Assembly: GCF_053078305.1 (NCBI RefSeq)
Contig: NZ_CP166879.1
Reading direction: 5' to 3' (one strand)
DNA length: 64,000 nucleotides
Shown here: piece after piece, positions 1 to 64,000 of the stretch
Position numbering within the stretch: position 1 is the stretch's first letter
How the letters are laid out: every line of letters begins with the position of its first letter
The notes under the pieces: model-generated
Database searches by the model: none
What the model was told of the DNA's origin: nothing
The model's input: the letters and a program-made list of their open reading frames with translations, nothing else
Made by a program: the position numbers and the translations under genes

Positions 1-11554: not shown

Positions 11555-13489
11555 ATGTTTCAGGACAACCCGCTGCTAGCGCAGCTTAAACAGCAACTGC
11601 ATTCCCAGACGCCACGCGCTGAAGGGGTGGTAAAAGCCACAGAAAAAGGCTTTGGCTTCCTGGAAGTCGACGCGCAAAAAAGTTATTTCATTCCGCCGCC
11701 GCAGATGAAAAAAGTCATGCATGGCGACCGAATTATCGCGGTGATCCACAGTGAAAAAGAACGTGAATCCGCAGAGCCAGAAGAACTGGTTGAACCGTTC
11801 CTGACTCGTTTCGTGGGTAAAGTTCAGGGCAAAAATGACCGTCTGGCCATCGTTCCTGATCATCCACTCTTAAAAGACGCCATTCCTTGCCGCGCAGCCC
11901 GTGGCCTGAACCACGAGTTTAAAGAAGGCGACTGGGCGGTTGCCGAAATGCGCCGTCATCCGCTGAAAGGCGATCGTTCTTTCTATGCTGAACTGACACA
12001 ATACATCACTTTTGGTGACGACCACTTTGTACCGTGGTGGGTTACACTTGCGCGCCATAATCTGGAAAAAGAAGCACCAGACGGCGTCGCTACCGAAATG
12101 CTCGATGAAGGTCTGGTTCGTGAAGATCTGACCGCGCTGGATTTTGTCACCATCGACAGTGCCAGCACAGAAGATATGGATGACGCCCTTTTCGCTAAGG
12201 CGTTGCCGGATGACAAACTTCAGCTGATTGTGGCGATTGCCGATCCAACCGCGTGGATTGCTGAAGGCAGCAAGCTGGACAAAGCCGCGAAAATTCGCGC
12301 ATTCACCAACTATCTGCCTGGCTTCAACATCCCTATGCTTCCTCGCGAGCTTTCTGACGATCTCTGCTCACTGCGCGCCAATGAAGTCCGTCCGGTACTG
12401 GCATGCCGCATGACGCTCTCCGCTGATGGCACCATTGAAGATAATATCGAATTCTTTGCCGCCACCATCGAATCCAAAGCGAAGCTGGTGTATGACCAGG
12501 TTTCTGACTGGCTGGAAAATACCGGTGACTGGCAGCCTGAAAGTGAAGCAATTGCCGAACAAGTCCGTTTGCTAGCGCAAATTTGCCAACGACGCGGCGA
12601 GTGGCGTCATAACCACGCACTGGTGTTTAAAGATCGCCCGGATTACCGCTTTATTCTCGGTGAAAAAGGTGAAGTGCTGGATATCGTCGCCGAGCCTCGT
12701 CGCATTGCCAACCGTATCGTCGAAGAAGCGATGATCGCCGCTAATATTTGTGCGGCCCGCGTACTGCGCGATAAGCTCGGTTTTGGCATCTATAACGTGC
12801 ATATGGGCTTTGATCCGGCGAATGCCGACGCGCTGGCAGCGTTGCTGAAAACGCACGGTCTGCATGTCGATGCCGAAGAAGTGCTCACGCTGGACGGTTT
12901 CTGCAAACTGCGTCGTGAACTGGACGCGCAACCAACTGGTTTCCTCGACAGCCGCATTCGTCGCTTCCAGTCATTTGCTGAAATTAGCACTGAACCCGGT
13001 CCTCACTTTGGCCTCGGTCTGGAGGCATACGCCACCTGGACTTCGCCGATCCGTAAATATGGCGACATGATCAACCACCGTCTGCTGAAAGCGGTTATCA
13101 AAGGCGAAACTGCGACGCGTCCACAGGATGAAATCACTGTCCAAATGGCCGAGCGTCGCCGTCTCAACCGGATGGCAGAACGTGATGTTGGTGACTGGTT
13201 ATACGCACGCTTCCTGAAAGACAAAGCCGGGACCGACACCCGTTTCGCAGCGGAAATTGTCGATATCAGCCGTGGCGGCATGCGTGTTCGTTTGGTTGAT
13301 AACGGCGCTATCGCCTTTATTCCGGCACCTTTCTTACACGCTGTGCGCGATGAACTGGTTTGCAGCCAGGAAAACGGCACCGTACAAATTAAAGGTGAAA
13401 CGGTTTATAAAGTAACTGACGTTATTGACGTCACCATTGCCGAAGTCCGCATGGAAACCCGCAGCATTATTGCGCGCCCGGTCGCGTAA
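11555..13489 (+). CDS. rnb: Exoribonuclease II
   Basis: 644 aa; N-terminal cold-shock/S1 region, RNB catalytic domain, C-terminal S1; sequence recognised as E. coli RNase II. Confidence 0.95.
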
Positions 13490-13498
13490 TCTCCTTTC

Positions 13499-13535
13499 AC
13501 GGCCCATTCCTTATGAATGGGCCGTTTATTTCCCC
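13499..13535 (+). terminator. rnb intrinsic terminator
   Basis: ggcccattc-cttatg-gaatgggcc hairpin followed by gtttattt. Confidence 0.5.
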
Positions 13536-13723
13536 GCTCTACCTTCATCATATCCCGGCAGTTTTTTAACTGACTTTCGTTTGAAAACTGGCGTTTTTCC
13601 AAAACTAGATTACAAATAAATATATAAAAAAAACAATGTGTTTAGCCGCCGTTAATTTCATGTAAGTCATGTTGTTCCTTTTATTTAACCGCGGACTCCG
13701 CTGTTAACCGGAGGATATGCATC

Positions 13724-15709
13724 ATGAAAACCGTTAGGGAGTCCACAACGTTGTACAACTTTCTCGGATCGCACAATCCATACTGGCGGTTGACGGAAAG
13801 CAGCGATGTTTTGCGCTTTTCTACCACCGAAACCACAGAACCTGAACGTACGTTGCAGTTATCTGCCGAACAGGCTGCTCGCATCAGGGAAATGACGGTC
13901 ATCACCTCCAGCCTGATGATGAGTCTGACCGTCGATGAGAGCGATCTTTCTGTGCATCTGGTAGGACGAAAAATCAATAAACGGGAATGGGCTGGCAACG
14001 CGTCTGCATGGCATGACACACCAGCAGTTGCTCGTGATTTATCACACGGACTTTCCTTTGCTGAGCAGGTAGTTTCTGAAGCACATTCCGCAATAGTGAT
14101 TCTCGACAGCCGGGGGAATATCCAACGCTTCAATCGGTTATGTGAAGATTACACAGGGTTGAACGAACACGACGTCATTGGCCAAAGCGTGTTTAAACTG
14201 TTTATGAGCCGTCGTGAAGCTGCGGCATCCAGGCGCAATAACCGTGTATTTTTTCGAAGCGGCAATGCATATGAAGTCGAACTGTGGATACCAACACGTA
14301 AAGGCCAGCGGCTGTTTCTGTTTCGCAATAAATTTGTCCACAGCGGCAGTGGCAAAAACGAGATTTTTTTAATCTGTTCCGGCACCGACATTACCGAAGA
14401 GCGCCGCGCTCAGGAACGACTGCGTATTCTGGCAAATACCGACAGTATCACCGGACTGCCGAATCGTAACGCAATGCAGGAGTTAATCGATCACGCTATT
14501 AACCAGGCAGATAACAATAAAGTTGGGGTCGTGTATCTTGATTTGGATAATTTTAAAAAGGTCAACGACGCCTATGGGCATTTGTTTGGTGACCAGTTAT
14601 TACGCGACGTGTCATTGGCTATTTTAAGCTGTCTCGAACATGACCAGGTGTTGGCGCGTCCAGGTGGCGATGAGTTTCTGGTACTGGCATCCAACACCTC
14701 ACAAAGCGCGCTGGAAGCAATGGCATCACGAATTTTGACCCGCTTACGGCTCCCCTTTCGCATTGGTTTAATTGAAGTTTATACCAGCTGTTCAGTAGGT
14801 ATTGCACTCTCTCCCGAACATGGTTCGGACAGCGCGGCTATTATTCGTCACGCCGACACAGCAATGTACACAGCAAAGGAAGGCGGACGAGGACAATTTT
14901 GCGTTTTTACCCCAGAAATGAATCAACGGGTATTTGAATATCTCTGGCTGGATACCAACTTGCGTAAAGCACTGGAAAACGATCAGTTGGTTATTCACTA
15001 TCAACCAAAAATCACCTGGCGTGGCGAAGTGCGCAGTCTGGAAGCACTAGTACGTTGGCAGTCACCTGAACGTGGGTTGATTCCACCGTTGGACTTCATT
15101 TCCTACGCAGAAGAGTCAGGGCTAATTGTGCCTTTAGGCCGTTGGGTGATTCTCGATGTCGTACGCCAGGTGGCGAAGTGGCGGGATAAAGGCATTAACC
15201 TGCGAGTGGCGGTAAACATTTCTGCACGTCAGCTCGCCGATCAAACCATTTTCACCGCCCTGAAACAGGTTCTCCAGGAACTCAATTTTGAATACTGCCC
15301 TATTGATGTTGAATTGACAGAGAGTTGTCTGATTGAGAATGATGAACTGGCACTGTCTGTTATTCAACAATTTAGCCAACTAGGTGCGCAAGTGCATCTG
15401 GATGATTTTGGTACCGGCTACTCTTCACTTTCGCAACTGGCGCGCTTTCCGATCGATGCCATCAAACTTGACCAGGTTTTTGTTCGAGATATTCACAAAC
15501 AACCTGTCTCGCAGTCACTGGTTCGGGCAATCGTCGCTGTGGCCCAGGCATTGAATCTTCAGGTGATCGCCGAAGGTGTAGAGAGTGCAAAGGAAGATGC
15601 TTTTTTAACCAAGAATGGGATCAATGAGCGGCAAGGATTTTTGTTTGCCAAACCGATGCCCGCCGTCGCCTTCGAACGCTGGTATAAACGCTATCTGAAG
15701 CGCGCATAA
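13724..15709 (+). CDS. pdeR: Cyclic-di-GMP phosphodiesterase PdeR (YciR/Gmr), PAS-GGDEF-EAL
   Basis: 661 aa; degenerate GGDEF region (RPGGDEF) and EAL domain; K-12 synteny. Confidence 0.9.
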   Translation: MKTVRESTTLYNFLGSHNPYWRLTESSDVLRFSTTETTEPERTLQLSAEQAARIREMTVITSSLMMSLTVDESDLSVHLVGRKINKREWAGNASAWHDTPAVARDLSHGLSFAEQVVSEAHSAIVILDSRGNIQRFNRLCEDYTGLNEHDVIGQSVFKLFMSRREAAASRRNNRVFFRSGNAYEVELWIPTRKGQRLFLFRNKFVHSGSGKNEIFLICSGTDITEERRAQERLRILANTDSITGLPNRNAMQELIDHAINQADNNKVGVVYLDLDNFKKVNDAYGHLFGDQLLRDVSLAILSCLEHDQVLARPGGDEFLVLASNTSQSALEAMASRILTRLRLPFRIGLIEVYTSCSVGIALSPEHGSDSAAIIRHADTAMYTAKEGGRGQFCVFTPEMNQRVFEYLWLDTNLRKALENDQLVIHYQPKITWRGEVRSLEALVRWQSPERGLIPPLDFISYAEESGLIVPLGRWVILDVVRQVAKWRDKGINLRVAVNISARQLADQTIFTALKQVLQELNFEYCPIDVELTESCLIENDELALSVIQQFSQLGAQVHLDDFGTGYSSLSQLARFPIDAIKLDQVFVRDIHKQPVSQSLVRAIVAVAQALNLQVIAEGVESAKEDAFLTKNGINERQGFLFAKPMPAVAFERWYKRYLKRA

Positions 15710-15847
15710 GTAGATGAATATATATACTTAGCGCTATATTCCGTCATTATATATCGTATTCCCGGATGATAATTAGCCGTTGCTGTTAAACACTTCTCTT
15801 TTAGCGGCAATTTTTGCATTATTCATTTTCCCCCTTTTGCTATAAGG

Positions 15848-16030
15848 ATGTCCTTGATGTCTGAATTTGATGCCCAGCGCGTTGCCGAACGTATTGATAT
15901 TGTGTTAGATATCCTTGTGGCAGGCGATTACCACTCTGCGATCCATAATCTCGAGATACTTAAAGCAGAACTCTTGCGCCAGGTTGCTGAATCTACGCCA
16001 GACATCCCGAAGGCACCGTGGGAGATTTAA
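15848..16030 (+). CDS. yciZ: Small protein YciZ (UPF0509)
   Basis: 60-aa ORF (true start may be an internal Met); position between pdeR and yciT as in K-12. Confidence 0.55.
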
Positions 16031-16119
16031 CAATCGTGCCTTCAGGTTTTCCTATTTGAGGATGCCCGGCGCGTCAGTATTTTTTTATTTAGTATTATAA
16101 CGTTATAAGAATTACAGCG

Positions 16120-16869
16120 ATGAATTCCCGACAACAAACTATTCTACAGATGGTCATTGACCAGGGTCAGGTTAGCGTAACCGATCTGGCAAAAGCCACT
16201 GGAGTTTCTGAAGTTACCATTCGCCAGGATCTCAACACCCTCGAAAAACTGAGTTACCTCCGCCGTGCACATGGCTTTGCAGTTTCGCTTGATAGTGATG
16301 ACGTCGAAACCCGTATGATGAGCAACTATACGCTGAAGCGTGAACTCGCCGAGTTTGCCGCGTCACTGGTTCAACCGGGCGAAACCATCTTTATCGAAAA
16401 TGGCAGCAGCAATGCCCTGCTCGCCCGGACTCTGGGGGAGCAGAAGAAAAATGTCACTATCATCACGGTCAGCAGCTACATCGCGCATTTGCTGAAAGAC
16501 GCGCCTTGTGAAGTTATTTTGCTCGGTGGCGTGTACCAGAAAAAAAGCGAAAGTATGGTTGGCCCGTTGACACGCCAGTGCATCCAACAGGTACATTTCA
16601 GCAAAGCATTTATTGGTATTGATGGCTGGCAACCTGAAACTGGATTCACCGGTCGCGATATGATGCGTACCGATGTGGTGAATGCCGTGCTGGAAAAAGA
16701 GTGCGAAGCGATAGTCCTGACTGACAGCTCGAAATTTGGTGCTGTACATTCATACTCCATCGGTCCCGTTGAGCGATTCAATCGCGTGATTACCGATTCG
16801 AAAATACGCGCCAGCGATCTGATGCATCTTGAGCACAGTAAACTCACCGTTCACGTCGTTGACATTTAA
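16120..16869 (+). CDS. yciT: DeoR-family transcriptional regulator YciT
   Basis: 249 aa; N-terminal DeoR HTH ([21 protein letters not shown]) and sugar-phosphate-binding C-domain. Confidence 0.85.
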
Positions 16870-17137
16870 CCATTTCCCTTCTCTACGGATGATTTGCAGT
16901 TTGACAAATCATCCGCTCTAAGATGATTCCTGGTTGATAATTAAGACTATTTACCTGTTATTAACACTCTCAAGATATAAAATTATTATCAGCGATATAA
17001 CAGGAAGTCATTATCACCTGCGTGATATAACCCTGCGCGCGAGCGGATTTCACGGAATAATTTCACCAGGCTTATTCTTAGCTATTATAGTTATAGAGAG
17101 CTTACTTCCGTGAATCATAAATTCAGGAGAGAGTATT

Positions 17138-17356
17138 ATGTTTGTAACGAGCAAAAAAATGACCGCGGCTGTTCTGGCAATTACCCTGGCAATGTCTCTG
17201 AGTGCCTGTTCTAACTGGTCTAAACGGGACCGCAACACCGCAATCGGCGCGGGTGCAGGGGCATTAGGCGGTGCAGTACTGACCGATGGCAGTACGTTGG
17301 GTACATTAGGTGGCGCAGCTGTCGGTGGTGTTATTGGTCACCAGGTCGGTAAATAA
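17138..17356 (+). CDS. osmB: Osmotically inducible lipoprotein OsmB
   Basis: 72 aa; lipobox LSAC; glycine-rich GxxxG repeats. Confidence 0.9.
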   Translation: MFVTSKKMTAAVLAITLAMSLSACSNWSKRDRNTAIGAGAGALGGAVLTDGSTLGTLGGAAVGGVIGHQVGK

Positions 17357-17453
17357 TCGTAAATAAATGTCGATTATCGACTCGTAATTATAATACGCTT
17401 GATTCTGTTCAGTACGAAATAACTGAATAATACACACAGTAAAATATTCGAAA

Positions 17454-17480
17454 GCCACGGATATATCCGTGGCTTTTTAT
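17454..17480. terminator. Bidirectional terminator between osmB and yciH
   Basis: gccacggatatatccgtggc hairpin followed by ttttta; sits between convergent genes. Confidence 0.55.
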
Positions 17481-17481
17481 G

Positions 17482-17811
17482 TTAACCGCCTGCGAGTTTT
17501 ACCTTCATCCCTTTCGCTTCAAGTAGTGATTTTAATAAATCACGCTTATCGCCCTGGATTTCAATAACTCCATCTTTAACTGCTCCGCCGCAGCCGCATT
17601 TTTTCTTCAGTTCCGCTGCAAGTTTTGTCAGTTCGGCATCATCGAGATCGATACCGGTAATCAGGCAAACGCCCTTACCTTTACGTCCACTGGTCTGACG
17701 CTGAATACGCACCACACCATCGCCTTTAGAGCGTACTGGGGCCGCTTTGGGCTCATCAATACGCCCGGTTTCTGTTGAGTAGACCAGACGGCTGTTGGAA
17801 TCACTCATCAT
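17482..17811 (-). CDS. yciH: SUI1/eIF1-family translation initiation factor homologue YciH
   Basis: 109 aa; SUI1 fold signature; overlaps pyrF stop by 4 bp as in K-12. Confidence 0.85.
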
Positions 17812-18545
17812 GCACTCCGCTGTAAAGAGGCGTTGATCGCTTTCAGCGTCTGCGCTGGATCTACCGATTGCGTTACCGGGCGACCAATCACCATATAATC
17901 AACACCAGCCGCCAACGCCTGTTCTGGCGTCATAATGCGGCGCTGGTCACCAGCTTCACTCCCCTGCGGACGAATGCCCGGCGTAACCAGTTTGAACTCC
18001 TGACCGAATACCTGTTTAAAGCGCACAGCTTCCTGAGCAGAACACACCACACCATCAAGGCCACATTTTTGCGTCAGTGCTGCCAGACGTTCTGCATAAT
18101 CTGCAGGTGACAGTGTCACGCCAAGATCGGCCAGGTCGCTGACTTCCATGCTGGTCAACACTGTCACAGCAATCAAAAGCGGTGCATCTTTGCCAAACGG
18201 AACCAGTGCCTCACGCGCTGCGGTCATCATACGCGCCCCACCAGAGGCATGAACATTCACCATCCACACGCCTAAGTCAGCTGCAGCAGCGACAGCGTGC
18301 GCTGCAGTGTTGGGGATATCGTGGAATTTCAGGTCAAGAAAGATATCAAAACCACGCTGTTGAAGTTCGCGCACAAACTGTGGCCCAAACAATGTAAACA
18401 TCTCTTTGCCGACCTTCAGACGACAATCGCGTGGGTCGATCTTGTCGACAAAGGCCAGCGCGGCATCACGATTATGATAATCAAGGGCAACAACCACAGG
18501 AGAATTCGTAACAGCGCGGGAAGAAGATGAAGCAGTTAACGTCAT
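17808..18545 (-). CDS. pyrF: Orotidine-5'-phosphate decarboxylase
   Basis: ORF 17808..18605; likely start at [12 protein letters not shown] giving the 245-aa PyrF; conserved lysine in [10 protein letters not shown]. Confidence 0.9.
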
Positions 18546-18737
18546 GACCAGACCTTCTTGATGATGGGCACCGGAAGTGGCGCGAAACAGGTAAACGGCG
18601 AGCATTCTACCCGTGGAAATAAAAAATTAACAGTTGCGATTTCTCCCCTGGCAGGCTTTTTCTGCGCCGCCGTTGCCGGAGCACAATGGGACATAAATAA
18701 CTAGTATGTTGTAACTAAAGTCGGTTTTTTTAAAAAA

Positions 18738-19907
18738 TTACAGGCCATCAAGACCGCGAATCGGTTTAATAGTTGACCAGGCACGACAAGACGGACAATG
18801 CCAGTAGAGGGTGTATGCGGTAAAACCACATTTCTGGCAGCGATAACGAGGCTTACTACGTACCTTCTCGCCAACCATGTCACGCAGCACCATCAGGCTC
18901 TCTTTGGCACGCCCTTCTTCCGCTTCATTTAAGTGGTAATCCATTAACTTATGGAACACACGCATGGTCGGATGACGCTGAAGCTGGCGCGTAATATAGA
19001 CCTGTGCGGCCTCACTACCGTCGCGCGCTTCGATGATATCAGCAAGCATCAATTCAGCATCGGCACCGGTGTTCTCTTCCACCGCGCGCTGCAGGAATTC
19101 TGCCCATTCGGCAGTTTTACCCAACTGCTGATAGCAGGTTTGCAGCATTTCCAGCGTTTCGCTGACCAGTTCTCTGTCCTGGGATATCACGCGTTGCAAA
19201 CTTTCGACGGCTTTGGCGTATTCTCCTTTCGCCATAAACACGCGTCCCATCATGATGGATACGCGGGCGCTGTTTTTATCTGCCGCCGCCCCTTTTTTTA
19301 GCAAGGTCATGGCACGATCGAGATCGTCGCTGGCCATATGCTGCAGGGCTAACTCACAGTAGAAATGGGCAATTTCGACGCGCTGTTTATCTTTACCCAG
19401 CTTCACCAGGCGTTCGGCAACATCAATTGCTTTCTGCCACTCACTGGTAGCCTGGTAGATTTGTAGCAACTGTTGCAGCGCGCCAATGCGGAAGTCAGTT
19501 TCATCGGTCAGCTGATTGAACATGTCTTCCGCGCGGTCATATAACCCGGCGGCCATGTAATCACGCCCCAGTTGTTGAATCGCCAACAGACGCTGTTCAT
19601 AGGTCAGCGAGGCGCTTTCCATTAGGGTCTGATGGATGCGAATAGCGCGATCAACTTCGCCACGCGAACGGAACAGGTTTCCGAGCGTAAGGTGGGCTTC
19701 AACGGTGCCTGTATCCTCTTTAAGCATATCGAGAAACAGGTCTACCGCTTTATCCTGTTGATTACTAAGCAGGAAGTTAACCCCCGCTACGTAATCACGC
19801 GACAAGCGGTTGGCTTCATCTTGCTTGTTTTGTTGCGCACTTCTGCGGCCCATATACCAGCCATAGGCAGCGGCTACAGGCAAAAGCAGAAACAACAACT
19901 CCAGCAT
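18738..19907 (-). CDS. lapB: LPS assembly protein LapB (YciM), TPR repeats plus C-terminal rubredoxin-like zinc finger
   Basis: 389 aa; N-terminal TM, TPR repeats, C-terminal CQKCGF...CPSC. Confidence 0.9.
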   Translation of the reverse strand: MLELLFLLLPVAAAYGWYMGRRSAQQNKQDEANRLSRDYVAGVNFLLSNQQDKAVDLFLDMLKEDTGTVEAHLTLGNLFRSRGEVDRAIRIHQTLMESASLTYEQRLLAIQQLGRDYMAAGLYDRAEDMFNQLTDETDFRIGALQQLLQIYQATSEWQKAIDVAERLVKLGKDKQRVEIAHFYCELALQHMASDDLDRAMTLLKKGAAADKNSARVSIMMGRVFMAKGEYAKAVESLQRVISQDRELVSETLEMLQTCYQQLGKTAEWAEFLQRAVEENTGADAELMLADIIEARDGSEAAQVYITRQLQRHPTMRVFHKLMDYHLNEAEEGRAKESLMVLRDMVGEKVRSKPRYRCQKCGFTAYTLYWHCPSCRAWSTIKPIRGLDGL

Positions 19908-19913
19908 AGAAAG

Positions 19914-20222
19914 TTATTCCTTCGCCGCTGACGAGTGCTGCACTACAGCCACGTCAGTCGCGGGTGAAAGCTGGTTTTCCAGTCGCTTTATTTTACGTTC
20001 AGCGCGCACCAGGGAAACACGAACTCGCAGCCAGAACAGGCCACAAATCAACCAACCGATAGCAAAACCCGCAGCAAACAATACCGCCAGCAATGTGGAA
20101 ATACGGTACTCCCCTTGCGCTAACAGATAATTAAACGTCACCTGTTGATCGTTCTGCGCACCCAACGTGACCGAAATCACGAAGATCGCTAACACCAGTA
20201 AGAAAATGAGTAAATATTTCAC
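19914..20222 (-). CDS. lapA: LPS assembly protein LapA (YciS)
   Basis: 102 aa; two TM segments; immediately upstream of lapB. Confidence 0.85.
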   Translation of the reverse strand: MKYLLIFLLVLAIFVISVTLGAQNDQQVTFNYLLAQGEYRISTLLAVLFAAGFAIGWLICGLFWLRVRVSLVRAERKIKRLENQLSPATDVAVVQHSSAAKE

Positions 20223-20370
20223 ATTACTTCCCGTTATGTGGTTAGAGCGAATAAATTATGGTCAACTTACCGCAATAGCCCTTTAAAGTACCATTTTCGC
20301 GCCGTCTGCGAAATGGCATCCACGCGCATTGTTGATGATTTAAGGGCTAAATTCGGAAAATCAACCAGCG

Positions 20371-21135
20371 TTAACTTTCTTGTTCTCGTTGCGCTATTTC
20401 GCGATTTTCTTCCGCTGGTGGTGTTAATGGCCCACAAATTCGTTGCGCAAGCCACGTTGCCACCGCCACCAGCGCCCACGAAATCAACGTAGCTACTACC
20501 AGATCGCGTGGCCAATGCATCCCGAGCAGCAGGCGGCTTCCCATGACTCCAGTTGCCCAGACCAACAAGATAGCAATGGTTAACGTTCGCCGACGCGGCC
20601 ACAGCAAACCAACAGCCAGCAGTGCCCAACTGGCAGCAAACATCGTGTGACCGGAAGGAAAGGCAAACCCCGTCTCTTTCTGCCAGTGTGAACGCAAATA
20701 TTGTGGGATATTTTTCTCTTCAGCCAACTGTTCTTTCACTAGATTTCCGCGTTCTGCTCGCTTTAAAGTGTAGAACTCATCAACCGGAATATGATGTGTT
20801 TTTTCCAGCCAGATAACAAAAGGTCGTGGTTCCTGGACTTTGTCTTTGATCCAGGATTTAACGCCTTGTCCCACAAGGATTGCGGCCGCCAGAATGGCAA
20901 ATAATACAAAGGCAGCCTTAATGCGAAAACGCAGACACCAGAGAAACCAGCCGAATAAAATCAAATGTGTAATGACGCCCCAGGGCTGGGTGACAGTTTC
21001 AGTAACCCAAAAAGCCGCTTTTAGTAGCCAACTTTGTTCTCCAGGTTGCCAACGCCAGCCAGAAATCCATACGGCTACTGGCATAACAAGCAATAGTGCA
21101 GCTCCCACTGCGGTACGTCTGGCAATCGAACGCAT
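20371..21135 (-). CDS. pgpB: Phosphatidylglycerophosphatase B (PAP2 family)
   Basis: 254 aa; membrane protein with PAP2 motifs (PSGH, SR...H). Confidence 0.9.
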   Translation of the reverse strand: MRSIARRTAVGAALLLVMPVAVWISGWRWQPGEQSWLLKAAFWVTETVTQPWGVITHLILFGWFLWCLRFRIKAAFVLFAILAAAILVGQGVKSWIKDKVQEPRPFVIWLEKTHHIPVDEFYTLKRAERGNLVKEQLAEEKNIPQYLRSHWQKETGFAFPSGHTMFAASWALLAVGLLWPRRRTLTIAILLVWATGVMGSRLLLGMHWPRDLVVATLISWALVAVATWLAQRICGPLTPPAEENREIAQREQES

Positions 21136-21304
21136 GGCCTCTCCTTTTTGATAAGTCCCACAATCATAACTGAAAATGCCAGTTCCAGGAAAAATTGACA
21201 GATTTGTGCCATTCCGTGAACGATCGACGCGTCGTGATTAGGTGAACCCCTTCTCGTTATGGCAAAATAAGCCAATACAGAACCAGCATTATCTGGAGAA
21301 TTTC

Positions 21305-21895
21305 ATGCAGCTTAAACGTGTGGCAGAAGCCAAACTGCCAACCCCATGGGGCGATTTCCTGATGGTGGGATTTGAAGAACTGGCAACCGGACACGATCAT
21401 GTCGCGCTAGTCTATGGCGATATTTCCGGGCATACCCCGGTACTTGCGCGCGTCCATTCCGAATGTCTGACCGGTGACGCCCTGTTCAGCTTGCGCTGCG
21501 ATTGTGGCTTCCAGCTCGAAGCGGCATTGACGCAAATTGCCGAGGAAGGCCGTGGTATTTTGCTGTATCACCGTCAGGAAGGTCGTAACATTGGTCTGCT
21601 GAATAAAATCCGCGCTTACGCACTGCAGGATCAAGGTTACGATACTGTAGAGGCTAACCACCAGTTAGGCTTCGCCGCTGATGAGCGCGACTTCACTCTT
21701 TGCGCTGATATGTTCAAACTCCTTGGCGTCAATGAAGTCCGCTTGTTAACCAATAACCCGAAAAAAGTCGAAATTCTGACCGAAGCGGGGATTAATATTG
21801 TTGAACGCGTACCATTGATTGTAGGTCGTAACCCCAATAACGAACATTATCTCGATACTAAAGCCGAGAAAATGGGTCATTTGCTGAACAAATAA
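21305..21895 (+). CDS. ribA: GTP cyclohydrolase II
   Basis: ORF 21242..21895; likely start at MQLKRVAE giving 196 aa; zinc-binding CxxC..C motif ([18 protein letters not shown]). Confidence 0.9.
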
Positions 21896-21917
21896 CCCTC
21901 TTGCATTGTGGAATTAA

Positions 21918-21953
21918 TTTGCTTGCCGGAAGCAAAATAACCGGCAAGCAAAT
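21918..21953. terminator. Bidirectional terminator between ribA and acnA
   Basis: tttgcttgccgg-aagcaaaataa-ccggcaagcaaa hairpin between convergent genes. Confidence 0.5.
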
Positions 21954-21958
21954 ACTTG

Positions 21959-24634
21959 TTACTTCAGCATATTACGAATGACATAATGCAAAATGCCGTC
22001 GTTCTGGTAGTAGGTCAACTCCGTCGCGGTGTCGATACGACAACGGCAGGGTACGACTTCCTGGCTACCATCCGCGCGCGTAAGCGTCACCGGAACCGTC
22101 GCGCCGGGTTGTAGATTTTGCAGATCGCCAATATCAATCTTCTCTTCCCCGGTTAGCCCTAACGTTTTACGCGTCACGCCTTGCGGAAATTCCAGCGGCA
22201 AGATGCCCATGCCAATTAAATTCGAACGGTGAATTCGTTCAAACGATTCGGCAATCACCACACGAATACCAAGCAGACGCGGACCTTTTGCCGCCCAGTC
22301 ACGGCTTGAGCCTGATCCATACTCTTTCCCGGCAATCACCGCCAGCGGCGTTTGCTCCTGCTTATAGCGCATCGCGGCATCATAGATAGAGACAACATCG
22401 CTGTCAGGTAAATGCCGCGTCATCCCCCCTTCAACGCCAGGCACCATTTCATTACGGATGCGAATATTGGCGAAGGTGCCGCGCATCATCACTTCATGGT
22501 TACCACGCCGCGAACCGTAGGAGTTAAAGTCTTTTCGCTCAACACCCCGACCTTGTAGATATCGACCCGCCGGGCTGTCGGGCTTAATACTGCCCGCCGG
22601 AGAGATATGGTCAGTGGTGACTGAATCCCCCAGCATTGCGAGGATCCGCGCACCGTGAATATCTTCCACAGGTGCTGGTGTTGCCTGCATTTCATCAAAG
22701 AAAGGCGATAAACGAATATAGGTTGAATCCTCCTGCCATCCGTAGGTATCGGATCGTGCGACGTTAATTTCTTTCCACTCTGCAGTGCCTTCAAAAACTT
22801 CTGCGTACTCTTTGCGGAACATTTCTGTGGAGACTTGTTCTACCGCACGGGCAATTTCTTGTGCCGATGGCCAGATATCTTTCAGATAAACCGGATCGCC
22901 TTTGCGATCATGGCCGATAGGCTCAGAAGCCAGGTTGATATTCATATTTCCCGCCAGCGCATAGGCAACCACCAGCGGCGGCGAGGCCAGCCAGTTAGTT
23001 TTAACCAGCGGATGGATACGGCCTTCAAAGTTACGGTTGCCGGACAGCACCGCACCGACGGTTAAATCGCCTTTTTTGATTGCCGTTTCGATAGGATCGG
23101 GCAGCGGCCCAGAGTTACCAATACAGGTGGTACAACCGTATCCCACAAGGTTAAACCCCAGTTCGTCGAGATACGGTGTCAGTTTCGCTTTTGCCAGATA
23201 GTCAGAAACAACTTTCGAGCCTGGTGCCAGCGACGCTTTGACCCACGGTTGCCGCTTGAGGCCCAGAGTTACGGCTTTTTTCGCCAGCAAGCCTGCAGCC
23301 ATCAGCACACTTGGGTTAGAGGTGTTGGTGCACGAGGTTATCGCAGCAATGACCACAGCGCCATCAGGTAACTGATACTGATGTCCGTTCATAACATAAT
23401 CGACCGGCTGGCGATCTTTATGCGTGGCATTCACTTCCAGTTCGTTACTGGCGGCAAATGCTTTTGGTACATCGGGCAGTGCAACGCGATCCTGTGGGCG
23501 TTTTGGCCCTGCCAGGCTCGCTTCAACGTCATTCATATCCAGTTCTAACGTACTGGTAAAAATCGGTTCATCGCCCGGGTTACGCCACATGCCCTGCGCT
23601 TTGGCGTATTTTTCGACCAACTCGACCTGATCTTCACTGCGCCCGCTTAAACGCATGTAATCGAGGGTGACAGCATCGATTGGGAAGAAGCCACAGGTGG
23701 CACCATATTCTGGCGACATATTGGCAATGGTGGCGCGATCCGCCAACGGTAGTGAATCCAGACCATCACCATAAAATTCGACGAATTTCCCGACCACGCC
23801 ATGTTTGCGCAGCATTTGGGTAACAGTGAGAACCAGGTCTGTGGCGGTAATACCTTCACGTAATTTTCCGGTAAGTTTGAAGCCCACTACGTCCGGGATA
23901 AGCATGGAAACCGGCTGGCCTAACATTGCGGCTTCTGCTTCGATCCCACCAACGCCCCACCCCAGCACGCCAAGGCCGTTGATCATGGTGGTGTGCGAGT
24001 CAGTACCAACGAGTGTATCCGGATAAGCAATCCATTCACCGTCCTGCAATTCACTCCACACTGCTTTGCCGAGATATTCGAGGTTAACCTGATGGCAAAT
24101 GCCTGTGCCTGGCGGCACGACGCTAAACCGACTGAACGCCTGCTTTCCCCATTTCAGGAACACATAACGTTCGTGGTTGCGCTCCATTTCCAGGCGTACG
24201 TTTTCTTCAAATGCCTCATCATCACCAAAACGATCGACAGTCACCGAGTGGTCAATGACCAGGTCGACCGGTGAGAGCGGATTAACCTTTGCAGTATCGC
24301 CGCCGAGGCGTTTAACCGCTTCGCGCATTGCCGCCAGATCAACAACGGCAGGTACGCCGGTAAAGTCCTGCATCAGCACCCTTGCCGGGCGGTAGGCAAT
24401 TTCACGGTCAGCATGGGCATTTTTCAGCCATCCCGCCAGCGCGTGGATATCCTCTTCGGTAACCGAGTTACCATCCTGCCAGCGCAGCAGGTTTTCGAGC
24501 AAAACTTTGAGTGACTTGGGTAGACGGGTGATATCGCCCAGTGATTTGGCAGCAAGCGGCAGGCTGTAGTAGTGGTAAGTTTTATCTTTGGCCTGCAACG
24601 TGTCCTTACTGGCTTCTCGTAGGGTTGACGACAT
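21959..24634 (-). CDS. acnA: Aconitate hydratase A
   Basis: 891 aa; aconitase Fe-S cluster cysteines and swivel domain; sequence recognised as E. coli AcnA. Confidence 0.95.
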
Positions 24635-25006
24635 AGCTCCTCCTTAATGACAGGGTTGCGAAGCCCTGATTCTCTTCAGGGTGAATATTAAAGATAACAC
24701 AAACATCGCGTAACGATTTGATAACAACCCAAATTGATAAAAGAGGAGAAACCTTGTGGCAAAGCAAATGACAACCCCGCCGCAGCGGGGTCAAGGATCA
24801 GTGAGTAATGATCCAGAGGAGTTCGGCCCAGAAGAGCATCGACAGAGAAAATGCACCCATCCAGGACCAATATTTCATATTTGTGTTGATCATAGGCTAC
24901 ACCCTTAACGGTTATTACTTTGTGTTGAGGTAACTCAACCTGTTATTGCTGCGGTGTATTAAAAGCCCTTTAATTCATTAAAAATGGGTAATAAGAATGA
25001 TGATAA

Positions 25007-25195
25007 TTATTGTTTCGGCTGATCATCTTCAGCAAACAGTTCTATAAAGGCTTGCTGCTGCGATGTTAGTTGCCAGTCGTCTGGAATAACGACGGAACAT
25101 TCCCGCTTCGTTTCTGGTTCATTGTCACTATCCTGGCATAATGGTGACGACTCCAGTTGCTCCTGACCAACCATAGTTATCCCCACACTTTCCAA
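25007..25195 (-). CDS. yciX: Small protein YciX
   Basis: 62-aa acidic ORF between acnA and cysB, the position of ymiA-yciX in K-12. Confidence 0.45.
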   Translation of the reverse strand: MESVGITMVGQEQLESSPLCQDSDNEPETKRECSVVIPDDWQLTSQQQAFIELFAEDDQPKQ

Positions 25196-25305
25196 ATCAG
25201 CAGTGCGACAACCACCCAGAAAAGTGCAGAACCAAGAAAAACCGCCAGCCAGGCTTTACGTTTTAATTCAGGATCGCGGCGGGGTTCCTGATTTCCAGAA
25301 GGCAT
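25177..25305 (-). CDS. ymiA: Small membrane protein YmiA
   Basis: Hand-translated 42-aa ORF (MPSGNQEPRRDPELKRKAWLAVFLGSALFWVVVALLIWKVWG) with one TM helix; not in the >=60-aa ORF track; coordinates approximate. Confidence 0.4.
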   Translation of the reverse strand: MPSGNQEPRRDPELKRKAWLAVFLGSALFWVVVALLIWKVWG

Positions 25306-25589
25306 TGCTAACCTCATATAATCGCCATCACTTATCAGCAAGACGTTGAACGATTGGTGTAATTAATCATACGATGAGACAAATCCTAAAGAAACTTTAG
25401 TCAAAAATCCAGCGAATTTACGAATCGTCTCCAGTGAATAATTCAATCTTTTGACCTGAAATAGATATTTGAAAACTGGAATTTGCGAGGCGGGTAATTA
25501 GACACTACTTTACAGGTAATTTACCCTATAAATATGAGGGATAAAAATATTGTGCACGATATACAAATAAGTAACAAAAGAAAATATAT

Positions 25590-25621
25590 TTCGGCACCTT
25601 CGCTACAAAAAAGGTGCCGAA
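25590..25621 (-). terminator. cysB intrinsic terminator
   Basis: cggcacctt / aaggtgccg hairpin, followed on the minus strand by an A/T-rich tract, 15 bp after cysB stop. Confidence 0.5.
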
Positions 25622-25635
25622 AATAACGCAAGAAA

Positions 25636-26634
<999 letters not shown>

Positions 26635-26761
26635 TCAGAACATCGTTTTTTCGTCACACCTGGCGGGTGACTAATACGATTTAATAATAAAAAAGGTGCT
26701 AACTATAACCACTATATCATTTATAGCCTTAGTGTATAGGTATGAAGAAAAAATAATATGC

Positions 26762-26794
26762 AATAAAAAAGGGCCGCTTTCGCGACCCTTTGTT
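26762..26794 (-). terminator. topA intrinsic terminator
   Basis: aaagggtcgcgaaagcggccc hairpin followed by ttttttatt on the minus strand, ~25 bp after topA stop. Confidence 0.45.
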
Positions 26795-26819
26795 TATAAA
26801 AACCTGACAGAATTAAAGG

Positions 26820-29417
26820 TTATTTTTTCCCTTCAACCCATTTGCCATCAACATAAAATGCTGACCAGCCAGTCGCCTTTCCGTCTTTTTCCGAAGAGAC
26901 ATATTGCTGTTTGGTTTTACGGCTAAAGCGAACCATAGTCTTATTACCTTCCGGATCCTGTTGCGGCGCATCGGCCAGATAACGCAGTTTTTCCGGCAGA
27001 CGATCGCGGAAGCGATACAGCTCTTCCACCAGCGGCGCACGCGTTTCACGCGATTTCGGGAAGGTATTGGCCGCCAGGAACACACCGGCAGCACCGTCAC
27101 GCAGCACGAAATAGGCATCTGATTTTTCGCACGGCAGCTCCGGTAATGGTACCGGATCTTCTTTCGGTGGAGCCACTTCGCCGTTACGTAAAATCTTACG
27201 CGTGTTTTTACACTCTTCGTTGGTGCAGGCCATATATTTACCGAAACGCCCCATTTTCAGGTGCATTTCAGAACCACATTTTTCACACTCAACGATCGGG
27301 CCGTCATAACCTTTAATGCGGAATTCGCCCTCTTCGATCTCGTAACCGTCGCAGGTTGGGTTATTACCACAGACATGCAACTTACGTTTCGGATCGATGA
27401 GATAGCTGTCCATCGCCGTGCCGCATTTCGGGCAACGACGTTTTGCGCGCAGCGCGTTGGTTTCAGCGTCTTCGCCTTCCAGCACGTTCAGCACTTCGTT
27501 TTCCGGCACCAGGTTAATGGTTGTTTTGCAACGCTCTTTCGGCGGCAGCGCATAGCCAGAACAGCCAAGGAATACCCCGGTGCTCGCTGTGCGAATCCCC
27601 ATTTTGCGACCACAGGTCGGGCAGTCGATGCTGGTCAGAACCATCTGGTTCGGACGCATACCCCCCTCTTCCGGATCTTTTTCAGCTTTATCTAACTGCT
27701 GAGTGAAATCCGAGAAGAAGTGATCCAGTACAGCTTTCCACTCTGCTTCGTGATTTGCCACCTGGTCGAGGCTGTTTTCCATCTGCGCGGTGAAGTCGTA
27801 GTTCATTAACTCGCGGAAATTCTCTTCCAGGCGATCGGTGACGATTTCGCCCATTTTTTCCGCATAGAAACGACGGTTTTCTACACGCACATAGCCACGA
27901 TCCTGAATGGTCGAAATGATCGACGCATAGGTAGACGGACGACCGATACCGCGTTTTTCCAGTTCTTTAACCAGCGATGCTTCACTGAAACGGGCTGGCG
28001 GCTTGGTAAAGTGCTGGGCTGGTGTCAGTTCAACGAGCGTCAGAGCATCGCCTTTATCGACTGCCGGTAAGATACGATCTTCATCGCCTTTACGCAGTGC
28101 AGGCATCACTTTTGTCCAGCCATCAAAGCGCAAAATACGACCGCGTGCTTTCAGGCGGAAATCGCCCGCACCAACGGTCAGCGTCGTGGAGTCATATTTC
28201 GCTGGGGTCATCTGGCAAGCAACGAACTGACGCCAGATTAACTGGTACAGTTTCTGCGCATCTGCTTCCATATCCTTCAGAGATTCCGCCATCACATTGA
28301 CGTCAGAAGGGCGAATCGCTTCGTGCGCTTCCTGTGAGTTTTCTTTGCTGGCGTACTGATTCGGACTTTCCGGCAGATATTTCTTACCAAAATTATCGCT
28401 GATATAACCGCGAACCATATTTACCGCGTCCTGACTCAGGTTAGTGGAGTCGGTACGCATGTAAGTGATATAGCCTGCTTCATACAAACGCTGCGCCATC
28501 ATCATGGTTTTTTTCACGCCAAATCCAAGACGGGTGCTGGCAGCTTGTTGCAGCGTAGAGGTAATAAAAGGAGCGCCAGGTTTACTGGTTGTCGGTTTGT
28601 CTTCACGTTCCAGCACGCTGTAGCGCGCTTTTTCCAGCAGACTTACCGCAGCCTGAGTTTGTTCTTTGTTGACCGGACGGAACGGTTTGTCGTTCTGATG
28701 AGTCACCTGCAACGCCAACGCTTCACCAGATGGCGTGGTCGTGCTGGCATCGACTTCCCAGAACTCTTCCGGCACGAACGCTTTAATTTCACGCTCACGC
28801 TCGACCACCAGGCGGACTGCCACCGACTGCACACGACCGGCAGATAGACCACGAGCGATCTTTTTCCATAGCAGCGGCGAAACCATATACCCCACCACGC
28901 GGTCCATAAAGCGACGCGCCTGCTGGGCATTAACACGATCAATATTCAGCTCACCCGGTTTGTTAAATGCCTGGCGGATCGCGTTTTTAGTAATTTCGTT
29001 AAACACCACTCGGCTATAGCGCGCATCATCACCACCAATCACTTCCCGCAGGTGCCATGCAATGGCTTCCCCTTCGCGGTCAAGGTCGGTTGCGAGATAG
29101 ATGTGGTCGGCTTTTTCAGCCAGTTGTTTCAGTTCAGAGACGACCTTCTCTTTACCAGGCAACACTTCATAGTGCGCCTCCCAATTGTGCCACGGGTCAA
29201 CCCCCATACGGTTGACGAGAGCGCCACGTTCATCCTTTTTAGGCTTTTTAGCCGTCTTGGTGGAGGTAGAGTCGGCACTCTTTTTGGCAGCTGAGCCACT
29301 GGTCGGCAAATCGCGGATGTGACCGACGCTGGATTTCACCACGTAGTCACTACCCAGATACTTGTTGATCGTTTTGGCTTTTGCCGGGGACTCAACGATG
29401 ACAAGAGCTTTACCCAT
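26820..29417 (-). CDS. topA: DNA topoisomerase I
   Basis: ORF 26820..29459; likely start at [15 protein letters not shown] giving 865 aa; Toprim domain, three C4 zinc ribbons and C-terminal repeats. Confidence 0.95.
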
Positions 29418-29796
29418 ATTCACCTTACCTAATTTGATTCTTCCAGGAATGCGTCGCACGTTGATAAACCTTCCACTGGCAACGAGTTACCGATATGGAC
29501 TCGTTCTCTGCGGATATCAACCCCTTGTCGTGACTCTGTTCACGAAAATTCAGGTGACTGAGTTAACAGGTCTTGGCCTACAGGCGCTATAGCACGACGG
29601 AATTTTGGTCGAATGTCAAGCAAATCTATTGCCAGATTGACGAAAGCGTCACACTGTACCTGATAAAATCCGATACGCAACTTTATTAGCATGCAAAATC
29701 CAAAGTTGCCAGTAAGGCGCTCTTGCCACCAGCGTGGTATATTTGTCTGCAAGCCATGCCTGGCGTAGACTAATGTCCTTGTTTAAGGAGTAAATA

Positions 29797-30048
29797 ATGA
29801 ACAAAGAGACACAACCCATCGACCGCGAAACGCTGTTGAAAGAGGCCAACAAAATCATTCGTGAGCATGAGGATACGCTCGCAGGGATTGAAGCCACCGG
29901 CGTCACGCAGCGTAATGGCGTGCTGGTATTTACCGGCGACTACTTTTTAGATGAACAAGGATTGCCAACAGCCAAAAGCACCGCGGTGTTTAATATGTTC
30001 AAACACCTGGCCCATGTGCTTTCAGAAAAATATCACCTGGTTGATTAA
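29797..30048 (+). CDS. yciN: Small protein YciN
   Basis: 83 aa; K-12 synteny between topA and sohB. Confidence 0.8.
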
Positions 30049-30051
30049 AGC

Positions 30052-30086
30052 AAAACGCGAGGTCTTACCCTCGCGTTTGTCTTTTA
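30052..30086. terminator. Bidirectional terminator between yciN and sohB
   Basis: aaaacgcgagg-tcttac-cctcgcgttt hairpin followed by gtctttt. Confidence 0.5.
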
Positions 30087-31133
30087 CATCAATGGCTTTT
30101 GCCCCCGCTGCCACCAGCGTAACAACAATCGATCGGCGCTCTCTGCCGCGCTGCCGGTGAATCGGTCAATGAGTCGTTTACGCTGCATATAGCGTACATT
30201 GACCACTTCTCGGCCTTCCATCAGGCTAAGAATAACTTCATCACTGGTGTTGATTTCATCAACCAGGCCTTTCTCTACCGCCTGTTGTCCGTACCAGTGT
30301 TCACCCGTTGCCACCTGTTCAATATCCAGAGACGGACGCATACGCTTCACAAAATCTTTAAATAACTGATGCGTTTCGTTCAGCTCTTCGCGGAATTTCT
30401 CCCGCCCTTCTTCGGTATTTTCACCCAGCAAGGTCAGCGTACGCTTATACTGCCCGGCGGTGTGAAGTTCGATATCAATATCTTTGCTTTTCAGGAAGCG
30501 GTTAAAGTTGGGCATTTGCGCCACCACCCCAATGGAACCCACAATAGCAAACGGTGCGGAAACAATTTTGTCCGCCACACAGGCCATCATGTAACCGCCG
30601 CTGGCAGCGACTTTGTCTACCGTAACAGTTAAAGGAATGTTTTTATCGCGCAGACGCTGCAGCTGCGAAGCCGCCAACCCGTAACCATGCACCATGCCAC
30701 CAGGGCTTTCCAGACGGAGCACAACCTGATCCTGCGGTTTGAATGCTGCGAGTACAGCCGTTATCTCTTCACGTAGCGAGTTCACTTCATGGGCGTCCAT
30801 GCTGCCTTTAAAATCCAGCACCCAGACGCGGGGTTTACTGTCAGTTGCCACCTCTCCCAGTTTGGCTTTCGCTTTTGCTGCTTTCGCTTCTTGCTTATGC
30901 TTTTTCTTCTGCGCTTTGTGCCACTGTTTTTGCTGATGTGAGTCCATCAGCGCCGCGGCCAGTTCTTCTTTCATCTCCTTATACTGTTCGCTGAGATTGT
31001 TGACCCGTAACTCGCCACGCTGGCGTTTATTACGTTGAGCAACATTGACAATAATGGCGGCAATCGCCGCAATCGCTAGCACAACGGTAACGATTTTCGC
31101 CAAAAACAAACCATATTCAGACAACAATTCCAC
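30084..31133 (-). CDS. sohB: Inner-membrane S49 peptidase SohB
   Basis: 349 aa; N-terminal TM, lysine-rich linker and ClpP/SppA-type domain. Confidence 0.9.
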   Translation of the reverse strand: MELLSEYGLFLAKIVTVVLAIAAIAAIIVNVAQRNKRQRGELRVNNLSEQYKEMKEELAAALMDSHQQKQWHKAQKKKHKQEAKAAKAKAKLGEVATDSKPRVWVLDFKGSMDAHEVNSLREEITAVLAAFKPQDQVVLRLESPGGMVHGYGLAASQLQRLRDKNIPLTVTVDKVAASGGYMMACVADKIVSAPFAIVGSIGVVAQMPNFNRFLKSKDIDIELHTAGQYKRTLTLLGENTEEGREKFREELNETHQLFKDFVKRMRPSLDIEQVATGEHWYGQQAVEKGLVDEINTSDEVILSLMEGREVVNVRYMQRKRLIDRFTGSAAESADRLLLRWWQRGQKPLM

Positions 31134-31352
31134 GAGTCCCCACCTTGGTTAAACAACGCTTTGGCTCACAGTTTACAACAGGCATGTTAAGCCGTCTCGC
31201 AGAGATGTTATTGCAGCGAAAGTATGACAAAGTATCCATTTTGCGGTGTTATCGCCCCAGGCTGATTGAAATGCCCTTCTGTTTCAGGCATAAAGCCCCA
31301 AAGTCATAAAGTACACTGGCAGCGCGACAGACAACGTCGTTGAGGAGTAGCC

Positions 31353-32111
31353 ATGCATTACCAGCCAAAACAAGATTTACTCAATGATCGCATTATCCTG
31401 GTGACGGGAGCCAGTGATGGTATTGGTCGTGAAGCCGCGATGACGTATGCACGCTATGGTGCGACAGTGATTCTGTTGGGCCGTAATGAAGAAAAATTAC
31501 GTCAGGTAGCCAGCCACATAAACGAAGAAACTGGGCGTCAGCCACAGTGGTTTATTCTCGATTTGCTGACCTGCAGGTCCGAAGATTGCCAACAACTGGC
31601 ACAGCGCATTGCCGTTAATTATCCGCGTCTGGATGGTGTTTTGCATAATGCCGGATTGCTCGGCGATGTTTGCCCAATGAGCGAACAAAATCCACAGGTC
31701 TGGCAGGACGTCATACAGGTCAACGTTAATGCTACCTTTATGCTCACCCAGGCACTGCTTCCTTTATTACTCAAATCGGACGCCGGTTCACTGGTCTTTA
31801 CTTCATCAAGCGTTGGACGTCAGGGACGAGCCAACTGGGGCGCATATGCAGCGTCGAAATTTGCCACCGAAGGGATGATGCAGGTACTGGCCGATGAATA
31901 TCAGCAGCGCCTGCGCGTCAACTGCATTAACCCAGGCGGTACGCGCACCGCAATGCGTGCCAGTGCATTCCCGACCGAAGATCCACAGAAACTAAAAACA
32001 CCCGCTGATATCATGCCGCTCTACCTTTGGCTGATGGGCGATGACAGCCGCCGTAAAACCGGCATGACCTTTGACGCCCAACCGGGCCGTAAACCAGGAA
32101 TTTCCCAATGA
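31353..32111 (+). CDS. yciK: Short-chain dehydrogenase/reductase YciK
   Basis: 252 aa; Rossmann TGASDGIG and YxxxK catalytic motif. Confidence 0.85.
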   Translation: MHYQPKQDLLNDRIILVTGASDGIGREAAMTYARYGATVILLGRNEEKLRQVASHINEETGRQPQWFILDLLTCRSEDCQQLAQRIAVNYPRLDGVLHNAGLLGDVCPMSEQNPQVWQDVIQVNVNATFMLTQALLPLLLKSDAGSLVFTSSSVGRQGRANWGAYAASKFATEGMMQVLADEYQQRLRVNCINPGGTRTAMRASAFPTEDPQKLKTPADIMPLYLWLMGDDSRRKTGMTFDAQPGRKPGISQ

Positions 32112-32698
32112 GTGATGAACGCTACCAACAGCGTCAGCAACGAGTGAAAGAGAAAGTAGATGCTCGTGTGGCCCAGGCCCAGGATGAACGCGGTATTATC
32201 ATCGTCTTTACCGGCAATGGAAAAGGCAAAACCACCGCGGCATTTGGTACGGCAACACGCGCAGTTGGTCACGGAAAAAAAGTGGGCGTCGTGCAGTTTA
32301 TTAAAGGCACCTGGCCTAATGGCGAACGCAATCTGCTGGAGCCACATGGCGTTGAGTTTCAGGTGATGGCAACGGGCTTTACCTGGGATACACAAAACCG
32401 CGAGTCTGATACCGCCGCCTGCCGCGAAGTCTGGCAACATGCAAAGCGGATGCTTGCTGATTCCTCACTGGATATGGTTTTGCTCGATGAGCTGACATAT
32501 ATGGTGGCGTATGACTATTTGCCACTGGAAGAAGTGTTGCAGGCGTTAAATGAACGTCCACATCAACAGACGGTGATTATCACGGGTCGAGGCTGTCATC
32601 GGGATATTCTTGAACTGGCGGATACGGTGAGTGAGTTGCGCCCCATCAAACATGCGTTTGATGCCGGTGTAAAAGCGCAGATAGGGATCGATTATTAA
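32108..32698 (+). CDS. btuR: Cob(I)yrinic acid a,c-diamide adenosyltransferase
   Basis: 196 aa; P-loop GNGKGKTTAA; overlaps yciK stop by 4 bp. Confidence 0.9.
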   Translation: MSDERYQQRQQRVKEKVDARVAQAQDERGIIIVFTGNGKGKTTAAFGTATRAVGHGKKVGVVQFIKGTWPNGERNLLEPHGVEFQVMATGFTWDTQNRESDTAACREVWQHAKRMLADSSLDMVLLDELTYMVAYDYLPLEEVLQALNERPHQQTVIITGRGCHRDILELADTVSELRPIKHAFDAGVKAQIGIDY

Positions 32699-32705
32699 TC
32701 TGTAA

Positions 32706-32732
32706 AAATGCCGGATATGACGTCCGGCATAC
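32706..32732. terminator. Bidirectional hairpin between btuR and rluB
   Basis: atgccgga-tatgacg-tccggcat inverted repeat between convergent stops. Confidence 0.45.
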
Positions 32733-32737
32733 TTTGA

Positions 32738-33610
32738 TTAACCGTTATTACGTCCGCCAGAACGACGACCGCCGCTCACCTGACTGTGACGTTTCACCGC
32801 ACGACGAATCTGATTCGCCTTCATGCGACGACGGTCTTTTTCTACAGCGACTTTAGAGCTGGTTTCTGGCGGTAGCTCCACCAGTTCGCGCAGATAGTTA
32901 GTCTGGGCGAGGTCCAGCTCCGTCCAGCCACCGCGTGGCAGACCTTTTGGCAGTGGGATATCACCGTAACGAACACGGATCAGGCGGCTCACCTGCACAC
33001 CAACCGCTTCCCACAGACGACGAACTTCACGGTTACGGCCTTCGGTCAGAGTCACGTTGTACCACTGGTTGATCCCTTCGCCGCCGCTGAACTTGATGGT
33101 TTTAAAAGCTGCCGGACCATCTTCCAACTGCACGCCACGACTCAAATCACGCAGTTTCGCGTCGTCAACCTGACCAAATACACGCACGGCATATTCACGT
33201 TCAACTTCACGGCTTGGGTGCATTAAACGGTTTGCCAGTTCACCATCGGTGGTGAACAGCAGCAGACCACAGGTATTAACGTCCAAGCGACCCACGGCAA
33301 TCCAGCGTGCGCCACGCAGTTTTGGCAGACGGTCAAACACCGTTGGACGTCCTTCCGGATCGTTACGGGTACACAACTCACCTTCCGGTTTGTAATAGGC
33401 CAGAACGCGACAAATTTGTTCAGCGGACTCACGTACCGAAATCAGGTGACCATCGATACGGATTTTCAATCCAGGGGTAACTTCAACGCGATCGCCGAGT
33501 TTAGCAATTTTGCCATCAACACTCACACGACCGGCTTCAATAATAGATTCGATTTCACGGCGAGAACCGTGGCCGGCACGCGCCAGCACTTTCTGTAGCT
33601 TTTCGCTCAT
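32738..33610 (-). CDS. rluB: 23S rRNA pseudouridine(2605) synthase RluB
   Basis: 290 aa; S4 domain, RsuA/RluB catalytic motif ([17 protein letters not shown]), arginine/glycine-rich C-tail. Confidence 0.9.
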
Positions 33611-33822
33611 AGAGCTTCCTTTTGGTGTCGCCTTCCCAGGCGTCTGATATGCTTTTGTGCAACAGTGAGTCAGAACTTACATCTGACTCACTGATAGTAA
33701 AGTCTGTTTGAACTCTTCAGGCCTTAAGTAAACGACTCGACGTTTTAACTGGCCTGGCTTTGAGGCGCAACATACTACACTATCTTTATGGTTAAAGCTT
33801 GTTTCGATTATCATCAGCTTAA

Positions 33823-34473
33823 TTACCAGCCACCACCGCCTCCGCCACCCGCGCCGCCGCCAGCACCACCACCGGAATAACTTCGCCCCAACAAACTGGT
33901 ATTGGCCCCCAGACTCAGGTGCATCTGTAATGAGAACAAAACGCCACTACGGGCAATTTCCGGGGCGCTAACAGCCGCTGTGAGTGATGGGGTGATACGT
34001 GCTACCCATTCTCTTCCAAGGTTTGCTGAGACTGCCCAACCTGGCAACGCGTAATCCAGTTTCCGTGTTTCCCCTTTCCGCCGCCGCCCACTGTGTGTTG
34101 CCGCCTCTTTACGCGCAAGATAGTTAACGATAGCTTCACCGTGGGCATAACGTTGCTGCCCAGTTTGGGTAAACTTTGGCAGAAAAATATACCCCATACC
34201 AGTGAGATAACCGGTCAGGAAAACAGCGCTAAAATAACCCGCTGGCATATACCAGTAAAAGAATACATCTCCGACATTGATATAGAGAGAATAAAAGGCC
34301 ACGCCTGAACAAATCAGCGGTAAAAACAAAGTGATGATTACACGATTAACGCAAGGCTTGTCATCATCGCGGGCAAACAAAAGCTCAAGGGAGCAAAATA
34401 AAAAAGGAAGAAGCCAGCAGATCATAATAAACATATCGCCCATGTAACCAGGTAAATCATTTGATACCGACAA
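33823..34473 (-). pseudogene. yciQ: 3' remnant of membrane protein gene yciQ, truncated by prophage insertion
   Basis: 216-aa ORF with TM helices and glycine-rich C-tail in the position of yciQ (upstream of rluB in K-12) but far shorter than a full-length gene; its 5' side runs into prophage-end sequence; ORF start is a TTG, not a real start. Confidence 0.5.
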
Positions 34474-34620
34474 GGGTTTTAGTGAAAGGAGGTGAAATCA
34501 CCTGTAAGATACTGAAATAAAACAGGTGATCGATGATTCTGGAGGTTGTTTAGTTTTGATACTGATTAAATAAAATCCGGTATAAAATTAAGGTATCGGC
34601 AACAAATTTGATACTGCACA
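34458..34620. repeat. Putative prophage left-end (attL) transposase-binding sites
   Basis: TTGATAC(C/T)G-like motifs at ~34461, ~34557 and ~34608 plus related copies (agatactga ~34507; inverted gccgatacc ~34592); about 96 and 51 bp apart, similar to my recollection of Mu L1/L2/L3 spacing. Confidence 0.4.
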
Positions 34621-34747
34621 TACTGCTTATGGACGTTTTTAAAAGTACTTAAAATGTCTTTTATGCTAAAAAGTTTATATCAATATCGATCTGGTCACAA
34701 ATCAAGTTGAAAGTGCTCGCTAAGTGCATAGCCTGGGCTTCATGGGG

Positions 34748-35266
34748 TTACGCTTTGGCTTCTTTATGGGTTAAATTGAAATGATGCTCCTTGGTTTCAT
34801 CTCCCTCGAAAATCTCTCTAACCTTTTGATCTGATAAATTATTAAGGCTCAATGCTGCCAGGCGTCGAATACCTGTTAAAGCGATCAACTCTTGATTCTC
34901 TTGATTGCAGAATTCCAGCAATTTTTCTACCCCTTTCCTTCTCAAGGTGTAAATAACTAATTCTTGCTCTTCTTGGCTCAAAGTGTCGATGAGTTCGAGC
35001 AACTCGCTATTGCCACCGTTCTTTTGAGGGGGCTGGTGTTTTATTTCTGCACTACCTGTAATGATGGAAACAACATGTGCAGGTAAGTCGCTTAAACGGT
35101 AGGCAAATGCTCTCCCTCTGATACCAGGTGTAGTTACCGAACGTTTTTCCCATCCTTCATTTTTTGCTCGTTTATGAAGCCCAGCCAGAGATGAAGGAAG
35201 ACCTCCAACCCCCAACAAGTCACTGGCAAGGATCCATTCTTGGTCAAGGATCATATCAAACTCCAT
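34748..35266 (-). CDS. Mu c-type prophage repressor
   Basis: 172 aa, transcribed leftward ~280 bp from the left end; N-terminal motif LPSSLAGLHKRAK shared with the transposase N-terminus (LPSSLAGLHKKAK). Confidence 0.7.
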   Translation of the reverse strand: MEFDMILDQEWILASDLLGVGGLPSSLAGLHKRAKNEGWEKRSVTTPGIRGRAFAYRLSDLPAHVVSIITGSAEIKHQPPQKNGGNSELLELIDTLSQEEQELVIYTLRRKGVEKLLEFCNQENQELIALTGIRRLAALSLNNLSDQKVREIFEGDETKEHHFNLTHKEAKA

Positions 35267-35483
35267 TTGATATTAACTTTTGTTTATATCTTTTATGCGG
35301 TTTATTTCAAAAATAACTCAATAAAAAACAAATAGATACAGAGCAAATTTAAAAATTTGAAATTAACCAGTTGATATTTACTAAGTTAATATCTAACATA
35401 TCAAACATACACTAGTGAGTAACTCAATAGAGTAGCACACATGAGTAATAAAGTTTGCCATAGAAAGTACACAGGGGGCCATT
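35267..35483. promoter_or_regulatory. Early regulatory region (divergent repressor/early promoters and operators)
   Basis: 217-bp AT-rich intergenic region between divergent repressor and ner, with ttgatat-type direct and inverted repeats. Confidence 0.5.
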
Positions 35484-35729
35484 GTGAGTCTTATTGAAGA
35501 TTGGTCTTCCGCCGATATAAAGGCAGCCTTAGAAAAACGCGATACCAATTTGTCACGTTTATCAAGGGAAAATAATTTGCAGCCTAGGACTTTGGGTAAT
35601 GCTTTGCGAGTTCCCTACCCTAAAGGTGAAAAGATAATTGCTAGGGCTATAGGTGTAGAGCCACAGGTTATTTGGCCTACTAGATATGAACGACGTGCGC
35701 GGAGGAAATATGTGGGTTGCAATGACTGA
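35484..35729 (+). CDS. ner: Ner/Nlp-family DNA-binding protein
   Basis: 81 aa; resembles Mu Ner / E. coli Nlp (...LSRLSRENNLQPRTLGNALRVPYPKGEKIIARAIGVEPQVIWPTRY). Confidence 0.75.
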   Translation: MSLIEDWSSADIKAALEKRDTNLSRLSRENNLQPRTLGNALRVPYPKGEKIIARAIGVEPQVIWPTRYERRARRKYVGCND

Positions 35730-37794
35730 ATTGATTTCATTCAGTGACCTACCTAGTTCTTTGGCAGGTCTGCACAAAAAAGCAAAGAGGGAAGCGTGGA
35801 AAACGCGGCTAAAACCAGGGGTAAAAGGGAAAGTTTTAGAGTGTGAAATAGGAGCTTTGCCTTTAACTGTTCAGCAGGCAGTACGCGAACGCCATGCCCT
35901 GCAACTGATGACGCAAAAAGCCGATGAATCACCGGCTCCGGTGGTGACAAAGGCCAGACGCTCACCTGCCGTGGTTGATGCGGTGGAGGCATATCGCGGA
36001 TCACCCCAACTGATGGTCGAACGCCTCAATGCCCTGACTGAAAATCAGCGCCAGGTGGCTGATGCACGAATCGCGATCGTCAGCGAAGTTCTGAAAGTCG
36101 CGCAACAACCTGGTTTCAGCTGTGCGAAGGCTATCCGGTTTATCGTTGACAACCTGGCACGTTCGCAGTTGGACGAGCGCATTGTGGCAATGGTTGAGAC
36201 GGCGAACGCCAAAAAGGGAAACAGCCGCGCGTTAAGTGAAATCACGCTGAAACGCTGGATTGCGGCCTTTAACAAGGCGCAGAACGCCGCTGAACGCCTG
36301 CTTTTACTGGCACCGGGTAAGCGCCAGGAAATAAAAGCCGAAGATATTAACTGGCTGCCCGAATTTCTGGCGCAGTATCGCCAGTCAAACGGCCGACCAA
36401 TGACCGAGGCTTACGAGGATTTTGTCGCTGAATGGCAGCACCGGCACGCCGATGAGCCTTATATGCTCGATATCATGCCGTCTTATGACACCATTCGCCG
36501 CGCAATGAAGAAACTGCCGGAAGTGGTGAAACAAAAAGGCCGGGTGACCGGCAGTGAATACCGCCAGCTTGAGGGATTCACGCGCCGCGACTGGTCAAAA
36601 ATGCCGGTGAATTATGTCTGGATTGGTGACGGTCACGGCATGAAGCTGAAATGCGCACACCCGGTTCACGGTCGGCCATTTGCACCGGAAGTGACCTTTG
36701 TTATCGACGGTGGCACGCGCTTTGTGGTGGGCTGGAGCCTTGACCTGGCTGAAAATGTTTTCGCCGTAGCCGGTGCCATACAGCACGGCATTCGCCATCA
36801 CGGCAAACCGTTTCTGTATTACTCGGATAACGGCTCCGGGGAAACCGCCGACATCCTGGATAAGGAGGTTGTGGGGATACTGCCGCGACTGGGGATTAAT
36901 CACCCGACCGGGATTGCCGGTAATCCGCAGGGACGAGGCATTATCGAACGGCTTAACCGCACATTACCGATGCGCATAGCCCGTAAATACCGCACCTATT
37001 TCGGGAAAGGTGCAGATCGCGAGACGTTACGCAAAACCAACCGCGATTTACGCTCGGCATTTACTGCCCTGCAACAGGGCAAACGGCTGAACGCCCGGCA
37101 GCAGTCAGCGATGCGTGATTTACCGTCCTGGTCTGAACTGATTGATGCCATTCGTGACGGTGTTGAGTGGTACAACAACCGGCCGCACGATGAATTACCG
37201 GTGAAGCCGAACGGCAAGCATTACAGCCCGGCGGAGTTCAGAAAAAAACGCCTGGCGGAAGAGGACACGGAAATTGAATGGCTGTCCGATGTTGAGCTGC
37301 GGGATATGTTCCGGCCGATGGTGGAACGCCCTGTAAGACGCTGTGAAATACGCTGGCTGAATAATATTTACTACGCGCCCGAGCTGCGTGACGAGCATGG
37401 TCGTAAGGTGCTTATCAGCTATGACATTCATGATGCCGAACGAATTACCGTACGTCGCCTGGATGGCAGCGTGATTTGCGAGGCGGTATGGGACGGTAAT
37501 AAACGCGAAGCCTTCCCGGTTAGCGCGGAATACTACAAACAGCAGCAACGCCTTAAAGGCATGCGTAAACGCGCAGAGGAAAAAATCCGTGATGCCGAGG
37601 ATGAGGTTGTCAACGTGCTGGAGCACAAGCCGCAGGAGCCCTGGCTGGAAAACATATACCGCCCTGTGGGTAATACGGTGACCGTTCAGCAACCGGTCGC
37701 TGACGATGAACCTGATGAAGAATACGAGCGTAATTTCCAGCGGGGATTGCAGTTGCTGGAAGCGAAATTAAAAGAAAATGACCCGCTGGCCTGA
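35710..37794 (+). CDS. Mu-type DDE transposase (MuA-like)
   Basis: ORF 35686..37794; N-terminal repressor-like DNA-binding domain; DDE core (WIGDGHG, YYSDNGSGE); start codon ambiguous. Confidence 0.9.
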   Translation: MWVAMTELISFSDLPSSLAGLHKKAKREAWKTRLKPGVKGKVLECEIGALPLTVQQAVRERHALQLMTQKADESPAPVVTKARRSPAVVDAVEAYRGSPQLMVERLNALTENQRQVADARIAIVSEVLKVAQQPGFSCAKAIRFIVDNLARSQLDERIVAMVETANAKKGNSRALSEITLKRWIAAFNKAQNAAERLLLLAPGKRQEIKAEDINWLPEFLAQYRQSNGRPMTEAYEDFVAEWQHRHADEPYMLDIMPSYDTIRRAMKKLPEVVKQKGRVTGSEYRQLEGFTRRDWSKMPVNYVWIGDGHGMKLKCAHPVHGRPFAPEVTFVIDGGTRFVVGWSLDLAENVFAVAGAIQHGIRHHGKPFLYYSDNGSGETADILDKEVVGILPRLGINHPTGIAGNPQGRGIIERLNRTLPMRIARKYRTYFGKGADRETLRKTNRDLRSAFTALQQGKRLNARQQSAMRDLPSWSELIDAIRDGVEWYNNRPHDELPVKPNGKHYSPAEFRKKRLAEEDTEIEWLSDVELRDMFRPMVERPVRRCEIRWLNNIYYAPELRDEHGRKVLISYDIHDAERITVRRLDGSVICEAVWDGNKREAFPVSAEYYKQQQRLKGMRKRAEEKIRDAEDEVVNVLEHKPQEPWLENIYRPVGNTVTVQQPVADDEPDEEYERNFQRGLQLLEAKLKENDPLA

Positions 37795-37865
37795 AATAAA
37801 AAAATAACCCGAGCGGCGACTCAGGTTATTTGATTAAACAAGGTATCAAATGAAAGGTTAATAAT

Positions 37866-38798
37866 ATGACTGATATTAACGATGTAATCAAGACCATTGA
37901 TGAACTTATTGATGGCGGCGTACTGACGCAGTATGCCATCGCCAGAGAGGCGGGAATTTCCGACGGCACATTATCGGCTTTCCGTAAGGGAAAATATAAA
38001 GGCGATAACGCTGCTGTGGCTGCTTCCCTGCGTTCCTGGTATGAGAACTGGAATAAACAAAGCGCACTGCCGGAACCGCCGCAGTTTGTGGAAACGCAGA
38101 CAGTCCAGGAGCTGCGCACACTGTTTCAGGCGGTTCGTCTGATGGGCTGTATTAACGTTATTGTGGGCGTACCGGGTGTGGGTAAAACGGCCACTGCCCG
38201 TAATTACTGCCAGGAGCAACCAAACACCTGGATGATCACCCTGTCACCCGCGCACTCCAGCGTCACGGAGTGTCTGCTGGAGCTGGCCGATGCGCTGGGG
38301 ATTGATTACACCCGCGCGAACAAAGGGGCATTATCCCGCGCCATCCGCCGTCGCCTGATGGGAACGCGTGGACTGGTGATTGTGGATGAGGCGGATCATC
38401 TTGGTATTGACGGTCTGGAGCAACTCCGGGCAATTCAGGACGCCACGGGGATCGGGATGGTGCTTATTGGTAACCCGCGCGGATTGTTTAAAGGTGGACG
38501 CCGCGCCTTTGATGATTTATCGCGCCTGTTCAGCCGTCTTGCCCGTACAAAACAACTTCGCAAGGCCAAAAAGGCGGATGTGCTGGCCATTGCCAGTGCG
38601 TGGGGGATCAGTGGTGAGGCCGAGCTGGCCGTCATGCAGGCTATCGCTGAAAAGCCGGGAGCGTTACGCGTTCTGACACATACGCTTAACCAGGCGTGGC
38701 TCACCGCCAGCGGTGAAGGCGCGGCGCTGACAGAAAAACATATTAATGCGGCCTTTAAAGAGGTTTATACCAACCCTGAATTACTCTCACAGGTGTGA
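37866..38798 (+). CDS. Mu B-like AAA+ ATPase (target DNA activator)
   Basis: 310 aa; N-terminal HTH, Walker A GVPGVGKT, Walker B VIVDEADHL. Confidence 0.85.
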   Translation: MTDINDVIKTIDELIDGGVLTQYAIAREAGISDGTLSAFRKGKYKGDNAAVAASLRSWYENWNKQSALPEPPQFVETQTVQELRTLFQAVRLMGCINVIVGVPGVGKTATARNYCQEQPNTWMITLSPAHSSVTECLLELADALGIDYTRANKGALSRAIRRRLMGTRGLVIVDEADHLGIDGLEQLRAIQDATGIGMVLIGNPRGLFKGGRRAFDDLSRLFSRLARTKQLRKAKKADVLAIASAWGISGEAELAVMQAIAEKPGALRVLTHTLNQAWLTASGEGAALTEKHINAAFKEVYTNPELLSQV

Positions 38799-39022
38799 TT
38801 ATGGCGGTATTTAATATTCCTGATATTTACGGACGCTTTTACCTGGTTAATTTCGATAACGTGAAGGTGATTTCACTGGCCGAAAATAAAGAATGTGGCG
38901 ATTTACTTTTTGAATTTAATGACCGCACACGAATGGTGATATCTGCCGGACTTGATCGCGAAGGTGCGACAGACGTTTACAGCGGAATATGCCGTTCTGT
39001 TGGTGCGAAACAAGTCAGCTAA
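38795..39022 (+). CDS. Hypothetical protein (prophage accessory region)
   Basis: 75-aa ORF overlapping B stop by 4 bp; no recognisable motif. Confidence 0.45.
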   Translation: MIMAVFNIPDIYGRFYLVNFDNVKVISLAENKECGDLLFEFNDRTRMVISAGLDREGATDVYSGICRSVGAKQVS

Positions 39023-39289
39023 ATGAGGTGTTATATGAATATGCAATCCTGCGGTAACAAAATGAATTTATTCGACTCCCTGAACAGCGCGCGCCGTCTG
39101 ACCGAACTTGCCGGTGCGGTACTGGAACGCAGTAAGCGCTATCCGCAACGTTTTGCACTGAAAACCACGCCGCCGGTAGGCAACGTGCAGGGAACCGGTG
39201 AAATTGAAATCACCATACAGACCAACGGCCTGCGCCGCCGTGTGAAGGCCACCCGCATCAGCGGCTGCACGGTTTACTGGGAGGTGTGA
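39023..39289 (+). CDS. Hypothetical protein (prophage accessory region)
   Basis: 88-aa ORF, tightly packed in the same operon; start may be an internal Met. Confidence 0.45.
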   Translation: MRCYMNMQSCGNKMNLFDSLNSARRLTELAGAVLERSKRYPQRFALKTTPPVGNVQGTGEIEITIQTNGLRRRVKATRISGCTVYWEV

Positions 39290-39366
39290 GGTGAAAAAAA
39301 AATCTCATTGCATGGGCGTGGTCGAGTGGTCTTATTGAGTTTGGTTACGTCCTGCCGGAAGGTGCA

Positions 39367-39573
39367 TTGCCGATAGTTGCCGGAAAGCCTGCCACGGTAC
39401 GGCATGTGATTGAGGTTATGGCGCGTCATGGACGTGATGAACAGGAGCAGTTACTGGTTCCGGGGATACCGGAAGCGGTGACGGAGGAAGAAGCCTTTAA
39501 TGCCATGATTCGGTTCTGCCGTGAGGTCAGACGCCGGGTCAGTTATCCAAACAGAACGAGGACCAGAGGATGA
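39367..39573 (+). CDS. Hypothetical small acidic protein
   Basis: 68-aa ORF; possible upstream GTG extension near 39292; stop overlaps next start. Confidence 0.4.
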   Translation: MPIVAGKPATVRHVIEVMARHGRDEQEQLLVPGIPEAVTEEEAFNAMIRFCREVRRRVSYPNRTRTRG

Positions 39574-39842
39574 GTAAAGTCGTACGCATTATTTTCGAAT
39601 ACAAGGAGCACGTTATCCATAAAAACGCGGATGGAACAGTGCGCATGGGGATAAGTCTGGACATACGTTCAACCGGGATAAAGCAGAAAGGTGATGGACC
39701 TGCCATGATTTTTGGGGTGGTTATGCTCGCGGAAAGCAGAGACTTTGCTGAACTTGTGGCAATGAAAGCCAGTGCGCTCATGAAAGATATGAGCATGCGT
39801 TCCGGGGTTATTAAAGGTAATGAATTTAATCAGCAGGGGTAA
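39570..39842 (+). CDS. Hypothetical protein, paralogue A of a tandem pair
   Basis: 90 aa, MSKVVRIIFEYKEHVIHKNADGTV...; N-terminus resembles the next gene. Confidence 0.5.
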   Translation: MSKVVRIIFEYKEHVIHKNADGTVRMGISLDIRSTGIKQKGDGPAMIFGVVMLAESRDFAELVAMKASALMKDMSMRSGVIKGNEFNQQG

Positions 39843-39846
39843 TTCC

Positions 39847-40140
39847 ATGAGCAAAGTACGCGTTATTTTTGAATTTAAGCATGTTTCGCATGACGAAAAA
39901 CCGGCAGGCAATGACTGTGTTGAAGTGCATGAAAAGATTGGTGTGGATGTAAAAACAGAACGTGATACGAATAACAGGCCGACGTCACTCTGTGACGTTT
40001 ATGTAAGTATTCTCCAGTATCACAGTCCTGAAATTATTCAGTTTCTCTCAGCGGAATTTCAGGCATCTGTACAGGCTTTTGGGGCGGATGCCATCATTAA
40101 ACGCCACCGCGTGCATAAAGCATCAGGCACACTGCAATAA
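39847..40140 (+). CDS. Hypothetical protein, paralogue B of a tandem pair
   Basis: ORF 39820..40140; likely start MSKVRVIFEFKHVSHDEKPAGND... Confidence 0.5.
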   Translation: MSKVRVIFEFKHVSHDEKPAGNDCVEVHEKIGVDVKTERDTNNRPTSLCDVYVSILQYHSPEIIQFLSAEFQASVQAFGADAIIKRHRVHKASGTLQ

Positions 40141-40151
40141 GGAAAAACAAA

Positions 40152-40682
40152 ATGGCAAAACGCGTTACAAAATTAAAGGCCGCAGCAGAGGCGGCACCGC
40201 AGACCCGTGAAGAGGTCAGCCGCGATATCCGCACCCTGGGCGATATTCAGCGAGAGGCGCTGCGCCTGGAAACAGCGATGAATGATGAAGTGGCAGAAAT
40301 CACCGCCCGTTATACGCCGCAGATTGAAAACCTTAAAAAAGAAATCAAAGTGCTTTTTAAGGGGATTCAGGACTGGTGCAAAACCAACCGTGATGAGCTG
40401 ACGAACGGCGGCAAAACCAAAACTGCCAATCTGACCACCGGAACAGTGTCATGGCGGCTGGGAAATCCATCATGCAGCGTCAGCCGTGATGTGGAAGGTG
40501 TGATTGAAATGCTGCGCCGTATGGGGCTTGAGCGATTCATCCGCACGAAAGAGGAAGTGAACAAGGAAGCGGTCCTGGCGGAGCCGGATGCAGTGAAAGG
40601 CATTGCCGGTATTAAGGTGAATAAAGGCGCTGAAAGTTTTTATGTCGAGCCTTTTGAACAGGACGCCGGACTGAATAAATAA
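40152..40682 (+). CDS. gam: Host-nuclease inhibitor Gam (Mu Gam family, DNA-end binding)
   Basis: 176 aa; size, position after B and sequence features consistent with Mu Gam. Confidence 0.75.
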   Translation: MAKRVTKLKAAAEAAPQTREEVSRDIRTLGDIQREALRLETAMNDEVAEITARYTPQIENLKKEIKVLFKGIQDWCKTNRDELTNGGKTKTANLTTGTVSWRLGNPSCSVSRDVEGVIEMLRRMGLERFIRTKEEVNKEAVLAEPDAVKGIAGIKVNKGAESFYVEPFEQDAGLNK

Positions 40683-40779
40683 CACCGCATTAAATCTTTA
40701 AATATCACATCGTTTTAAGTATGGCGCTCGCGTCAGGGGACTGTCTGCGCCTGTAAACTGAAAATAAGGAACAGGATAT

Positions 40780-41322
40780 ATGGCATATTTTTATTTCAAA
40801 TTAGACCGTGTGCAGACAAATAAATATTTCACCAAATATCAACAGACTGTTTTACCGCTACGCAACAGTATTCTTCGGGCATTACTGAAAAATACAGGCG
40901 CTGCCGGATTGCGCTTAAAGCCGTTTGCCATGGACGTAATCAGTGAGTTTTATTTTTCTGGTACTCTGCCTGCGGGCTGGCGTAAGCGCGATGATGTGGC
41001 TTTTATCGGGGACGGACCGTGCTTTATTGCCAGACCTGATGAGTCATGCCCTGAAGGACCGGCGATTGCCGCAATGATTGAAGCCGCTGAACGCGAGTTA
41101 AGAAAGCGTCCTGATTTCCTTGTCTGGCTCTGTGAAAAGCTGGGGGTAATGAGAATCCCCTCCATGTTTAACATGGACTCCTGGTGGACCCCGTCGCTCT
41201 CCCGTGATGCCCTGTGCGTGGTGTTTAAAGTAGGCGCTTATGGCAGGGAAATAAAAGGGGGTATTCCTGAAGAATGCCAGGAGATTAAACATTCTGAATA
41301 TGTGGCGCTGACGGAGGAATAA
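40780..41322 (+). CDS. Hypothetical protein
   Basis: 180-aa ORF, no recognisable motif. Confidence 0.45.
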   Translation: MAYFYFKLDRVQTNKYFTKYQQTVLPLRNSILRALLKNTGAAGLRLKPFAMDVISEFYFSGTLPAGWRKRDDVAFIGDGPCFIARPDESCPEGPAIAAMIEAAERELRKRPDFLVWLCEKLGVMRIPSMFNMDSWWTPSLSRDALCVVFKVGAYGREIKGGIPEECQEIKHSEYVALTEE

Positions 41323-41325
41323 TTC

Positions 41326-41859
41326 ATGATTGATGCAAAAGTGCTTGAAGGGGTTAAAAACTGGCTGAGTATTTACGGGCGTCTGACCTGCGGAGTTCTG
41401 GCTGAAAAAATGAATATGCCGCCATCCTCGATGGTTTATTTTCTGCGTGATGCGGTTGATGCCGGGGTGCTGACGGAATGTAACGGTTTTTATGATATTC
41501 CGCGTCCCCGCCCGGTGCAGCCGGTTCGTCGCAAATGCAGCCAGGAGTCTGCGGCTGATGATGTTCAGTGGTGCAGCTTCAGAAAATCCCTGCCGTGGAT
41601 TGAGGGGCATGATATTCCGTCGATGGCGTGGGAATTTGCTCAGGGCATACTGACCTGTGAAACCGTTTATGTGGTGGCTGAAGTTGATGAGCAGGCCATG
41701 AAAGAAGGCGTGCCCCAGTTTGTGATGGCGTATATCGACATACGCCTGGGTGTCATTATCTGCGGTTTAAGCGGCTGGAATATCACCTCGCGCGTTCTGC
41801 GTTACCTGATTGTTGACCGGACGGCCGCGCCTGCCGGGATATCTGCGGAGGTGGCGTAA
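41326..41859 (+). CDS. Hypothetical protein (possible N-terminal winged helix)
   Basis: 177-aa ORF, 3 bp after previous stop. Confidence 0.45.
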   Translation: MIDAKVLEGVKNWLSIYGRLTCGVLAEKMNMPPSSMVYFLRDAVDAGVLTECNGFYDIPRPRPVQPVRRKCSQESAADDVQWCSFRKSLPWIEGHDIPSMAWEFAQGILTCETVYVVAEVDEQAMKEGVPQFVMAYIDIRLGVIICGLSGWNITSRVLRYLIVDRTAAPAGISAEVA

Positions 41860-42374
41860 TGTTCTTTAAAACATCAAACCCTTCCGCGCTGGCCGCGTGG
41901 CAAAAATATCAGCAGGACTGCCAGAAAGTTAAGGATGAGGCAAAACGCCTTGAGGCCGTGCTGAATGTTGCGTGCCGGTCGGTATTTGTATCCGGTATCA
42001 GTGGCTTTTGTTTTAAAGGGCTGCGCTTTATGGATGACAAATATCCTTTTCATCGCGACTTATGGCGAAAACCGACTGCGTCGAATGGCTGGAGCTGCAC
42101 ACCGCGCACATCACGTATTCCCAAAGCCCTGCGCGTTGCCTCTGACGAACTTAACAGTCTGTGGCGTGAATATTCGCCCGTCACGTATGCCAGAACCGAT
42201 GCACTGTTGTTCTGGCTGGGTATTGATTTCTCGGCAATCATGTTTGGCCCTGTGAAGTGGTTCTGCGTTGACGATGTGATTTACCTTGAGTGCGGCGTAA
42301 AACCCGCAAATCAGAAAATGACCGAAATTCTGTCTGATGAGTTTTATGCTGCTGAAAAGCGAGTCAGGGGGTGA
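41859..42374 (+). CDS. Hypothetical protein
   Basis: 171-aa ORF, start overlaps previous stop. Confidence 0.45.
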   Translation: MFFKTSNPSALAAWQKYQQDCQKVKDEAKRLEAVLNVACRSVFVSGISGFCFKGLRFMDDKYPFHRDLWRKPTASNGWSCTPRTSRIPKALRVASDELNSLWREYSPVTYARTDALLFWLGIDFSAIMFGPVKWFCVDDVIYLECGVKPANQKMTEILSDEFYAAEKRVRG

Positions 42375-42377
42375 TGT

Positions 42378-42929
42378 ATGATGATTTTACAACCCATGGG
42401 GCGAAAAGGTCAGGCACCTGCTCATGTCCGTGCGTGGACACCTGAAGAAGATGCGCTGCTGATTGCGCTTTATCCATCCACCCCGGTTAAGGATATTGCT
42501 GTCAGGGTAAAAAGAAGTTTCTGGGGTGTACATAACCGGATTGTTTTATTACGCGGTACTTACCCGGAGTTGCTCAAATGCAAACGTCCAAGATTTAAAC
42601 ATGATGAAGATAAATTTATCCGAAAAAATGCCAGAACGATGACCGGTAAGCAAATAGGAGAATATCTGGGGCGAGACCGGGATTCTGTCCACAATCGGGC
42701 GCGATATATTGGCGTAAGCATGAAAAAATACGGAGAATTGCTGCCCTTCACCCGTATACCTGACGATGATGTTCATCTTATTCGTGAATTACGGGATGCT
42801 GAATCACCACGACGTCTTACCTTCCGGGAAATAGGCGAGAAATTTGAATTATCCGAGAGTACGGTGAATTTTATTTATCACCATCGCCGGACTGCCGAGG
42901 ACGCTGTATTACGGGAGTTAACGCCATGA
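42378..42929 (+). CDS. Hypothetical DNA-binding protein with three tandem ~45-aa Myb/HTH-like repeats
   Basis: 183 aa; repeats begin WTPEEDALLIALY..., KHDEDKFIRKNAR..., IPDDDVHLIRELRD..., each ending in an S-x-x-N-R/H-R-R-like motif; AT-rich codon usage. Confidence 0.5.
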   Translation: MMILQPMGRKGQAPAHVRAWTPEEDALLIALYPSTPVKDIAVRVKRSFWGVHNRIVLLRGTYPELLKCKRPRFKHDEDKFIRKNARTMTGKQIGEYLGRDRDSVHNRARYIGVSMKKYGELLPFTRIPDDDVHLIRELRDAESPRRLTFREIGEKFELSESTVNFIYHHRRTAEDAVLRELTP

Positions 42930-43111
42930 TAAAGAGACTTGTATTTTTCGCAATTTTCGTTCCGGTGTTGGGGGTTGGTTTTATATTTGCGATTACAGGA
43001 AACCTGTCCATGATGCCAGATATTTGGTTCTTTATCAGGATGTCGCTCTTCCTGTTTATTATGAATCTTCTTATCGACATATATATCCGTATTACTGGAA
43101 AACATAAATGA
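42926..43111 (+). CDS. Small hydrophobic membrane protein (2 predicted TM)
   Basis: 61 aa; MIKRLVFFAIFVPVLGVGFIFAITG... and FFIRMSLFLFIMNLLIDIYI; very AT-rich. Confidence 0.45.
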   Translation: MIKRLVFFAIFVPVLGVGFIFAITGNLSMMPDIWFFIRMSLFLFIMNLLIDIYIRITGKHK

Positions 43112-43482
43112 GAAAAATCACGTCCTTGTCAGAGTTACAGGAGATGAATATGAGTATTGAATTAAGATCGTCTTATGAGTATCGCAAATTTCTTATCGCC
43201 GGAGGCATGAAACCGGAAGATGTGGAAAAAATCGTTTCTTTTATGGATAAGGAATGTGACAAGCGGGATGTGTCAGAAATTATTATGGATGACATGATTC
43301 TGGATTCAGTCGTGGCGTTAAGTCCGTTATGGATTGTGCATTCTCTTGCGGAAATTGCCAAAGGCACCGATAAACAGGCAGCTGTTGCTGCCCTTCAGAC
43401 GCTTAATGAAATGCGTATATCTCCACGCCCGACATTAATACAGATGATTTTGTCCAGTATGGAGGATAAAGCAAATGAATAG
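43108..43482 (+). CDS. Hypothetical cytoplasmic protein
   Basis: 124-aa ORF, start overlaps previous stop; possible internal start at MSIELRS. Confidence 0.45.
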   Translation: MRKITSLSELQEMNMSIELRSSYEYRKFLIAGGMKPEDVEKIVSFMDKECDKRDVSEIIMDDMILDSVVALSPLWIVHSLAEIAKGTDKQAAVAALQTLNEMRISPRPTLIQMILSSMEDKANE

Positions 43483-43672
43483 TCTACCCGCTGGATGGGC
43501 GCGCCCTCTGATGGCTAAGAAGCATCATTTTTTTAAAACTGGCGATAATATCAGTATATGTAGGCGGTGGTTATATCTGGCTCATAATCGCGAGCCGGAT
43601 ACATTTGAAAGCCCTGATGACTGTGCCGAATGTCGCAGAAGACTGAATAAGGAGAAAGATAATGGACAGTAG
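43475..43672 (+). CDS. Hypothetical small protein with Cys/His cluster
   Basis: 65 aa; C...H...CAEC spacing suggests a possible small zinc-binding knuckle. Confidence 0.4.
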   Translation: MNSLPAGWARPLMAKKHHFFKTGDNISICRRWLYLAHNREPDTFESPDDCAECRRRLNKEKDNGQ

Positions 43673-43958
43673 TTCGCAGTTGTTCTGGTGTTTATATATC
43701 ACATCGTTTTTCGGTGCATTCGTCATTACACGATGGCTGTGCCGGAAAGTTATCAGTATTTTTCATAAAAAATACCTGATTGGGCTGGCGGCGACTTCTC
43801 TGATTAATGCACTTGCCAGATATCATAAGGGGGAATACTACTCAAGAATAAAAACTGATGATGGTTTTAATATTTTTGTGATTCCTCCGGAGTATCGGGT
43901 TCAGCTCGATCGGGAAAGTAATATCTATCATATCAGCAGGAGTGTTGATACAGCATGA
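43662..43958 (+). CDS. Small membrane protein (N-terminal TM helix)
   Basis: 98 aa; LFWCLYITSFFGAFVITRWL hydrophobic segment. Confidence 0.45.
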   Translation: MDSSSQLFWCLYITSFFGAFVITRWLCRKVISIFHKKYLIGLAATSLINALARYHKGEYYSRIKTDDGFNIFVIPPEYRVQLDRESNIYHISRSVDTA

Positions 43959-44464
43959 GAGGGAAACTGATATCCGCTATTCATGTGGCAAAGCGCGAGC
44001 TTGCCCTGGATGATGAGACCTACACATTCGTACTACTGGCAGCCACCGGCAAAACCAGTTGCCGGGATATGTCACCGGATGAGTTATCCCGCGTGCTGGA
44101 TGTTTTCAAAAAACGCGGTTTTAAAGTGCGTCAGAAACCGGTTAACCGGGCCTTAAAACCGGGTACGGTGACCGCCAAAATTCGCGCCATCTGGAAAGTG
44201 ATGCACTGGCAGGGCTTTATCTCTGATGGTGCGGAAACCGCTCTTAACCGCTGGGTGAAATCGCAGACGGCCGCGCAGAACGGCGGCGAAGGTGTGGCAA
44301 ACTGGCAGTGGCTGGAGCAACACCCCGCCCTGGCCTCAGATGTGCTGGAGCGTCTCAAGCGATGGCACCGCCGCAAAATGCTGGCCGCGATGGGAATGCC
44401 CGAACGCACGCTGATGGGGTATGACGCCGTTTGCAGGCAGTATGAAAAATCACTTCCCCGTTAA
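43955..44464 (+). CDS. gemA: GemA-like protein (Mu gp16 family)
   Basis: 169 aa; last gene of early region before terminator; motifs consistent with GemA family. Confidence 0.6.
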   Translation: MRGKLISAIHVAKRELALDDETYTFVLLAATGKTSCRDMSPDELSRVLDVFKKRGFKVRQKPVNRALKPGTVTAKIRAIWKVMHWQGFISDGAETALNRWVKSQTAAQNGGEGVANWQWLEQHPALASDVLERLKRWHRRKMLAAMGMPERTLMGYDAVCRQYEKSLPR

Positions 44465-44467
44465 CCC

Positions 44468-44500
44468 CAAATCCCGCCACAACGCGGGATTTTTATTTTA
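44468..44500 (+). terminator. Early-operon intrinsic terminator
   Basis: aaatcccgc-cacaa-gcgggattt hairpin followed by ttttatttt directly after gemA stop. Confidence 0.55.
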
Positions 44501-44533
44501 AACTTACCGGGAACGCGAGAACCGGAGGCTGAT

Positions 44534-44959
44534 ATGGCAGAAACTCAGATGAGCATGTTTGGTGGTGACAGTGAGCAACTGCACGCCCTTATCGACCGCC
44601 TTGATGACATCCCTGATGATGTTCTCAAAAAGAACTGGCCGCGTACCCTGTCTGAACTGGTTGAAGTCACCGGCGCAGAACTTCAGCGTCAGGGGATTGA
44701 GCCGGTACTGGCCGGTAAACTGGCACGCAAGGTGGCTGCGGCTCAGGCCGCCTATATGGGCGGACGGGGTTATTACCTGCCGGTCGGGGAATCTCTCTTT
44801 GCCGAGCTGCGAAACAATGAGATATTTTCGCGCTGGGACCGGGGCGAGAAAATTGAATCCCTTCGCCGCCATTACCGGATGTCAGAAACCCAGATTTATA
44901 CCGTCATACGTGAACAGCGCCGTCTGCATCTGGCAAGAACACAACCGCCACTTTTCTGA
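44534..44959 (+). CDS. Mor/C-family transcriptional activator of middle/late genes
   Basis: 141 aa; C-terminal HTH (ETQIYTVIREQRR); sits between early terminator and lysis genes. Confidence 0.65.
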   Translation: MAETQMSMFGGDSEQLHALIDRLDDIPDDVLKKNWPRTLSELVEVTGAELQRQGIEPVLAGKLARKVAAAQAAYMGGRGYYLPVGESLFAELRNNEIFSRWDRGEKIESLRRHYRMSETQIYTVIREQRRLHLARTQPPLF

Positions 44960-45030
44960 TATTCCGCAAAGCCTGCCGCCTTTCCTTCACCGTTACGCTG
45001 ACTCAGAGAACATCATGAGACAGCGTAACA

Positions 45031-45531
45031 ATGCCAAAACTCCCCGCACCACTGCGTAAAAAGCTGATTGCCCTTGTTCTGGCCGGTGCCGGGACGTTCA
45101 CGATTGCCACGCATTACACCGGTTACTGGGAAGGGAAAGAAAACTCCACGTATATCGATCCCACCGGTACACCCACCATCTGTTACGGCCATACCGGCCC
45201 GGATGTGAAACCGGGTATGACCCTGACGGATGAAGAATGCCTGGAACTACTGGAAAAGGACATGAAATGGGCCTTTGCGGCCATTGATCGGCGTGTTCAG
45301 GTGCCGCTTACCCGTGGTCAGACGGTGGCGCTGGCTTCGTGGATCTTCTGGGCCGGTGAAACGAACTTTCGCAACTCCACGCTTCTGCGCCTGATCAATG
45401 CCGGGCAGATGCCCGCGTCCTGTAAGCAGTATATCCGCTGGATTTATTCAAAGGGGGTGAAGCTCCCCGGCCTTGAGGCCCGCCGTTCGGCGGATGAATG
45501 GTTATGTCGCTACGATTTGCCGAAAGTCTGA
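45031..45531 (+). CDS. Phage endolysin (lysozyme family, signal-anchor type)
   Basis: 166 aa; N-terminal hydrophobic segment; lysozyme-like catalytic region. Confidence 0.8.
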   Translation: MPKLPAPLRKKLIALVLAGAGTFTIATHYTGYWEGKENSTYIDPTGTPTICYGHTGPDVKPGMTLTDEECLELLEKDMKWAFAAIDRRVQVPLTRGQTVALASWIFWAGETNFRNSTLLRLINAGQMPASCKQYIRWIYSKGVKLPGLEARRSADEWLCRYDLPKV

Positions 45532-45605
45532 ACCGCTTCTGGCGACCGATCATGATAGCGCTGCTGTGTGCGGTACTGCTGTTACGGGGTGTCCTGTGGC
45601 TGCGG

Positions 45606-45994
45606 TGAATAATGCCTTACCGGCCCTGATTGCCGGGGCGTGCATGGCGGCGCTGGGGATTATCGCTGTACTGGTTGCCGCGATATGGGGAATGCACCAG
45701 AAGACGCAGCGCCTTGAAGACAATAATCAGGTGCTTGTGCGTGAGCGGGATGAGGCGCGTCAGGTGCTGGCAAATCAGCAGCACACCCTGCAACTCATTT
45801 CACAAATCAGTGAGGCGGCCACGAATGAAAAACAACAGAACATTCAGCACAGCGAGGGGCAGCAGAGCGTTGTCCGCCGGTCGCTGGCAGCAGTGCCTGC
45901 GGCCTCTGCCCCTGTTCCTGATGATGTGGCTGATCGGGTGCGCCGGGCCGTCTGTGAAATACGTGCCTGTGAAGCCGGTGCCGATCCCCGCTGA
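45606..45994 (+). CDS. Putative i-spanin (Rz-like)
   Basis: Part of ORF 45473..45994; probable GTG start near 45606; TM helix then coiled coil. Confidence 0.45.
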
Positions 45995-46196
45995 ATGGCT
46001 GGCTGACTGCCTGGTCCCTCCTGCGCCGGAGCCGTTCACGTTTGGGGCATCGGTCACTTACAACCTGCAACTGCTGGCGGTGATCAAGAACTGCAACGTG
46101 GACAAGGCCAGTATTCGTCGTCTGGAGGCGCGGCGACAACATGAATTTACTGATATGGCCGGAACGCCTGCTGTTCCGGCAGGAAAGACGAAGTAA
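45825..46196 (+). CDS. Putative o-spanin lipoprotein (Rz1-like), out of frame and overlapping i-spanin
   Basis: Part of ORF 45630..46196; lipobox LIGC followed by proline-rich mature region; start uncertain. Confidence 0.4.
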   Translation: MKNNRTFSTARGSRALSAGRWQQCLRPLPLFLMMWLIGCAGPSVKYVPVKPVPIPAEWLADCLVPPAPEPFTFGASVTYNLQLLAVIKNCNVDKASIRRLEARRQHEFTDMAGTPAVPAGKTK

Positions 46197-46206
46197 GGAA
46201 AAAGGT

Positions 46207-46434
46207 ATGGATGATTCAGATCGTGCTCAGGCTGTGATGGAGCGGGGATCAGAACGCGCCCTTTGTAACCGGCTGACACGTAAGCGCCGGGCAGTGGATG
46301 CTCCGGGCAGACGTGTCTGCGCAGACTGTGGCGGAGAGATCCCCGCCGCACGTCTTGTTGCTGTGCCGGATGCCATCCGTTGTGTGAACTGCCAGAACAT
46401 CATGGAGGCCCGTCATGTGGGTCAGCATCGTTAA
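46207..46434 (+). CDS. TraR/DksA-family C4 zinc-finger protein
   Basis: Part of ORF 46141..46434; CADCGGEIP...RCVNCQ four-cysteine finger. Confidence 0.6.
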   Translation: MDDSDRAQAVMERGSERALCNRLTRKRRAVDAPGRRVCADCGGEIPAARLVAVPDAIRCVNCQNIMEARHVGQHR

Positions 46435-46723
46435 AGATTATGTTGTGCCGATCCTTTCGGCGACGGCAACCGCTGGCGGGATATTCATGGCGCTGATGCG
46501 CAAAACGTTTGTCCCCCGCGAGGCCTTTGAAAAACTCTCCGACCGCGTTGAGAAGGTGGAAACCCGCCTGTCGTCACTGCCGACAGAAGCCGAGGTCAAC
46601 CGTCTGAATGTGGAAATCGTGACCCTGCGGGGTGAACTGAAAACCACGAACGCCACGCTCCGCTCTGTCTCCTATCAGAACGAACTGCTGCTGGAGCAGG
46701 CTGTAAGGAAAAAAACGCAATGA
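46415..46723 (+). CDS. Membrane-anchored coiled-coil protein
   Basis: 102 aa; N-terminal TM then coiled coil. Confidence 0.45.
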   Translation: MWVSIVKDYVVPILSATATAGGIFMALMRKTFVPREAFEKLSDRVEKVETRLSSLPTEAEVNRLNVEIVTLRGELKTTNATLRSVSYQNELLLEQAVRKKTQ

Positions 46724-47010
46724 GTGATTTCATTACTGAAGATCAGCGTCTGGTCATTCTGCGGTCGCTGGCAGATTACAACGGTGAACTGGGTGAATCC
46801 GTGCTCCAGGACTGTCTGGATGATTACGGCCACCGCGTGTCCCGCGACACCGTTCACACCCACATAGCCTGGCTTGCCGAGCAGGGACTGGTGCGCAAAC
46901 GCGTTCTGATTAACGGTTATTTCATCGCGGAACTGACCGGTCGTGGGCAGGATGTGGCGGAAGGCCGGGCCTGCGTTCCGGGTGTGAAGAAACCACGCGC
47001 AAGGGGGTAA
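46720..47010 (+). CDS. Hypothetical protein, possible winged helix
   Basis: 96-aa ORF, start overlaps previous stop. Confidence 0.45.
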   Translation: MSDFITEDQRLVILRSLADYNGELGESVLQDCLDDYGHRVSRDTVHTHIAWLAEQGLVRKRVLINGYFIAELTGRGQDVAEGRACVPGVKKPRARG

Positions 47011-47012
47011 CG

Positions 47013-47594
47013 ATGGACAAGCCGACGCGTGGTCGTGTACGCAAGGTGGATTTGCTCCCCGACAGCATCCGTAAGCCGCTGCTGGAAATGCTGCGTGAAA
47101 AACGTCTGACGCAGGTCCAGATCCGCGAGGAAATCAACCGTCTGATCCGTGAGGCGGGCCTGCCGGAAGAGCAGCAGCTTTCACCGGCGGCCATCAGCCG
47201 GGAAGCCTCCCGTAATGAGCTGATTGCCCGTAACCTGCGTGATTTACGCGAGCAGACAAAAGCCATGATGGCCGAACTGGGGGACAAGCCAACCGGTGAA
47301 ACCACAGCGCTGATTCTGGAAATGTCCCGCGCCCTGATGTACCGCCGCCTGCGTGCCGCGACCGAATCTCTGAACAGCGACAGCGACGTGGATATGCGCC
47401 TCATCAAAGACATCCTCCTGTCAGCACAGCGTGCGGAAAGTGCCGCCGAGCGCAGCATTAAGCGTGAAAAAGAAATCCGGGCCGCATTTGCTGAAGAGAT
47501 GGCAAACGCGGTCACCGACGAGCTGCGCGGCGTGGATGGCATGAGCGAGCAGATAGAATTTCGTATCAGGCAGATGCTGCTGGGTAAAGCGTAG
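47013..47594 (+). CDS. Mu gp27-like protein (putative small terminase / packaging DNA-binding subunit)
   Basis: 193 aa; basic N-terminus with HTH-like segment; directly upstream of terminase large subunit. Confidence 0.55.
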   Translation: MDKPTRGRVRKVDLLPDSIRKPLLEMLREKRLTQVQIREEINRLIREAGLPEEQQLSPAAISREASRNELIARNLRDLREQTKAMMAELGDKPTGETTALILEMSRALMYRRLRAATESLNSDSDVDMRLIKDILLSAQRAESAAERSIKREKEIRAAFAEEMANAVTDELRGVDGMSEQIEFRIRQMLLGKA

Positions 47595-47604
47595 GAGGTG
47601 AATC

Positions 47605-47853
47605 ATGGCAACAGATAACCGCTCACTGATGATCTGTGCCCATCAGAAGGCATTCAGTCTTGCAACACAGTTACCTCCTGAAACCATAAAAGTGTGTCGT
47701 GAGTTGACTGAACTCTGCATTGCCGGGGAAATCTCCCTGAAACAACTGCATTCGCTGCTGGCAGAGGCTGTCACTGATGAATTGAGCAGCGTGGACGTGA
47801 TGACTGAAGAGCTTGAGTCCCGAATCAGGGGCATTCTGACAGGTAAAGCATGA
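47605..47853 (+). CDS. Hypothetical protein with C-terminus paralogous to the preceding gene
   Basis: 82 aa; C-terminal AVTDELSSVDVMTEELESRIRGILTGKA matches C-terminus of 47013..47594 (AVTDELRGVDGMSEQIEFRIRQMLLGKA). Confidence 0.45.
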   Translation: MATDNRSLMICAHQKAFSLATQLPPETIKVCRELTELCIAGEISLKQLHSLLAEAVTDELSSVDVMTEELESRIRGILTGKA

Positions 47854-49517
47854 TGAGCAAAGCCAAAGAAACGTCTCCTTCACTGATGCAAATGACGCCT
47901 CCCCGCAAAATTGATCTGGCCGGTGAAAAAGCCCTGCTGGGCGTGGATGTGCCGGACAGCCTTGATTTACCCGGTGATATGCCGGTGTTTCTGGATTATC
48001 AGGCCCGCTGGTTTGAGGATGAAAGTCAGGTCTGCATCGCGGAAAAATCCCGACGCACCGGGCTGACCTGGGCGGAAGCCGGGCGTAACGTCATTACCGC
48101 CGCAAAGCCTAAGCGTCGTGGTGGCCGTAATGTGTTTTATGTGGGGTCAAAGCAGGAGATGGCGCTGGAATATATTTCTGCCTGCGCCCTGTTCTCCCGT
48201 GCCTTTAACCAGCTGGCAGATGCTGATGTGTATGAGCAGACCTTCTGGGATCGGAATAAAAAAGAAGAAATTCTGACCTACATGATCCGCTTTCCGAACA
48301 GTGGATTCAAAATTCAGGCACTGTCTTCCCGTCCGTCAAACCTGCGCGGCCTTCAGGGGGATGTGGTGATTGATGAAGCCGCGTTCCACGAGTCACTGGA
48401 TGAGCTTCTCAAGGCGGCAATGGCGCTCACCATGTGGGGCGCGCGCGTGCGTATTATCTCCACGCATAACGGCGTCGATAATCTGTTTAATCAGTACATT
48501 CAGGAAGCCCGCGAGGGGCGCAAGGATTACAGCGTCCACCGCATAACCCTGGATGATGCCATTGCGGACGGGCTGTACCGTCGTATCTGTTATGTCACCG
48601 GCCGCGAATGGTCACCGGAAAGCGAGCAGAAGTGGCGTGATGATCTCTACAAAAACGCCCCGACCCGTGAGGATGCCGACGAGGAATACGGCTGTATCCC
48701 GAAAAAATCCGGCGGTGCCTATATTCCTCACGCGCTTATTGAAATGGCGATGCTCCGCGACATCCCGATTCTGACGTTTGAAGCCCCGGACGACTTCATC
48801 AGCCGTGCCGCATGGCTGCGTGAATCGGAGGTTTTAACCTGGTGTGAAGAACATTTAAAACCGCTTTTAGAGGCGTTAAATCCCCGTTCCCGCTTCAGCT
48901 TCGGGGAAGACTTTGCCCGCACCGGTGACCTCTCCTGCTTTGTGCTGCTGGAAATCACTGAATCCCTGGCAAAACGCGAGGTGTTTCGCGTGGAGCTGCG
49001 CAACCTGCCGTATGCCCAGCAGGAGCAGGTGATGATGTACATCCTGACCCGCGTTCCGGCGCTGGTCGGTGCGGCGTTCGACGCCACCGGTAACGGCGGC
49101 TATCTGGCCGAAGCCGCGCTGCTGGCCTTTGGCCCGGACATCATCGACTGCGTGATGTTATCGCCGAAGTGGTACGGCGAGTGGATGCCAAAACTGAAGG
49201 CCGAGTTTGAGGATCAGAATATCCTCGTCGCCCGCCATCAGACCACGCTTGATGATTTGCGCCATGTGAAGGTGGTGAACGGTATCCCGCAAATCGACAA
49301 GGGGCGTACGAAGGACCAGAACGCAACGGCTGTGAACGCCCGCCGCCATGGCGATTTTGCCGTGGCGCTCTGTATGGCAAACCGGGCGTCGTACATGGAG
49401 GGCTTCATCCTGGATGAATCAGCCTGTCAGGCGCTGCCGGAGCGGTCGCGGGCCATGGAGGGCGGTTATCGTGATGACGATGAGGCATATCATGAATTTG
49501 ATCGGGGGTGCTGGTAG
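47850..49517 (+). CDS. Terminase large subunit (Mu gp28-like)
   Basis: 555 aa; ATPase and nuclease halves; position before portal. Confidence 0.8.
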   Translation: MMSKAKETSPSLMQMTPPRKIDLAGEKALLGVDVPDSLDLPGDMPVFLDYQARWFEDESQVCIAEKSRRTGLTWAEAGRNVITAAKPKRRGGRNVFYVGSKQEMALEYISACALFSRAFNQLADADVYEQTFWDRNKKEEILTYMIRFPNSGFKIQALSSRPSNLRGLQGDVVIDEAAFHESLDELLKAAMALTMWGARVRIISTHNGVDNLFNQYIQEAREGRKDYSVHRITLDDAIADGLYRRICYVTGREWSPESEQKWRDDLYKNAPTREDADEEYGCIPKKSGGAYIPHALIEMAMLRDIPILTFEAPDDFISRAAWLRESEVLTWCEEHLKPLLEALNPRSRFSFGEDFARTGDLSCFVLLEITESLAKREVFRVELRNLPYAQQEQVMMYILTRVPALVGAAFDATGNGGYLAEAALLAFGPDIIDCVMLSPKWYGEWMPKLKAEFEDQNILVARHQTTLDDLRHVKVVNGIPQIDKGRTKDQNATAVNARRHGDFAVALCMANRASYMEGFILDESACQALPERSRAMEGGYRDDDEAYHEFDRGCW

Positions 49518-51106
49518 TGGGACGTATAATTGATCTTGACGGAAAACCTTTCTCCTTTGACCCGGAGATGCAGAGTGCCGCGCTGGATATTCCGCAGATT
49601 GCCAGCCGTTATATTGAACATCCGGCCTCGGGTATCACCCCGAACCGGGCGGCGCAGTGCCTTCGCGGGGCTGAACGTGGCGATCTGATTGCCCAGTCCG
49701 ATCTGGCCGCTGACATTGAAGAAAAGGATACCCACCTTTTTGCAGAGCTGGGCAAGCGACGTCTTGCCATTCAGGGGGTGCCATGGAGTATTGAGCCGCC
49801 ACCGAACGCCAGCGCGAATGAGAAAAAGGACGCGGAAATGCTCGACGAATATCTGCATTCCGCCGACTGGTTTGATGCCATGCTGTTTGATGCCACCGAT
49901 GCCATCCTGAAGGGCTATTCCTGCATGGAGATTGAGCACGGGATGCTCGGTAAAATGCACATCATCCGCGCCATCCGCTGGCGTGACAGCGGGCATTTCT
50001 GCCTTAACCCGGATGATTTGAGCGAACTGCGGCTGCGTGACGGCAGCCATGCCGGGGTGGCGTTTCAGCCCTTTGGCTGGATAGTGCATCAGTCGCGTTC
50101 ACGCACTGGCTACGGTGGTGCGACGGGGCTTGTCAGAACGCTTATCTGGCCGTTCATTTTCAAAAACTATTCCGTGCGCGATCTGGCTGAATTTCTGGAG
50201 GTGTACGGCCTGCCGATGAAGGTCGGGAAATACCCGTCCGGGGCAACACCGGAGCAGAAAAGCGCCCTGATGCGGGCGGTGATGGATATCGGGCGACGTA
50301 CAGGCGGGATCATCCCTGCCGGGATGTCGCTGGAGTTTCAGGCAGCCGCGAACGGTCAGGCCGATCCGTTTGAAACCATGATTTCGTGGGGGGAGCGTTC
50401 CATCTCCAAAGCTATCCTCGGCGGCACGCTGACCACGGAAGCCGGAGACAAGGGCGCGCGTTCGCTGGGTGAAGTGCATAACGAGGTGCGCCGGGAAATC
50501 AGGGATTCTGATTTACGTCAGCTGGCCGCCACGCTGAACCGCGATCTGGTGTATCCGCTGTATGCCCTGAACACCGCCCACGCCATTGATATCCGTCGCC
50601 TGCCGCGTATCTGTTTCCAGACCAAAGAGCCGGGGGATATCACCAAAATCACCAGTGCGGTGATGCAGCTCAGTACGGGGATGGATATTCCAGATCCCTG
50701 GGTACGGGAGCAGACCGGTATTCCACAGCCAGCCCCCGGTGAAGCCATCTTCCGTGTCCGGCAGAGCAGTAATGAACCCGCGCAGATCAACAGGGAAACA
50801 CCGCCGGAAAAACAGGAAAAGACAGAGCAGACGGCGCTGTCAGCCCGAGTGCCGGAAGCGAAAAGCAGCCCCCGTGATGAACTGGACGACATGGGGGATG
50901 CGGTGCCTGCCCGCCGGTTACAGGAGGCCATCGACCCGCTACTGGAGCCGGTCATTGATGCCATCAGAACGCGGGGGCTGGCGGATGCGCTGGCAGACCT
51001 GCCTGCCCTTTACCGTGAAATGGATGATTCCCGCCTGATGACGCTGCTCAGTGATGCCATGTTTGCTGCGGAAATGAAGGGGATGCTGGATGGCTCAGGG
51101 GATTGA
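49508..51106 (+). CDS. Portal protein (Mu gp29 / DUF935-like)
   Basis: 532 aa; position and size. Confidence 0.8.
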   Translation: MLVVGRIIDLDGKPFSFDPEMQSAALDIPQIASRYIEHPASGITPNRAAQCLRGAERGDLIAQSDLAADIEEKDTHLFAELGKRRLAIQGVPWSIEPPPNASANEKKDAEMLDEYLHSADWFDAMLFDATDAILKGYSCMEIEHGMLGKMHIIRAIRWRDSGHFCLNPDDLSELRLRDGSHAGVAFQPFGWIVHQSRSRTGYGGATGLVRTLIWPFIFKNYSVRDLAEFLEVYGLPMKVGKYPSGATPEQKSALMRAVMDIGRRTGGIIPAGMSLEFQAAANGQADPFETMISWGERSISKAILGGTLTTEAGDKGARSLGEVHNEVRREIRDSDLRQLAATLNRDLVYPLYALNTAHAIDIRRLPRICFQTKEPGDITKITSAVMQLSTGMDIPDPWVREQTGIPQPAPGEAIFRVRQSSNEPAQINRETPPEKQEKTEQTALSARVPEAKSSPRDELDDMGDAVPARRLQEAIDPLLEPVIDAIRTRGLADALADLPALYREMDDSRLMTLLSDAMFAAEMKGMLDGSGD

Positions 51107-52415
51107 TTTAGGTTATGCCGCCACGCTTCCCTCAAAAGAGGCGGTGGCATACTTCCGCGCCAAAGGGGCGCATATCAGCTGGAACTGGTTCGAAACAGAC
51201 GCGGATGTTCATGCCCGTTCATTCACGGCGGCAAAAGTGGCACGCCTGGACGTACTGACCACACTACAGGCGGAAGTGCAGCGTGCTGTTGATGAGGGGA
51301 TTTCACAGAAAGCATTTATCCGCACACTGACACCCCGCCTGCAAAAGCTGGGATGGTGGGGAAAGCAGATTGTGGTGGACAGTGCCGGTAACGCGGAAGA
51401 AGTGCAGCTGGGCAGCCCCCGCCGTCTGGCGCTGATTTACAACGTGAACACCCGCGTGGCTTACAATGCCGGGCGTTACACGCAGATGATGAACAACACG
51501 GACACGCATCCGTTCTGGCAGTATGTAGCGGTGATGGACAGCCGCACCCGCCCGGCGCATTCCGCCCTTAACGGGCTGGTATTCCGCTATGACGATCCGT
51601 TCTGGAATACACACTACCCACCCAATGGCTGGAACTGCCGCTGCCGTGTCCGGCCATTGTCTCAGGCCCGTCTGGATGCAATGGGGTTATCCGTTTCATC
51701 CGGTCAGGATCATCTTTCCACCCGCAATGTTGAGGCTGGCGTGGATAAGCAGACCGGAGAAGTCAGAGAAATGCCGGTGACCACATATTCAGATGGCACC
51801 AGAACCATGACACCGGATGTGGGCTGGTCATATAACCCCGGTTCGGCGGCGTTCGGCACAGACCAGGCGCTGATCCGCAAGCTGATCGAAGTGAAAAGCC
51901 CGGCGTTACGGGAAATGGTGGTTCAGGAGATGAACAACAGCCCGGAGCGGCAGCTGGCGTTCCGCATCTGGGCAAAAAACATCATGAAAACCCGGCGAGG
52001 CGGTAACGATATCCGCACGCTGGGCTTTATGACCGAAAGTATTGCGCAGGCGGTGGAAAGCCGGACGGGAACGCCACCGGCCCGCCTGCTGGCGATGAGC
52101 GGTAAAAATGTGCTCCATGCGGACAGCGTGAAACATCAGAATGACGGTATCGCCCTGACGCCGGAGGATTTCGCGCAGCTTCCCGCCATGCTGGCTTCCC
52201 CCGATGCCGTGCTGTGGGATCATGTCCATCAGAACCTGCTTTACATCACTGAAACCCGTGACGGAACGGCAAAGATTGCCGTCAATGCGCCTTATGGTGT
52301 GAAGCGCCAGCCGGATAAGCTGGATGTGGTAATTAATGCTTACCGGGTAAATAAATTTGATATTGAAAAAGCAATAGAGGGCGGAAAGCTGGAACTACTG
52401 GAAGGTAAATTGTAA
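51090..52415 (+). CDS. Head morphogenesis protein (Mu F / gp30-like)
   Basis: 441 aa; follows portal. Confidence 0.75.
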   Translation: MAQGIDLGYAATLPSKEAVAYFRAKGAHISWNWFETDADVHARSFTAAKVARLDVLTTLQAEVQRAVDEGISQKAFIRTLTPRLQKLGWWGKQIVVDSAGNAEEVQLGSPRRLALIYNVNTRVAYNAGRYTQMMNNTDTHPFWQYVAVMDSRTRPAHSALNGLVFRYDDPFWNTHYPPNGWNCRCRVRPLSQARLDAMGLSVSSGQDHLSTRNVEAGVDKQTGEVREMPVTTYSDGTRTMTPDVGWSYNPGSAAFGTDQALIRKLIEVKSPALREMVVQEMNNSPERQLAFRIWAKNIMKTRRGGNDIRTLGFMTESIAQAVESRTGTPPARLLAMSGKNVLHADSVKHQNDGIALTPEDFAQLPAMLASPDAVLWDHVHQNLLYITETRDGTAKIAVNAPYGVKRQPDKLDVVINAYRVNKFDIEKAIEGGKLELLEGKL

Positions 52416-52417
52416 GC

Positions 52418-52500
52418 CGGTGACGGGGGTCGAACCCGCATAAACATATGACCCCTGAGGGTTTATGCCGCTTTACCAGTTAAGAGTACACCGGCCTGTA
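52418..52500 (-). other. tRNA-like structured element (acceptor stem and T-arm signature only)
   Basis: Minus strand reads GCCGGTG...GCGGGTTCGACCCCCGT-CACCGGC: a 7-bp acceptor-like stem and a T-arm with TTCGA loop; D and anticodon arms do not fold canonically; coordinates approximate. Confidence 0.25.
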
Positions 52501-52533
52501 TTTATTTTAATCAGATAGTTTTAAGGAGGCAAC

Positions 52534-53007
52534 ATGTCATCCATCGATGCAGCCGTGGTGGTGGACGTTGCGCGTCTCCAGCGGGTCTTTGCCCGGCTTC
52601 AGTTTGTGGGTGGTGGAAAAGACCTGGCCCGCAGTGTGGCGGCGAGTCTTCTGTCATCGTCAGAAATGGCGTTTGAACAGGAAAAAGAGCCGGACGGCGA
52701 ACGCTGGCATGACTGGTCAGATCCTTACCGCAAGTGGCGTACCCGTAAGGGATACATGCCCGGCAAAATCCTGACGCTGAACGGCGATCTGGCCCGACGC
52801 CTGACCACGGATTATGGCGACACCTGGGCGCTGATTGGATCAAATGAGCCTTATGCGGCCATTCATCAGTGGGGTGGCCTGCCCGGTATGCCACCGGGAC
52901 CGGCGGCCATTGGTGCACGTCCGTATATGGGCTTTGATCAGGTGGCAGAGCAGGAGATCATGGACGAAATCAGAAAACGCTTTAAAAAGGCCACAGAAAC
53001 GCCTTAA
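52534..53007 (+). CDS. Virion morphogenesis protein (Mu G / gp31-like)
   Basis: 157 aa; position after F. Confidence 0.65.
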   Translation: MSSIDAAVVVDVARLQRVFARLQFVGGGKDLARSVAASLLSSSEMAFEQEKEPDGERWHDWSDPYRKWRTRKGYMPGKILTLNGDLARRLTTDYGDTWALIGSNEPYAAIHQWGGLPGMPPGPAAIGARPYMGFDQVAEQEIMDEIRKRFKKATETP

Positions 53008-53183
53008 TTGTTTAAGGTATGCAAATGCATTACCTTACCCCCTTCAGGCGCGTGTCGTGATTTTCTAACCTGTATTTAACGGGCTTTAAAATCTGCGTGA
53101 AGCGCCTTTGTATTTTTCCCCTGGAAGCACTTCCTGAAATCCCGCAAAACCCGCCCTGAAAATTCCCGGCTTATGCTGCCGGA

Positions 53184-54308
53184 ATGAAGACGAAAAACAC
53201 GCCCAAACTTGCTTATGCCATTCTGAATGCCATCAGCCTGTCCGCAGACGGGGACGGTGACTGGTGTCAGATCATGCCAGCCGGTCGGGTAAAGGCCCGT
53301 GACGGTCGCCCGGAAAAACCGGCTGAAGGCTGGCTGATTAACCGTGCGACCGTTGAGCGCATGGTATCCCGGGTTGTGGCGCTCAATCAGCCGGTAAAAA
53401 TTGACTACAACCACCAGACCCTGATTAAGGGGCATCAGGCACCGGCTGCCGGTTTTGTGATGGCCTCACCGGAGAATTTTCGCTTCAGTGAAGAGCGTGG
53501 CTTCGAGGTGCGCCCGAAGTGGAATCCTCCGGCCCTTGAACATCTGCGTAATAACGAATTCCCCTGGTTTTCACCGGTGATTGGCTATGACGAGAGCACC
53601 GGCGAACCTGTCGAACTTCGGATGCTGGCTATTACCGGTGACCCCGGTCTGACCGGCATGAATCCTGTCGCCGCGCTGTCGGCGGATGACCTTTATAACG
53701 CCTTAAACCCTCCTTTAAAGGATACCTCCATGAATGAGCAATTACGCCAGTTGCTGACGGCGCTCGGTCTGACCGTGGCTGACGGTGACGAATTTACGCC
53801 GGAGCTGGGCACGGCAGCGCTGTCTGCCCTCACCGGGATCAAAACCCGTGCGGATGCACACGACAACCTGAAAACACAGGTTGCCAGCCTGTCGGCAGAG
53901 CTGGAAACCGCAAAAGGCACACCGGCTGGCGGCAGTATTGATCTGACGAAATACGTGCCTGTTGAAACGTATAACGCCCTGCGTACCGAATACGTTGCGC
54001 TGTCGGCGCAGCACGGCAGCACCACGCTGGAGCAGGTGCTGGACAAGGCTGAATCCGAAGGGCGCATCTTCAAAAGCGAACGCGGCTATCTGGAACAACT
54101 GGGCGGGCAGATTGGCGTGGCGGCACTTTCTGCACAGCTTGACGCCCGCCAGCCGGTTGCGGCCCTGACCGGCCTTCAGACCGACACCGTGACCGTGCCG
54201 GATAAAAAGACTGCCACCGCTGTGCTGTCGGCTGAAGATATCGCGGCCGCCAAACTGCTGGGTAAAACCGAAGCCGAGTTCCTGAAAATGAAAGAGGAAA
54301 TGCAATAA
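53184..54308 (+). CDS. Prohead protease/scaffold protein (Mu I / gp32-like)
   Basis: 374 aa; N-terminal protease-like domain, C-terminal alanine-rich helical scaffold-like region; directly precedes major capsid gene. Confidence 0.7.
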   Translation: MKTKNTPKLAYAILNAISLSADGDGDWCQIMPAGRVKARDGRPEKPAEGWLINRATVERMVSRVVALNQPVKIDYNHQTLIKGHQAPAAGFVMASPENFRFSEERGFEVRPKWNPPALEHLRNNEFPWFSPVIGYDESTGEPVELRMLAITGDPGLTGMNPVAALSADDLYNALNPPLKDTSMNEQLRQLLTALGLTVADGDEFTPELGTAALSALTGIKTRADAHDNLKTQVASLSAELETAKGTPAGGSIDLTKYVPVETYNALRTEYVALSAQHGSTTLEQVLDKAESEGRIFKSERGYLEQLGGQIGVAALSAQLDARQPVAALTGLQTDTVTVPDKKTATAVLSAEDIAAAKLLGKTEAEFLKMKEEMQ

Positions 54309-55255
54309 TGCCTACCCCGATTACACCGGCGATGATCACCGCCCTGATGACGGGCTACCGTTCTGATTTTCAGGCCGGGATGTCCATGGCCCCGTCGCAG
54401 TACAAAAAAATTGCGATGACCGTGCCCTCCACATCGAAATCCAACACCTACGGCTGGCTGGGGCATGCGCCTCATTTTCGTGAGTGGATTGGTTCTCGTG
54501 TGATCCAGAAAATGAAAGCGCACGGTTATTCCATTGTAAACAAGACCTGGGAAGATACCGTCCCTGTTAATCGTGATGATTTTGAGGACGATAATCTCGG
54601 TATTTACTCGCCTTTATTTCAGGAGCTTGGTCGTGCCGCTGCTGTTCAGCCGGATGAGCTTGTATTTGCTGCTCTGCGTGATGGTCTGAAAAGTGCGTGT
54701 TACGACGGTCAGAACTTCTTTGATACCGAACACCCCGTCTACCCAAATGTGGATGGTACCGGTGATGTGGCGCTGGTCAGCAACATGTTTGTGGCAAAAA
54801 CCGGCTCTGTCGGTGCACAGGCAGATTACAGCGGACCGGCCTGGTATCTGCTCGACTGCTCCCGTGCAATAAAACCCATCATCTATCAGAGCCGCCGCAA
54901 GGTTGAACTGGTTGCACAGACAAAAATTGATGAAGGTCGCGCATTCACTGATAACGAGTTTGTGTTCGGTGCATCCGTTCGTCACAACGTGGGCTACGGC
55001 TTCTGGCAGATGGCCTACATGATGCAGTCACCGCTGACGCTGGATGCGCTGTGGCATGGCTGGTCCGCCATGCGTGAGTTTACCGCTGACGGTGGCCGCA
55101 AACTCGGCATCAAACCCACCCATATTGTTGTCCCCACCTCGCTGGAAAAACAGGCGGTGCAGCTGCTGGAGCGTGAACTGTTCGCAGACGGAAACGCAAC
55201 CGTCTCTAACGAGATGAAGGGCAAGCTGGAGCTGGTTGTCGCGGATTATCTGTAA
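54308..55255 (+). CDS. Major capsid protein (Mu T / gp34-like)
   Basis: 315 aa; start overlaps scaffold stop. Confidence 0.8.
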   Translation: MPTPITPAMITALMTGYRSDFQAGMSMAPSQYKKIAMTVPSTSKSNTYGWLGHAPHFREWIGSRVIQKMKAHGYSIVNKTWEDTVPVNRDDFEDDNLGIYSPLFQELGRAAAVQPDELVFAALRDGLKSACYDGQNFFDTEHPVYPNVDGTGDVALVSNMFVAKTGSVGAQADYSGPAWYLLDCSRAIKPIIYQSRRKVELVAQTKIDEGRAFTDNEFVFGASVRHNVGYGFWQMAYMMQSPLTLDALWHGWSAMREFTADGGRKLGIKPTHIVVPTSLEKQAVQLLERELFADGNATVSNEMKGKLELVVADYL

Positions 55256-55298
55256 ATGGTGAGCCGGGCTTACGGCCCGGCCCCTGCGGAGGGCAAAT

Positions 55299-55730
55299 AT
55301 GAATGAACATCACACTGTGGCAGCAACAGATGATTCAGGTCTTCAGATCAGTGGTGACAATTCTGTCACGGTGCTGGCAGAAGTGCGTTGCAGTCGTTCG
55401 GCGTTTCGTCGTGCGGGGTTCCTGTTCACGCGTGGACGTCAGCAGGTTGAGGTCACCCCGGAGCAGCTTGCCCGACTGGAGGCGGAGCCATGCCTCACTG
55501 TGCGAATACTACAGACGTCTGCTGATGATGCGGGGAGCGTGGCGGGTGTGGTTCATGCAGTGGCCTGTACAGATTTAGCCGAAGCCGAAGCCGAAGCCGA
55601 AGCCGAAGCCGAAGCCGAAGCCGAAGCCGAAGCCGAAGCCGAAGCCGAAGCCGAAGCCGAAGCCGGACAGGATGCTCCCCGGAAAAAGACCGGTAACAAA
55701 GCGAAACAGGCGAAAAAGGCCCGCGCATGA
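55299..55730 (+). CDS. Head-region protein with (Ala-Glu)14 low-complexity tract
   Basis: 143 aa; contains AEAEAE...(x14) encoded by a perfect GCCGAA repeat; basic lysine-rich C-terminus. Confidence 0.5.
   Translation: MNEHHTVAATDDSGLQISGDNSVTVLAEVRCSRSAFRRAGFLFTRGRQQVEVTPEQLARLEAEPCLTVRILQTSADDAGSVAGVVHAVACTDLAEAEAEAEAEAEAEAEAEAEAEAEAEAEAGQDAPRKKTGNKAKQAKKARA
55578..55661 (+). repeat. Perfect hexanucleotide tandem repeat (GCCGAA) x ~14
   Basis: Read directly from sequence; in-frame inside CDS 55299..55730; coordinates +/- a few bp. Confidence 0.9.
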
Positions 55731-56146
55731 ATTACGCCACTGAAACCGATATGCGGGCGCGTTACCGCGAGGATTTGCTCAGGCCGTTACTGGCTGTGCC
55801 CCGTTCGGATGAGCCGGACACGCGCAAGCTGAACCGGGCGCTGACAGATGCGTCAGCCCTTATCGACAGCTATCTGTCCGCCCGTTACACGCTGCCGCTG
55901 GAGGTTATTCCGGCCGTTCTTGTTCAGCACTGTTGCGCGATTGCCTTTTATTACCTGTGCGATCAGCGAGCCTCCGATCAGGCGCGTGACCGTTACCGTG
56001 AAGCGCTGGCCTGGCTGAAAGATGTCATGAACGGCAATGTGCCGGTCGGTGTGGATACGAACGGTGCGGCCCCTGAATCCGGGGATTTACCACAGGTTCT
56101 GTCTGATGCAGCGGTATTCGGGCGCAACCAGAAGGGCTTCATATGA
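55727..56146 (+). CDS. Head-tail connector/completion protein (Mu gp36-like)
   Basis: 139 aa; position between capsid and sheath genes. Confidence 0.55.
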   Translation: MNYATETDMRARYREDLLRPLLAVPRSDEPDTRKLNRALTDASALIDSYLSARYTLPLEVIPAVLVQHCCAIAFYYLCDQRASDQARDRYREALAWLKDVMNGNVPVGVDTNGAAPESGDLPQVLSDAAVFGRNQKGFI

Positions 56147-56703
56147 TTACGGAAACCGAACAGGCATACATCGCCCGTATCCGTGAGTATTTCGGGAATG
56201 AACTGGTGTCTGTTGACACGCATCCCGGCGACTGGAGCGACAGCGTACTGCGCACCATGCTGATTAACGCCCCGGCGATCTACGTTGCCTGGCTGGGTGC
56301 CGGTGAAGGCCGTACCCGTGGTCGTCTGGTCAGTCACTGGGTGTTCTACGTCATCGGCGACATGCTCAACGGGCGTGAGGCCAGCCGTCCCGGACTGTAT
56401 CAGATTGTGGCCCGGCTGATTGCCGTGCTTAACGGCTTCAGAACAGAAAAAACCTCACCGCTTTACTTTGAAAAGGCGGTCAACGGTTACACCGAAACCC
56501 AGGCGGACAGTGGTGCGGTGATGTATGCGCTTTATTTCTCCTGCGAGGAAATGATCGCGCCACTGACGGATATCAGCTCGCTGGACGACTTCCTGCGTCA
56601 TTACGAAACCTTTGTGGAGCCGCCCGGTACGCCGCCGTTTGAGGCACATATTGATTTGCCGGGGAACACGACAACGGCGGTCGAACCGCCGGAGGAACTG
56701 TAA
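56143..56703 (+). CDS. Tail-head joining protein (Mu gp37-like)
   Basis: 186 aa; start overlaps previous stop. Confidence 0.55.
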   Translation: MITETEQAYIARIREYFGNELVSVDTHPGDWSDSVLRTMLINAPAIYVAWLGAGEGRTRGRLVSHWVFYVIGDMLNGREASRPGLYQIVARLIAVLNGFRTEKTSPLYFEKAVNGYTETQADSGAVMYALYFSCEEMIAPLTDISSLDDFLRHYETFVEPPGTPPFEAHIDLPGNTTTAVEPPEEL

Positions 56704-56949
56704 ATGAAAACCATCTTTATCAAACCCGCGCCGGGACGCCTGATTCGTGATCCCGACACAATGCGCCCGCTGGCACAGGAGGGGGAGGAAAAGCCCTTCA
56801 CGCCGTTCTGGTGTCGGCGTCTTGATGACGGCGATGTCATTCAGGCTGAAAAAGCCGCTGAAGAGGCTCCGGCTGTATCTGCGGATGCAACGACTGCGAC
56901 AGAAAAACCGGTCGCCCAACCGGCATCCGATAAGGAGAAACCGCAATGA
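56704..56949 (+). CDS. Small structural-module protein (Mu gp38-like)
   Basis: 81 aa; acidic Ala/Glu/Lys-rich C-terminus. Confidence 0.45.
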   Translation: MKTIFIKPAPGRLIRDPDTMRPLAQEGEEKPFTPFWCRRLDDGDVIQAEKAAEEAPAVSADATTATEKPVAQPASDKEKPQ

Positions 56950-58448
56950 TTAATTTTGACGGGATCGGTAATGACCGCCGTATACCGCTGATTGAGGTTG
57001 AGTTTAATAACTCCATGGCTGTCACCGGCACCCCGGCACAGCGTCAGTGTGTACTGCTGTTTGGTCAGGCGAGAATGAAAGAGAATGCCGTGGACGGTAC
57101 CGGTGTTCTGGATGTTCCGGTCAGGATCACCCGTGCGTCTCAGGCAACAGAACTCTGGGGGCGCGGCTCCATGATTGCCCTGATGGTGGCGGAATTTATC
57201 GCCATCAATCCTGATGCTGAACTGTATGCCATTGCTCAGGGGAATGGCACCGGACAGGCAACGGCTGCGGCCATGAATCTGACCGGAACGGTCACCCGTG
57301 ACGGGATTGTTTATGCCTGCGTGGGGGGGCGGCGTTATACACTCCCGGCACCAAAAGGTAAGAAAGGCAAAGAACTGACCGACGAGCTGGCCGCGCTGAT
57401 CAATGCCGATCCTGACGCGCCCTTCACGGCCTCCTCTGGTGCAGGAAGTGGTGATAATGGCGCAGGTCTGAAAGGGTCTCTGGGGATCACCGCCCGCTTT
57501 ACCGGTGAATGCTCCGTGCATGATGTGCGCCTGAACTATCACGACGGGGAAGCAACCCCGGAAGGAATACAGGTCGCTATAGCCTATCCGAAACAAAAAG
57601 CGGCTAACCCGGATATCACCCGAAGCGTGGCGGGTATGGGCGATCGCCAGTACAACTATGTCGTCATGCCCTATAAGGATGATGCAAACCTGAAAATCAT
57701 CAGTGATGAGCTTCTGAAACGCTGGGGACCGGCCAAAATGTCTGACGGCGTGCTGTGGCTGGCACATACCGGCACGTTTGGTGAGGTGCAGGCATTCGGG
57801 GCAAAACGCAATGATTTTCTGGCGACCTGCACATCCATTCCCAAAGCCCCTGAACCGGATTACCTCTGGGCCGCGGCGGTCTGCGCCACCTGTGCACCCT
57901 CTCTGGGAGCAGATCCTGCGCGTCCGCTTCAGACGCTGGCGCTTCCGTCACGCATGGCCCCGGCTCCGGCCGATCGTCTGACGCGTGAAGAGCGTAACAG
58001 TCTGCTGTGGGGAGGGATTGCCTCGGTCAGTGTGGCTGCCGGTGATGTGGTTCAGATCGAACGTCAGGTGACCATGTATCGCCAGAACGTGTACGGCGAA
58101 AGTGATCCCAGCTATCTGGATGTGGAAACCATCTACACCCTCTCCTGGCTGCGTTATTCCCTGCGTACTTTTATCACACAACGTTTTCCGCGCCATAAAC
58201 TGGCTGATGACGGGACGCCCGTTCGTGCCGGTCAGAATATCGTGACGCCGGAGATCATGAAGCTTCAGTTAATTTCGCTGGGTGAAGAGTGGGTGGAACT
58301 CGGGCTGGTCGAAAATCTGGACACCTTTAAAAAGAATCTGCTTGTGGAGCGTAATGCGTCAGATCGAAACCGTCTTGACGTGTTATGCACGCCGGATCTG
58401 GTTAACCAGTTCCGCTTCCTGGCAGCACAGATCCGTTTCATTTTGTGA
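56946..58448 (+). CDS. Contractile tail sheath protein (Mu L-like)
   Basis: 500 aa; position directly before tube gene. Confidence 0.8.
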   Translation: MINFDGIGNDRRIPLIEVEFNNSMAVTGTPAQRQCVLLFGQARMKENAVDGTGVLDVPVRITRASQATELWGRGSMIALMVAEFIAINPDAELYAIAQGNGTGQATAAAMNLTGTVTRDGIVYACVGGRRYTLPAPKGKKGKELTDELAALINADPDAPFTASSGAGSGDNGAGLKGSLGITARFTGECSVHDVRLNYHDGEATPEGIQVAIAYPKQKAANPDITRSVAGMGDRQYNYVVMPYKDDANLKIISDELLKRWGPAKMSDGVLWLAHTGTFGEVQAFGAKRNDFLATCTSIPKAPEPDYLWAAAVCATCAPSLGADPARPLQTLALPSRMAPAPADRLTREERNSLLWGGIASVSVAAGDVVQIERQVTMYRQNVYGESDPSYLDVETIYTLSWLRYSLRTFITQRFPRHKLADDGTPVRAGQNIVTPEIMKLQLISLGEEWVELGLVENLDTFKKNLLVERNASDRNRLDVLCTPDLVNQFRFLAAQIRFIL

Positions 58449-58456
58449 GGTAACGC

Positions 58457-58822
58457 ATGAGCGGAAAACAGTATCAGGGCACGGCCACTATCCGTGTGAA
58501 CGGTCAGGAATACGAGACGCTTGAGGGGGCTACATTTTCTCCGTCAGGTTTTGAACGTGAAGTGGTGAAAGGCGCGAAAGTCTATGGTTACCGCCAGAAA
58601 CCACGTGAAGCGACGCTGGACTGCAAATTTCCGGCAGGCGGAGAAGGCTCACCAGCCGCTGATGAAATCAACAACTGGACTGCGGTCACCATCGAGTTTG
58701 TGGCGGATACCGGCGAAGTCCACATGATGACGAAGGCCTGGAGCAGTGAACCGGCCTCGCTTGACGGTGGCGGGGAGATCTCCGTGAAGTTCGCCAGCGC
58801 CTCCAGTACCCGTGTTCAGTGA
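58457..58822 (+). CDS. Tail tube protein (Mu M-like)
   Basis: 121 aa; follows sheath. Confidence 0.75.
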   Translation: MSGKQYQGTATIRVNGQEYETLEGATFSPSGFEREVVKGAKVYGYRQKPREATLDCKFPAGGEGSPAADEINNWTAVTIEFVADTGEVHMMTKAWSSEPASLDGGGEISVKFASASSTRVQ

Positions 58823-59313
58823 TCAGGAAAAATAAAATGACCACACGTAAGAAAAAAACGGCAGTTTCCGATGCCGCCGTGATGGAGGCAATCCGGGAAG
58901 CACTTGAGGGGGCTGATCCACGCACTGCCGGGCTGACAGAGCAACTGGCAAAGGGATATGTGGATCTGCTTGATGGTCTGCCGTTTGGTGAGACCCGTGA
59001 ATATCGTGTCACGTTCCGGGAACTGACTGCGAAAGACAGTATTGACGCAGAAGCAGAAGCCGAGCGCGTGGTGGAGACAAACAATGGCCCGATGCTGATA
59101 GCGTCTCCGTCGTTACGCGGTGTTGCACTGCTGCGCCGTCAGATTGCCGCAGTGGGAGACATTGAGGGTCCGTTGTCACCCCGTCAGATTGGGCGGTTAA
59201 GCGAGCGCGATCTCTCCCGCCTGATGGCAGCGGTCAGCCTGCTGGATACCGCGCTTGCCGGAAAGCTGGCTGCTGACCGGGGGCGATCAGGCGCAGTGTC
59301 GGGATCAGATTGA
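58819..59313 (+). CDS. Putative tail assembly chaperone
   Basis: 164 aa; between tube and tape measure. Confidence 0.5.
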   Translation: MIRKNKMTTRKKKTAVSDAAVMEAIREALEGADPRTAGLTEQLAKGYVDLLDGLPFGETREYRVTFRELTAKDSIDAEAEAERVVETNNGPMLIASPSLRGVALLRRQIAAVGDIEGPLSPRQIGRLSERDLSRLMAAVSLLDTALAGKLAADRGRSGAVSGSD

Positions 59314-59437
59314 AGAAGCGGCAATTATCCTGGGGATGGTGACAAAAAGCGGCCCGGAATGGGCGCTTAACCTCCCCCTGTCGCAACTTTACCGGCACTG
59401 CCGACAGACAGAAAAAATCATCAGAACGAAGCAGTAA
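59255..59437 (+). CDS. Overlapping ORF, possible alternative-frame C-terminal extension of the chaperone
   Basis: 60-aa ORF overlapping the 3' end of 58819..59313 in another frame and ending 3 bp before the tape measure start. Confidence 0.3.
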   Translation: MPESWLLTGGDQAQCRDQIEEAAIILGMVTKSGPEWALNLPLSQLYRHCRQTEKIIRTKQ

Positions 59438-59439
59438 GT

Positions 59440-61515
59440 ATGGCCCGAAATCTCAGAGCATCTCTGATAGTTGATTTGCTCGGCAATATCTCAGCCAAAT
59501 CCCGCCAGTGGTCTCAGGAGCTGGGGGCATTCTCACGCTCCGGCCAGGCGGGGCTGGGTGGTCTGGGAAATGCTGCCCGCCGTGCCGGGCAGGAAACAGA
59601 TGTACTCGGAAGCAGGATGCAGCGCACGCTGGCCGGGGTGCGGGGCAGTATCCGCCATGTCACTTCTGATTTTGACCGTCTTCAGGGCAGTATTACCGGC
59701 ACCATCGGGCGGATCAGCAATCTTTACGGAATGCTGGCCGGTGGTGCTGCTGTATATGGCTTTAACCGGGGATTTATTCGCCCGGCAGCGGAGATGGAAA
59801 CCTATATGATTCGCCTGAACTCCCTTTACAAAGGGGATCGGGCGAAAACGGATGATGTCCGCAGGTGGGCAATACAGAATGCGAAGGAAACCACCTGGGG
59901 GCTGGCTGGCGTCATGCAGGAATATACGTCCAGTCTGGGCTTTGGTATGAGTGACAGGGAGGCCCGAAATTTTGTCACCATGCTTCAGGATCAGGGTGCC
60001 GTGGGCGGCTGGTCACTGTCCGATGCACAGGGGGCATCCCTGCAACTGAAACAGATGTATGCAAGAGGCAGTATTCAGGCGGCGGATGCAAATATTCTTG
60101 CCACCTACGGCATTAATGCCTACCGCGTGCTGGCTGATCGTCTGGGTGTGGACCAGAAAGTGGTCAGAAAACTTGGTGAAAAAGGGCTGCTTGGGCCGGA
60201 CAGTATTCGCCTGTTATTTCAGACGCTGGCGGAACAGGCCAGGGGAGCACAAAAGGACGCAATGAATTCCTGGAGTGGCCTGACGGCCATGATGGGTGAC
60301 GTCTGGGACCAGTTTGCCCGGGATGTGATGGACAGTGGGCCATTTGAAAAACTGAAGGGTAATCTCAGGGGATTTCTTTCATGGGTTGACAGTGCCAAAT
60401 CTGATGGCAGTTACCATTCCCTGGCGGAAAGCACGGCATCAGCCATGAACCAGGGCTTTGAGTATGCCCGTGATGCAGTGACAGGGTTTTATCAGGCGAT
60501 CAGAAAGGTACGCGACACGCTTCAGGCTCTGCGGGATGCGGGCTATGGTGATGCGCTGGATCGCATTGGTCAGGGGGCACAGACTGCCGCGAAATACCTG
60601 CTGTACATGTATCTCGCCACCCGTGCCCTGAAAATGGCGCGGGCTGTCGGAACGGGGATTATACGTCCGGGTGCTGCATTGCTGGGATACGGATTATCAG
60701 CGGCGGCCTTCCTGACTTCACCTTTCCGGCGCTCTCCTCCGGCCGGAACACCACCAGGCACATCTCAGGGACGAGGGCAACGTTTTATGAACTTTCTTAC
60801 CGGGGTAAATCCGGCAGCCGTTCAGCCAGTGCTTGTAACAAACTGGCCCGCAGGAGGACTGTCCGGCACCGGCGCGACCGATACATCCTCAGGCGGACGT
60901 CAGGGACGGGGCCGCAGGAAACGCGGACCGGGGCGCGGAAGACCGGTCACGCCTCCCCTGCCACCGTCCCCTGTACCACCGTCGCCCTCTTCTGGTGGGT
61001 CAGGGTTCTGGGGGCGCATGATGGGGCGCGCCGGTGGGTTGCTTTCGTCTGCCGGTAACCGCATGGGACTGGGGCGTTTCTCCGGCTTTTTCCGCAGTGC
61101 CGGTGGACTGGCTGGACGGCTGGGTGGCGGTGCCCTGTGGGCTGGCGCGATGGCAGCCCCGGTTCTGCTGGATGGCAGCGCCAGTATCACAGACAAGGGA
61201 GAAGCGGTCGGCTCTCTTGCAGGCAGTATTGCCGGTGGTGCGCTGGGGGCGGCAGCCGGACCTGTGGGGATTGCCATTGGTTCTACGGTGGGCAGCTATC
61301 TCGGTAACTATCTGGGGGGGTGGCTGACTGAAGCCTGGCAGAAATTACGGGGCAGTGATAATGAAAGCAGTGGACAGGCGGTACAAAAAGCCTCTGCCCG
61401 TGTGGAGCTGGTTGCCCCGGAAGGGTGGCAGGCTCGCAGTATTGATATTGATGACACGTCCGGTCACGGACTGGATGTGAATGTCTGGAACGGAGGGAAT
61501 TATGGCCTCTGGTGA
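59440..61515 (+). CDS. Tail tape measure protein
   Basis: 691 aa; helical N-terminal part and glycine-rich C-terminal part; position after chaperone. Confidence 0.8.
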   Translation: MARNLRASLIVDLLGNISAKSRQWSQELGAFSRSGQAGLGGLGNAARRAGQETDVLGSRMQRTLAGVRGSIRHVTSDFDRLQGSITGTIGRISNLYGMLAGGAAVYGFNRGFIRPAAEMETYMIRLNSLYKGDRAKTDDVRRWAIQNAKETTWGLAGVMQEYTSSLGFGMSDREARNFVTMLQDQGAVGGWSLSDAQGASLQLKQMYARGSIQAADANILATYGINAYRVLADRLGVDQKVVRKLGEKGLLGPDSIRLLFQTLAEQARGAQKDAMNSWSGLTAMMGDVWDQFARDVMDSGPFEKLKGNLRGFLSWVDSAKSDGSYHSLAESTASAMNQGFEYARDAVTGFYQAIRKVRDTLQALRDAGYGDALDRIGQGAQTAAKYLLYMYLATRALKMARAVGTGIIRPGAALLGYGLSAAAFLTSPFRRSPPAGTPPGTSQGRGQRFMNFLTGVNPAAVQPVLVTNWPAGGLSGTGATDTSSGGRQGRGRRKRGPGRGRPVTPPLPPSPVPPSPSSGGSGFWGRMMGRAGGLLSSAGNRMGLGRFSGFFRSAGGLAGRLGGGALWAGAMAAPVLLDGSASITDKGEAVGSLAGSIAGGALGAAAGPVGIAIGSTVGSYLGNYLGGWLTEAWQKLRGSDNESSGQAVQKASARVELVAPEGWQARSIDIDDTSGHGLDVNVWNGGNYGLW

Positions 61516-62851
61516 CGGTCGTGGTGCGTTCCGTGGTGTGCCGTTCCTCGTCTGGCGTGAGCAGCGCGAACGTGGCGGGCGAAACATTGTCCGTCGGGAA
61601 TATCCGTTACGGGAAACCGGTGGAGCAGACGATCTGGGACCTAAACTGGCTGAATTTACGTTCAGTGTACTTGTGATGGGGGATGATGTTCAGACGCAGC
61701 GAAATCGTCTGCGTGATGCCCTTCGTGCTCCCGGTGCCGGGGAGCTGCTTCACCCGGATTACGGCACGTTAAATGTGCTGATAAACAGCTTTGAAAGTCG
61801 TTATAACGCCGCTGAACAGGGCGTGGTTGAGTTCACCATTAATGTCACGCCGGTAAGTGATGATACCGCACCTGCTGTCACACAGGACACGGCCGCCATT
61901 CTGGAGCAGAAGAGTACCACCGCGCTCGGGCAGGTTTTTGAAACCCTGGAAGCGGGCTGGACGGTGATTTCTGACGGAATGCACGATGTCCAGGCAATGA
62001 CCGAAACCATCAGCGATAAGGTGTCCGCCCTGGAAAATGCCGTTTCCGGCATGGGGATTGTGCAGGATATCAGTGCCTTTACTGCCACGTTCACGGCGCT
62101 GAAAGGGAATGCCACGGCATTACTGACAGCACCTTCCCGCATGGCCTCATCTTTTGCGGGGCTTTTCAGTGCCCTGATCACCCTGCCATCGCTGCCGTCA
62201 CTGTCTTCAGGAGGCCTGAATACCCGGCCCGGTGGCAGTATCGGCCGGACGACATCCGCCGTCTATCAGGGAATGCCGCAACTGTACAGGACATTATCTT
62301 CCCTGCGTTACGTGCTGGATGAGCAGGATAATCCGCAGACTCTCATCGGTCTGACACCGGCAGCACAAAAGAATATTCGTCTGATACGGGCGGTAATGCA
62401 GAGTGCTGCCGTGGTGGCCCAGGCACAGACCGTGGGAAAACTGCTGGATCAGGTTCTCAGTCAGGAAACCCTGCCGGATAGTGACGCAGCCCACCGTACC
62501 TGGCCTGTCTGGCTGGAAAGTTCAGTCGATCTTCAGCGCATTAACCGTGACTTAAGCGAAGCGCTCGAACGGCAGGTGATGACACTGTCCGGGCAGGGGT
62601 ATACCGCCACGGCGCTGACGCTTCGTGATGCCAGACTGGCACTGACAGAGGATCTGAATACACGGGGAGTTCAGCTACCCGGTGCAACAGTAGTGACTGT
62701 ACGTACCACCGAGCCTGCACTGGTGACCCTGTACCGTGCCACCGGGAACAGTACCGGCTGGCAACGTTTTGTGCGCCGTAACGGTATTGTTGATCCGCTG
62801 TTCATTCCCGGAGGCCATTCAGTGGAGGTGATTAGTGAGCAGCAGGGTTGA
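61481..62851 (+). CDS. DNA circularisation protein (Mu N-like)
   Basis: 456 aa; position after tape measure. Confidence 0.65.
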   Translation: MSGTEGIMASGDGRGAFRGVPFLVWREQRERGGRNIVRREYPLRETGGADDLGPKLAEFTFSVLVMGDDVQTQRNRLRDALRAPGAGELLHPDYGTLNVLINSFESRYNAAEQGVVEFTINVTPVSDDTAPAVTQDTAAILEQKSTTALGQVFETLEAGWTVISDGMHDVQAMTETISDKVSALENAVSGMGIVQDISAFTATFTALKGNATALLTAPSRMASSFAGLFSALITLPSLPSLSSGGLNTRPGGSIGRTTSAVYQGMPQLYRTLSSLRYVLDEQDNPQTLIGLTPAAQKNIRLIRAVMQSAAVVAQAQTVGKLLDQVLSQETLPDSDAAHRTWPVWLESSVDLQRINRDLSEALERQVMTLSGQGYTATALTLRDARLALTEDLNTRGVQLPGATVVTVRTTEPALVTLYRATGNSTGWQRFVRRNGIVDPLFIPGGHSVEVISEQQG

Positions 62852-63968
62852 ACTGTATCTGGGCGGTGAGATTTTTTCCGGCTGGCTGACGGTGAGTGTT
62901 CGTCGCTCTCTTGAACATCTGGCGGGCTCCTTTGAACTGGGGGTAATGATGCCCGGTGTACGCCTTCCGTCATCCGTCCGTGCCGGTCAGTCTCTGGAAT
63001 TGCGCATTGACGGTCAGCCTGTGATCACCGGCTGGCTGGATCAGGTCCGGCAGCGCATCAGCGCCACGCGTTTTCAGATCACGCTCAGCGGACGGGATAA
63101 AACCGGTGACCTGGTGGACTGTTCAGCCATTCATCCGGGCAGCCAGTGGAGGAACCGTACGCTGGAGCACATTGCTTCAGATTTGTGTGCTCCGTTCGGG
63201 GTCACGGTGCGCTGGCAGGTAAATGATGCAACGGCAGCCCGGCCCTTTTCCACCTTCACACTGGAAAACTCAGAAACCGTGGCAGATGCGCTGACACGGG
63301 CCGCGAGACACAGAGGCGTCCTGGTAACCAGTAATGCCGCCGGTGAACTGGTTTTCACTCAGGCCGGCAGTCAGCGTGGCGACACGCTGACGCTGGGCGA
63401 AAATCTGCTGGATTTGGATCACAACGTGGATCACCGTCTGCGCCACAGTGAATACCGTGTACGGGGGCACGGGCGTGGTGGTGGTCATGCCGGGGATGCA
63501 CTGACAGCCGGAACGCTGGCCGCACCCGTTGGTACGGTGACAGACAGTGCCATCCACCGTTACAGACCGAAAATTGTGCTGGCGGATCATGCTGTTGATG
63601 CAGACGGTGCACGCCAGAGGGCTGTCCGGGAAATGCGCCGGGCGGTTGCCCGCTCTGTGCGCCTGACAGCCACCGTGCGGCACTGGTTTCGGGAGAACGG
63701 CCAGTTGTGGGATATCAACCTGCTGACGGCTGTCACGGCTCCCCGCACCGGAGTGGAAGAGCGTGATCTTCTTGTCTGTCAGGTGGAGTTTTCGCTGGAT
63801 GCAAATCACGGCGAAACCACCCGTCTGATTCTGGCACCCCGTGACGGCTTTATTGTTCCGGCAGAGCCGGACAGCCGGGGAAACAGCGGAAGCGGAAATG
63901 CGGGTGATGTGGACGCCTTCGTGCGGGCACAGATGAAAAAACAGGGGATTAAATTCAATGATGAATGA
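62835..63968 (+). CDS. Baseplate/tail protein (Mu P / gp44-like)
   Basis: 377 aa; position in tail module. Confidence 0.65.
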   Translation: MSSRVELYLGGEIFSGWLTVSVRRSLEHLAGSFELGVMMPGVRLPSSVRAGQSLELRIDGQPVITGWLDQVRQRISATRFQITLSGRDKTGDLVDCSAIHPGSQWRNRTLEHIASDLCAPFGVTVRWQVNDATAARPFSTFTLENSETVADALTRAARHRGVLVTSNAAGELVFTQAGSQRGDTLTLGENLLDLDHNVDHRLRHSEYRVRGHGRGGGHAGDALTAGTLAAPVGTVTDSAIHRYRPKIVLADHAVDADGARQRAVREMRRAVARSVRLTATVRHWFRENGQLWDINLLTAVTAPRTGVEERDLLVCQVEFSLDANHGETTRLILAPRDGFIVPAEPDSRGNSGSGNAGDVDAFVRAQMKKQGIKFNDE

Positions 63969-64000
63969 CGAAGTCATCAGCCGCCTTCTGGCCCCCGTGA
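63965..64000 (+). CDS. Start of next baseplate gene (3'-truncated by window edge)
   Basis: ATG at 63965 overlapping previous stop (atgatgaatgacgaagtcatc...); only 12 codons visible. Confidence 0.3.
   Translation: MTKSSAAFWPP

Follow-up and report, generated by a model that had tools for sequence, protein, structure and literature searches.

A palindrome upstream of rluB traced by sequence comparison to the end of a decayed integrative island

Comparison of rluB loci across the Enterobacterales shows that a long palindrome just upstream of rluB, found in a 64,000-nucleotide stretch of DNA (hereafter the window), is a conserved stem-loop from the end of a decayed integrative island, and is a scar rather than an element native to rluB. 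Island junctions compared in the same way show that a family of islands with a tyrosine recombinase of ~555 aa inserts into the rluB leader at GACGCCTG(T/G)GAAGGCG. Taking origin and mechanism jointly, we think it probable, with considerable room for doubt, that an island inserted in the leader has decayed to a scar and a stem-loop that is now kept as a hairpin in rluB-sense RNA. The 210-bp spacer between yciQ and rluB in K-12, and probably yciQ too, would accordingly be reassigned as the remains of an integrative island, and the rluB leader hairpin would become an integration site for islands with defence-like and phage-like cargo across the Enterobacterales. We judge the significance of the palindrome itself to be moderate to low, and that of the attachment site with its leader hairpin to be somewhat higher.

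The palindrome lies between the rluB start and the remnant of yciQ, as the original prediction had placed it: downstream, 52 nt separate it from the rluB ATG (33610), and the yciQ stop codon (33823-33825) is 130 nt upstream (Table 1). A repeat search of the window found two arms of 12 nt (33663-33674 and 33682-33693), 100% complementary and 7 nt apart, reading CAGTGAGTCAGA-ACTTACA-TCTGACTCACTG on the plus strand; the hairpin first described as near-perfect is thus in fact a perfect 12-bp inverted repeat, and the earlier parse (loop of 8 nt, 3' arm of 11 nt) was slightly off the true 12-7-12 form. As rluB-sense (minus-strand) RNA it has a predicted dG of -20.1 kcal/mol, compared with -8.7 +/- 2.4 for shuffled sequences (z -4.7; 0/200 shuffles as stable). 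The 64-kb window has just one other perfect 12-bp hairpin with a loop of 3-10 nt; our own estimate of the chance expectation for such hairpins is ~0.03 (64000 x 8 / 4^12). That second hairpin, at 25589-25622 (TTCGGCACCTT...AAGGTGCCGAA), has A/T-rich flanks, stands just past the end of a 324-codon ORF (25636-26610) and looks like an ordinary terminator. The claim that no T-tract adjoins the rluB palindrome was also correct: the stem is followed by TTGCACAAAAGC in the rluB-sense direction and by ATAGTAAAGTCTG on the opposite strand, and a terminator scan of 33400-34000 returned nothing. An Rfam 15 scan of 33300-34100 gave chance-level snoRNA and miRNA matches only (<=18 bits).

Two further structural readings were discarded. 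The palindrome occurs at a median of one place per genome and at two at most, which rules out a repetitive extragenic palindrome of the REP/BIME type, for which many copies are needed; and a longer helix pairing 33693-33708 with 33769-33784 is unsupported, one of its arms being changed in the L005 allele with no compensating change in the other.

Table 1. Positions of features of the rluB-yciQ interval in the window
Feature	Position	Strand	Description
rluB	32738..33610	-	23S rRNA pseudouridine 2605 synthase; ORF; RefSeq annotation of identical DNA
rluB Shine-Dalgarno AAGGAAG	33615..33621	-	read from sequence; conserved among loci
31-bp block AAAAGCATATCAGACGCCTGGGAAGGCGACA	33626..33656	-	identical to the direct repeat flanking the 13.1-kb island of Z1323CEC0012
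att core / rluB leader hairpin GACGCCTGGGAAGGCG	33629..33644	-	stem GCCU/AGGC, loop GGGA; duplicated at the ends of intact islands
extended -10-like motif TGATATGCT	33645..33653	+	faces away from rluB; TGGTATACT in active islands
palindrome	33663..33693	-	perfect 12-bp stem, 7-nt loop; relic of the stem-loop of the integrase-proximal att arm
island integrase fragment (pseudogene)	33764..33822	+	ggcgcaacatactacactatcttt = G-A-T-Y-Y-T-I-F, compared with intact M-I-R-G-R-T-Y-Y-T-N-F
TAGTAT -10-like hexamer	33772..33777	-	directed toward rluB, with a GC-rich block after it; in 7/7 relic spacers T1, A2, A5 and T6 do not vary
yciQ 3' remnant (DUF2207)	33823..34445	-	residues 426-631 of a 631-residue protein; truncated by a Mu-like prophage

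Islands inserted at the rluB leader hairpin

We compared 84 rluB loci, 80 of them representing species of Enterobacterales, and found GACGCCTG(T/G)GAAGGCG upstream of rluB in every one (84/84). Its offset from the RBS-linked start is 29-43 nt, and larger in most Yersinia, where the protein has an N-terminal extension. The core folds as a GCCU/AGGC stem closed by a GUGA or GGGA loop. Sequence directly 5' of it is variable: the distance from yciO to rluB ranges from 89 to 2174 bp among the species loci, and the ORFs encountered there are mutually unrelated and include a HEPN protein (HEPN_LA2681) and regulators of the PRD/Mga type. With the island-bearing loci included (L005-L084, L085, L086 and L093; gap 89-2174 bp or more), the yciO-rluB spacer has the appearance of an integration hotspot.

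The leader hairpin, GACGCCU[G(U/G)GA]AGGCGAC (33626-33644 of the window, minus strand), stands 3-4 nt upstream of the rluB ribosome-binding site; its loop fits GNRA in 80/80 species loci, and it has no match in Rfam. It may resemble the 23S rRNA helix modified by RluB. Besides forming the attachment core of the islands, it may regulate rluB as an RNA element. A near-copy of the core, GGCGCCTGGGAAGGCG, occurs ~1.2-1.4 kb upstream of rluB in two species (L022 1777-1792; L073 1579-1594), apparently within a conserved gene, and could be due to chance or be a secondary attachment site.

Intact islands of 9-13 kb with a tyrosine integrase were identified between yciO (or yciQ) and rluB in E. coli A17, H15 and Z1323CEC0012 (Z1323 below). 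Each is flanked by direct repeats of 16-31 bp containing the core, and each carries its own copy of a stem-loop, CAGTGAGTTA-N15-TAACTCGTTG, which is separated from the core by 17-18 nt and located on its integrase side. In A17 the flanking repeat is an exact 16-bp sequence, GACGCCTGTGAAGGCG, whose copies are 9118 bp apart; the sequence to the left of attL is a complete ancestral spacer, and to the left of attR are the integrase and the stem-loop. Since the ancestral spacer is retained whole at attL, the stem-loop at attR is island DNA, and the A17 boundaries thus assign the conserved leader hairpin to the att core and the stem-loop to the island. The ~9-kb island of H15 has two core copies and the same layout, and the cargo of both includes DUF4238, RelA/SpoT-domain, resolvase and YagK/YfjJ proteins.

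The arrangement in Z1323 brings an island and the palindrome of the window together at one locus, in the order yciQ, K-12-type spacer with the window's palindrome, 13.1-kb island, rluB. Among the products of this island are a helicase and proteins resembling tape-measure and tail-fibre proteins, and its integrase gene is frameshifted; its 31-bp flanking repeat, AAAAGCATATCAGACGCCTGGGAAGGCGACA, occupies L093 8286-8316 and 21416-21446. At the left junction (attL) the K-12 palindrome stands 18 nt from the core; at the right (attR) the island's own stem-loop, CAGTGAGTTAgcttgatatttatctTAACTCGTTG, stands 17 nt from the core and is followed by the same AAAAGCATATCA. The stem-loops of the A17 and Z1323 islands (L085 21643-21677 and L093 ~21377-21411, respectively) have the same offset from the core as the palindrome in the window. 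The insertion of the Z1323 island beside a K-12-type relic indicates that the relic core is still usable as attB.

Similar ends occur outside E. coli. At a Kosakonia locus (L041) and an Erwinia locus (L054), a tyrosine recombinase of ~555 aa starts ~20 nt from a CAGTGAGTTA-N15-TAACTC(A/G)TTG stem-loop, itself 17 nt from the conserved core sequence; an intact recombinase of this size adjoins the stem-loop at these two loci and in A17 and H15. Pfam, NCBIfam and PHROG matches confirm its assignment as a tyrosine recombinase. A tblastn search of 50,697 phage records returned no match to the island integrase, so there is no known phage att site for comparison.

Further motifs recur at the island ends. 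The sequence GTGTGACA is found twice at the right core (-112 and -100 from it) and once after the left, attL core (+85/86) in A17, H15 and Z1323, and five further genera share the tandem pair. A motif fitting the IHF consensus (WATCAANNNNTTR) perfectly lies 27 nt after the attL core, as AATCAATGAGTTA in A17 and AATCAATAAGTTA in Z1323. Arms of the stem-loop also approach that consensus, both with at most one mismatch in Z1323 and L041 and only the core-proximal arm in A17 (~0.075 such matches are expected per arm); from this resemblance of the two arms to IHF sites, the same DNA is probably also used in recombination. In the window the palindrome arms do not fit the IHF consensus, and the GTGTGACA and IHF motifs are absent or decayed. 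At the core boundary, TGGTATACT (TGATATGCT in the window) faces the integrase and is a candidate promoter for it; our promoter scan is silent on TGATATGCT because it requires a -35 match.

The scar in E. coli and its older relatives

Conservation had been proposed as a check on the palindrome, and the result is divided. A 341-nt query spanning the spacer is covered in full in 3974/5426 complete E. coli genomes, which carry the palindrome; in ~940 further genomes the match extends only from ~33644 of the window toward rluB, and genomes of this type have no yciQ at all, yciO being followed by a 100-bp spacer and then rluB. This 100-bp yciO-rluB spacer is fully present in 1442/5426 complete genomes, from which the palindrome is absent, giving shares of ~73% for the scar and 27% for the shorter arrangement. 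Spacers of E. albertii and Citrobacter are nearly identical to the 100-bp E. coli spacer, and we therefore regard the latter as the ancestral state. These and other taxa outside E. coli have, at the equivalent position, a hairpin unrelated to the palindrome; in the ancestral E. coli spacer it reads AATGGCGCT-atac-GGCGCCATT and lies 13 nt upstream of GACGCCTG(T/G)GAAGGCGAC, the sequence common to both arrangements.

The remaining part of the window spacer retains traces of an island end. A fragment of the island integrase is recognizable by blastn (25 nt, 92%, E 2e-5, compared with an island), and three blocks, namely this fragment, the 5' arm of the stem-loop and AAAAGCATATCA, are collinear with the island arms at matched spacing. 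A 19-nt stretch of the relic spacer (33705-33722) also matches the integrase coding region of A17 (L085 21408-21426) in inverted orientation (94.7%, E 0.003), a hint of rearrangement as the island decayed.

Relatives of YciQ extend the record further back. E. coli YciQ sequences share 90% identity or more with one another, and identity drops to 50-56% in the next relatives; these lie between yciO and rluB in genomes of the Klebsiella oxytoca group and in metagenome contigs (L094, L097, L100, L101 and L104). A Serratia homologue with 38% identity is located elsewhere. In the window itself, the 216-codon ORF at 33823-34473 matches YciQ residues 426-615 at 91% identity and then runs on to a stop. 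The yciQ-rluB spacers of the relatives align with that of the window, so that an orthologous relic spacer stands beside each yciQ, and every one aligned contains an integrase-derived block, a TAnnAT hexamer (TAGTAT, TATGAT, TAATAT or TACCAT) and a GC-rich tail. All have a hairpin at the same place, with arms that are quite different (e.g., ACATGGCGTTA/TAGCGTCATGT, followed by UUUUU and AGUAUACCA). The TAGTAT of the window is a candidate outward promoter for rluB; the TAnnAT hexamer is the reverse complement of the integrase codons R-T-Y-Y-T. From its position and distribution, yciQ is probably surviving cargo of the decayed island, an origin that would explain its presence in only ~3/4 of E. 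coli.

These comparisons indicate the following course of events. On integration, the native promoter-side spacer stays at the far end of the island (attL), and the integrase-proximal arm comes to abut rluB (attR). In an ancestor of most E. coli such an island decayed, its integrase cut to a ~60-nt fragment and attL lost together with the native spacer, and yciQ was probably left behind as its cargo. The stem-loop would now lie in a transcript feeding rluB, through either read-through from yciQ or the candidate TAGTAT promoter of the relic, and would have been kept as an rluB-sense RNA hairpin, replacing the unrelated hairpin that native leaders have 7-13 nt upstream of the core.

Pairing, present role and competing explanations

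Conservation of pairing was assessed in 25 homologues, using 14-nt arm windows aligned by hand and loops replaced by a fixed tetraloop. Pairing cells amounted to 81.7%, compared with 25-49% when partners were slid, and 10/14 pairs had changes on both sides; 0/500 shuffles reached the observed values, a control that overstates significance since the sequences are related and the arms were picked by eye and hand-aligned. All three E. coli alleles keep the stem positions paired throughout: the K-12 type is perfect, that of L005 has two compensatory pairs and one G·U, and that of L092 has one G·U. The K-12 allele does not vary among six strains sampled across the range of identity, apart from one C-to-T change that gives a G·U. 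The occurrence of conserved blocks beside arms that change freely yet remain paired suggests constraint.

Among the central 10 pairs, read on the rluB-sense strand, 195 cells are Watson-Crick, 32 are G·T or T·G and 3 are A·C or C·A. By our own count the G·T cells fall into about nine column-and-type classes, compared with two for A·C, and the bias is therefore not one inherited event. A bias of this kind is expected of pairing in single-stranded RNA of the rluB direction and not of a double-stranded protein site; it favours an RNA hairpin in rluB-direction transcripts, and in this respect the structural role that had been raised as a possibility gains support.

The most serious competitor, to which we give an appreciable but clearly smaller chance, treats the palindrome as a fossil in DNA: its arms would be sites for recombination proteins (IHF-type bending, integrase or an excision factor) in living islands and functionless in the window. 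Paired changes need not reflect selection, as template-switch correction of quasipalindromes, known at mutational hotspots in E. coli, can produce them, and on the fossil explanation the symmetry would have arisen by such correction at replication. The shift from an imperfect 10-bp stem with two G·T pairs in islands to the perfect 12-bp stem of the window is of the sort that this process could yield, copying changes from arm to arm; it leaves the strand bias of the mismatches unexplained. Several properties of the islands fit protein sites in DNA. The 12-nt arm motif occurs once more, unpaired, in the other island arm, as a perfect match to the IHF consensus; the arms of Z1323 and L041 are, as noted above, within one mismatch of it; and among active islands of different genera the arm sequences are conserved and the loops variable. 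The departure of the window arms from the consensus is expected of a disused site, and two relics (L042 and L043) have lost the stem-loop, retaining a 4-bp hairpin only, which indicates that it is dispensable. Against these stand the 32 G·T to 3 A·C cells on one strand, where a double-stranded protein site predicts roughly equal numbers, and the long integrase-less relics (Klebsiella type, L045 and L029), which keep a stable hairpin with different arms, more than neutral decay would leave. The inverted orientation of the arms, ~25 bp from centre to centre, is moreover unusual for two IHF sites.

A current role for the stem-loop as an RNA hairpin serving rluB is thus plausible from the pattern of substitutions. 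In active islands and Klebsiella-type relics a U-tract follows the hairpin, whose probable function there, in front of the rluB leader, is termination, insulation or attenuation; because the E. coli copy has lost its U-tract, it is more likely to have a stabilizing or insulating part than to terminate. For the rluB direction, scans with σ70 promoter and terminator consensus sequences gave no hit in the spacer of the window, in the A17 arm or in the ancestral spacer. Adams et al. (2021) list no Term-seq 3' end at K-12 ~1326769-1326799, where low expression of yciQ could hide one, and place Rho-sensitive sites elsewhere; the rluB terminator, at 1327761, is among their entries. The Term-seq result argues that the E. 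coli hairpin is not a strong terminator. Supplements of the ROSE, Cappable-seq, SMRT-Cappable-seq and EDL933 studies have no entry for rluB, yciQ or these coordinates.

A more elaborate version of the RNA role, which we offer tentatively and think rather unlikely, is that the islands bring a substitute leader for rluB, composed of an outward promoter in the first integrase codons (TAnnAT plus the GC-rich block) followed by the stem-loop. After integration rluB would be expressed from island DNA, and in E. coli and the Klebsiella oxytoca group this borrowed leader would have become the lasting control region of the gene. As a linked possibility, the att core, GACGCCU[GNGA]AGGCGAC, may regulate rluB, perhaps by mimicking the 23S rRNA helix modified by RluB, and islands may exploit the leader hairpin because it cannot change. 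Were this true, an element that severs a gene from its promoter would keep the host gene running.

It is improbable that the palindrome is an intrinsic terminator or 3'-end stabilizer of the gene upstream, meaning yciQ here and island genes in live elements. Such a part is suggested by a strong stem (12 bp, -20.1 kcal/mol) at 130 nt from the yciQ stop, by the UUGUUUUUG or UGUUUUUCG that follows the stem in island and Klebsiella-type homologues, and by a canonical terminator-like hairpin at the same position in native leaders of Enterobacter. In the window, however, the stem is followed by UUGCACAAAAGC with no U-tract, the terminator scan is negative, and Term-seq has no 3' end at the palindrome though it lists that of rluB. 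The adjoining integrase of the islands is transcribed away from the stem-loop, which is accordingly not its terminator, and an efficient terminator at this place would silence rluB, given that no clear promoter lies downstream.

The idea that the palindrome is itself a recombination core of the loxP/FRT type has very little left to recommend it: the 12-7-12 geometry matches, and a tyrosine-recombinase island family uses the locus, but the island junctions reject it, since what the islands have in duplicate at their ends is the GACGCC core, at a distance of 17-18 nt, and not the palindrome, and the spacer between the arms in active islands, at a variable 15-18 nt, fits an overlap region poorly. 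No better placed is the idea of a native regulatory hairpin that arose at this locus within E. coli, or of a palindrome formed by chance. The location in the rluB 5' region speaks for it, but it is countered by the ~0.03 expected by chance per window, by absence from the ancestral spacer common to 27% of E. coli, E. albertii and Citrobacter, and by homology to island-carried sequence.

Relation to known systems and surroundings of the locus

The ends of the islands are similar in several ways to lambda-type attP, attL and attR sites, with their arm-type Int sites, IHF sites H1, H2 and H', and short core. In the islands a core is duplicated at both ends, an integrase gene lies at one end, the 8-9-nt motif GTGTGACA is present on both arms, matches to the IHF consensus lie to either side of the core, and the palindrome occupies the integrase-proximal arm. 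They differ in having an integrase with no match in the 50,697 phage records, and in that the IHF-like motifs form an inverted pair able to fold as a hairpin; the window, for its part, holds an integrase-less scar.

The closest biological parallel appears to be the dusA-associated integrase islands, which Farrugia et al. (2015; PMC4482086) describe as diverse, with only a tyrosine integrase in common and widely varying cargo, and as inserting at a single conserved position at the 5' end of a housekeeping gene for RNA modification. Both groups target the 5' end of such a gene, but the rluB islands enter the untranslated leader and not the 5' end of the coding region; the likeness is one of layout. 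As a stable sense-strand stem-loop between co-directional genes, the palindrome also resembles intrinsic terminators and the stem-loops that stabilize leaders or intercistronic regions, but the U-tract present in most homologues outside E. coli, and any mapped 3' end, are missing from the window copy.

The kind of feature is thus known, and this particular site appears to be undescribed. In our searches of the literature we found no description of the rluB leader as an attachment site, nor of the K-12 yciQ-rluB spacer as an island scar; one preprint uses yciO as a marker locus only. Neither rluB, yciO nor yciQ is listed in the defence-island hotspot tables of Hochhauser et al. (2023). The case serves as a warning that conserved hairpins adjacent to genes can come from mobile elements and not only from locally evolved regulators.

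Other features were observed around the locus. A promoter-like sequence, TCAACA-17-AATAAT (window 33516-33544, plus strand; L001 1601-1629), lies within the first 100 nt of the rluB coding region; it is antisense, points to the leader and palindrome, and strains with the ancestral spacer have it as well. The Rho-sensitive antisense signal that Adams et al. (2021) report within rluB is at a different position, 1326939. On the other side of the spacer, the Mu-like prophage inside yciQ extends from ~34445 to 64000, with its far end beyond the window, and includes a repressor-like ORF (34748-35266, minus strand), a ner-like ORF (35484-35729) and a 702-aa transposase-like ORF (35686-37794), downstream of which follows a long run of plus-strand ORFs.

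Follow-up and report, generated by a model that had tools for sequence, protein, structure and literature searches.

A Mu-like prophage of the Sp18 group inserted in yciQ, with the ends of its relatives

The ends of phage Mu carry repeats laid out as L1...L2-L3 and R1-R2-R3. Mu makes 5-bp and phage B3 6-bp duplications of the target, and TG-CA termini are conserved in all Mu-like and B3-like phages described so far; the TA-TA ends of certain Leptospira prophages were treated by their authors as unusual (PMC8705779). Sp18, a prophage of E. coli O157:H7 Sakai, is predicted to be intact and is packaged but not circularised (PMC2669165). Sp18-like phages occupy variable loci, with one to three per STEC genome (PMC10132054, PMC7430833). 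In the literature that we searched (most subscription journals fell outside the search) we found no statement of the duplication length of Sp18-like phages.

We analysed a 64-kb stretch of contig NZ_CP166879.1 (assembly GCF_053078305.1), called the window below and used for all coordinates unless another locus is named, in which host sequence gives way to phage sequence inside yciQ. The insertion is an ordinary strain-specific prophage of the already known Sp18-like group. Very probably, a Mu-type temperate phage of this group entered the non-essential E. coli gene yciQ at codon 426 through DDE transposition, between 34442 and 34443, and is now a resident prophage. Directly seen are the left junction to the base, a full Mu-type left end, and apparently intact early and late genes up to the window edge. 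Features are listed in Table 1.

Table 1. Features of the host flank and prophage, in window coordinates
Feature	Position	Strand	Basis
rluB, last intact host gene ahead of the insertion	32738..33610	-	ORF; rluB in the colinear PS10-3 locus; product matches Pfam S4 and PseudoU_synth_2
yciQ (DUF2207) 3′ remnant	33823..34442	-	Last two bases of codon 426 plus codons 427-631; alignment to intact PS10-3 yciQ
CCCA, predicted left copy of the 4-bp duplication	34439..34442	.	The four host bases that precede the phage end; 4-bp length from relatives
Junction-made ATG, start of the annotated 206-aa remnant protein	34441..34443	-	Phage terminal T gives the A, host bases give TG
Prophage left end (attL)	34443..34747	+	Terminus TGTAACCAGG; TTTGATACYG in three direct copies (34460, 34555, 34607) as candidates for transposase sites L1, L2 and L3
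Leftward repressor, 172-aa ORF (168 aa as called in the draft and relatives)	34748-35266	-	phrog_7148 'transcriptional repressor', 9e-47; weak Pfam HTH_Tnp_Mu_1 match
Divergent regulatory region between repressor and ner	35267..35483	.	AT-rich; direct and inverted TTGATAT-type repeats D2, D7, D8, I2, I4, I5
ner-like early regulator	35484..35729	+	phrog_769, 7e-31; 53% identical to Mu Ner; NCBIfam SfsB/Ner family match
MuA-type DDE transposase, 702-aa ORF	35686..37794	+	phrog_310 transposase, 2e-206; Pfam HTH_Tnp_Mu_1 (PF02316) and Mu-transpos_C (PF09299)
MuB-type AAA+ transposition ATPase, directly downstream of the transposase gene	37866..38798	+	phrog_296, 3e-109; Pfam Phage-MuB_C (PF09077)
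Remaining prophage inside the window, ending at the window edge	38795..64000	+	Colinear with Sp18 at 96-99%; Pfam families; exact proteins in the collection

Host flank and left junction

Window positions 28700-34442 align with positions 1-5743 of a locus of the prophage-free E. coli strain PS10-3 (L001) as a single ungapped block at 99.58% identity. The block is colinear with the window and contains topA, yciN, sohB, yciK, cobO, rluB and the 3′ part of yciQ. The following positions of that locus, 5744-9743, which contain the 5′ part of yciQ, yciO, rnm, trpL and trpE, found no match across the 64-kb window. Further out, 5414 complete genomes are colinear with window 12000-34442. The breakpoint falls exactly at 34442/34443, where the intact host (PS10-3) reads ATATCGCCCA/CCAGACTC and the window reads ATATCGCCCA/TGTAACCAGG. 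The phage left end, TGTAACCAGG..., thus begins at 34443, and prophage sequence continues from there to the window end. The junction at yciQ was spanned by none of the 5,426 complete E. coli genomes searched. On the host side, the sole Rfam family over its gathering score in the window is the STnc180 sRNA (RF02079, 196.6 bits; 24764-24966, minus strand).

A sequence-only reading of the window had described a host gene order unbroken up to rluB, an interrupted yciQ beside it, the absence of yciO and the trp operon from the window, and a junction within 34,440-34,500. The PS10-3 block and the 5414 colinear genomes confirm the gene order, the alignment to intact yciQ stops at 34442, and the part of L001 with yciO, trpL and trpE is unmatched in the window; the actual junction lies at the low edge of the bracket. 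It was the alignment to a prophage-free E. coli, proposed in that reading as a check and run here against PS10-3, that fixed the breakpoint.

The sequence from 34443 matches 247 E. coli genomes, 12 of which match the entire 4.36-kb query from its first base, each adjoining a different host gene (hyfF, yahO, ypdA, torZ and an IS66 tnpA among them). The junction is no chance effect: the phage left end begins at exactly the same base at different host genes in these 12 full-length matches, and three of the six TTTGATAC 8-mers of the 64-kb window are found in 34460-34614. In other E. coli genomes this left end occupies more than 12 unrelated chromosomal sites, and the insertion sites of relatives include sorM, hyfF, yahO, ttdB, an IS66 tnpA, cas3 and ypdA, as for a phage without an attachment site.

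Intact YciQ has 631 residues, and yciQ is inactivated by the insertion, which leaves a 206-aa C-terminal remnant ORF with an ATG made by the junction. The remnant differs from PS10-3 by one residue (H for Q). The 216-aa C-terminal yciQ fragment of the earlier reading exists as an ORF (33823-34473, TTG start), but only 206 codons and 2 nt of it are yciQ, the first ~10 codons being phage end sequence; that reading had also carried the frame through the TTG to a stop at about 34498, and the stop is indeed at 34498-34500. The 206-aa product is identical to the hypothetical protein KFD74342.1 of the strain's draft genome, GCA_000736735.1, where contig JPQG01000006.1, identical at 100% to window 23823-44443, encodes it. 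For annotation, then, a strain-specific Mu-like prophage disrupts yciQ, a DUF2207 membrane protein gene of unknown function, and gives rise to a 206-aa "hypothetical protein" that is spurious. Transcription of the repressor gene may read through into the yciQ remnant and rluB. YciQ has a C-terminal tail rich in glycine (SGGGAGGGAGGGGGGGW), whose coding sequence (33823-33880, minus strand) is GC-rich and repeat-like.

Left end, early genes and late region

All three left-end repeats fall within the first 175 bp of the prophage, at offsets 18, 113 and 165, and the right end of relatives carries three inverted copies at offsets 19, 41 and 76. At each end 17 nt separate the tip from the first repeat, with the right end read in relatives and its tip taken as ...GCGCTATA. 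The spacing (left here, right in relatives) mirrors the L1...L2-L3 and R1-R2-R3 arrangement of Mu, and we infer that the transposase binds these repeats.

The repressor stop codon is 305 bp inside the prophage end, and the c gene of Mu ends 338 bp inside; the sequence-only reading had put the distance at about 280 bp, a figure that needs correcting, and had likened the geometry to that of Mu, which holds. Residues 11-65 of the repressor and residues 10-62 of the transposase of this same phage are 42% identical over 55 residues, and the repressor N-terminus is 35% identical to that of Mu c. GC content is 0.37 across 34443-35483, and the TTGATAT-type repeats between repressor and ner are candidate operators together with a candidate enhancer. 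The transposase likely starts at 35710, giving 694 aa. Its identity to MuA is 21-32% (a weak but significant BLASTP match), and that of the B protein to MuB is 49% across 300 aa. By phrog, Pfam, NCBIfam and BLASTP assignments, the genes for repressor, ner, A and B are arranged as in Mu, as expected from the leftward repressor and Mu-type early region that had been read from the sequence.

Beyond B, the early and middle genes include kil, gam, gemA and mor-type genes, and the late genes comprise those for lysis, terminase, portal, F, protease, major head, sheath, tube, tape measure, DNA circulation and the first baseplate protein. Every visible prophage gene is full length up to the window edge. 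The prophages of relatives measure 38,755-39,232 bp, so the right end of the yciQ copy should lie about 9-10 kb past the window end, and the part visible here amounts to 29.6 kb of roughly 39 kb. For window 39100-64000, 226 records cover at least 80% at ~97-98% identity, among them Sp18 of O157:H7 Sakai ("Mu-like phage").

Some details of this region were recorded separately. An 82-aa ORF (47605-47853, plus strand) between the gp27-like and terminase genes matches phrog_30922 (unknown function, 3e-47); it is absent from Sp18, in which the alignment has a gap at 47590-47759, and could represent a moron or an accessory gene. At 62835-63968 (plus strand), the first baseplate protein (gp44/P-like) has 377 aa, with a DSR insertion near its C-terminus relative to the 374-aa Sp18 protein, and the 377-aa form is widespread (208 blocks of the protein collection). 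In relatives, RefSeq annotates a minus-strand "tRNA-OTHER" lying between F and G; it was rejected for this prophage, since ARAGORN called no tRNA in the window; the positions compared were 52415-52525 here and 19221-19300 in a relative (L003).

Right end, target duplication and mode of insertion

In 18 independent insertions of relatives the right end is ...AAATCGCCGCGCTATA (tip ...GCGCTATA), followed by unrelated sequence. Because its final A is constant in all 18, this A is part of the element and the tip is TA, not CA. The left tip here is TG (34443-34444). All eight of the fully flanked relatives have a flanking direct repeat of exactly 4 bp (TAAA, ATAA, TTTT, CGAG, AGAG, TCTG, ATCA, GATC), and a fifth base matches only where it is A, in four of the eight. 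Empty sites rebuilt with a single 4-bp copy were 100% identical to intact hyfF and sorM across 300 gapless nt; the fifth base disagrees at both of these sites, which therefore discriminate 4 from 5 bp. The TG...CA tips and 5-bp duplication anticipated in the sequence-only reading are accordingly wrong for this phage group.

Alternative placements of the ends were rejected. A right end at ...CTAT, followed by a 5-bp duplication whose first base is A, does not fit, since left-flank base -5 is T, T, T or C in four of the eight copies, and neither does an element starting at G with a duplication ending in T, since the fifth right-flank base is variable. The annotated Sp18 feature of Sakai (1972..40730 of L002) compares with ends found at 1971..40725; its left border is one base off and its right border includes four flanking bases.

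It is quite possible, and we propose it tentatively, that Sp18-group phages, this one included, transpose with a 4-bp stagger and asymmetric TG...TA tips, as a natural exception to the Mu/B3 rule; no paper in the literature searched describes such a feature. In this widespread STEC phage group, prophage borders should be called as TGTAACC...GCGCTATA between 4-bp flanks instead of TG...CA between 5-bp ones; the Mu rule, applied to the Sp18 group, would wrongly suggest that there is no duplication. If the 4-bp stagger and TA tip are truly unreported, they would offer a natural variant for studying target spacing in the Mu-type transpososome and its tolerance of a non-CA cleavage site.

By analogy with the relatives, the right junction at yciQ is predicted to read ...GCGCTATA/CCCA/CCAGACTC or, with a longer flank, ...GCGCTATA/CCCA/CCAGACTCATTCC. 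In terms of gene content, a simple insertion predicts a right end ...AAATCGCCGCGCTATA and then CCCACCAGACTCATTCC, 1.28 kb of 5′ yciQ, yciO and rnm; the same prediction can be given as ...GGTATCAAAAAAATCGCCGCGCTATA and then CCCACCAGACTCATTCCTGCC, 1,276 nt of 5′ yciQ, yciO, rnm and trpL. The YciQ N-terminal fusion proteins predicted from the PS10-3 allele under 4-bp and 5-bp models had no exact match in the protein collection, a search for homologues of the predicted fusion gave nothing but clusters at 90% identity, and the predicted right junction had no match among the viral contigs scanned.

We infer a simple insertion rather than one rearranged later on its right side. In the rearranged case the left junction would be genuine, but recombination between two Sp18-like copies, or an adjacent deletion or inversion of the Mu type, would have parted the 3′ from the 5′ portion of yciQ, leaving the right end beside unrelated DNA with no matching duplication. 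The right side lies beyond the window, and STEC genomes carry one to three such phages (PMC10132054). Several late proteins (window 47853-62848) have paired GenBank accessions on a single 5,941,328-bp contig (for example YBJ00791/YBJ05723 and YBJ00802/YBJ05734), and the exact tape-measure protein is unique to a 5.94-Mb contig. Such pairs may mean two prophage copies in the chromosome, which would favour rearrangement, but they may equally be two records of one genome deposited twice. The DNA-circulation, baseplate and sheath proteins led to prophages of other strains and to one further contig of the draft. The draft assembly also breaks within the prophage: contig 6 (JPQG01000006.1) extends to about window 46676 and so covers 12 kb of the prophage, and the 22.7-kb contig JPQG01000013.1 stops inside the tape-measure gene and is without an intact tape-measure call. 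The latter contig, however, shows 2 mismatches and 10 gap openings against the 15 kb of window 46946-61912, which points to indel sequencing errors in the 2014 draft, and such errors explain the fragmentation without repeats. Given moreover that all eight of the relatives are simple insertions with matching 4-bp repeats, we consider rearrangement improbable.

Still less probable, to the point of being very unlikely, is a decayed, immobile remnant with yciQ as a fossil insertion site: although only part of the prophage is visible, all visible genes are full length and colinear with Sp18 and relatives, the left-end repeats are intact, absence of the insertion from the 5,426 complete genomes argues for a recent event, and Sp18 itself is packaged into particles (PMC2669165).

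For the simple transpositional insertion that we prefer, mechanistic details are carried over from Mu by analogy, the transposase being only distantly similar to MuA as given above. An infecting or replicating phage genome would have been inserted by the MuA-type transposase, which would bind the TTTGATAC repeats at both ends and nick the 3′ tips, while the MuB-like ATPase would present yciQ DNA as the target. The 3′ tips would be joined to target positions staggered by 4 bp, and gap repair would then duplicate CCCA. The repressor, which shares a DNA-binding domain with the transposase, would keep the early promoter shut, and probably the enhancer of transposition too, allowing stable lysogeny. 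After derepression, the phage would be expected to replicate by transposition and to be packaged by the headful, carrying flanking host DNA.

Comparison with Sp18, Mu and other transposable phages

Sp18 shares with this prophage its termini (TGTAACCAGG... at the left and, in relatives, ...GCGCTATA at the right), its gene order and its variable host sites, the insertion site being sorM in Sakai and yciQ here. Nucleotide identity is 96-99% from the transposase gene to the baseplate genes and ~97% in the late region, which, with the early gene order, bears out the Mu-type transposable prophage that had been recognised from the sequence. Besides the insertion site, the 82-aa ORF and small indels, the two differ in the immunity region. 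At the nucleotide level nothing in Sp18 matches window 34531-35871, a stretch that comprises repressor and ner together with the 5′ part of the transposase gene, and the Sp18 repressor and ner are only 38% identical to their counterparts here, whereas A is 92.6% and B 99.4% identical. The same immunity module was found in 12 other complete genomes. The module has probably been swapped relative to Sp18, and because it differs from that of Sp18 the yciQ prophage is probably a heteroimmune variant, as judged from these comparisons.

Phage Mu (Muvirus mu) has the same layout: attL repeats, a leftward repressor, ner, A, B, the kil/gam/gemA/mor genes, then lysis, head and contractile tail genes. Both Mu and the relatives of this prophage have an invertible tail-fibre segment, gin and com/mom, and, as in Mu, the repressor and transposase have an N-terminal DNA-binding domain in common. 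The right tip of Mu, TGAAGCGGCGCA, can be aligned with the TATAGCGCGGCGA of the Sp18 group. In nucleotide alignment, by contrast, only 5% of the DNA aligns with Mu, at 72% identity, and Mu has a CA right tip and a 5-bp duplication where the relatives of this prophage have TA and 4 bp.

The Leptospira TA-TA prophages and B3 likewise depart from the Mu pattern, the former in their TA-TA tips in place of TG...CA and both in having 6-bp instead of 5-bp duplications (PMC8705779). Their proteins are unrelated, however, with transposases of the B3/Tn552 type, and TA at both ends with 6-bp duplications contrasts with the TA at the right end only and the 4-bp duplications of the Sp18 group.

In sum, the features of a Mu-type transposable phage are present: a MuA-type transposase, a MuB gene downstream, divergent repressor and ner genes, end repeats and many unrelated insertion sites. 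Those of Muvirus in the strict sense, namely a 5-bp duplication and TG...CA tips (both judged on relatives) and genome-wide similarity to Mu, are not. The element belongs to the Sp18-like group, outside the phage Mu species, and is Mu-like in its working without two of the classical sequence signatures of Mu.

Follow-up and report, generated by a model that had tools for sequence, protein, structure and literature searches.

The prophage in yciQ, its left terminus and its genes

The window analysed here, a single stretch of 64,000 nucleotides, carries at 33823-34442 on the minus strand the remnant of yciQ (DUF2207), a host gene recognised by its identity to intact yciQ and cut by a prophage. 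Over bases 33700-34442 the window matches the yciQ of about 3970 E. coli genomes at 99.7% identity, and rluB adjoins. Host homology ends at 34442, where identity to an intact yciQ (locus L192) stops with no identical base beyond; the listed yciQ open reading frame extends to 34473 because the reading frame enters phage DNA. The element begins at 34443 with 5'-TGTAACCAGGTAAATCATTTGATACCG. Its terminal 5'-TG (34443-34444, plus strand) marks the start of homology both to the insert of GenBank record LC727895.1 and to the prophages of 12 E. coli genomes, whose flanks are unrelated, and is presumed to be the point of cleavage and joining by the transposase.

The sequence between 34443 and the last base of the window is collinear both with phage Mu and with the LC727895.1 insert. 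This Stx1a phage record contains a 39,337-bp insert labelled 'Bacteriophage Mu-like phage', which the window prophage matches at 79-98% identity in ten collinear blocks over most of the prophage length. The authors of LC727895.1 described their own Mu-like phages as resembling Sp18 of E. coli O157:H7 Sakai and as occupying variable positions (PMC10132054). Sp18 has been reported to be an intact, packaged, non-circularising Mu-like phage (PMC2669165), and the insertion sites of Sp18-related phages are reported to be strain-specific (PMC7430833). Judged by these sequence comparisons, the window element is a Sp18-type Mu-like prophage of E. coli, a member of a known family, inserted in yciQ. The prophage type is present in 214 of 5426 complete E. 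coli genomes (about 4%), the same survey giving 259 right-end places, and no insertion at the yciQ site was found among the complete E. coli genomes of the collection searched.

The last base of the window corresponds to only about 28 kb on the Mu map. Since the prophage is collinear with both Mu and the 39.3-kb relative and continues past the end of the window, its right end lies about 10 kb outside. A right end within the window was considered and rejected, as the other exact matches to the end motif described below fall in host DNA (10021, minus strand) and inside a phage gene (54720, plus strand). For the matches of about 90 bp to the left end that occur in many genomes, a separate small mobile element was considered and rejected; they belong to heteroimmune prophages of this family, whose left ends they are.

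The left-end genes follow the order c-ner-A-B, as in Mu. The c-like repressor gene (34748-35266, minus strand) encodes a Mu-type winged-helix DNA-binding domain (Pfam HTH_Tnp_Mu_1, E = 1.5e-6) and is annotated as 'DNA-binding protein' in relatives. The c-ner intergenic region (35240-35483) contains four operator-like, immunity-specific copies of ATATCAA/TTGATAT and is presumed, by analogy with Mu, to combine the operator with a transpositional enhancer. One more repeat of the ATATCAA/TTGATAT type is found at 34669-34683, between the third left-end repeat (L3, see below) and the end of c. A ner-like gene (35484-35729, plus strand; Pfam HTH_35, E = 6.7e-27) is followed by the A gene (35686-37794, plus strand), which encodes a MuA-family DDE transposase of 702 residues (Pfam Mu-transpos_C, E = 1.5e-17, and HTH_Tnp_Mu_1) and which starts 8 codons later in the RefSeq annotation of relatives. 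The B gene (37866-38798, plus strand) encodes a MuB-like AAA+ activator of target DNA (Pfam Phage-MuB_C, E = 3.6e-25, and AAA_22). Further into the element, RefSeq annotates a 'tRNA-OTHER' of about 80 nt between two head-morphogenesis genes in relatives L007 (21325-21404), L008 (18559-18638), L009 (18300-18380) and L010 (18590-18669); ARAGORN predicted no tRNA in the portion of the window occupied by the prophage.

Searches by sequence alone detected in the A protein just the MuA enhancer-binding subdomain and retroviral integrase cores. Aligned with MuA, the A protein is 21% identical in the N-terminal 390 residues and 32% in the C-terminal 148. The DDE triad (D315/D381/E421) is invariant in 69 A-protein homologues. 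An AlphaFold (AF2) model built from these 69 homologues (mean pLDDT 87) starts with an N-terminal winged helix and continues through a disordered linker into two helical bundles (residues ~95-300); the remainder consists of an RNase-H-like core, a beta-barrel and a C-terminal helix. The best matches of the model in the PDB were the MuA chains of the transpososome 4fcy (E = 1e-18 and 1e-17, ~550-570 aligned columns), with TnsB of Tn7 and CAST elements next.

Repeats at the left and right ends

The attL array, as delimited by motif search and comparison with relatives, occupies 34443-34620 on the plus strand. The first-pass annotation had described at least three direct repeats at the left end of the prophage, and this is borne out by exact copies of TTGATACYG at 34461-34469 (TTGATACCG), 34556-34564 and 34608-34616 (both TTGATACTG), all on the plus strand and spaced by 95 and 52 bp. 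The three copies share the longer 9-mer TTTGATACY and stand at offsets of 19, 114 and 166 from the terminus at 34443. We designate them L1, with the core TTTGATACCGA at 34460-34470 (plus strand) and its TTGATACCG motif 19 nt from the terminus, the offset of R1 in relatives; L2, with the core TTTGATACTGA at 34555-34565 (plus strand; offset 114, 95 bp from L1); and L3, with the core TTTGATACTG at 34607-34616 (plus strand; offset 166, 52 bp from L2). The conservation visible at each site covers only about 11-12 bp, compared with 22 bp in Mu, and a second half-site is not clear.

To assess chance occurrence we used dinucleotide-preserving shuffles (n = 100). The motif TTGATACYG has 5 exact matches on both strands of the 64-kb window against 0.67 expected, an excess of about 7-fold that none of the 100 shuffles equalled, and 3 of the 5 fall within 156 bp. 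Under a Poisson model based on base composition, three or more copies of TTTGATACY would fall on one strand of a 174-bp stretch with a probability of about 2e-10. Matches to TTGATACYG with one mismatch number 43 in the window against 21.6 expected.

Two further, related copies had also been claimed for this region; these presumably correspond to matches with 1-2 mismatches, which did not survive comparison. The interval 34458-34620 contains one 1-mismatch match, TTTATACCG at 34578-34586 (minus strand), while AAGATACTG at 34507 (plus strand) has two mismatches to the motif and CCGATACCTT, on the minus strand at about 34592, is another of the 1-2-mismatch matches. Both TTTATACCG and CCGATACCTT are absent in the other immunity type (see below), and AAGATACTG sits in a block that is conserved as a whole; the comparison of immunity types gave no evidence for any of the three as a site.

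The block in question is the spacer between L1 and L2 (34472-34530, plus strand), which is 97% conserved between immunity types. It contains AGGTGA/TCACCT/AGGTGA repeats and a 9-bp inverted repeat (34497-34505 / 34522-34530), whose hairpin is weak (DNA fold z-score -2.05). By analogy with Mu, we would guess that this spacer serves as a packaging signal or as a spacer for a bending protein. A scan of the left end for terminators and promoters returned nothing above shuffled sequence.

The right end was studied in six complete, independently inserted relatives, two of which have left ends 99.7-100% identical to that of the window. Their targets are ypdA, meaB, the yahO-yahN spacer, an oxidoreductase gene, the tail tape-measure gene of another prophage and an Stx phage; together with yciQ in the window these give seven unrelated flanks, two of them in phage genes. 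The first-pass annotation had named the right end as the place to look for inverted copies of the motif. These are present in all six relatives (the window's own right end lies outside the window), as three inverted, inward-pointing copies at offsets of 19, 41 and 76. Read from the outside in, the right end is TATAGCGCGGCGATTTTTTTGATACCGATTTGCATTTCATTTGATACCG...TTTGATACTAAAT in 6/6 relatives. L1 and R1 therefore stand at the same distance, 19, from their respective termini, and R1 and R2 are spaced by 22 bp.

In one complete relative of 39,232 bp, TTTGATACY occurs 8 times, and 6 of these copies are the end sites. The internal copies correspond to window positions 37842-37850 (minus strand), in the spacer between A and B, and 54719-54727 (plus strand), inside a late gene; both are present in each of the five complete Sp18-type relatives. 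The one between A and B was considered as an additional site and set aside, as the sister clade described below has no TTCAAGATA counterpart near A-B.

The right terminus reads ...GCGCTATA-3' in 6/6 insertions (L003/L006, L004, L007-L010), and the family thus ends 5'-TG...TA-3'. Each of the six insertions is flanked by an exact 4-bp repeat (AGAG, CTGA, GTCA, TTTT, CGCA and CCAG). A 5-bp duplication was rejected: with the boundary shifted by one base in either direction, it fits only 2/6 insertions each way. The empty-site test confirms the length of 4 bp, as the ypdA flanks joined with a single CTGA reconstitute intact ypdA with 100% identity over 296 bp. A 4-bp duplication had already been annotated in GenBank by the depositors of LC727895.1. 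In the literature on Sp18 and STEC Mu-like phages that we consulted, we found no description of the end-binding motif, the terminal TA or the length of the duplication. For the window prophage we predict that the right junction would read ...CGCCGCGCTATA|CCCA|CCAGACTCATTCC, with a 4-bp CCCA duplication in yciQ.

Immunity types, the sister clade and the transposase

Prophages of the same family differ in their immunity genes. Immunity types are distinguished by their c and ner genes, their operator-like repeats and the first ~60 residues of their A proteins, the remainder of which is 96-98% identical. The diverging segment of A corresponds to window positions 35686-35871, the first ~186 bp of the gene, which encode the N-terminal winged helix and diverge in step with c and ner. 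In the other immunity type (L004/L009) the operator-like repeats are three copies of AAAATACC and not ATATCAA/TTGATAT. Comparison of the window with L004 gave 85/88 identical bases at offsets 1-88 and about 42% identity outside the sites at offsets 89-200, where L2 and L3 still stand at 114 and 166.

The same pattern was seen in IMG/VR, where the triplet spacing of 95/52 is retained in about 20 loci whose A proteins have 91% identity or more. The distance from the first motif to A in these loci falls into three classes (about 1190, 1225 and 1374-1402 bp), which implies three or more immunity modules. Across immunity types the end motif and its offsets stay the same. On this sequence comparison, the end motif goes with the body of the transposase and is separate from the immunity module and the repressor.

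A sister clade, found in E. coli, Salmonella and other hosts, has A proteins 71-75% identical to that of the window. We examined the left ends of five loci (L041, L049-L051 and L055) and the right ends of four (L122, L123, L126 and L145). TTGATACY is absent upstream of A in the sister-clade loci. Their left ends carry TTCAAGATA(A/G) three times instead, with spacings of 71/52 and at the same offset from a terminus that reads TATGACTAGGTAATTTATTCAAGATAAC. To find the right ends we searched for two copies of TTCAAGATA 10-16 nt apart (a spacing of about 22 bp); this returned many unrelated matches together with the other end of the contig of L055 (L126) and three further right ends. Each of the sister right ends has three inward-pointing copies of TTCAAGATA with spacings of 22 and 35, equal to those of the Sp18 type, and their flanking bases are visibly homologous to the Sp18 type, for example TATAGCGCGGCGAATTATTCAAGATAGATTTGCA. 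As sequence, the TTCAAGATA copies in the Sp18 geometry are what a reading of the repeats as transposase sites predicted for these ends. For the sister element of which both ends were available, each terminus is TA and the repeat is the 4-bp AGGA.

An intermediate type is represented by L042, whose A protein is 77% identical to that of the window and which keeps the motif TTGATACT, with spacings of 104/42 that approach the 105/40 of Mu and with a Mu-like L1-L2 spacer. The L1-L2 spacing thus varies across the family (95, 104 and 71 bp). P0008 was considered as a representative of the TTCAAGATA clade and discarded, as tblastn places it in the L042 type, which uses TTGATACT.

We then compared the A proteins domain by domain on the translated loci. 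For residues 95-175, pairs with the same motif are 98, 98, 75 and 69% identical, and pairs with different motifs are 51-57% identical. The pair L042 and L049, which have different motifs, shares 97% identity in the core and 100% in the beta-barrel but only 57% in residues 95-175. The change of motif tracks the divergence of one helical DNA-binding domain of the transposase, a correlation drawn from sequence and not a proof.

Interpretation and comparison with known systems

We conclude that the three TTTGATACY repeats at 34460-34616 are very probably the L1-L3 sites for the prophage's own A transposase, forming attL together with the TG terminus. The repeats are read in this way because they are non-random, are inverted at the other end, keep a conserved register and co-vary with the transposase. 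In the corresponding mechanism, by analogy with Mu, monomers of the A protein would dock on L1-L3 and R1-R3 with the helical domains located after the N-terminal winged helix, and the winged helix itself would contact the operator/enhancer segment that separates c from ner. L1 and R1, at equal distance from the termini, would position the catalytic DDE cores there. The ends would then be synapsed, nicked at their 3' termini and finally joined to target DNA.

The first-pass annotation had placed the start of the element at about 34458 and had counted a left end elsewhere as evidence against its interpretation. The start did have to be moved: the true end at 34443 lies 15 bp to the left of 34458 and 18 bp to the left of the first motif. 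Yet the interpretation is strengthened by this shift, as a left end at 34443 puts L1 at the same terminal distance as R1. The comparison of ends across related prophages that it had proposed was also favourable, with the motif and its positions kept across heteroimmune variants.

Other roles for the repeats have to be weighed against this reading. As operators for the phage repressor (or Ner), they would silence the ends in the lysogen; both the repressor and the N-terminus of A carry a Mu-type winged-helix domain, Mu ends are reported to bind the Mu repressor as well (PMC3820752), and the operator-like TTGATAT of the window type has six bases in common with the end core TTGATAC. Some cross-binding of the end motif by the window-type repressor is possible given these six bases. 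Prophages with a different repressor, ner and operators (AAAATACC) nevertheless keep the same end motif at the same offsets, and the motif changes only when the transposase body changes, which leaves a primary role as operators very improbable. We regard as more doubtful still that the repeats are part of a pac signal read by the terminase. Their position in the leftmost 180 bp of the prophage would suit such a signal, and Mu pac lies near the left end, between L1 and L2; but the motif is also found three times, inverted and at the same terminal offset, at the right end, where pac is not expected, and the conserved block between L1 and L2 is a better candidate for pac than the repeats.

A host factor of the IHF type could also be imagined to bind the repeats. 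The IHF consensus is WATCAANNNNTTR, and the reverse complement of the motif, GTATCAAA, contains WATCAA, its TATCAA matching the first half of that consensus. A TTR element at the right distance is nevertheless found in 0/6 sites, and a site for a host protein would not switch at all six positions (to TTCAAGATA) in a sister clade that lives in the same hosts; this explanation we consider very unlikely, even more so than packaging. The least probable of all is that the repeats cluster by chance in AT-rich end DNA and have no function. A short motif with many 1-mismatch matches in the window might invite this idea, but it is refuted by the excess of exact copies, by their clustering (Poisson ~2e-10), by the register that is kept amid diverged flanks and by the mirrored right end.

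Taken as transposase sites, the repeats are an ordinary feature of Mu-like phages, here with its own recognition sequence. Their value lies in the exact boundary and end structure now fixed for a prophage type that is mobile in STEC genomes, Stx phages being among its targets. The signature of the ends consists of TGTAACCAGGT...TTTGATACY on the left, three inverted copies ending ...GCGCTATA on the right, and a 4-bp duplication. It permits precise annotation, and search rules that expect TG...CA and duplications of 5-6 bp would miss such prophages. For transposition biology the gain is incremental, adding another end array of the MuA family together with a natural switch of specificity that is usable experimentally. 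With evenly balanced confidence, we propose further that in the Sp18-type series of E. coli and Salmonella all six sites switched together (TTTGATACY to TTCAAGATA) with the geometry fixed, that the switch maps to a helical domain of ~80 residues in a transposase otherwise 90-97% identical, and that the series has a 4-bp stagger with TG...TA or TA...TA termini. If this is true, the Sp18-type series would be a ready-made system for studying how MuA-family transposases read their ends and set the target stagger.

The closest known system is Mu, for which we computed the site positions from NC_000929. Both phages have three subterminal sites per end, L1 and R1 equidistant from the termini, a spacing of 22 bp between the R1 and R2 cores and a long gap between L1 and L2, with an L1-L3 span of 147 bp here and 145 bp in Mu; they also share the left terminus TG, the gene order c-ner-A-B and the MuA-like fold of the transposase. 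The first-pass annotation had gone further, calling the spacings close to the L1-L2 and L2-L3 intervals of Mu. This overstates the likeness, which is one of plan only: the core-to-core spacings are 105/40 bp in Mu and 95/52 here. Its claim of Mu-type end sites with a specificity of their own is supported, by an A protein 21-32% identical to MuA and by the absence of the motif from Mu ends. The Mu sites follow the consensus ...AARYRCGAAA, whereas the recognition sequence here is TTTGATACY. Allowing up to one mismatch, TTGATACY does not occur in the Mu ends, and the CGAAA core does not occur in the first 260 bp of the window prophage. The core also lies ~4 bp further from the terminus here, R3 is direct here and inverted in Mu, the right terminus is TA here and CA in Mu, and the duplication is 4 bp here and 5 bp in Mu. 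As far as sequence goes, the window prophage is therefore not a Muvirus proper, differing in its att sites, in its termini and duplication, and in its relatedness to MuA.

The immunity types resemble the heteroimmune pair Mu and D108. The window prophage and L004/L009 have the end sites in common, and also A beyond its N-terminal ~60 residues; those residues, c, ner and the operators are different. Such modular divergence has been described for D108 and SfMu relative to Mu (PMC4406740). The Sp18 type differs from that pair in being another phage lineage, with at least three immunity modules. Elements that use TnsB (Tn7 and CAST) likewise carry repeated transposase sites in asymmetrically spaced arrays at each end, but here there is no TnsA/C/D or CRISPR targeting, the partner protein is MuB-like and the element is a phage. 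As regards termini and target duplications, the latter are 5 bp in Mu and 6 bp in B3 and in Leptospira prophages, some of which have TA-TA ends (PMC8705779). These Leptospira TA-TA prophages and B3 show that TA termini, and duplications other than 5 bp, are within the range of MuA-family phages. They differ from the Sp18 type in their 6-bp duplications, whereas the Sp18 type combines a 4-bp duplication with mixed TG...TA termini, and the TTCAAGATA clade has TA at both ends.

Follow-up and report, generated by a model that had tools for sequence, protein, structure and literature searches.

The Mu paradigm and its heteroimmune relatives

In phage Mu, the c repressor and the MuA transposase carry the same winged helix-turn-helix domain at their N-termini (PF02316; structures 1QPM/1G4D for c and 1TNS/1TNT for MuA I-alpha), and the c gene points leftward while ner, A, and B point rightward. 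According to Mizuuchi and Mizuuchi, Leung et al., and Surette et al., all of 1989, the O1/O2-IAS sites of the Mu repressor reportedly overlap those of MuA I-alpha. Secondary statements in PMC3820752 and PMC5977238 agree with this overlap, and MuA is described as binding the enhancer of Mu in an AT-rich segment adjoining c (PMC5977238). Mu and D108 form a heteroimmune pair (Mizuuchi, Weisberg and Mizuuchi 1986, as cited in PMC3820752): they are otherwise near-identical phages that differ in a left-end cassette, which spans c, the operators, and ner and extends ~55-60 codons into A, and both cassettes encode the domain shared by c and A. A further Mu-like prophage, Sp18, resides in E. coli O157:H7 Sakai (PMC7430833, PMC2669165).

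The locus described here belongs to this family. The window, i.e., the whole 64,000-nucleotide stretch of E. coli DNA analysed, takes in a transposable Mu-like prophage at its left end, in which the repressor and the transposase likewise share an N-terminal DNA-binding domain. This is a known Mu feature, found here in a new phage lineage. At a rough probability of 80%, the best explanation is that the shared Mu-type domains would read the same 11-bp sites, where the repressor would block both the early promoter and the access of the transposase to its enhancer.

The prophage left end and its control region

The prophage is inserted in the host gene yciQ, which is truncated at position 34442, and its left end is 96.6% identical to those of Sp18 and LC727895. 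The elements of the left end and the genes that follow it are:

34443-34530, plus strand: prophage left end, beginning TGTAACCAGG, common to Sp18
34460-34469, plus strand: first end site, TTTGATACCG, within the prophage left end
34555-34564 and 34607-34616, plus strand: two more end sites, TTTGATACTG, with the site at 34460 the candidate L1-L3 transposase end-binding sites
34748-35254, minus strand: c-like repressor gene, 168 aa (PF02316, 29.0 bits against a cut-off of 23.3)
35484-35729, plus strand: ner-like gene, 81 aa (PF13693 HTH_35, E=6.7e-27)
35710-37794, plus strand: MuA-like transposase gene, 694 aa (N-terminal PF02316 plus PF09299; aligns with MuA)
37866-38798, plus strand: gene for a MuB-like AAA+ transposition protein (PF09077 Phage-MuB_C, E=3.6e-25, plus AAA_22)

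The end-site motif TTTGATACYG has five exact matches in the 64 kb against 0.23 expected, three of them at the left end. Sp18 has the same end sites, which are kept even within an otherwise diverged block, and strain F8492, which harbours this phage type, has three inverted copies at the right end of its prophage. In F8492 the target-site duplication reads as either 4 or 5 bp because the junction is ambiguous; the right end lies outside the window.

Open reading frames and Pfam matches place the genes in the order known from Mu (c, ner, A, B), with the MuB-like gene fixing the synteny, so that a Mu-type early control region of divergent c and ner-A-B adjoins the terminal transposase sites. Specifically, the repressor reading frame spans 34748-35266 on the minus strand, and its start is placed at M5 (position 35254) following the RefSeq relatives; the alternative upstream ATG at 35266 would yield a repressor of 172 aa. 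The repressor family comprises 27 clusters in E. coli, Shigella, and Salmonella, and the C-terminal part of the protein is alignable to c of Mu and D108. The transposase reading frame spans 35686-37794 on the plus strand, with a likely true start at the ATG at 35710, which is preceded by GGAGGA and gives the 694 aa of the RefSeq protein. Its PF02316 match reaches 34.8 bits against the cut-off of 23.3. The protein is assigned to the MuA-type DDE transposases at the domain level, from PF09299 (Mu transposase C-terminal, E=1.5e-17), sub-threshold Pfam matches to the RNase H-like rve core, and similarity to MuA. Retroviral integrase cores match it at E~1e-4, and BLASTP aligns it with MuA in two segments (E=4e-9). 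The original prediction had called the two genes a repressor and a transposase and compared them with Mu c and A; the Pfam matches and the gene order identify them as c-type and MuA-type genes, respectively.

A winged helix-turn-helix domain common to repressor and transposase

The shared domain spans 53-55 residues and is located in the two genes as follows:

35072-35236, minus strand: repressor winged helix-turn-helix domain, residues 7-61, shared with the transposase
35162-35200, minus strand: repressor core, LPSSLAGLHKRAK, within residues 7-61
35710-35871, plus strand: transposase I-alpha-like winged helix-turn-helix domain, residues 1-54
35749-35787, plus strand: transposase core, LPSSLAGLHKKAK, within residues 1-54

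BLASTP of the repressor against the transposase returns a single significant alignment, with 23 of 55 residues identical and 33 of 55 positive (E=4e-12, composition-adjusted), and in the core LPSSLAGLHK(R/K)AK 12 of the 13 residues are identical. Both proteins pass the gathering score of PF02316 HTH_Tnp_Mu_1. The two peptides that the original prediction had quoted for a near-identical N-terminal segment are present in the sequence, and the comparison that it had proposed with Mu gives the same pattern, since Mu c and MuA share 26 of 64 residues (E=6e-15); the c/A identity is 41% in Mu and 42% here. The region first delimited for this similarity, 34748-35780, ends too early: position 35780 falls inside the motif, and the domain reaches codon 54 at 35871, ~90 bp further.

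In structure predictions, both N-termini adopt the winged helix-turn-helix fold of the Mu repressor and MuA I-alpha. By sequence, each of the two proteins matches best, among PDB entries, the DNA-binding domain of the Mu repressor (1G4D/1QPM) and that of MuA I-alpha (1TNS/1TNT), at E-values from 2.5e-5 to 1.3e-4. The AlphaFold models, built from shallow alignments of 17-18 sequences and of low confidence in the C-terminal half of the repressor, have a pLDDT of 83-88 for the repressor domain and of 82 for transposase residues 1-78, with the same order of strands and helices. For both N-terminal models, the top two Foldseek matches in the PDB are 1tns and 1qpm (probability 1.0, target TM 0.61-0.71). 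A similarity confined to the short motif, with unrelated folds, had been named as the outcome that would speak against a common domain; the similarity covers ~55 residues, and unrelated folds are rejected by structure prediction together with the fold search.

At the DNA level, the aligned codons of the two domains are 55% identical, and the 23 identical residues use the same codon at 11 positions, against 9.1 expected by chance. Synonymous sites are therefore randomised, which points to a conserved protein sequence with no recent DNA duplication; judged from these codons, the similarity of the two domains reflects long-term selection. In the E. coli and Shigella relatives, c and A keep one and the same predicted recognition helix while the flanking residues diverge; the Salmonella transposases differ at one position only of the SLAGLHK core, and the metagenomic relatives carry an Ala-to-Gln change in the helix of both the repressor and the transposase. 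The wings differ, since that of the repressor is Arg-rich with a 2-residue insertion and that of the transposase is Lys-rich, and consequently the affinities or the exact site preferences of the two proteins could differ.

The divergence from Mu itself is considerable. The domains are only ~30-38% identical to their Mu counterparts, and the helix motif reads SLAGLHKxAK here as opposed to the SVAGVHYRAN and TSAGVIYVAK of Mu. Beyond the domain, the transposase has very little in common with MuA (21% identity over ~390 residues). Across six transposable-phage lineages, each repressor domain resembles its own transposase more than those of other phages: the mean identity is 0.51 within a phage and 0.39 across phages, a pairing reached in 1 of 720 permutations. 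For the helix segment alone, the values are 0.61 and 0.40, respectively (2 of 720 permutations).

Candidate operator/enhancer sites

The candidate sites lie, like those of Mu, in the AT-rich interval between c and ner, ~0.8-0.95 kb from the left end. The elements of this interval, together with an additional copy of the motif, are:

35267-35395, no strand assigned: candidate operator/enhancer cluster of five TTGAWATWWAC copies between the repressor and ner genes, at 35267-35277 (plus), 35300-35310 (minus), 35357-35367 (plus), 35371-35381 (plus), and 35385-35395 (minus, one mismatch)
35371-35399, plus strand: candidate early promoter Pe, TTGATA, 17-nt spacer, TAACAT, a consensus match only
35413-35449, plus strand: three GAGTA repeats with 13-bp spacing (35417, 35430, 35443), candidate Ner-binding sites
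34673-34683, minus strand: one more exact match to the operator motif, TTGATATAAAC, on the downstream side of the repressor gene

TTGAWATWWAC has five exact matches in the 64 kb against 0.13 expected, all within 34673-35381; this statistic is post hoc, since it was by visual inspection of this same region that the motif was defined. The independent support comes from conservation in relatives: the position and orientation of the sites are kept in those from E. coli, Shigella, and Salmonella, and largely in two metagenomic ones, although the spacers between the sites vary. Neither the Sp18 cassette nor the control region of Mu contains the motif. Apart from the closest relative, none shares the copy at 34673, which leaves its role uncertain, and none is claimed for it.

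The candidate Pe is the sole sigma-70-like site on the plus strand in 34440-35800, and the operator copies at 35371 and 35385 overlap it; transcripts from it are predicted to start near 35406. Downstream of it, the columns of the GAGTA repeats, which are ascribed to Ner by analogy with Mu, are conserved in an alignment of eight sequences. A promoter scan of the intergenic region found no leftward repressor promoter at threshold; by eye, a minus-strand candidate, TTGAAA-16-TATAAA, is visible near 35284-35310, below the scan threshold.

In the mechanism considered most likely, which is that of Mu, both winged helix-turn-helix domains would recognise the same 11-bp TTGAWATWWAC sites, so that operator and enhancer would overlap. 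Once on these sites, the repressor would close the early promoter from which ner, A, and B are expressed, and it would at the same time keep the N-terminal domain of the transposase from the DNA that this domain would need as a transpositional enhancer. Recognition of the end sites TTTGATACYG would fall to another part of the transposase, further downstream. As the two proteins begin with one type of DNA-binding domain, like their Mu counterparts, the repressor can probably shut off early transcription and transposition alike through a single set of DNA sites.

The immunity cassette

The control region coincides with a block of DNA that distinguishes the prophage from Sp18:

34531-35871, no strand assigned: immunity cassette, 1.34 kb, with the c-like gene, the candidate operators, ner, and the first 54 codons of the transposase gene

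In blastn comparisons of the window with Sp18 and L002, homology is found only at 34442-34530 and from 35872 onward. On both sides of the cassette, with transposase codon 55 the first codon beyond it and the left tip before it, the DNA identity to Sp18 is 96.6-98%, whereas the 1.34-kb cassette itself is entirely different from its counterpart in Sp18. On these sequence comparisons, the prophage is a predicted heteroimmune variant of Sp18 of E. coli O157 Sakai. The boundary at 35871/35872 falls at transposase codon 54, directly past the shared domain; homology likewise resumes directly past the conserved Leu-Pro of the domain among the Mu, D108, and PhiR68_1 transposases, as it does between the window phage and Sp18. 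Of 233 complete E. coli genomes that have the flanks, only 12 also have the cassette.

The pair formed by the window phage and Sp18 therefore parallels that of Mu and D108 in having near-identical phages with different left-end cassettes. Conversely, the c/A shared domain is found in both cassettes of the Mu/D108 pair, while in the Sp18 group only that of the window phage has it. Specifically, the Sp18 transposase keeps its PF02316 domain, but the N-terminus of the Sp18 repressor is an unrelated HTH, and only the C-terminal domain is common to the repressors of Sp18 and the window phage. Domain sharing is thus not obligatory in this phage group.

Alternative explanations

The proposal of operator/enhancer cross-talk draws on the near-identical predicted recognition helix, the own-phage pairing, and the linkage of repressor, sites, and transposase domain in one recombination cassette. 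The alternative that survives best is common ancestry without common targets, in which the repressor would still act on its operators and the transposase domain would have drifted or become vestigial, with no cross-talk. Sp18, 98% identical elsewhere, fits this possibility, since it combines a PF02316 transposase domain with a repressor of unrelated N-terminal fold, as do the many Pseudomonas transposable phages that have the domain in the transposase only and the differing wings. However, the predicted recognition helix is identical at 12 of 13 positions despite the randomised synonymous sites, and it stays alike in c and A among the relatives although the flanks diverge. Moreover, the cassette exchanged with respect to Sp18 includes exactly the transposase domain, which is hard to explain without a tie to the cassette sites. 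We consider drifted targets unlikely.

Much less credible is a recent event at the DNA level, such as gene conversion or an inverted duplication of the divergent 5' ends. The two segments are indeed ~550 bp apart and inverted, with a nearly identical 13-residue stretch, but the repressor and transposase versions form separate conserved lineages in E. coli, Shigella, Salmonella, and metagenomic relatives, and the repressor version has its own 2-residue insertion; the codon comparison and the 55% nucleotide identity reported above effectively rule out recent duplication or conversion. Lastly, a chance or compositional match of two unrelated basic N-termini, to which a short motif rich in Lys, Ala, Leu, and Ser might lend itself, has a negligible probability given the identical predicted folds, and is ruled out by the composition-adjusted E-value and by membership of both proteins in the same Pfam family with matches to the same two PDB families.

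Implications for Mu-like phages

The reading favoured here, with both domains at one set of sites, leaves the current understanding of transposable phages unchanged. The analysis confirms the gene assignments of the prophage control region and, for a Mu-like phage both common and mobile among Shiga-toxin-producing E. coli, delimits the immunity cassette (34531-35871) together with the end sites and the candidate operator/enhancer sites. It also extends the Mu rule, by which repressor and transposase share a recognition domain that travels along with the immunity region, to phages with a transposase otherwise very distant from MuA.

Set against Sp18, the window phage provides a comparison made by nature of how close the coupling between repression and enhancer recognition has to be. 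It can tentatively be proposed that in the Sp18 group the DNA-binding domain of the repressor and the enhancer-reading domain of the transposase move as one exchangeable cassette, and that the coupling is solved differently in the two versions, by one shared domain type in the window phage and by an unrelated repressor HTH beside a PF02316 transposase domain in Sp18. If both cassettes are functional, these would be near-isogenic natural phages in which the competition between repressor and enhancer recognition operates on shared and on different specificities, respectively; if the proposal is true, such a phage pair would provide a direct test of whether the control of transposition by the repressor needs domain sharing.

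Early-region genes and insertion site

The order of the early-region genes, as given by the ORF listing and Pfam, is that of a Mu-type transposable phage:

34748-35266, minus strand: ORF of the repressor-like gene (c); start at 35254 in RefSeq relatives, giving 168 aa
35484-35729, plus strand: ner-like gene (PF13693)
35686 onwards, plus strand: ORF of the MuA-like transposase (A), with PF02316 at the N-terminus and PF09299 near the C-terminus
37866-38798: MuB-like ATPase gene (PF09077)

The transposase start is placed at the ATG at 35710, which is preceded by GGAGGA and is used by RefSeq in identical prophages (694 aa); the start in the mechanical ORF list, 35686, lies 24 nt upstream. From 35710, the gene shares 20 nt with the end of ner, whose stop codon is at 35729, an overlap suggestive of translational coupling between ner and the transposase.

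Aligned to the Mu-like insert annotated in the Stx phage LC727895 and to Sp18, the Mu-like prophage of E. coli O157:H7 Sakai, the prophage has its left end at 34443 (TGTAACCAGG...); its right end falls outside the window. The host gene disrupted by the insertion is yciQ (DUF2207), of which the 3' part alone is left in the window (33700-34442; 99.7% identical to the intact yciQ of other E. coli), and the listed 216-aa ORF at 33823-34473 (minus strand) begins with ~10 codons of phage-end sequence. Identical prophages in other strains are found inside ypdA, inside meaB, and adjoining nrfA, a variety of sites that is expected of near-random Mu-type insertion. At the junctions of strain F8492, which carries the same phage type (loci L016, right, and L009, left), the target-site duplication is ambiguous, being 4 or 5 bp; that annotated in LC727895 (L002 1460-1463) is 4 bp, in contrast to the 5 bp made by Mu.

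A DNA-binding domain shared by repressor and transposase

The original prediction that c and A share a near-identical N-terminal segment is borne out by BLASTP, which returns a single significant alignment, located at the N-terminus of each protein (23/55 identical, 33/55 positive, E=4e-12), and by Pfam, where c and A each score above the gathering cut-off of PF02316 ('Mu DNA-binding domain'); the similarity is accordingly genuine and far exceeds what chance would give. In its core, c LPSSLAGLHKRAK (35162-35200, minus strand) and A LPSSLAGLHKKAK (35749-35787) are identical at 12 of 13 residues. The likeness is wider than first proposed: the quoted motif is present, and the whole domain of ~55 residues is shared, reaching 35871 and thus beyond the predicted end at 35780. 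N-terminal homology of c and A is a classic Mu/D108 result that is built into Pfam, and the pairing of Mu c with MuA shows essentially the same pattern as that of the window (26/64 identical, E=6e-15). Moreover, the window repressor is identical to Mu c at 17 of 53 positions, the N-terminus of the window transposase can be aligned to residues 3-61 of MuA, and among all PDB chains c and A have the same two best sequence matches, 1G4D/1QPM (Mu repressor DNA-binding domain) and 1TNS/1TNT (the N-terminal I-alpha domain of MuA), with E values from 2.5e-5 to 1.3e-4.

Structure prediction points away from a short motif set in unrelated folds. Specifically, AlphaFold2 models built from small but diverse alignments (A4, A5) reach pLDDT 83-88 for the repressor N-terminal domain and a mean pLDDT of 82 for transposase residues 1-78, and share one arrangement along the chain: a strand, then a short and a long helix, then the two strands of the wing and another helix. 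For both models, Foldseek ranks 1tns and 1qpm first and second in the PDB with probability 1.0 and a target-normalised TM of 0.61-0.71, all other PDB matches being far weaker, and the two domains are accordingly modelled as having the same fold. The C-terminal half of the repressor was modelled with low confidence, and no inference is taken from it.

A recent DNA event as the source of the similarity is ruled out by codon comparison: nucleotide identity is 55% across the 53 aligned codons, and 11 of the 23 identical residues (two of them Trp) use the same codon, against ~9.1 expected from independent draws from local usage, so that synonymous sites have been randomised while amino acids were held. 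On this codon evidence, the similarity is one of selected protein sequence; in the core, only 4 of the 12 identical residues have matching codons.

Co-variation of the two domains across phages

Pairs of c and A were gathered from Mu, D108, PhiR68_1, and Vibrio phage martha 12B12, from prophages of E. coli RM9088 and OkiPb01678, of Shigella sonnei, and of two Salmonella, and from two metagenomic contigs. The predicted recognition-helix segment differs by phage and agrees between c and A of one phage.

Predicted recognition-helix segments of c and A
Window: c LPSSLAGLHKRAKNEGW; A LPSSLAGLHKKAKREAW
Mu: c MPGSVAGVHYRANVQGW; A LPKTSAGVIYVAKKQGW
D108: c VPKLATNITRKAVAEDW; A LPKQATNITRKAQREGW
PhiR68_1: c LPSSASSISRKATNEGW; A LPKSSSAISRKARLEQW

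In the two metagenomic relatives, Gln replaces the Ala of SLAGL both in c (TIQGI) and in A (TVQGV or TAQGL), and on a neighbour-joining tree c clusters with A for the window lineage, for Mu, and for PhiR68_1. Over six lineages, mean c/A identity is 0.51 within a phage versus 0.39 across phages, and the within-phage value is reached by only 1 of 720 partner permutations; for the helix segment, the figures are 0.61 versus 0.40 (2 of 720). Such co-variation, first seen in Mu and D108 according to the passage of PMC3820752 that cites Mizuuchi, Weisberg and Mizuuchi 1986, would be expected if both domains must read the same DNA.

Candidate operator, promoter, and end sites

The 229-bp interval between the repressor gene and ner contains copies of the 11-bp motif TTGAWATWWAC, and a distinct motif, TTTGATACYG, recurs at the left end.

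Candidate sites of the control region
34460, 34555, 34607: left-end copies of TTTGATACYG
34673-34683, minus strand: further exact TTGAWATWWAC copy, 3' of the repressor gene, between that gene and the third end site
35267, plus strand: TTGAWATWWAC
35300, minus strand: TTGAWATWWAC
35357, plus strand: TTGAWATWWAC
35371, plus strand: TTGAWATWWAC
35385, minus strand: TTGAWATWWAC, one mismatch
35371-35399, rightward: candidate early promoter (Pe), TTGATA-17-TAACAT
35413-35449: three GAGTA repeats, one every 13 bp, of which the first is part of the palindrome TGAGTAACTCA

The five exact matches to TTGAWATWWAC, all inside 34673-35381, compare with 0.13 expected in the 64-kb window, a statistic that is post hoc because the motif was derived from the same region; the independent support is phylogenetic. 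When the interval is aligned over eight sequences, drawn from E. coli, Shigella, and Salmonella and from the metagenomic relatives, conserved blocks coincide with most of the five sites and the spacers are not conserved. In the enterobacterial members of the set (E. coli, Shigella, and Salmonella), the positions and orientations of all five are retained; in the metagenomic relative mg27, only two of the five positions match within one mismatch. Neither the Sp18 cassette nor the Mu control region contains the motif. The copy at 34673-34683 is kept in the closest relative only and could be a looping partner or a chance occurrence.

Pe, a candidate by consensus match only, is the sole rightward sigma-70-like site in 34440-35800. 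The fourth site contains its -35 hexamer and the fifth extends across the spacer into the beginning of the -10 hexamer, so that repressor bound there would block early transcription. Just 3' of Pe, the GAGTA repeats are conserved in relatives in the same alignment and, by analogy with Mu, are likely Ner sites. TTTGATACYG matches at five places in the window, where 0.23 would be expected; its left-end copies are conserved in Sp18, even within the diverged block, and the right end in F8492 carries three in inverted orientation. Binding at these copies is expected from the conserved DNA-binding part that lies further downstream in the transposase.

An exchanged immunity cassette

The prophage is closely related to Sp18, which belongs to a group already described in O157 as a Mu-like prophage (PMC7430833, PMC4406740), and to the insert of LC727895. 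By blastn, identity to both is 96.6% over 34442-34530 and 98% from 35872 on, with no similarity detected across 34531-35871. The right-hand breakpoint is at transposase codon 54/55, immediately behind the terminal Leu-Pro-x-x-Val of the domain, and what is swapped is thus the repressor gene together with the intergenic sites, ner, and, of the transposase, exactly the N-terminal domain. The boundary is alike in Mu, D108, and PhiR68_1, whose transposases are near-identical immediately past this domain. The flanks occur in 233 of 5,426 complete E. coli genomes and most of the cassette in only 12 of those 233; strain RM9088 provides one further case, a diverged version that is 73.6% identical.

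In Sp18, the transposase N-terminus passes PF02316 (25.7 bits), and the repressor N-terminal region has no PF02316 match in Pfam, only a sub-threshold HTH_3, and no similarity to its own transposase. Compared with the window repressor (34748-35254), the Sp18 repressor (L002 1714-2244; L015 521-1051) has an unrelated N-terminal DNA-binding region and is homologous in its C-terminal domain (31/81, E=1e-15), which indicates a two-module protein whose DNA-binding half is swapped. The domain sharing therefore belongs to the cassette of the window and not to the phage group as a whole.

The window repressor ends in KEAKA (34748-34770), and the tail of its family in alignment A4 is K-x-A-(S/K)-A, as opposed to KAV in c of Mu, D108, and PhiR68_1. 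The ClpXP sensitivity of the Mu repressor is governed by its C-terminal tail. P0026, a protein from a JGI metagenome that shares 43% identity with the window repressor, is named 'Mg/Co/Ni transporter MgtE' by one source, probably a mis-annotation from a weak MgtE_N-like similarity of the C-terminal domain, which is sub-threshold in the Sp18 repressor too.

A proposed joint operator and enhancer

In Mu, the transposition enhancer is an AT-rich segment adjoining the repressor gene, and the L end, the R end, and the enhancer are held together by MuA (PMC5977238). The TTGAWATWWAC cluster would most likely be operator and enhancer at once, as in the Mu arrangement; by this analogy, binding by repressor and transposase, enhancer activity, and competition between the two proteins are given a probability of about 0.8. 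In 1989, Mizuuchi and Mizuuchi, Leung et al., and Surette et al. reportedly found that operators O1-O2 and the Mu enhancer overlap, that MuA I-alpha reads the enhancer, and that the Mu repressor inhibits transposition both directly and via transcription. The main rival, in which the transposase domain reads the sites of the repressor no more, is unlikely; the Sp18 arrangement leaves room for it, as do the differing wings of the two domains, c having a lineage-wide two-residue insertion and Arg-rich wing strands and A a Lys-rich wing.

Beyond what is known from Mu and D108, the prophage adds a further specificity class of this domain pair together with the candidate sites that go with it, and shows, within the Sp18 group, a natural exchange of heteroimmune cassettes whose boundary respects the transposase domain.

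Follow-up and report, generated by a model that had tools for sequence, protein, structure and literature searches.

What does an E. coli Mu-like prophage carry between its transposition gene B and gam, and did two adjacent small genes there, which begin almost alike, arise by tandem duplication? We addressed this in a window of 64,000 nucleotides (contig NZ_CP166879.1, assembly GCF_053078305.1), describing the gene structure of the interval, the family membership of its products, their mosaic distribution and a raised evolutionary rate. Five small plus-strand ORFs, tightly packed, lie between B and gam, where an earlier note on this DNA had placed them, and the same five genes are annotated by RefSeq in near-identical prophages. 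The five are not all uncharacterised: g2 is a Kil homologue by similarity search, g3 is a frameshifted gene, and g4 and g5 are, by profile, counterparts of Mu gp7. In the comparison with Mu proteins that the note proposed, g1 and g3 had no counterpart in phage Mu, so the five are not all orthologous to characterised Mu proteins. The cluster, though interesting, is largely explained.

B, 37866..38798, plus strand: MuB-type AAA+ transposition ATPase; upstream cluster boundary
g1, 38801..39022, plus strand: 73 aa, acidic (pI 4.85); PHROG 3375, a function-unknown family
g2, 39035..39289, plus strand: 84 aa, basic (pI 10.3); homologue of Mu Kil (gp5) by similarity
g3, 39291..39573, plus strand: DMS3-12-like gene with an intact form of 93 aa; reading frame broken in the window
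A9 homopolymer, 39294..39302, plus strand: breaks the g3 frame; A8 in relatives
g4, 39570..39842, plus strand: 90 aa, basic (pI 9.45), C-terminal Gly; divergent Gnarl2 (Mu gp7/E6) paralogue by profile
g4 5' segment, 39570..39614, plus strand: resembles the g5 5' segment 39847-39885, with two codon-sized indels
g5, 39847..40140, plus strand: 97 aa, pI 6.6, C-terminal Gln; clear Gnarl2 (Mu gp7/E6) member by profile
gam, 40152..40682, plus strand: Mu Gam-type DNA-end-binding host nuclease inhibitor; downstream cluster boundary

An early accessory cluster between B and gam

The B product, named 'AAA family ATPase' in RefSeq, was 48.7% identical to Mu B over 300 aa (BLASTP, E=4e-95), and the gam product was 57% identical to Mu Gam (E=1e-70) and matched phrog_491 (E=3.5e-70). 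From B through g1, g2, g3, g4 and g5 to gam, the genes are spaced by 2, 12, 1, -4 (an ATGA overlap), 4 and 11 nt, and every cluster start is preceded by a Shine-Dalgarno-like motif; these are real early accessory genes and are translationally coupled. The first two ORFs had been given from 38795 and 39023, and their likely starts are ATG 38801 for g1 (with GTG 38795 as an alternative) and ATG 39035 for g2. No promoter-like site was found on the plus strand inside the cluster, and the sole plus-strand terminator-like site is inside B. Because the cluster lacks internal promoter or terminator signals and sits in the early operon, it is probably co-transcribed with ner, A and B, presumably from the early promoter.

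This interval is the 'semi-essential early' cluster of variable accessory genes in a Mu-like prophage of the O157 type. That prophage was present in 232 of 5,426 complete E. coli genomes. Searches of the cluster proteins against NCBIfam gave nothing meaningful, the PDB sequence search returned chance-level matches only, and an Rfam scan gave only chance matches, to eukaryotic lncRNA models.

g1 and the Kil homologue

The g1 product matched phrog_3375 (E=8.9e-47) and had no match in Pfam, NCBIfam or PADLOC. Within the phage collection it occurred only in Mu-like inserts of two Stx phage records, and a homologue with 51% identity was found in a Salmonella Mu-like prophage. Its dN/dS was 0.22.

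Profile and pairwise searches agree that g2 is a homologue of Mu Kil. It matched phrog_2679, labelled 'Kil' (E=7.8e-46), as well as phrog_2743, to which Mu Kil belongs (E=0.001), Mu Kil reciprocally matched phrog_2679 (E=9.3e-5), and close g2 homologues were 27-34% identical to Mu Kil (BLASTP, E about 8e-5). A Pfam profile search with g2 gave nothing, probably in an older release, and a precomputed PF26843 Kil_protein assignment exists for a protein 91% identical to g2. Like Mu Kil, g2 is small, basic, early and downstream of B, and it keeps the C-terminal G-C-x-(V/I)-x-W motif. It differs in its low identity (~27-34%), in falling into PHROG 2679 rather than 2743, and in position, since kil directly follows B in Mu whereas g1 intervenes here. 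The Mu kil product is a host-killing early protein (Mu record note; PMC3325207), and g2 would likewise serve host killing. All five cluster products are predicted to be small soluble proteins. The dN/dS of g2 was 0.09.

A frameshifted gene and the 'host nuclease inhibitor' label

The third ORF had been reported as a 68-aa gene. The open frame is there (39367-39573), but it is what is left of a gene for 93 aa, which begins at GTG 39291 and, in the window, runs into a stop after 15 codons; the remainder is open from 39295, with TTG 39367 as its first possible start. Alignment with two E. coli genomes showed one extra A in the window's g3, and the run is A8 in 22 of 24 related loci, A9 being confined to the window and one other locus (L044). 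The prophage at L044 is the one in the window: over 8.5 kb the two show 0 mismatches and 11 gap positions, nearly all of them single-base differences in short homopolymer runs, so the A9 may be a sequencing error. If genuine, it would have inactivated g3 here through a 1-nt homopolymer expansion. In other E. coli loci g3 is partly deleted.

The g3 product matched phrog_1518 (E=9.4e-43), had no Pfam match and showed no homology to the Gam DNA-end-binding domain (PF07352). It was 43-50% identical over ~75-85 residues to proteins encoded by phages of Pseudomonas, Burkholderia and Stenotrophomonas, among them DMS3-12, JBD69 gp14, BcepMigl gp54 and the C-terminal part of a D3112 ORF. In the Mu-like phages examined, DMS3-12-type genes adjoin gam or lie within two genes of it, and so does g3; the window's copy differs from this family in being frameshifted. 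We considered a role for g3 as host nuclease inhibitor and rejected it, because the label seems to go back to a fused ORF annotated in phage D3112; g3 has no similarity to Gam itself. To this annotated 266-aa 'gam' ORF, g3 aligns at residues 176-248 and Gam at residues 1-161, whereas in DMS3 Gam and the g3-type protein are encoded by two separate adjacent genes. The name appears to have spread through the g3 family from the fused D3112 ORF, and a propagated mis-annotation, by which g3-family proteins are called 'host nuclease inhibitor' without support, is hereby corrected.

g4 and g5 belong to the Mu gp7/E6 family

The likeness of g4 and g5 at their N-termini, followed by divergence, was confirmed by pairwise alignment: it is confined to the N-termini, where 12 of 17 residues agree (BLASTP E=0.001). 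The wider relationship emerged from a family HMM of 31 sequences that included Mu gp7 and from which g4-type and window-type g5 sequences were left out. This model scored g5 at 45.5 bits (E=3.7e-16, HMM positions 2-78 of 86) and g4 at 23.6 bits over most of its length, a modest score; seven other small early proteins reached at most 0.7 bits. Nominal HMMER E-values looked ~50-100x too optimistic against shuffled controls. In addition, g5 matched phrog_2230 (E=1.7e-39), which Mu gp7 matched over its full length (E=0.009). Mean column identity across the family was 38%, and Mu gp7 was ~17-18% identical to g4 and g5 in the family alignment. Judged from these profile matches, g4 and g5 join a family that is known but little understood, and the earlier note was right to call them paralogues in the broad sense, each matching a Mu gp7/E6 profile built without both.

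Alternatively, the similar N-termini could be convergent or due to chance, for example through a constraint on initiation in coupled genes, the two proteins being unrelated. Direct comparison of g4 with g5 indeed finds nothing beyond residue 34, and a g4-family HMM matched g5 without its N-terminus only at E=0.07. We nevertheless regard this as very improbable, because a profile from which each protein had been left out matches most of that protein, even with the N-terminus removed (33.0 bits for g5; 16.4 bits for g4, against a maximum of 9.3 in 200 shuffles), and because the family alignment is collinear along its length.

BLASTP of g1, g3, g4 and g5 against Mu gp5-gp9 gave nothing below E=0.2, and hhalign of shallow g4 and g5 alignments against Mu gp7 alone gave no significant match, so the relationship called for broader profiles. 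Homologue searches by word index yielded nothing but E. coli relatives with >66% identity. Pfam has no family for g5, and a Pfam scan of E6-family alignment members, g4-type included, gave only weak matches, all treated as noise, the best of them to RraB (i-E 6.8e-3, in 2 of 18 members). Two proteins near the top of an exhaustive search (P0063 and P0098) were discarded as internal-repeat artefacts, being long and repetitive.

Mu gp7 is the protein described as Gnarl2 (Silas et al., Nat Commun 2025;16:7828, PMC12373910); gnarl2/orf63 is NP_050611.1 (NC_000929 4784..5047), whose coordinates are those of Mu_7/E6 in AF083977. Mu gp7, g4 and g5 are all small (85-100 aa), soluble and without a transmembrane segment (maximum 19-residue Kyte-Doolittle average 1.23 for g4 and 0.97 for g5), occupy the same early-operon place between B/kil and gam, and share the M-x-K-V-I-F-E-F start, which takes the form MS(N)K-x-VIF-x-FE in the g5 subgroup. 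The structure prediction suggested by the earlier note (AF2 on shallow alignments) was of low confidence for g4 and g5 (pLDDT 54-55); the two models agree with each other, with a long beta-hairpin first and then helices. Besides their low identity to Mu gp7 and the presence of two copies, g4 and g5 differ from it in two traits which are an observation from this analysis and not a published criterion: 26 of the 29 family representatives end in His, but g4 ends in Gly and g5 in Gln, and the pI of g4 lies outside the family range of 4.5-7.9, that of g5 inside it. With the His missing from both and the charge of g4 atypical, the two may work differently from Mu gp7.

Origin of the pair

Similar N-termini had been read as a sign of tandem duplication, and this reading was not supported. 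At the DNA level ~33 of 39 aligned nt agree across the first ~45 nt of g4 and g5, after which similarity is lost; a repeat search did not return this 5' repeat, owing to the indels. Profile-profile comparison of the g4 and g5 families likewise aligned residues 1-34 only (84% probability, E=7e-6). The start is common to the whole Mu gp7/E6 family and is conserved even at the nucleotide level between otherwise unrelated alleles, and a conserved 5' end that switches abruptly to a divergent body is also seen among Mu-type alleles. In an NJ tree, unbootstrapped and built from short, very divergent sequences, g5 grouped with single-copy Salmonella and Serratia prophage genes, which were nearer to it than g4. 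As far as these alignments go, the shared N-terminus is a family-wide feature and not proof of recent duplication.

These observations bear on whether any local duplication took place at all. A divergent second family member may instead have been inserted as a cassette beside a g5-type gene, the conserved 5' end being a recombination junction and the N-termini being alike through that junction or through later gene conversion. We hold this history to be possible, if somewhat short of probable. It would explain why g5 has its nearest relatives elsewhere, and why the first 13 codons of g4 and g5 differ by only 3-4 synonymous changes while the remainder of the two genes cannot be aligned, the proteins being directly alike in residues 1-34 only. 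It also fits the Mu-type alleles, which are identical in the 5' flank and over the next ~27 nt before an abrupt divergence, the mosaic of cassettes that makes up the whole B-gam interval, and one locus (L022) with g5 alone, whose interval is shorter by ~277 nt, the distance from the g4 start to the g5 start. However, g4 and the g5-type subgroup share an extended N-terminus (extra residues before V/I-I-F) that is absent in Mu-type sequences, which fits descent of g4 from a g5-type gene. No lineage with a g4-type gene in single copy turned up as a possible donor, the one divergent g4 (P0087, in L084) likewise stands beside a g5, and the tree carries the limits given above.

Distribution and evolutionary rate

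All but one of the 71 B-gam intervals examined contained an E6-family gene (70 of 71); the exception (L082) has an 80-aa ORF that is E6-like by eye. The cassettes neighbouring it come and go among these intervals, whose ORFs were labelled by reference because single-linkage clustering merged unrelated families via fused or frameshifted ORFs. The window has two E6-family copies, and Mu and most relatives have one. Among 1.84 billion proteins the family comprised 46 representative clusters (50% identity), from Escherichia, Salmonella, Citrobacter, Enterobacter, Kluyvera, Serratia and Edwardsiella, all of them O-antigen-bearing Enterobacterales.

g4 and g5 are the fastest-evolving genes of the interval, with dN/dS of 0.31 and 0.37 compared to 0.09-0.10 for B, kil and gam. 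Between the window and L084, g4 was 54% identical, g5 92% and kil 91%. The arms-race diversification proposed earlier agrees with this raised rate, but neither an arms race nor positive selection is demonstrated, as the mean dN/dS of 0.31-0.37 is below 1.

Possible roles of g4 and g5

The earlier note also proposed a host-takeover or anti-defence role for the cluster. PADLOC defence-system models gave no match to g1-g5 at E<=1. The Mu family member has a published host-surface 'counter-defence' phenotype: when gnarl2 is expressed, the O-antigen bands of ECOR1 and ECOR22 shift downwards and wild E. coli becomes more sensitive to T5, infection rising 10^5-10^6-fold, in a strain-specific manner (PMC12373910). 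This phenotype comes from heterologous expression, and AP-MS gave no clear partner (PMC12373910); the O-antigen change may be other than the native function of gnarl2.

By analogy with Mu gp7, we consider it fairly probable that g4 and g5 are effectors that alter LPS/O-antigen, within a variable early accessory cluster. g5, and probably g4, would be non-enzymatic and stand-alone, binding a host factor of LPS/O-antigen synthesis and so changing the surface of the cell once the prophage is induced or a phage infects. This could plausibly benefit the phage by blocking superinfection and preventing re-adsorption of progeny phage. Two very different copies would most likely widen or change target or serotype specificity, a division of labour that, like the O-antigen-related function, we infer. 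The closest parallels in proposed mode are Gnarl1 and Gnarl3, also tiny non-enzymatic effectors that alter LPS when expressed alone; they come from lytic phages and are set apart from g4 and g5 by their listed accessions. Gnarl3 binds GalU and is the only Gnarl with an identified target (PMC12373910).

E6-family proteins, g4 and g5 among them, might instead serve the phage's own early programme (transposition, replication, lysis-lysogeny control, or joint action with Kil or Gam). The O-antigen shift would then be an indirect effect of lone expression. The near-constant presence of the gene, which, along with Kil, occurs in the B-gam interval more regularly than any other and so looks more core-like than a strain-specific accessory, points this way, as do the uninformative AP-MS and a preprint report that gnarl2 is conditionally lethal in some hosts. 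We think this unlikely, since Mu can grow without the SE region, whose deletion restores host survival (PMC3325207), and since both the extreme divergence of the family and a dN/dS 3-4x that of B, kil and gam are as expected for a host-facing protein. The restriction of the family to Enterobacterales also speaks against it, the g3 family by comparison reaching phages of Pseudomonas, Burkholderia and Stenotrophomonas.

A further, doubtful step would be that g4, basic, fast-evolving and without the terminal His, is a neofunctionalised Gnarl2 paralogue with a host target other than that of g5 and Mu gp7, that the pair remodels more serotypes, and that the 5' end is a cassette junction. The tandem pair would then let the prophage lineage remodel envelopes, O157 among them, beyond the reach of a single copy, and the ~27-45-nt conserved 5' end would be the recombination junction for exchange, duplication or loss of specificity cassettes.

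Gnarl-type proteins are a newly described, non-enzymatic way for phages to change the bacterial surface. The Gnarl2 family can now be defined by sequence, as ~46 clusters at 50% identity, all in Enterobacterales, with a conserved MxKVIFEF start, a usual C-terminal His and a near-constant place in the Mu-like B-gam interval. Natural g4 and g5 variants offer ready material for finding the Gnarl2 target and the residues that set specificity, and they are also of relevance to O157 strains, for their O-antigen behaviour and their susceptibility to phages. Of the complete E. coli genomes searched, ~4% carry the prophage with its two very different Gnarl2 copies, and many of these belong to O157:H7 or to other strains that produce Shiga toxin.

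Five small genes between B and gam of a Mu-like prophage

The window carries a Mu-like prophage with five small genes (g1-g5) between B and gam.

34748-35266, minus strand: c-type repressor homologue
35484-35729: ner
35686-37794: transposase A
37866-38798: B, 49% identity with Mu B
38801-39022: g1, 73 aa
39035-39289: g2, 84 aa
39291-39573: g3, 93 aa in relatives
39570-39842: g4, 90 aa
39847-40140: g5, 97 aa
40152-40682: Gam, 57% identity with Mu Gam

The cluster of five ORFs described in the earlier note is confirmed by the RefSeq annotation of five genes in this stretch of relatives, the tight gaps (2, 12, 1, -4, 4 and 11 nt, in order from B to gam), a Shine-Dalgarno-like motif upstream of every start, and the lack of plus-strand promoter-like sites within the cluster; the start codons of g1 and g2 were corrected to 38801 and 39035. 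The only plus-strand terminator-like site lies within B. An RNA family search of the cluster gave no match, and no membrane-spanning segment is present in any of the five proteins. All five were assigned to existing PHROGs. The finding is thus real and the instinct behind it broadly right, and existing knowledge accounts for most of the cluster as Kil, a Gnarl2-family pair, a decaying gene like DMS3-12 (a small gene of phage DMS3) and one unknown. What is new is the added members and an atypical second copy for the recently named Gnarl2 family.

Many Shiga-toxin-producing E. coli, O157:H7 and others, have prophages with the B-gam stretch (1.35 kb) at 99.3-99.7% identity, and 232 of 5,426 complete genomes match it, as do Mu-like inserts within two Stx phage records. 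The annotation of these records (LC727881.1 and LC727895.1) places the same element within Stx2c- and Stx1a-converting prophages, a case of a transposable phage sitting inside a Shiga-toxin phage. Phage Mu has no DNA-level match to the B-gam region of the window.

The g2 protein is a Kil homologue. It matched phrog_2679 (E=7.8e-46) with a cross-match to phrog_2743, the PHROG of Mu Kil, which in return matched phrog_2679, and a protein 91% identical to g2 carries PF26843 (Kil_protein). The g1 protein belongs to phrog_3375 and has a homologue in a Salmonella Mu-like prophage (51% identity); it had no match in Pfam, NCBIfam or PADLOC and no counterpart in Mu.

g4 and g5 belong to the Mu gp7 (E6) family

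Using Gam as the anchor, we collected 80 loci and listed the genes between B and gam for 71 of them. These intervals are 484-1718 nt long and mosaic in content: Kil and one gene of ~85-97 aa starting M-[AS]-K-V-[IV]-[IF]-E-[FI] are nearly constant, and g1, g3 and the E5, E7 and E8 genes of Mu are variable occupants. In Mu itself the constant small gene is gp7 (E6). When 1.84 billion representatives were searched exhaustively with a profile, only 46 clusters of this family came up, all of ~80-100 aa except fragments and two repetitive proteins, which we rejected as artefacts.

A direct comparison of g4 with g5 shows similarity at the start only (12/17 residues, E=0.001; ~33 of 39 aligned nt in the first 45 nt), and hhalign aligned residues 1-34 with a probability of 84% (E=7e-6). 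A family HMM built from 31 E6-family sequences, with g4-type and window-type g5 sequences left out, gave 45.5 bits for g5 and 23.6 bits for g4, and none of seven other small early proteins exceeded 0.7 bits. With the N-terminus removed, g5 scored 33.0 bits, and g4 16.4 bits, where the best of 200 shuffles reached 9.3; by this control the nominal HMM E-values are ~50-100 times optimistic. By the scores with and without the N-terminus, both proteins are members of one family, g5 clearly so and g4 as an outlier. A C-terminal His and a pI of 4.5-7.9 are shared by 26 of the 29 representatives of the family, whereas the last residue is Gln in g5 (pI 6.6) and Gly in g4 (pI 9.45). The AlphaFold models of both were poor (pLDDT 54-55, shallow alignments) and at this low confidence agree only in having helices after a long beta-hairpin at the N-terminus.

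Mu gp7 (NP_050611.1, NC_000929 4784..5047) is orf63 "gnarl2" of Silas et al. (Nat Commun 2025;16:7828; PMC12373910). Expressed alone in the wild E. coli strains ECOR1 and ECOR22, gnarl2 downshifted the O-antigen bands and increased T5 infection 10^5-10^6-fold, and AP-MS for its target was uninformative; the authors suggested a non-enzymatic seroconversion, which could block superinfection or keep phage from re-adsorbing to debris (PMC12373910). It was among the genes lethal in some hosts only (2023 preprint of Silas et al.). Members of the family are confined to O-antigen-bearing Enterobacterales, which fits the O-antigen reading. By family homology, at ~17-18% identity to Mu gp7, g5 and probably g4 would most likely act on O-antigen in the same way.

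Origin and divergence of the pair

The tandem g4 and g5 genes occur only in the O157-type lineage (~38 of 71 loci), and a single copy is found in Mu-type phages, in L022 and in the Salmonella relative L085 (order: g1, E7-like, kil, g3, one g5-type gene, DUF3164). In a neighbor-joining tree without bootstrap, g5 clustered with genes present as single copies in Salmonella and Serratia; the g4 branch, a long one, lay near this group. The two genes had been proposed as tandem paralogues; the common family stands, but a recent duplication is not demonstrated, since the shared start is common to the whole family rather than peculiar to the pair and g5 groups with single-copy genes. An old duplication followed by fast divergence and the insertion of a cassette are about equally likely.

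In the Mu-type loci L043-L073, otherwise unrelated E6 alleles share an identical 5' flank and ~27 nt (ATGGCAAAAGTAATCTTTGAATTTAA), then diverge abruptly (e.g., L045 at 3404, L053 at 2965 and L057 at 2973). Together with the family-wide start, this suggests either that the first beta-strand is strongly constrained or that alleles are exchanged by recombination at this junction.

L022 (interval 874 nt) lacks g4, and its g3 remnant runs directly into g5. Its interval is ~280 nt below those of g3-deleted loci (L012, L023, L024 and L026, ~1150 nt), close to the spacing between the g4 and g5 starts (277 nt). This fits either a deletion in which the similar 5' ends recombined or a single-copy state that is ancestral.

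By the Nei-Gojobori method, dN and dN/dS were 0.156 and 0.37 for g5 and 0.087 and 0.31 for g4, vs 0.013-0.028 and 0.09-0.10 for B, kil and gam. In one relative (L084), identity to the window was 54% for g4, 92% for g5 and 91% for kil. Such divergence reflects fast evolution or allele swapping. The elevated rates agree with the arms-race diversification suggested earlier, but with dN/dS below 1 they are no proof of positive selection.

g3: a broken reading frame and a doubtful label

In relatives, a GTG start followed by A8 opens the 93-aa g3 protein. The window has A9 (39294-39302), and the extra A ends the GTG frame after 15 codons; the 68-aa third ORF of the earlier note is the remnant of g3. 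Runs of nine A may allow partial rescue by transcriptional slippage. A8 was found in 22 of 24 loci carrying g3, and A9 only in the window and L044, which is the same prophage (0 mismatches over 8.5 kb, 11 gap positions, nearly all 1-base and in short homopolymer runs). The extra A is thus either a true lineage-specific inactivating mutation or a homopolymer sequencing error. L044 is a public viral contig (IMGVR_UViG_2617271340_000001) in which gap positions interrupt several genes, g4 and g5 among them, and it illustrates how assembly errors produce false pseudogenes in the collection. In other E. coli loci ~200 nt of g3 are missing (intervals ~1154 vs 1356 nt) and just the 3' end is left, translated as part of the g4 frame, so g3 is dispensable in this lineage.

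The g3 protein (phrog_1518, labeled "host nuclease inhibitor") had no Pfam match and has 43-50% identity with genes from phages of Pseudomonas (D3112, DMS3, JBD), Burkholderia and Stenotrophomonas. In D3112 (AY394005 7567..8367), the g3-like part is the C-terminal third of an annotated 266-aa "gam" ORF (residues 1-161, Gam; 176-248, g3-like), whereas in DMS3 Gam and the g3-like protein are separate genes one nucleotide apart (7077..7595 and 7597..7878). A frameshift artefact may underlie the D3112 ORF, and we rejected the nuclease inhibitor role because the label looks like annotation spread from this fused ORF. What is left for the g3 family is its conserved neighborhood with gam.

Genes beyond gam

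A 183-aa protein (42378-42929) is a relative of Mu gp9 (E8), with E=3e-9 and 30% identity across 103 aa. Its gene lies downstream of the gp11/gp12 homologues, whereas the Mu copy precedes gam, so its position differs from that in Mu. Between gam and the gp11 homologue is a 180-aa ORF (40780-41322) for which BLASTP gave no Mu counterpart; the gene equivalent in position in L085 carries DUF5420. At the usual Gam site, the Salmonella Mu-like prophage (L085/L086, 4303-4941) has a 212-aa DUF3164 protein, encoded immediately after the single g5-type gene.

Follow-up and report, generated by a model that had tools for sequence, protein, structure and literature searches.

In this study, we analysed three consecutive open reading frames on the plus strand of a window of 64,000 nucleotides (contig NZ_CP166879.1, assembly GCF_053078305.1), which lie in the early operon, termed "semi-essential", of an E. 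coli prophage of the Mu-like (Muvirus) type. Sequence comparison identifies ORF2 and ORF3 as homologs of Mu gp11 and gp12, while ORF1 is a divergent member of DUF5420 whose slot Mu itself leaves empty. The three genes are separable modules and not an obligate three-part machine, and the region they occupy is an ordinary variable accessory region, not a new three-part system. The finding is in this respect ordinary, as it concerns homologs of catalogued, uncharacterised Mu-family early genes. Taking all evidence together, we consider modules of a Mu-type early operon with an accessory role to be the best explanation of the trio, to which we assign a probability of roughly 0.55.

Exactly as listed in the original prediction, ORF1 (180 aa, 40780–41322), ORF2 (177 aa, 41326–41859) and ORF3 (171 aa, 41859–42374) follow one another after gam, and all three start with ATG. 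Their junctions are as tight as had been described: a 3-bp gap separates ORF1 from gp11 (GGAGGAA-TAA-TTC-ATG), the gp11 stop and the gp12 start overlap by one nucleotide (GGAGGTGGCG-TAATG), and a further 3 bp lie between the gp12 stop and the next ORF. The Shine-Dalgarno sequence of gp11 (GGAGGAA, 41313–41319) lies within the final codons of ORF1 and that of gp12 (GGAGGTG, 41847–41853) near the 3' end of gp11. Judged from these junctions the trio is translationally coupled, and it is translated as a coupled string, since each Shine-Dalgarno sequence sits within the last codons of the preceding gene. The junction spacing is invariant across related loci, divergent phages included.

All three proteins match PHROG families, with E=1.7e-74 for ORF1, 5.5e-105 for ORF2 and 1.4e-85 for ORF3, and intact homologs are present in at least 47 related loci. 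dN/dS lies at 0.10–0.45. The idea that one or more of the ORFs arose by chance or as an annotation artefact is effectively refuted by their intactness and conservation across divergent phages at dN/dS below 0.5, by PHROG E-values down to 1e-105 and by a confident structural model of ORF1. The region was found in 261 of 5,426 complete E. coli genomes (about 4–5%), O157:H7 strains included, and RefSeq lists these three CDSs in E. coli genomes under the name "hypothetical protein". In the early Mu sequence M64097, sequencing frameshifts had split gp11 into E10, E11 and E12. The three proteins had been described as showing no recognisable motif, which is understandable for a reading made without tools, but all of them are catalogued (DUF5420/PHROG 2260, Mu gp11/PF25754 and Mu gp12/PF26885). 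Their description as proteins of unknown function, by comparison, stands: for none of the three did PADLOC-DB return a defence-system family at E up to 1, an NCBIfam scan gave no match, single-sequence and profile searches against PDB sequences gave noise only, and a literature search on the three families (DUF5420, gp11, gp12) and on the "arm" function of Mu found no usable paper, a phage Tn-seq preprint not covering Mu.

The early region runs from the repressor through the Pe promoter, ner, A, B, small ORFs, gam, ORF1, gp11, gp12 and further genes to gemA and a terminator. Directly upstream of the trio, and bounding the region on its left as a conserved flank, lies gam, encoding the host-nuclease inhibitor (40152–40682, plus strand; Pfam PF07352 Phage_Mu_Gam, E=1.5e-41; 57% identity with Mu Gam). 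It is followed on the same strand by a 97-bp spacer (40683–40779). Within it, GGCGC at 40723–40727 and GCGCC at 40747–40751 form an inverted repeat in a conserved non-coding element, which is nearly invariant in Mu, SfMu, the lineage of the window and loci devoid of ORF1. This spacer has no Rfam match, and with z=0.15 its RNA folding is not unusually stable. Both the spacer and the 5' end of ORF1 are AT-rich, in line with the earlier remark that ORF1 begins in AT-rich sequence. On the downstream side, the next gene (42378–42929, plus strand, 183 aa) encodes a putative HTH DNA-binding protein (PHROG 323, E=6e-59, with sub-threshold HTH Pfam matches). It is a context gene outside the trio and is itself variable: some related loci have it and others do not, and its alleles are of either 70–72% or 90–100% identity.

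A Pe-like promoter match is located at 35371–35399, upstream of ner, A and B. The promoter scan found no plus-strand promoter-like match inside or just upstream of the trio, and the sole plus-strand match in the scanned region lies downstream of it at 43256–43283. After gemA, a plus-strand hairpin with a 9-bp stem and a T-run (44469–44492) resembles a terminator and probably marks where the early transcript that includes the trio ends. A weak terminator-like hairpin inside gp11 (41421–41435) occurs at the level expected by chance.

ORF2 aligns with Mu gp11 (Mup11, NP_050615; PHROG 1949) over residues 1–177 at 67% identity (E=1.7e-72) and resembles it in its Gp11_C domain, its position after gam and its 1-nt overlap with gp12. 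There is no structural difference between the two; what differs is the context, ORF1 here separating gp11 from gam, which are direct neighbours in Mu. The Gp11_C domain (PF25754; residues 90–167, 41593–41826, plus strand) is matched over the whole model at 135.3 bits, where the gathering score is 27 (E=9e-40), and all 22 aligned gp11 relatives match PF25754 as well. A poorly conserved linker joins it to the N-terminal part, of which the first ~60 residues (41326–41505, plus strand) are possibly winged helix-turn-helix-like, an assignment for which the evidence is weak. Sub-threshold Pfam matches of gp11 fall exclusively into HTH/winged-helix families at residues ~18–49, the best being HTH_20 (E=0.012) and the others PCI, HTH_CodY, WH4_Lhr, HTH_24 and HTH_10. 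Prediction of a fused gp11-(G4S)6-gp12 chain was unreliable (pLDDT 50, pTM 0.37), owing to the shallowness of both alignments, and within it the gp11 N-terminus was predicted as three helices at pLDDT of about 50. On the basis of its N-terminal part, gp11 probably binds DNA. Of 50,697 phage records, 16 contain gp11, all of them enterobacterial phages of the Muvirus type, and a scan of species-representative genomes with gp11 as anchor gave a single locus, in Citrobacter braakii. Among enterobacterial Mu-type phages, gp11 is the constant member of the trio.

ORF3 matches Mu gp12 (Mup12, NP_050616, formerly E13) at 55% identity over residues 1–168 of 171 (E=4e-60), shares its position and coupling, and belongs to PHROG 2314 (E=1.4e-85). 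The Pfam copy searched gave no match for ORF3 or for Mu gp12 itself and appears to lack the PF26885 model, but a precomputed PF26885 match exists on proteins 94–98% identical to ORF3. ORF3 has diverged further from its Mu counterpart than gp11 has. The gp12 family is missing or frameshifted in many relatives, gp12 being absent from about 40% of gp11-carrying loci and frameshifted in SfMu, and it is dispensable. Remote homologs extend to phages unrelated to Mu: phages of Klebsiella, Vibrio and Acinetobacter carry gp12-like genes but no gp11, and such genes are also present in virulent phages such as Lastavirus SopranoGao. Neighbours of gp12-like genes in other phages encode Bet recombinase, DNA ligase, helicase and dUTPase. 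In a plasmid search, gp12-like matches resembled prophage insertions and DUF5420 was absent. The original prediction was to count as refuted if the genes turned out to be conserved core Mu genes present in all Mu-like phages. This applies only by half: two of the three, gp11 and gp12, are indeed Mu genes, yet they are not core in all Mu-like phages, since gp11 turned up in enterobacterial Muvirus-type phages only and gp12 is missing from ~40% of gp11 loci.

ORF1 shares its slot with SfMu ORF11 (YP_009152197), to which it is 40% identical over the full length, while a homolog is absent from phage Mu. It had no match to Pfam PF17457 (DUF5420, gathering score 26 bits) at E up to 1, although the model was in the library, so that the allele of the window is a divergent member; other alleles of the slot score 49–53 bits, distant members 34–65 bits and the Salmonella/SfMu-type allele only 15 bits. 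Searching with a profile built from the slot alleles yielded 128 representatives of DUF5420-type clusters defined at 50% identity, annotated as PF17457 wherever this could be checked. The C-terminus of ORF1 is the family motif IKHSEYVALTEE, which takes the form IKHSE[FY]VALTEE in ORF1 and SfMu ORF11 alike, matches the superfamily-level pattern IK[HK]S.[FY]..LTEE and is kept through synonymous codon changes. AlphaFold2 modelled ORF1 with confidence (pLDDT 90.2, pTM 0.82). A Foldseek search with this model returned nothing below E=0.2 from the PDB and matched no solved structure, and against BFVD it returned uncharacterised phage proteins only. The same model gave a run of weak matches to the MutS N-terminal domain (E about 0.2–1), which we regard as a lead only.

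Comparison with a closely related locus (L005) delimits the exchanged segment: identity to the window is 88–100% up to 40751, drops to 25–60% over 40752–41312 and is 100% from 41313 onwards, which places the left edge at ~40752, just past the inverted repeat of the spacer. Across 33 dereplicated lineages the slot holds five allele groups that are 21–40% identical. ORF1 is hence a sharply bounded cassette that has been swapped between very divergent alleles or deleted. Mu retains the remnant "...ITEE*" upstream of gp11, and relatives devoid of ORF1 retain a 14-codon mini-ORF. With dN/dS of 0.22–0.45, compared to 0.10–0.29 for its neighbours gam, gp11 and gp12, ORF1 is within allele groups under purifying and not positive selection.

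The two genes flanking gp11, ORF1 and gp12, are very probably remote paralogs of one superfamily with a fold that lacks a solved counterpart. Neither direct BLASTP nor a shallow profile comparison of the two was significant, and gp12-type proteins were not among the 128 matches of the exhaustive DUF5420 search. With deepening profiles, the HHalign P-value improved from 0.19 to 0.006 and to 1.1e-4, the last for the full-length comparison of gp12 with the DUF5420 superfamily, and the same end-to-end register was kept throughout. An enriched gp12 profile reached 93.5% probability and P=2.2e-7, compared to P=0.43 for the control against gp11. Intermediate phage proteins score 17–20 bits against the DUF5420 HMM, where 1000 shuffles reached a maximum of 9.1. 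In the fused model most of gp12 was predicted with low confidence; only its termini are confident, and these have a secondary-structure order like that of ORF1. The same relationship between ORF11 and gp12 was the subject of speculation by the authors of the SfMu study (PMC4406740), which the profile evidence supports. The profile-profile searches proposed earlier have in this way connected two of the families. The structure prediction proposed along with them gave a confident model for ORF1 and no solved match.

From the similar sizes and tight junctions it had been suggested that the three genes constitute one functional unit. Read strictly, as a three-component system that works only when complete, this is improbable. 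The coupling with its spacing invariant across divergent phages, the similar size of ORF1, gp11 and gp12 and the positive association between the presence of ORF1 and that of gp12 (odds ratio 5.3, p=0.036, uncorrected for phylogeny) speak in its favour. The three genes do not strictly co-occur among relatives, however. The proposed co-occurrence check across related prophages revealed all four ORF1/gp12 states among 33 dereplicated lineages (both in 16, gp12 only in 4, ORF1 only in 6 and neither in 8), and these states occur in otherwise intact prophages, Mu itself lacking ORF1 and SfMu carrying a frameshifted gp12. In one related locus (L045) gp11 almost abuts gemA. Outside this context, other temperate phages have DUF5420 genes but neither gp11 nor gp12, the neighbours of distant DUF5420 genes being related to neither, and gp12-like genes likewise occur without gp11 in other phage groups. 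The members of the trio assort independently of one another, which is why it should not be regarded as a system. The positive association and the invariant coupling nevertheless leave room for ORF1 and gp12 to cooperate where both are present.

We propose a model in which the trio would comprise non-essential accessory proteins produced within minutes of the onset of the lytic cycle. ORF1 and gp12, both of the DUF5420 type, would evolve fast and bind or inhibit host factors, and would thereby serve to counter defences or to take over the host at the level of DNA transactions, and gp11 would be a DNA-binding partner or regulator, acting via its winged-helix-like N-terminal domain. Taken jointly, this mechanism of accessory proteins directed at host defence or DNA transactions with gp11 as partner or regulator is tentative and has somewhat less than even odds. 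Against it stand the lack of PADLOC matches, the purifying and not positive selection on ORF1 within allele groups, and the sub-threshold level of the HTH matches of gp11. The accessory position claimed for the genes was borne out, as the semi-essential early region is a variable part of Mu that has been described as "largely uncharacterized" and "poorly conserved" (PMC3820752; PMC8705779), and the variable presence and allele turnover between conserved flanks seen in the trio region are what is expected of accessory genes. A precedent exists in Mup07, an accessory gene from the same Mu region that acts on a host barrier defence (bioRxiv 10.1101/2023.04.06.535777). The trio region resembles accessory and anti-defence loci, such as Mup07 ("gnarl2") or acr-aca operons, in pattern only: it consists of variable, non-essential early genes between conserved flanks, its allele replacement has sharp edges, and a conserved gene of putative HTH type, here gp11, stands beside variable genes. 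Acr proteins differ in being mostly smaller than the ORF1-, gp11- and gp12-type proteins (170–190 aa).

Alternatively, the three proteins could be auxiliary factors for the DNA transactions of Mu, enhancing replication or transposition or processing DNA ends. Such factors could correspond to "arm" (amplified replication of Mu), a function whose map position lies between gam and lig/gem. The location of the trio between gam and gemA is in agreement with this, Gam being a Ku-like end binder, as are the Bet recombinase, DNA ligase, helicase and dUTPase genes adjoining gp12-like genes elsewhere, a distant DUF5420 gene placed between repressor and Q, where replication genes usually reside, the putative winged-helix domain of gp11 and, as a lead only, the weak MutS N-terminal matches of the ORF1 model (E about 0.2–1). 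On the other hand, the genes can be dispensed with, and phages that are otherwise nearly identical differ by an exchanged ORF1 allele, which is unusual for factors working on the phage's own conserved replication machinery, and we regard this alternative as rather unlikely. The neighbours of gp12-like genes elsewhere fit a role in DNA metabolism as well as one in counter-defence. A benefit to the lysogen, in the form of superinfection exclusion or anti-phage defence at low prophage expression, is very improbable: although low-level Pe transcription over the semi-essential genes has been reported in lysogens (PMC3820752) and variable prophage cassettes often encode defence functions, PADLOC gave no match, the genes lie within a repressed early lytic operon and have no promoter of their own, and gp12-like genes occur in virulent phages too (Lastavirus SopranoGao).

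Going beyond the accessory role that we favour, DUF5420 and the Mu gp12 family may belong to a single superfamily of early phage proteins that is widespread, comprising at least 128 clusters at 50% identity in temperate and virulent phages, and has an unsolved fold. Its members would act as fast-evolving inhibitors of host DNA repair or defence, and in Mu-type phages two paralogs would flank gp11, a conserved DNA-binding partner or regulator, in the manner of aca beside variable acr genes. We consider this wider proposal, as a whole, unlikely and advance it as speculation. Paralogy of SfMu ORF11/DUF5420 and Mu gp12 would by itself merge two families of "unknown" proteins. The ORF1 slot, being cleanly bounded and easily engineered, is a good candidate for counter-defence and host-takeover screens in the semi-essential region of Mu.

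By its gene content, the window holds a Mu-like prophage, and the three ORFs following gam (40152–40682; Pfam Phage_Mu_Gam, E=1.5e-41) can be firmly identified as its DUF5420, gp11 and gp12 genes, located in the semi-essential early region typical of Mu-type phages. The ORF list bears out the predicted sizes and positions of ORF1 (40780–41322, 180 aa), ORF2 (gp11; 41326–41859, 177 aa) and ORF3 (gp12; 41859–42374, 171 aa), consecutive on the + strand with gam directly 5', and ORF1 indeed begins in AT-rich sequence, as is the 97-bp spacer upstream. ORF2 shares 67% identity with Mu gp11 over its full length (E=1.7e-72; PHROG 1949) and matches the Pfam family PF25754 'Phage Mu Gp11 C-terminal domain' with 135 bits at a cut-off of 27. 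ORF3 shares 55% identity with Mu gp12 (E=4e-60; PHROG 2314), with a precomputed PF26885 match on near-identical proteins. ORF1 is closest to SfMu ORF11, annotated as DUF5420 (40% identity; PHROG 2260, E=1.7e-74), and is absent from both Mu and D108; the allele of the window falls short of the Pfam DUF5420 model, which other alleles of the slot pass at 49–53 bits (cut-off 26). Searching 1.84 billion proteins with a slot-allele profile returned 128 cluster representatives, nearly all full-length and of 170–210 aa, carrying the PF17457 annotation wherever checkable. NCBIfam, PADLOC and the PDB sequences gave no match for any of the three proteins, as single sequence or profile, and our literature search found no paper mentioning the three families. 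The same DNA is present in 261 of 5,426 complete E. coli genomes, O157:H7 strains among them, where RefSeq lists all three products as 'hypothetical protein', and among phage records the closest (95–96% identity) come from Mu-like phages that sit within Stx-converting phages. The genes missing a recognisable motif in the original prediction are members of known, uncharacterised families.

Upstream of gam lie a c-repressor-like gene (34748–35266, − strand), a Pe-like promoter match (35371–35399), ner (35484–35729), MuA (35686–37794), MuB (37866–38798) and five small ORFs, while the trio is followed by an HTH protein gene (42378–42929), more small ORFs, GemA (43955–44464; PF06252) with a terminator-like hairpin 3' of it (44469–44492), a Mor/C-family activator (44534–44959) and lysozyme. 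The promoter scan gave no + strand match within or just 5' of the trio, the sole one of the scanned region being located downstream (43256–43283), and gp11 contains a single weak terminator-like hairpin (41421–41435), with total counts at the level of shuffled sequence. With no promoter match of its own and terminator counts at that level, the trio reads as co-transcribed within the long early (Pe) transcript of the semi-essential early region, whose functions in Mu are 'largely uncharacterized' (PMC3820752) and which is 'poorly conserved' (PMC8705779). The 183-aa product of 42378–42929, a putative HTH protein of PHROG 323 'D5-like regulator', is also variable, missing in Mu and SfMu, present in close relatives in two allele classes (~70–72% and 90–100% identical) and variously named in RefSeq (DNA-binding, SANT/Myb-like, AsnC family). 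Between gemA and the lysozyme gene we saw a single activator gene, nearer to Mu C (39%) than to Mor (27–28%); Mu has two such activators, mor and C.

The junctions, read from the sequence, are GGAGGAA-TAA-ttc-ATG for ORF1/gp11, GGAGGTGGCG-TAATG for gp11/gp12 and AGGGGGTGA-tgt-ATG for gp12 and the next gene, confirming the 3-bp distance and an overlap, here of 1 nt. Since the Shine–Dalgarno sequence at each junction sits within the final codons of the upstream gene, the trio displays classical translational coupling. This spacing is fixed across loci, with nearly always 3 bp between ORF1 and gp11 and always a 1-nt overlap between gp11 and gp12. Nevertheless, it is firmly established that the three genes are evolutionarily separable. 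We fetched 77 loci with gp11 as anchor and tabulated the gam-to-gemA interval, complete in 47: ORF1 and gp12 occur together in 22, gp12 only in 5 (including Mu), ORF1 only in 8 (including SfMu, with gp12 frameshifted and unannotated) and neither in 12. Dereplicated to 33 lineages, the counts were 16, 4, 6 and 8, a modestly positive co-presence (odds ratio 5.3, Fisher p=0.036, counting lineages regardless of phylogeny). Loci without gp12 have other small genes in its space, and in one locus (L045) gp11 abuts gemA almost directly. The constancy of gp11 is partly built in, because the loci were gp11-anchored; no Mu-type ORF1 or gp12 homolog without gp11 was seen, and gp11 itself was detected solely in enterobacterial Muvirus-type phages (16 of 50,697 phage records).

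Outside this clade, each of the other two families occurs alone. DUF5420 genes adjoin a CI-like repressor in lambdoid-type elements or lie among small early ORFs, with neighbours unrelated to gp11 and gp12. Full-length gp12-like genes of 26–30% identity turned up in a Klebsiella transposable phage of another type, in virulent Lastavirus phages and in Vibrio phages, there near DNA ligase or near helicase and dUTPase; Acinetobacter TCUAN1 has one in the repressor-proximal operon with Bet. With all four presence states of ORF1 and gp12 observed, strict co-occurrence is absent among the loci compared and the genes assort independently. The observation behind the original prediction stands; its interpretation is supported in part, the proposed single functional unit being rejected; despite the fixed junctions, a true three-component system is improbable. 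In a small lambdoid-like element (L081, 1176–2670; also L080), the stretch from a CI-like repressor to TraR/antiterminator Q encodes a DUF5420 protein together with a 206-aa protein and a coiled-coil protein of 107 aa. This position is usually taken by replication genes; recognisable ones were not seen in the fragment.

Judged from sequence comparison, ORF1 is a replaceable cassette between conserved flanks. Between the window and the related locus L005, gam is 96%, gp11 99% and gp12 96% identical, ORF1 28%, and the sliding comparison gives 88–100% up to 40751, 25–60% over 40752–41312 and 100% from 41313. ORF1 alleles fall into five groups of 21–40% mutual identity. Relatives of the window lineage without ORF1 have a mini-ORF of 14 codons (MKYVYIVINNVVGK) at this position (L015 7950–7994 and similar loci), through which translational coupling to gp11 may be maintained. 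Mu (6405–6423) keeps ATT ACT GAG GAA TAA (...ITEE and stop) immediately 5' of gp11, the tail of an ORF1-type gene, and we therefore conclude that Mu lost ORF1 through clean deletion. The C-terminal motif IK[HK]S.[FY][VI].[LI]TEE is common to all ORF1 alleles and to distant DUF5420 proteins of unrelated phages, and since its codons differ synonymously between alleles, the constraint acts on the protein, beyond the motif's role in the gp11 ribosome-binding site. Each of the three genes shows purifying selection, with dN/dS of 0.10–0.29 for gp11, 0.16–0.20 for gp12 and 0.22–0.45 for ORF1. In an otherwise 100% identical locus (L004 7456–7994, IMG/VR UViG_2617271340_000001), ORF1 is frameshifted and the motif lost, reflecting either ORF1 decay or an assembly error. 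The spacer after gam contains a ~80-nt non-coding element (40683–40760) with an inverted repeat (40723–40727/40747–40751) and the core TTTTAAnTATGGCGC-N15-17-GCGCCTG, nearly invariant in Mu, SfMu, the window lineage and ORF1-less relatives, with flanking genes 57–69% identical. It has no Rfam match, no U-tract and an unremarkable folding energy; the left edge of the cassette falls just 3' of it.

BLASTP gave no significant match between ORF1 and gp12. Using HHalign, we obtained P=0.19 for 10 against 23 sequences, P=0.006 for 37 against 30, P=1.1e-4 for gp12 against a 146-sequence DUF5420 superfamily profile, and P=2.2e-7 (93.5% probability) after enriching the gp12 profile with five remote gp12-like phage proteins; the control against gp11 gave P=0.43–0.62. 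The first three alignments share one collinear register (ORF1 residues 5–177, gp12 residues 2–165). The significant core comprises the N-terminal ~70 residues (strand-helix-helix-strand-strand), and a C-terminal EI..SE[FY] segment is aligned in the full-length comparison. All five remote proteins match the gp12 HMM at 1e-15 to 1e-31; against the DUF5420 HMM, three score 17–20 bits, two from Klebsiella 7–9 bits and enterobacterial gp12 proteins 10.5–14.9 bits, the best of 1000 shuffled controls reaching 9.1 bits. ORF1 and gp12 are thus probably paralogs, in support of the SfMu authors, whose guess was that ORF11 of SfMu and orf12 of Mu 'may be divergent homologues' (PMC4406740). In SfMu (NC_027382), an unannotated frameshifted gp12 copy (7442–7943) lies in the gap between gp13 and the gene annotated as gp12, which is homologous to Mu gp11. 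That Mu orf12 is without SfMu counterpart, as stated in PMC4406740, therefore holds at the level of protein annotation only.

The ORF1 model, built from a 20-sequence allele alignment, is confident (pLDDT 90.2, pTM 0.82) and runs strand, two helices, four strands, two helices, three strands, helix. In BFVD it matches only uncharacterised phage proteins (TM up to 0.74), and Foldseek against the PDB gave no significant match (best E 0.2). Almost all of the top ~40 PDB matches are to the MutS-family N-terminal region (E 0.2–2, TM ~0.2), and viral MutS7 appears far down the BFVD list; this resemblance is a lead at most and may be noise due to the abundance of one family in the PDB. In a fused gp11-linker-gp12 model of low confidence (pLDDT 50), confidence is confined to the two ends of gp12, where the secondary-structure elements follow the same order as in ORF1. 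For gp11 (22 family members), every sub-threshold Pfam match is HTH or winged-helix at residues ~18–49 (best E=0.012), consistent with a DNA-binding N-terminus.

ORF1 and gp12 are variably present, have alleles replaced between conserved flanks, evolve faster as proteins, are predicted to be expressed early and are spread across early regions of unrelated phages. Such a pattern has been described for phage accessory genes facing host defences or takeover targets, and Mup07, another gene of the Mu semi-essential region, was identified as one of that sort (bioRxiv 10.1101/2023.04.06.535777). Given this pattern and precedent, we tentatively favour, at a probability of roughly 0.35–0.4, that ORF1 and gp12 would be accessory proteins meeting host defences or host takeover targets, with gp11 as putative DNA-binding partner or regulator. 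The main rival, held to be less likely, is that the genes would serve DNA transactions of the phage itself, perhaps as the classical 'arm' function, mapped between gam and lig/gem; the DNA-metabolism neighbours of gp12-like genes in other phages fit this alternative. The useful outcomes are the rejection of a single unit, the probable link between DUF5420 and gp12, and the definition of ORF1 as a cassette.
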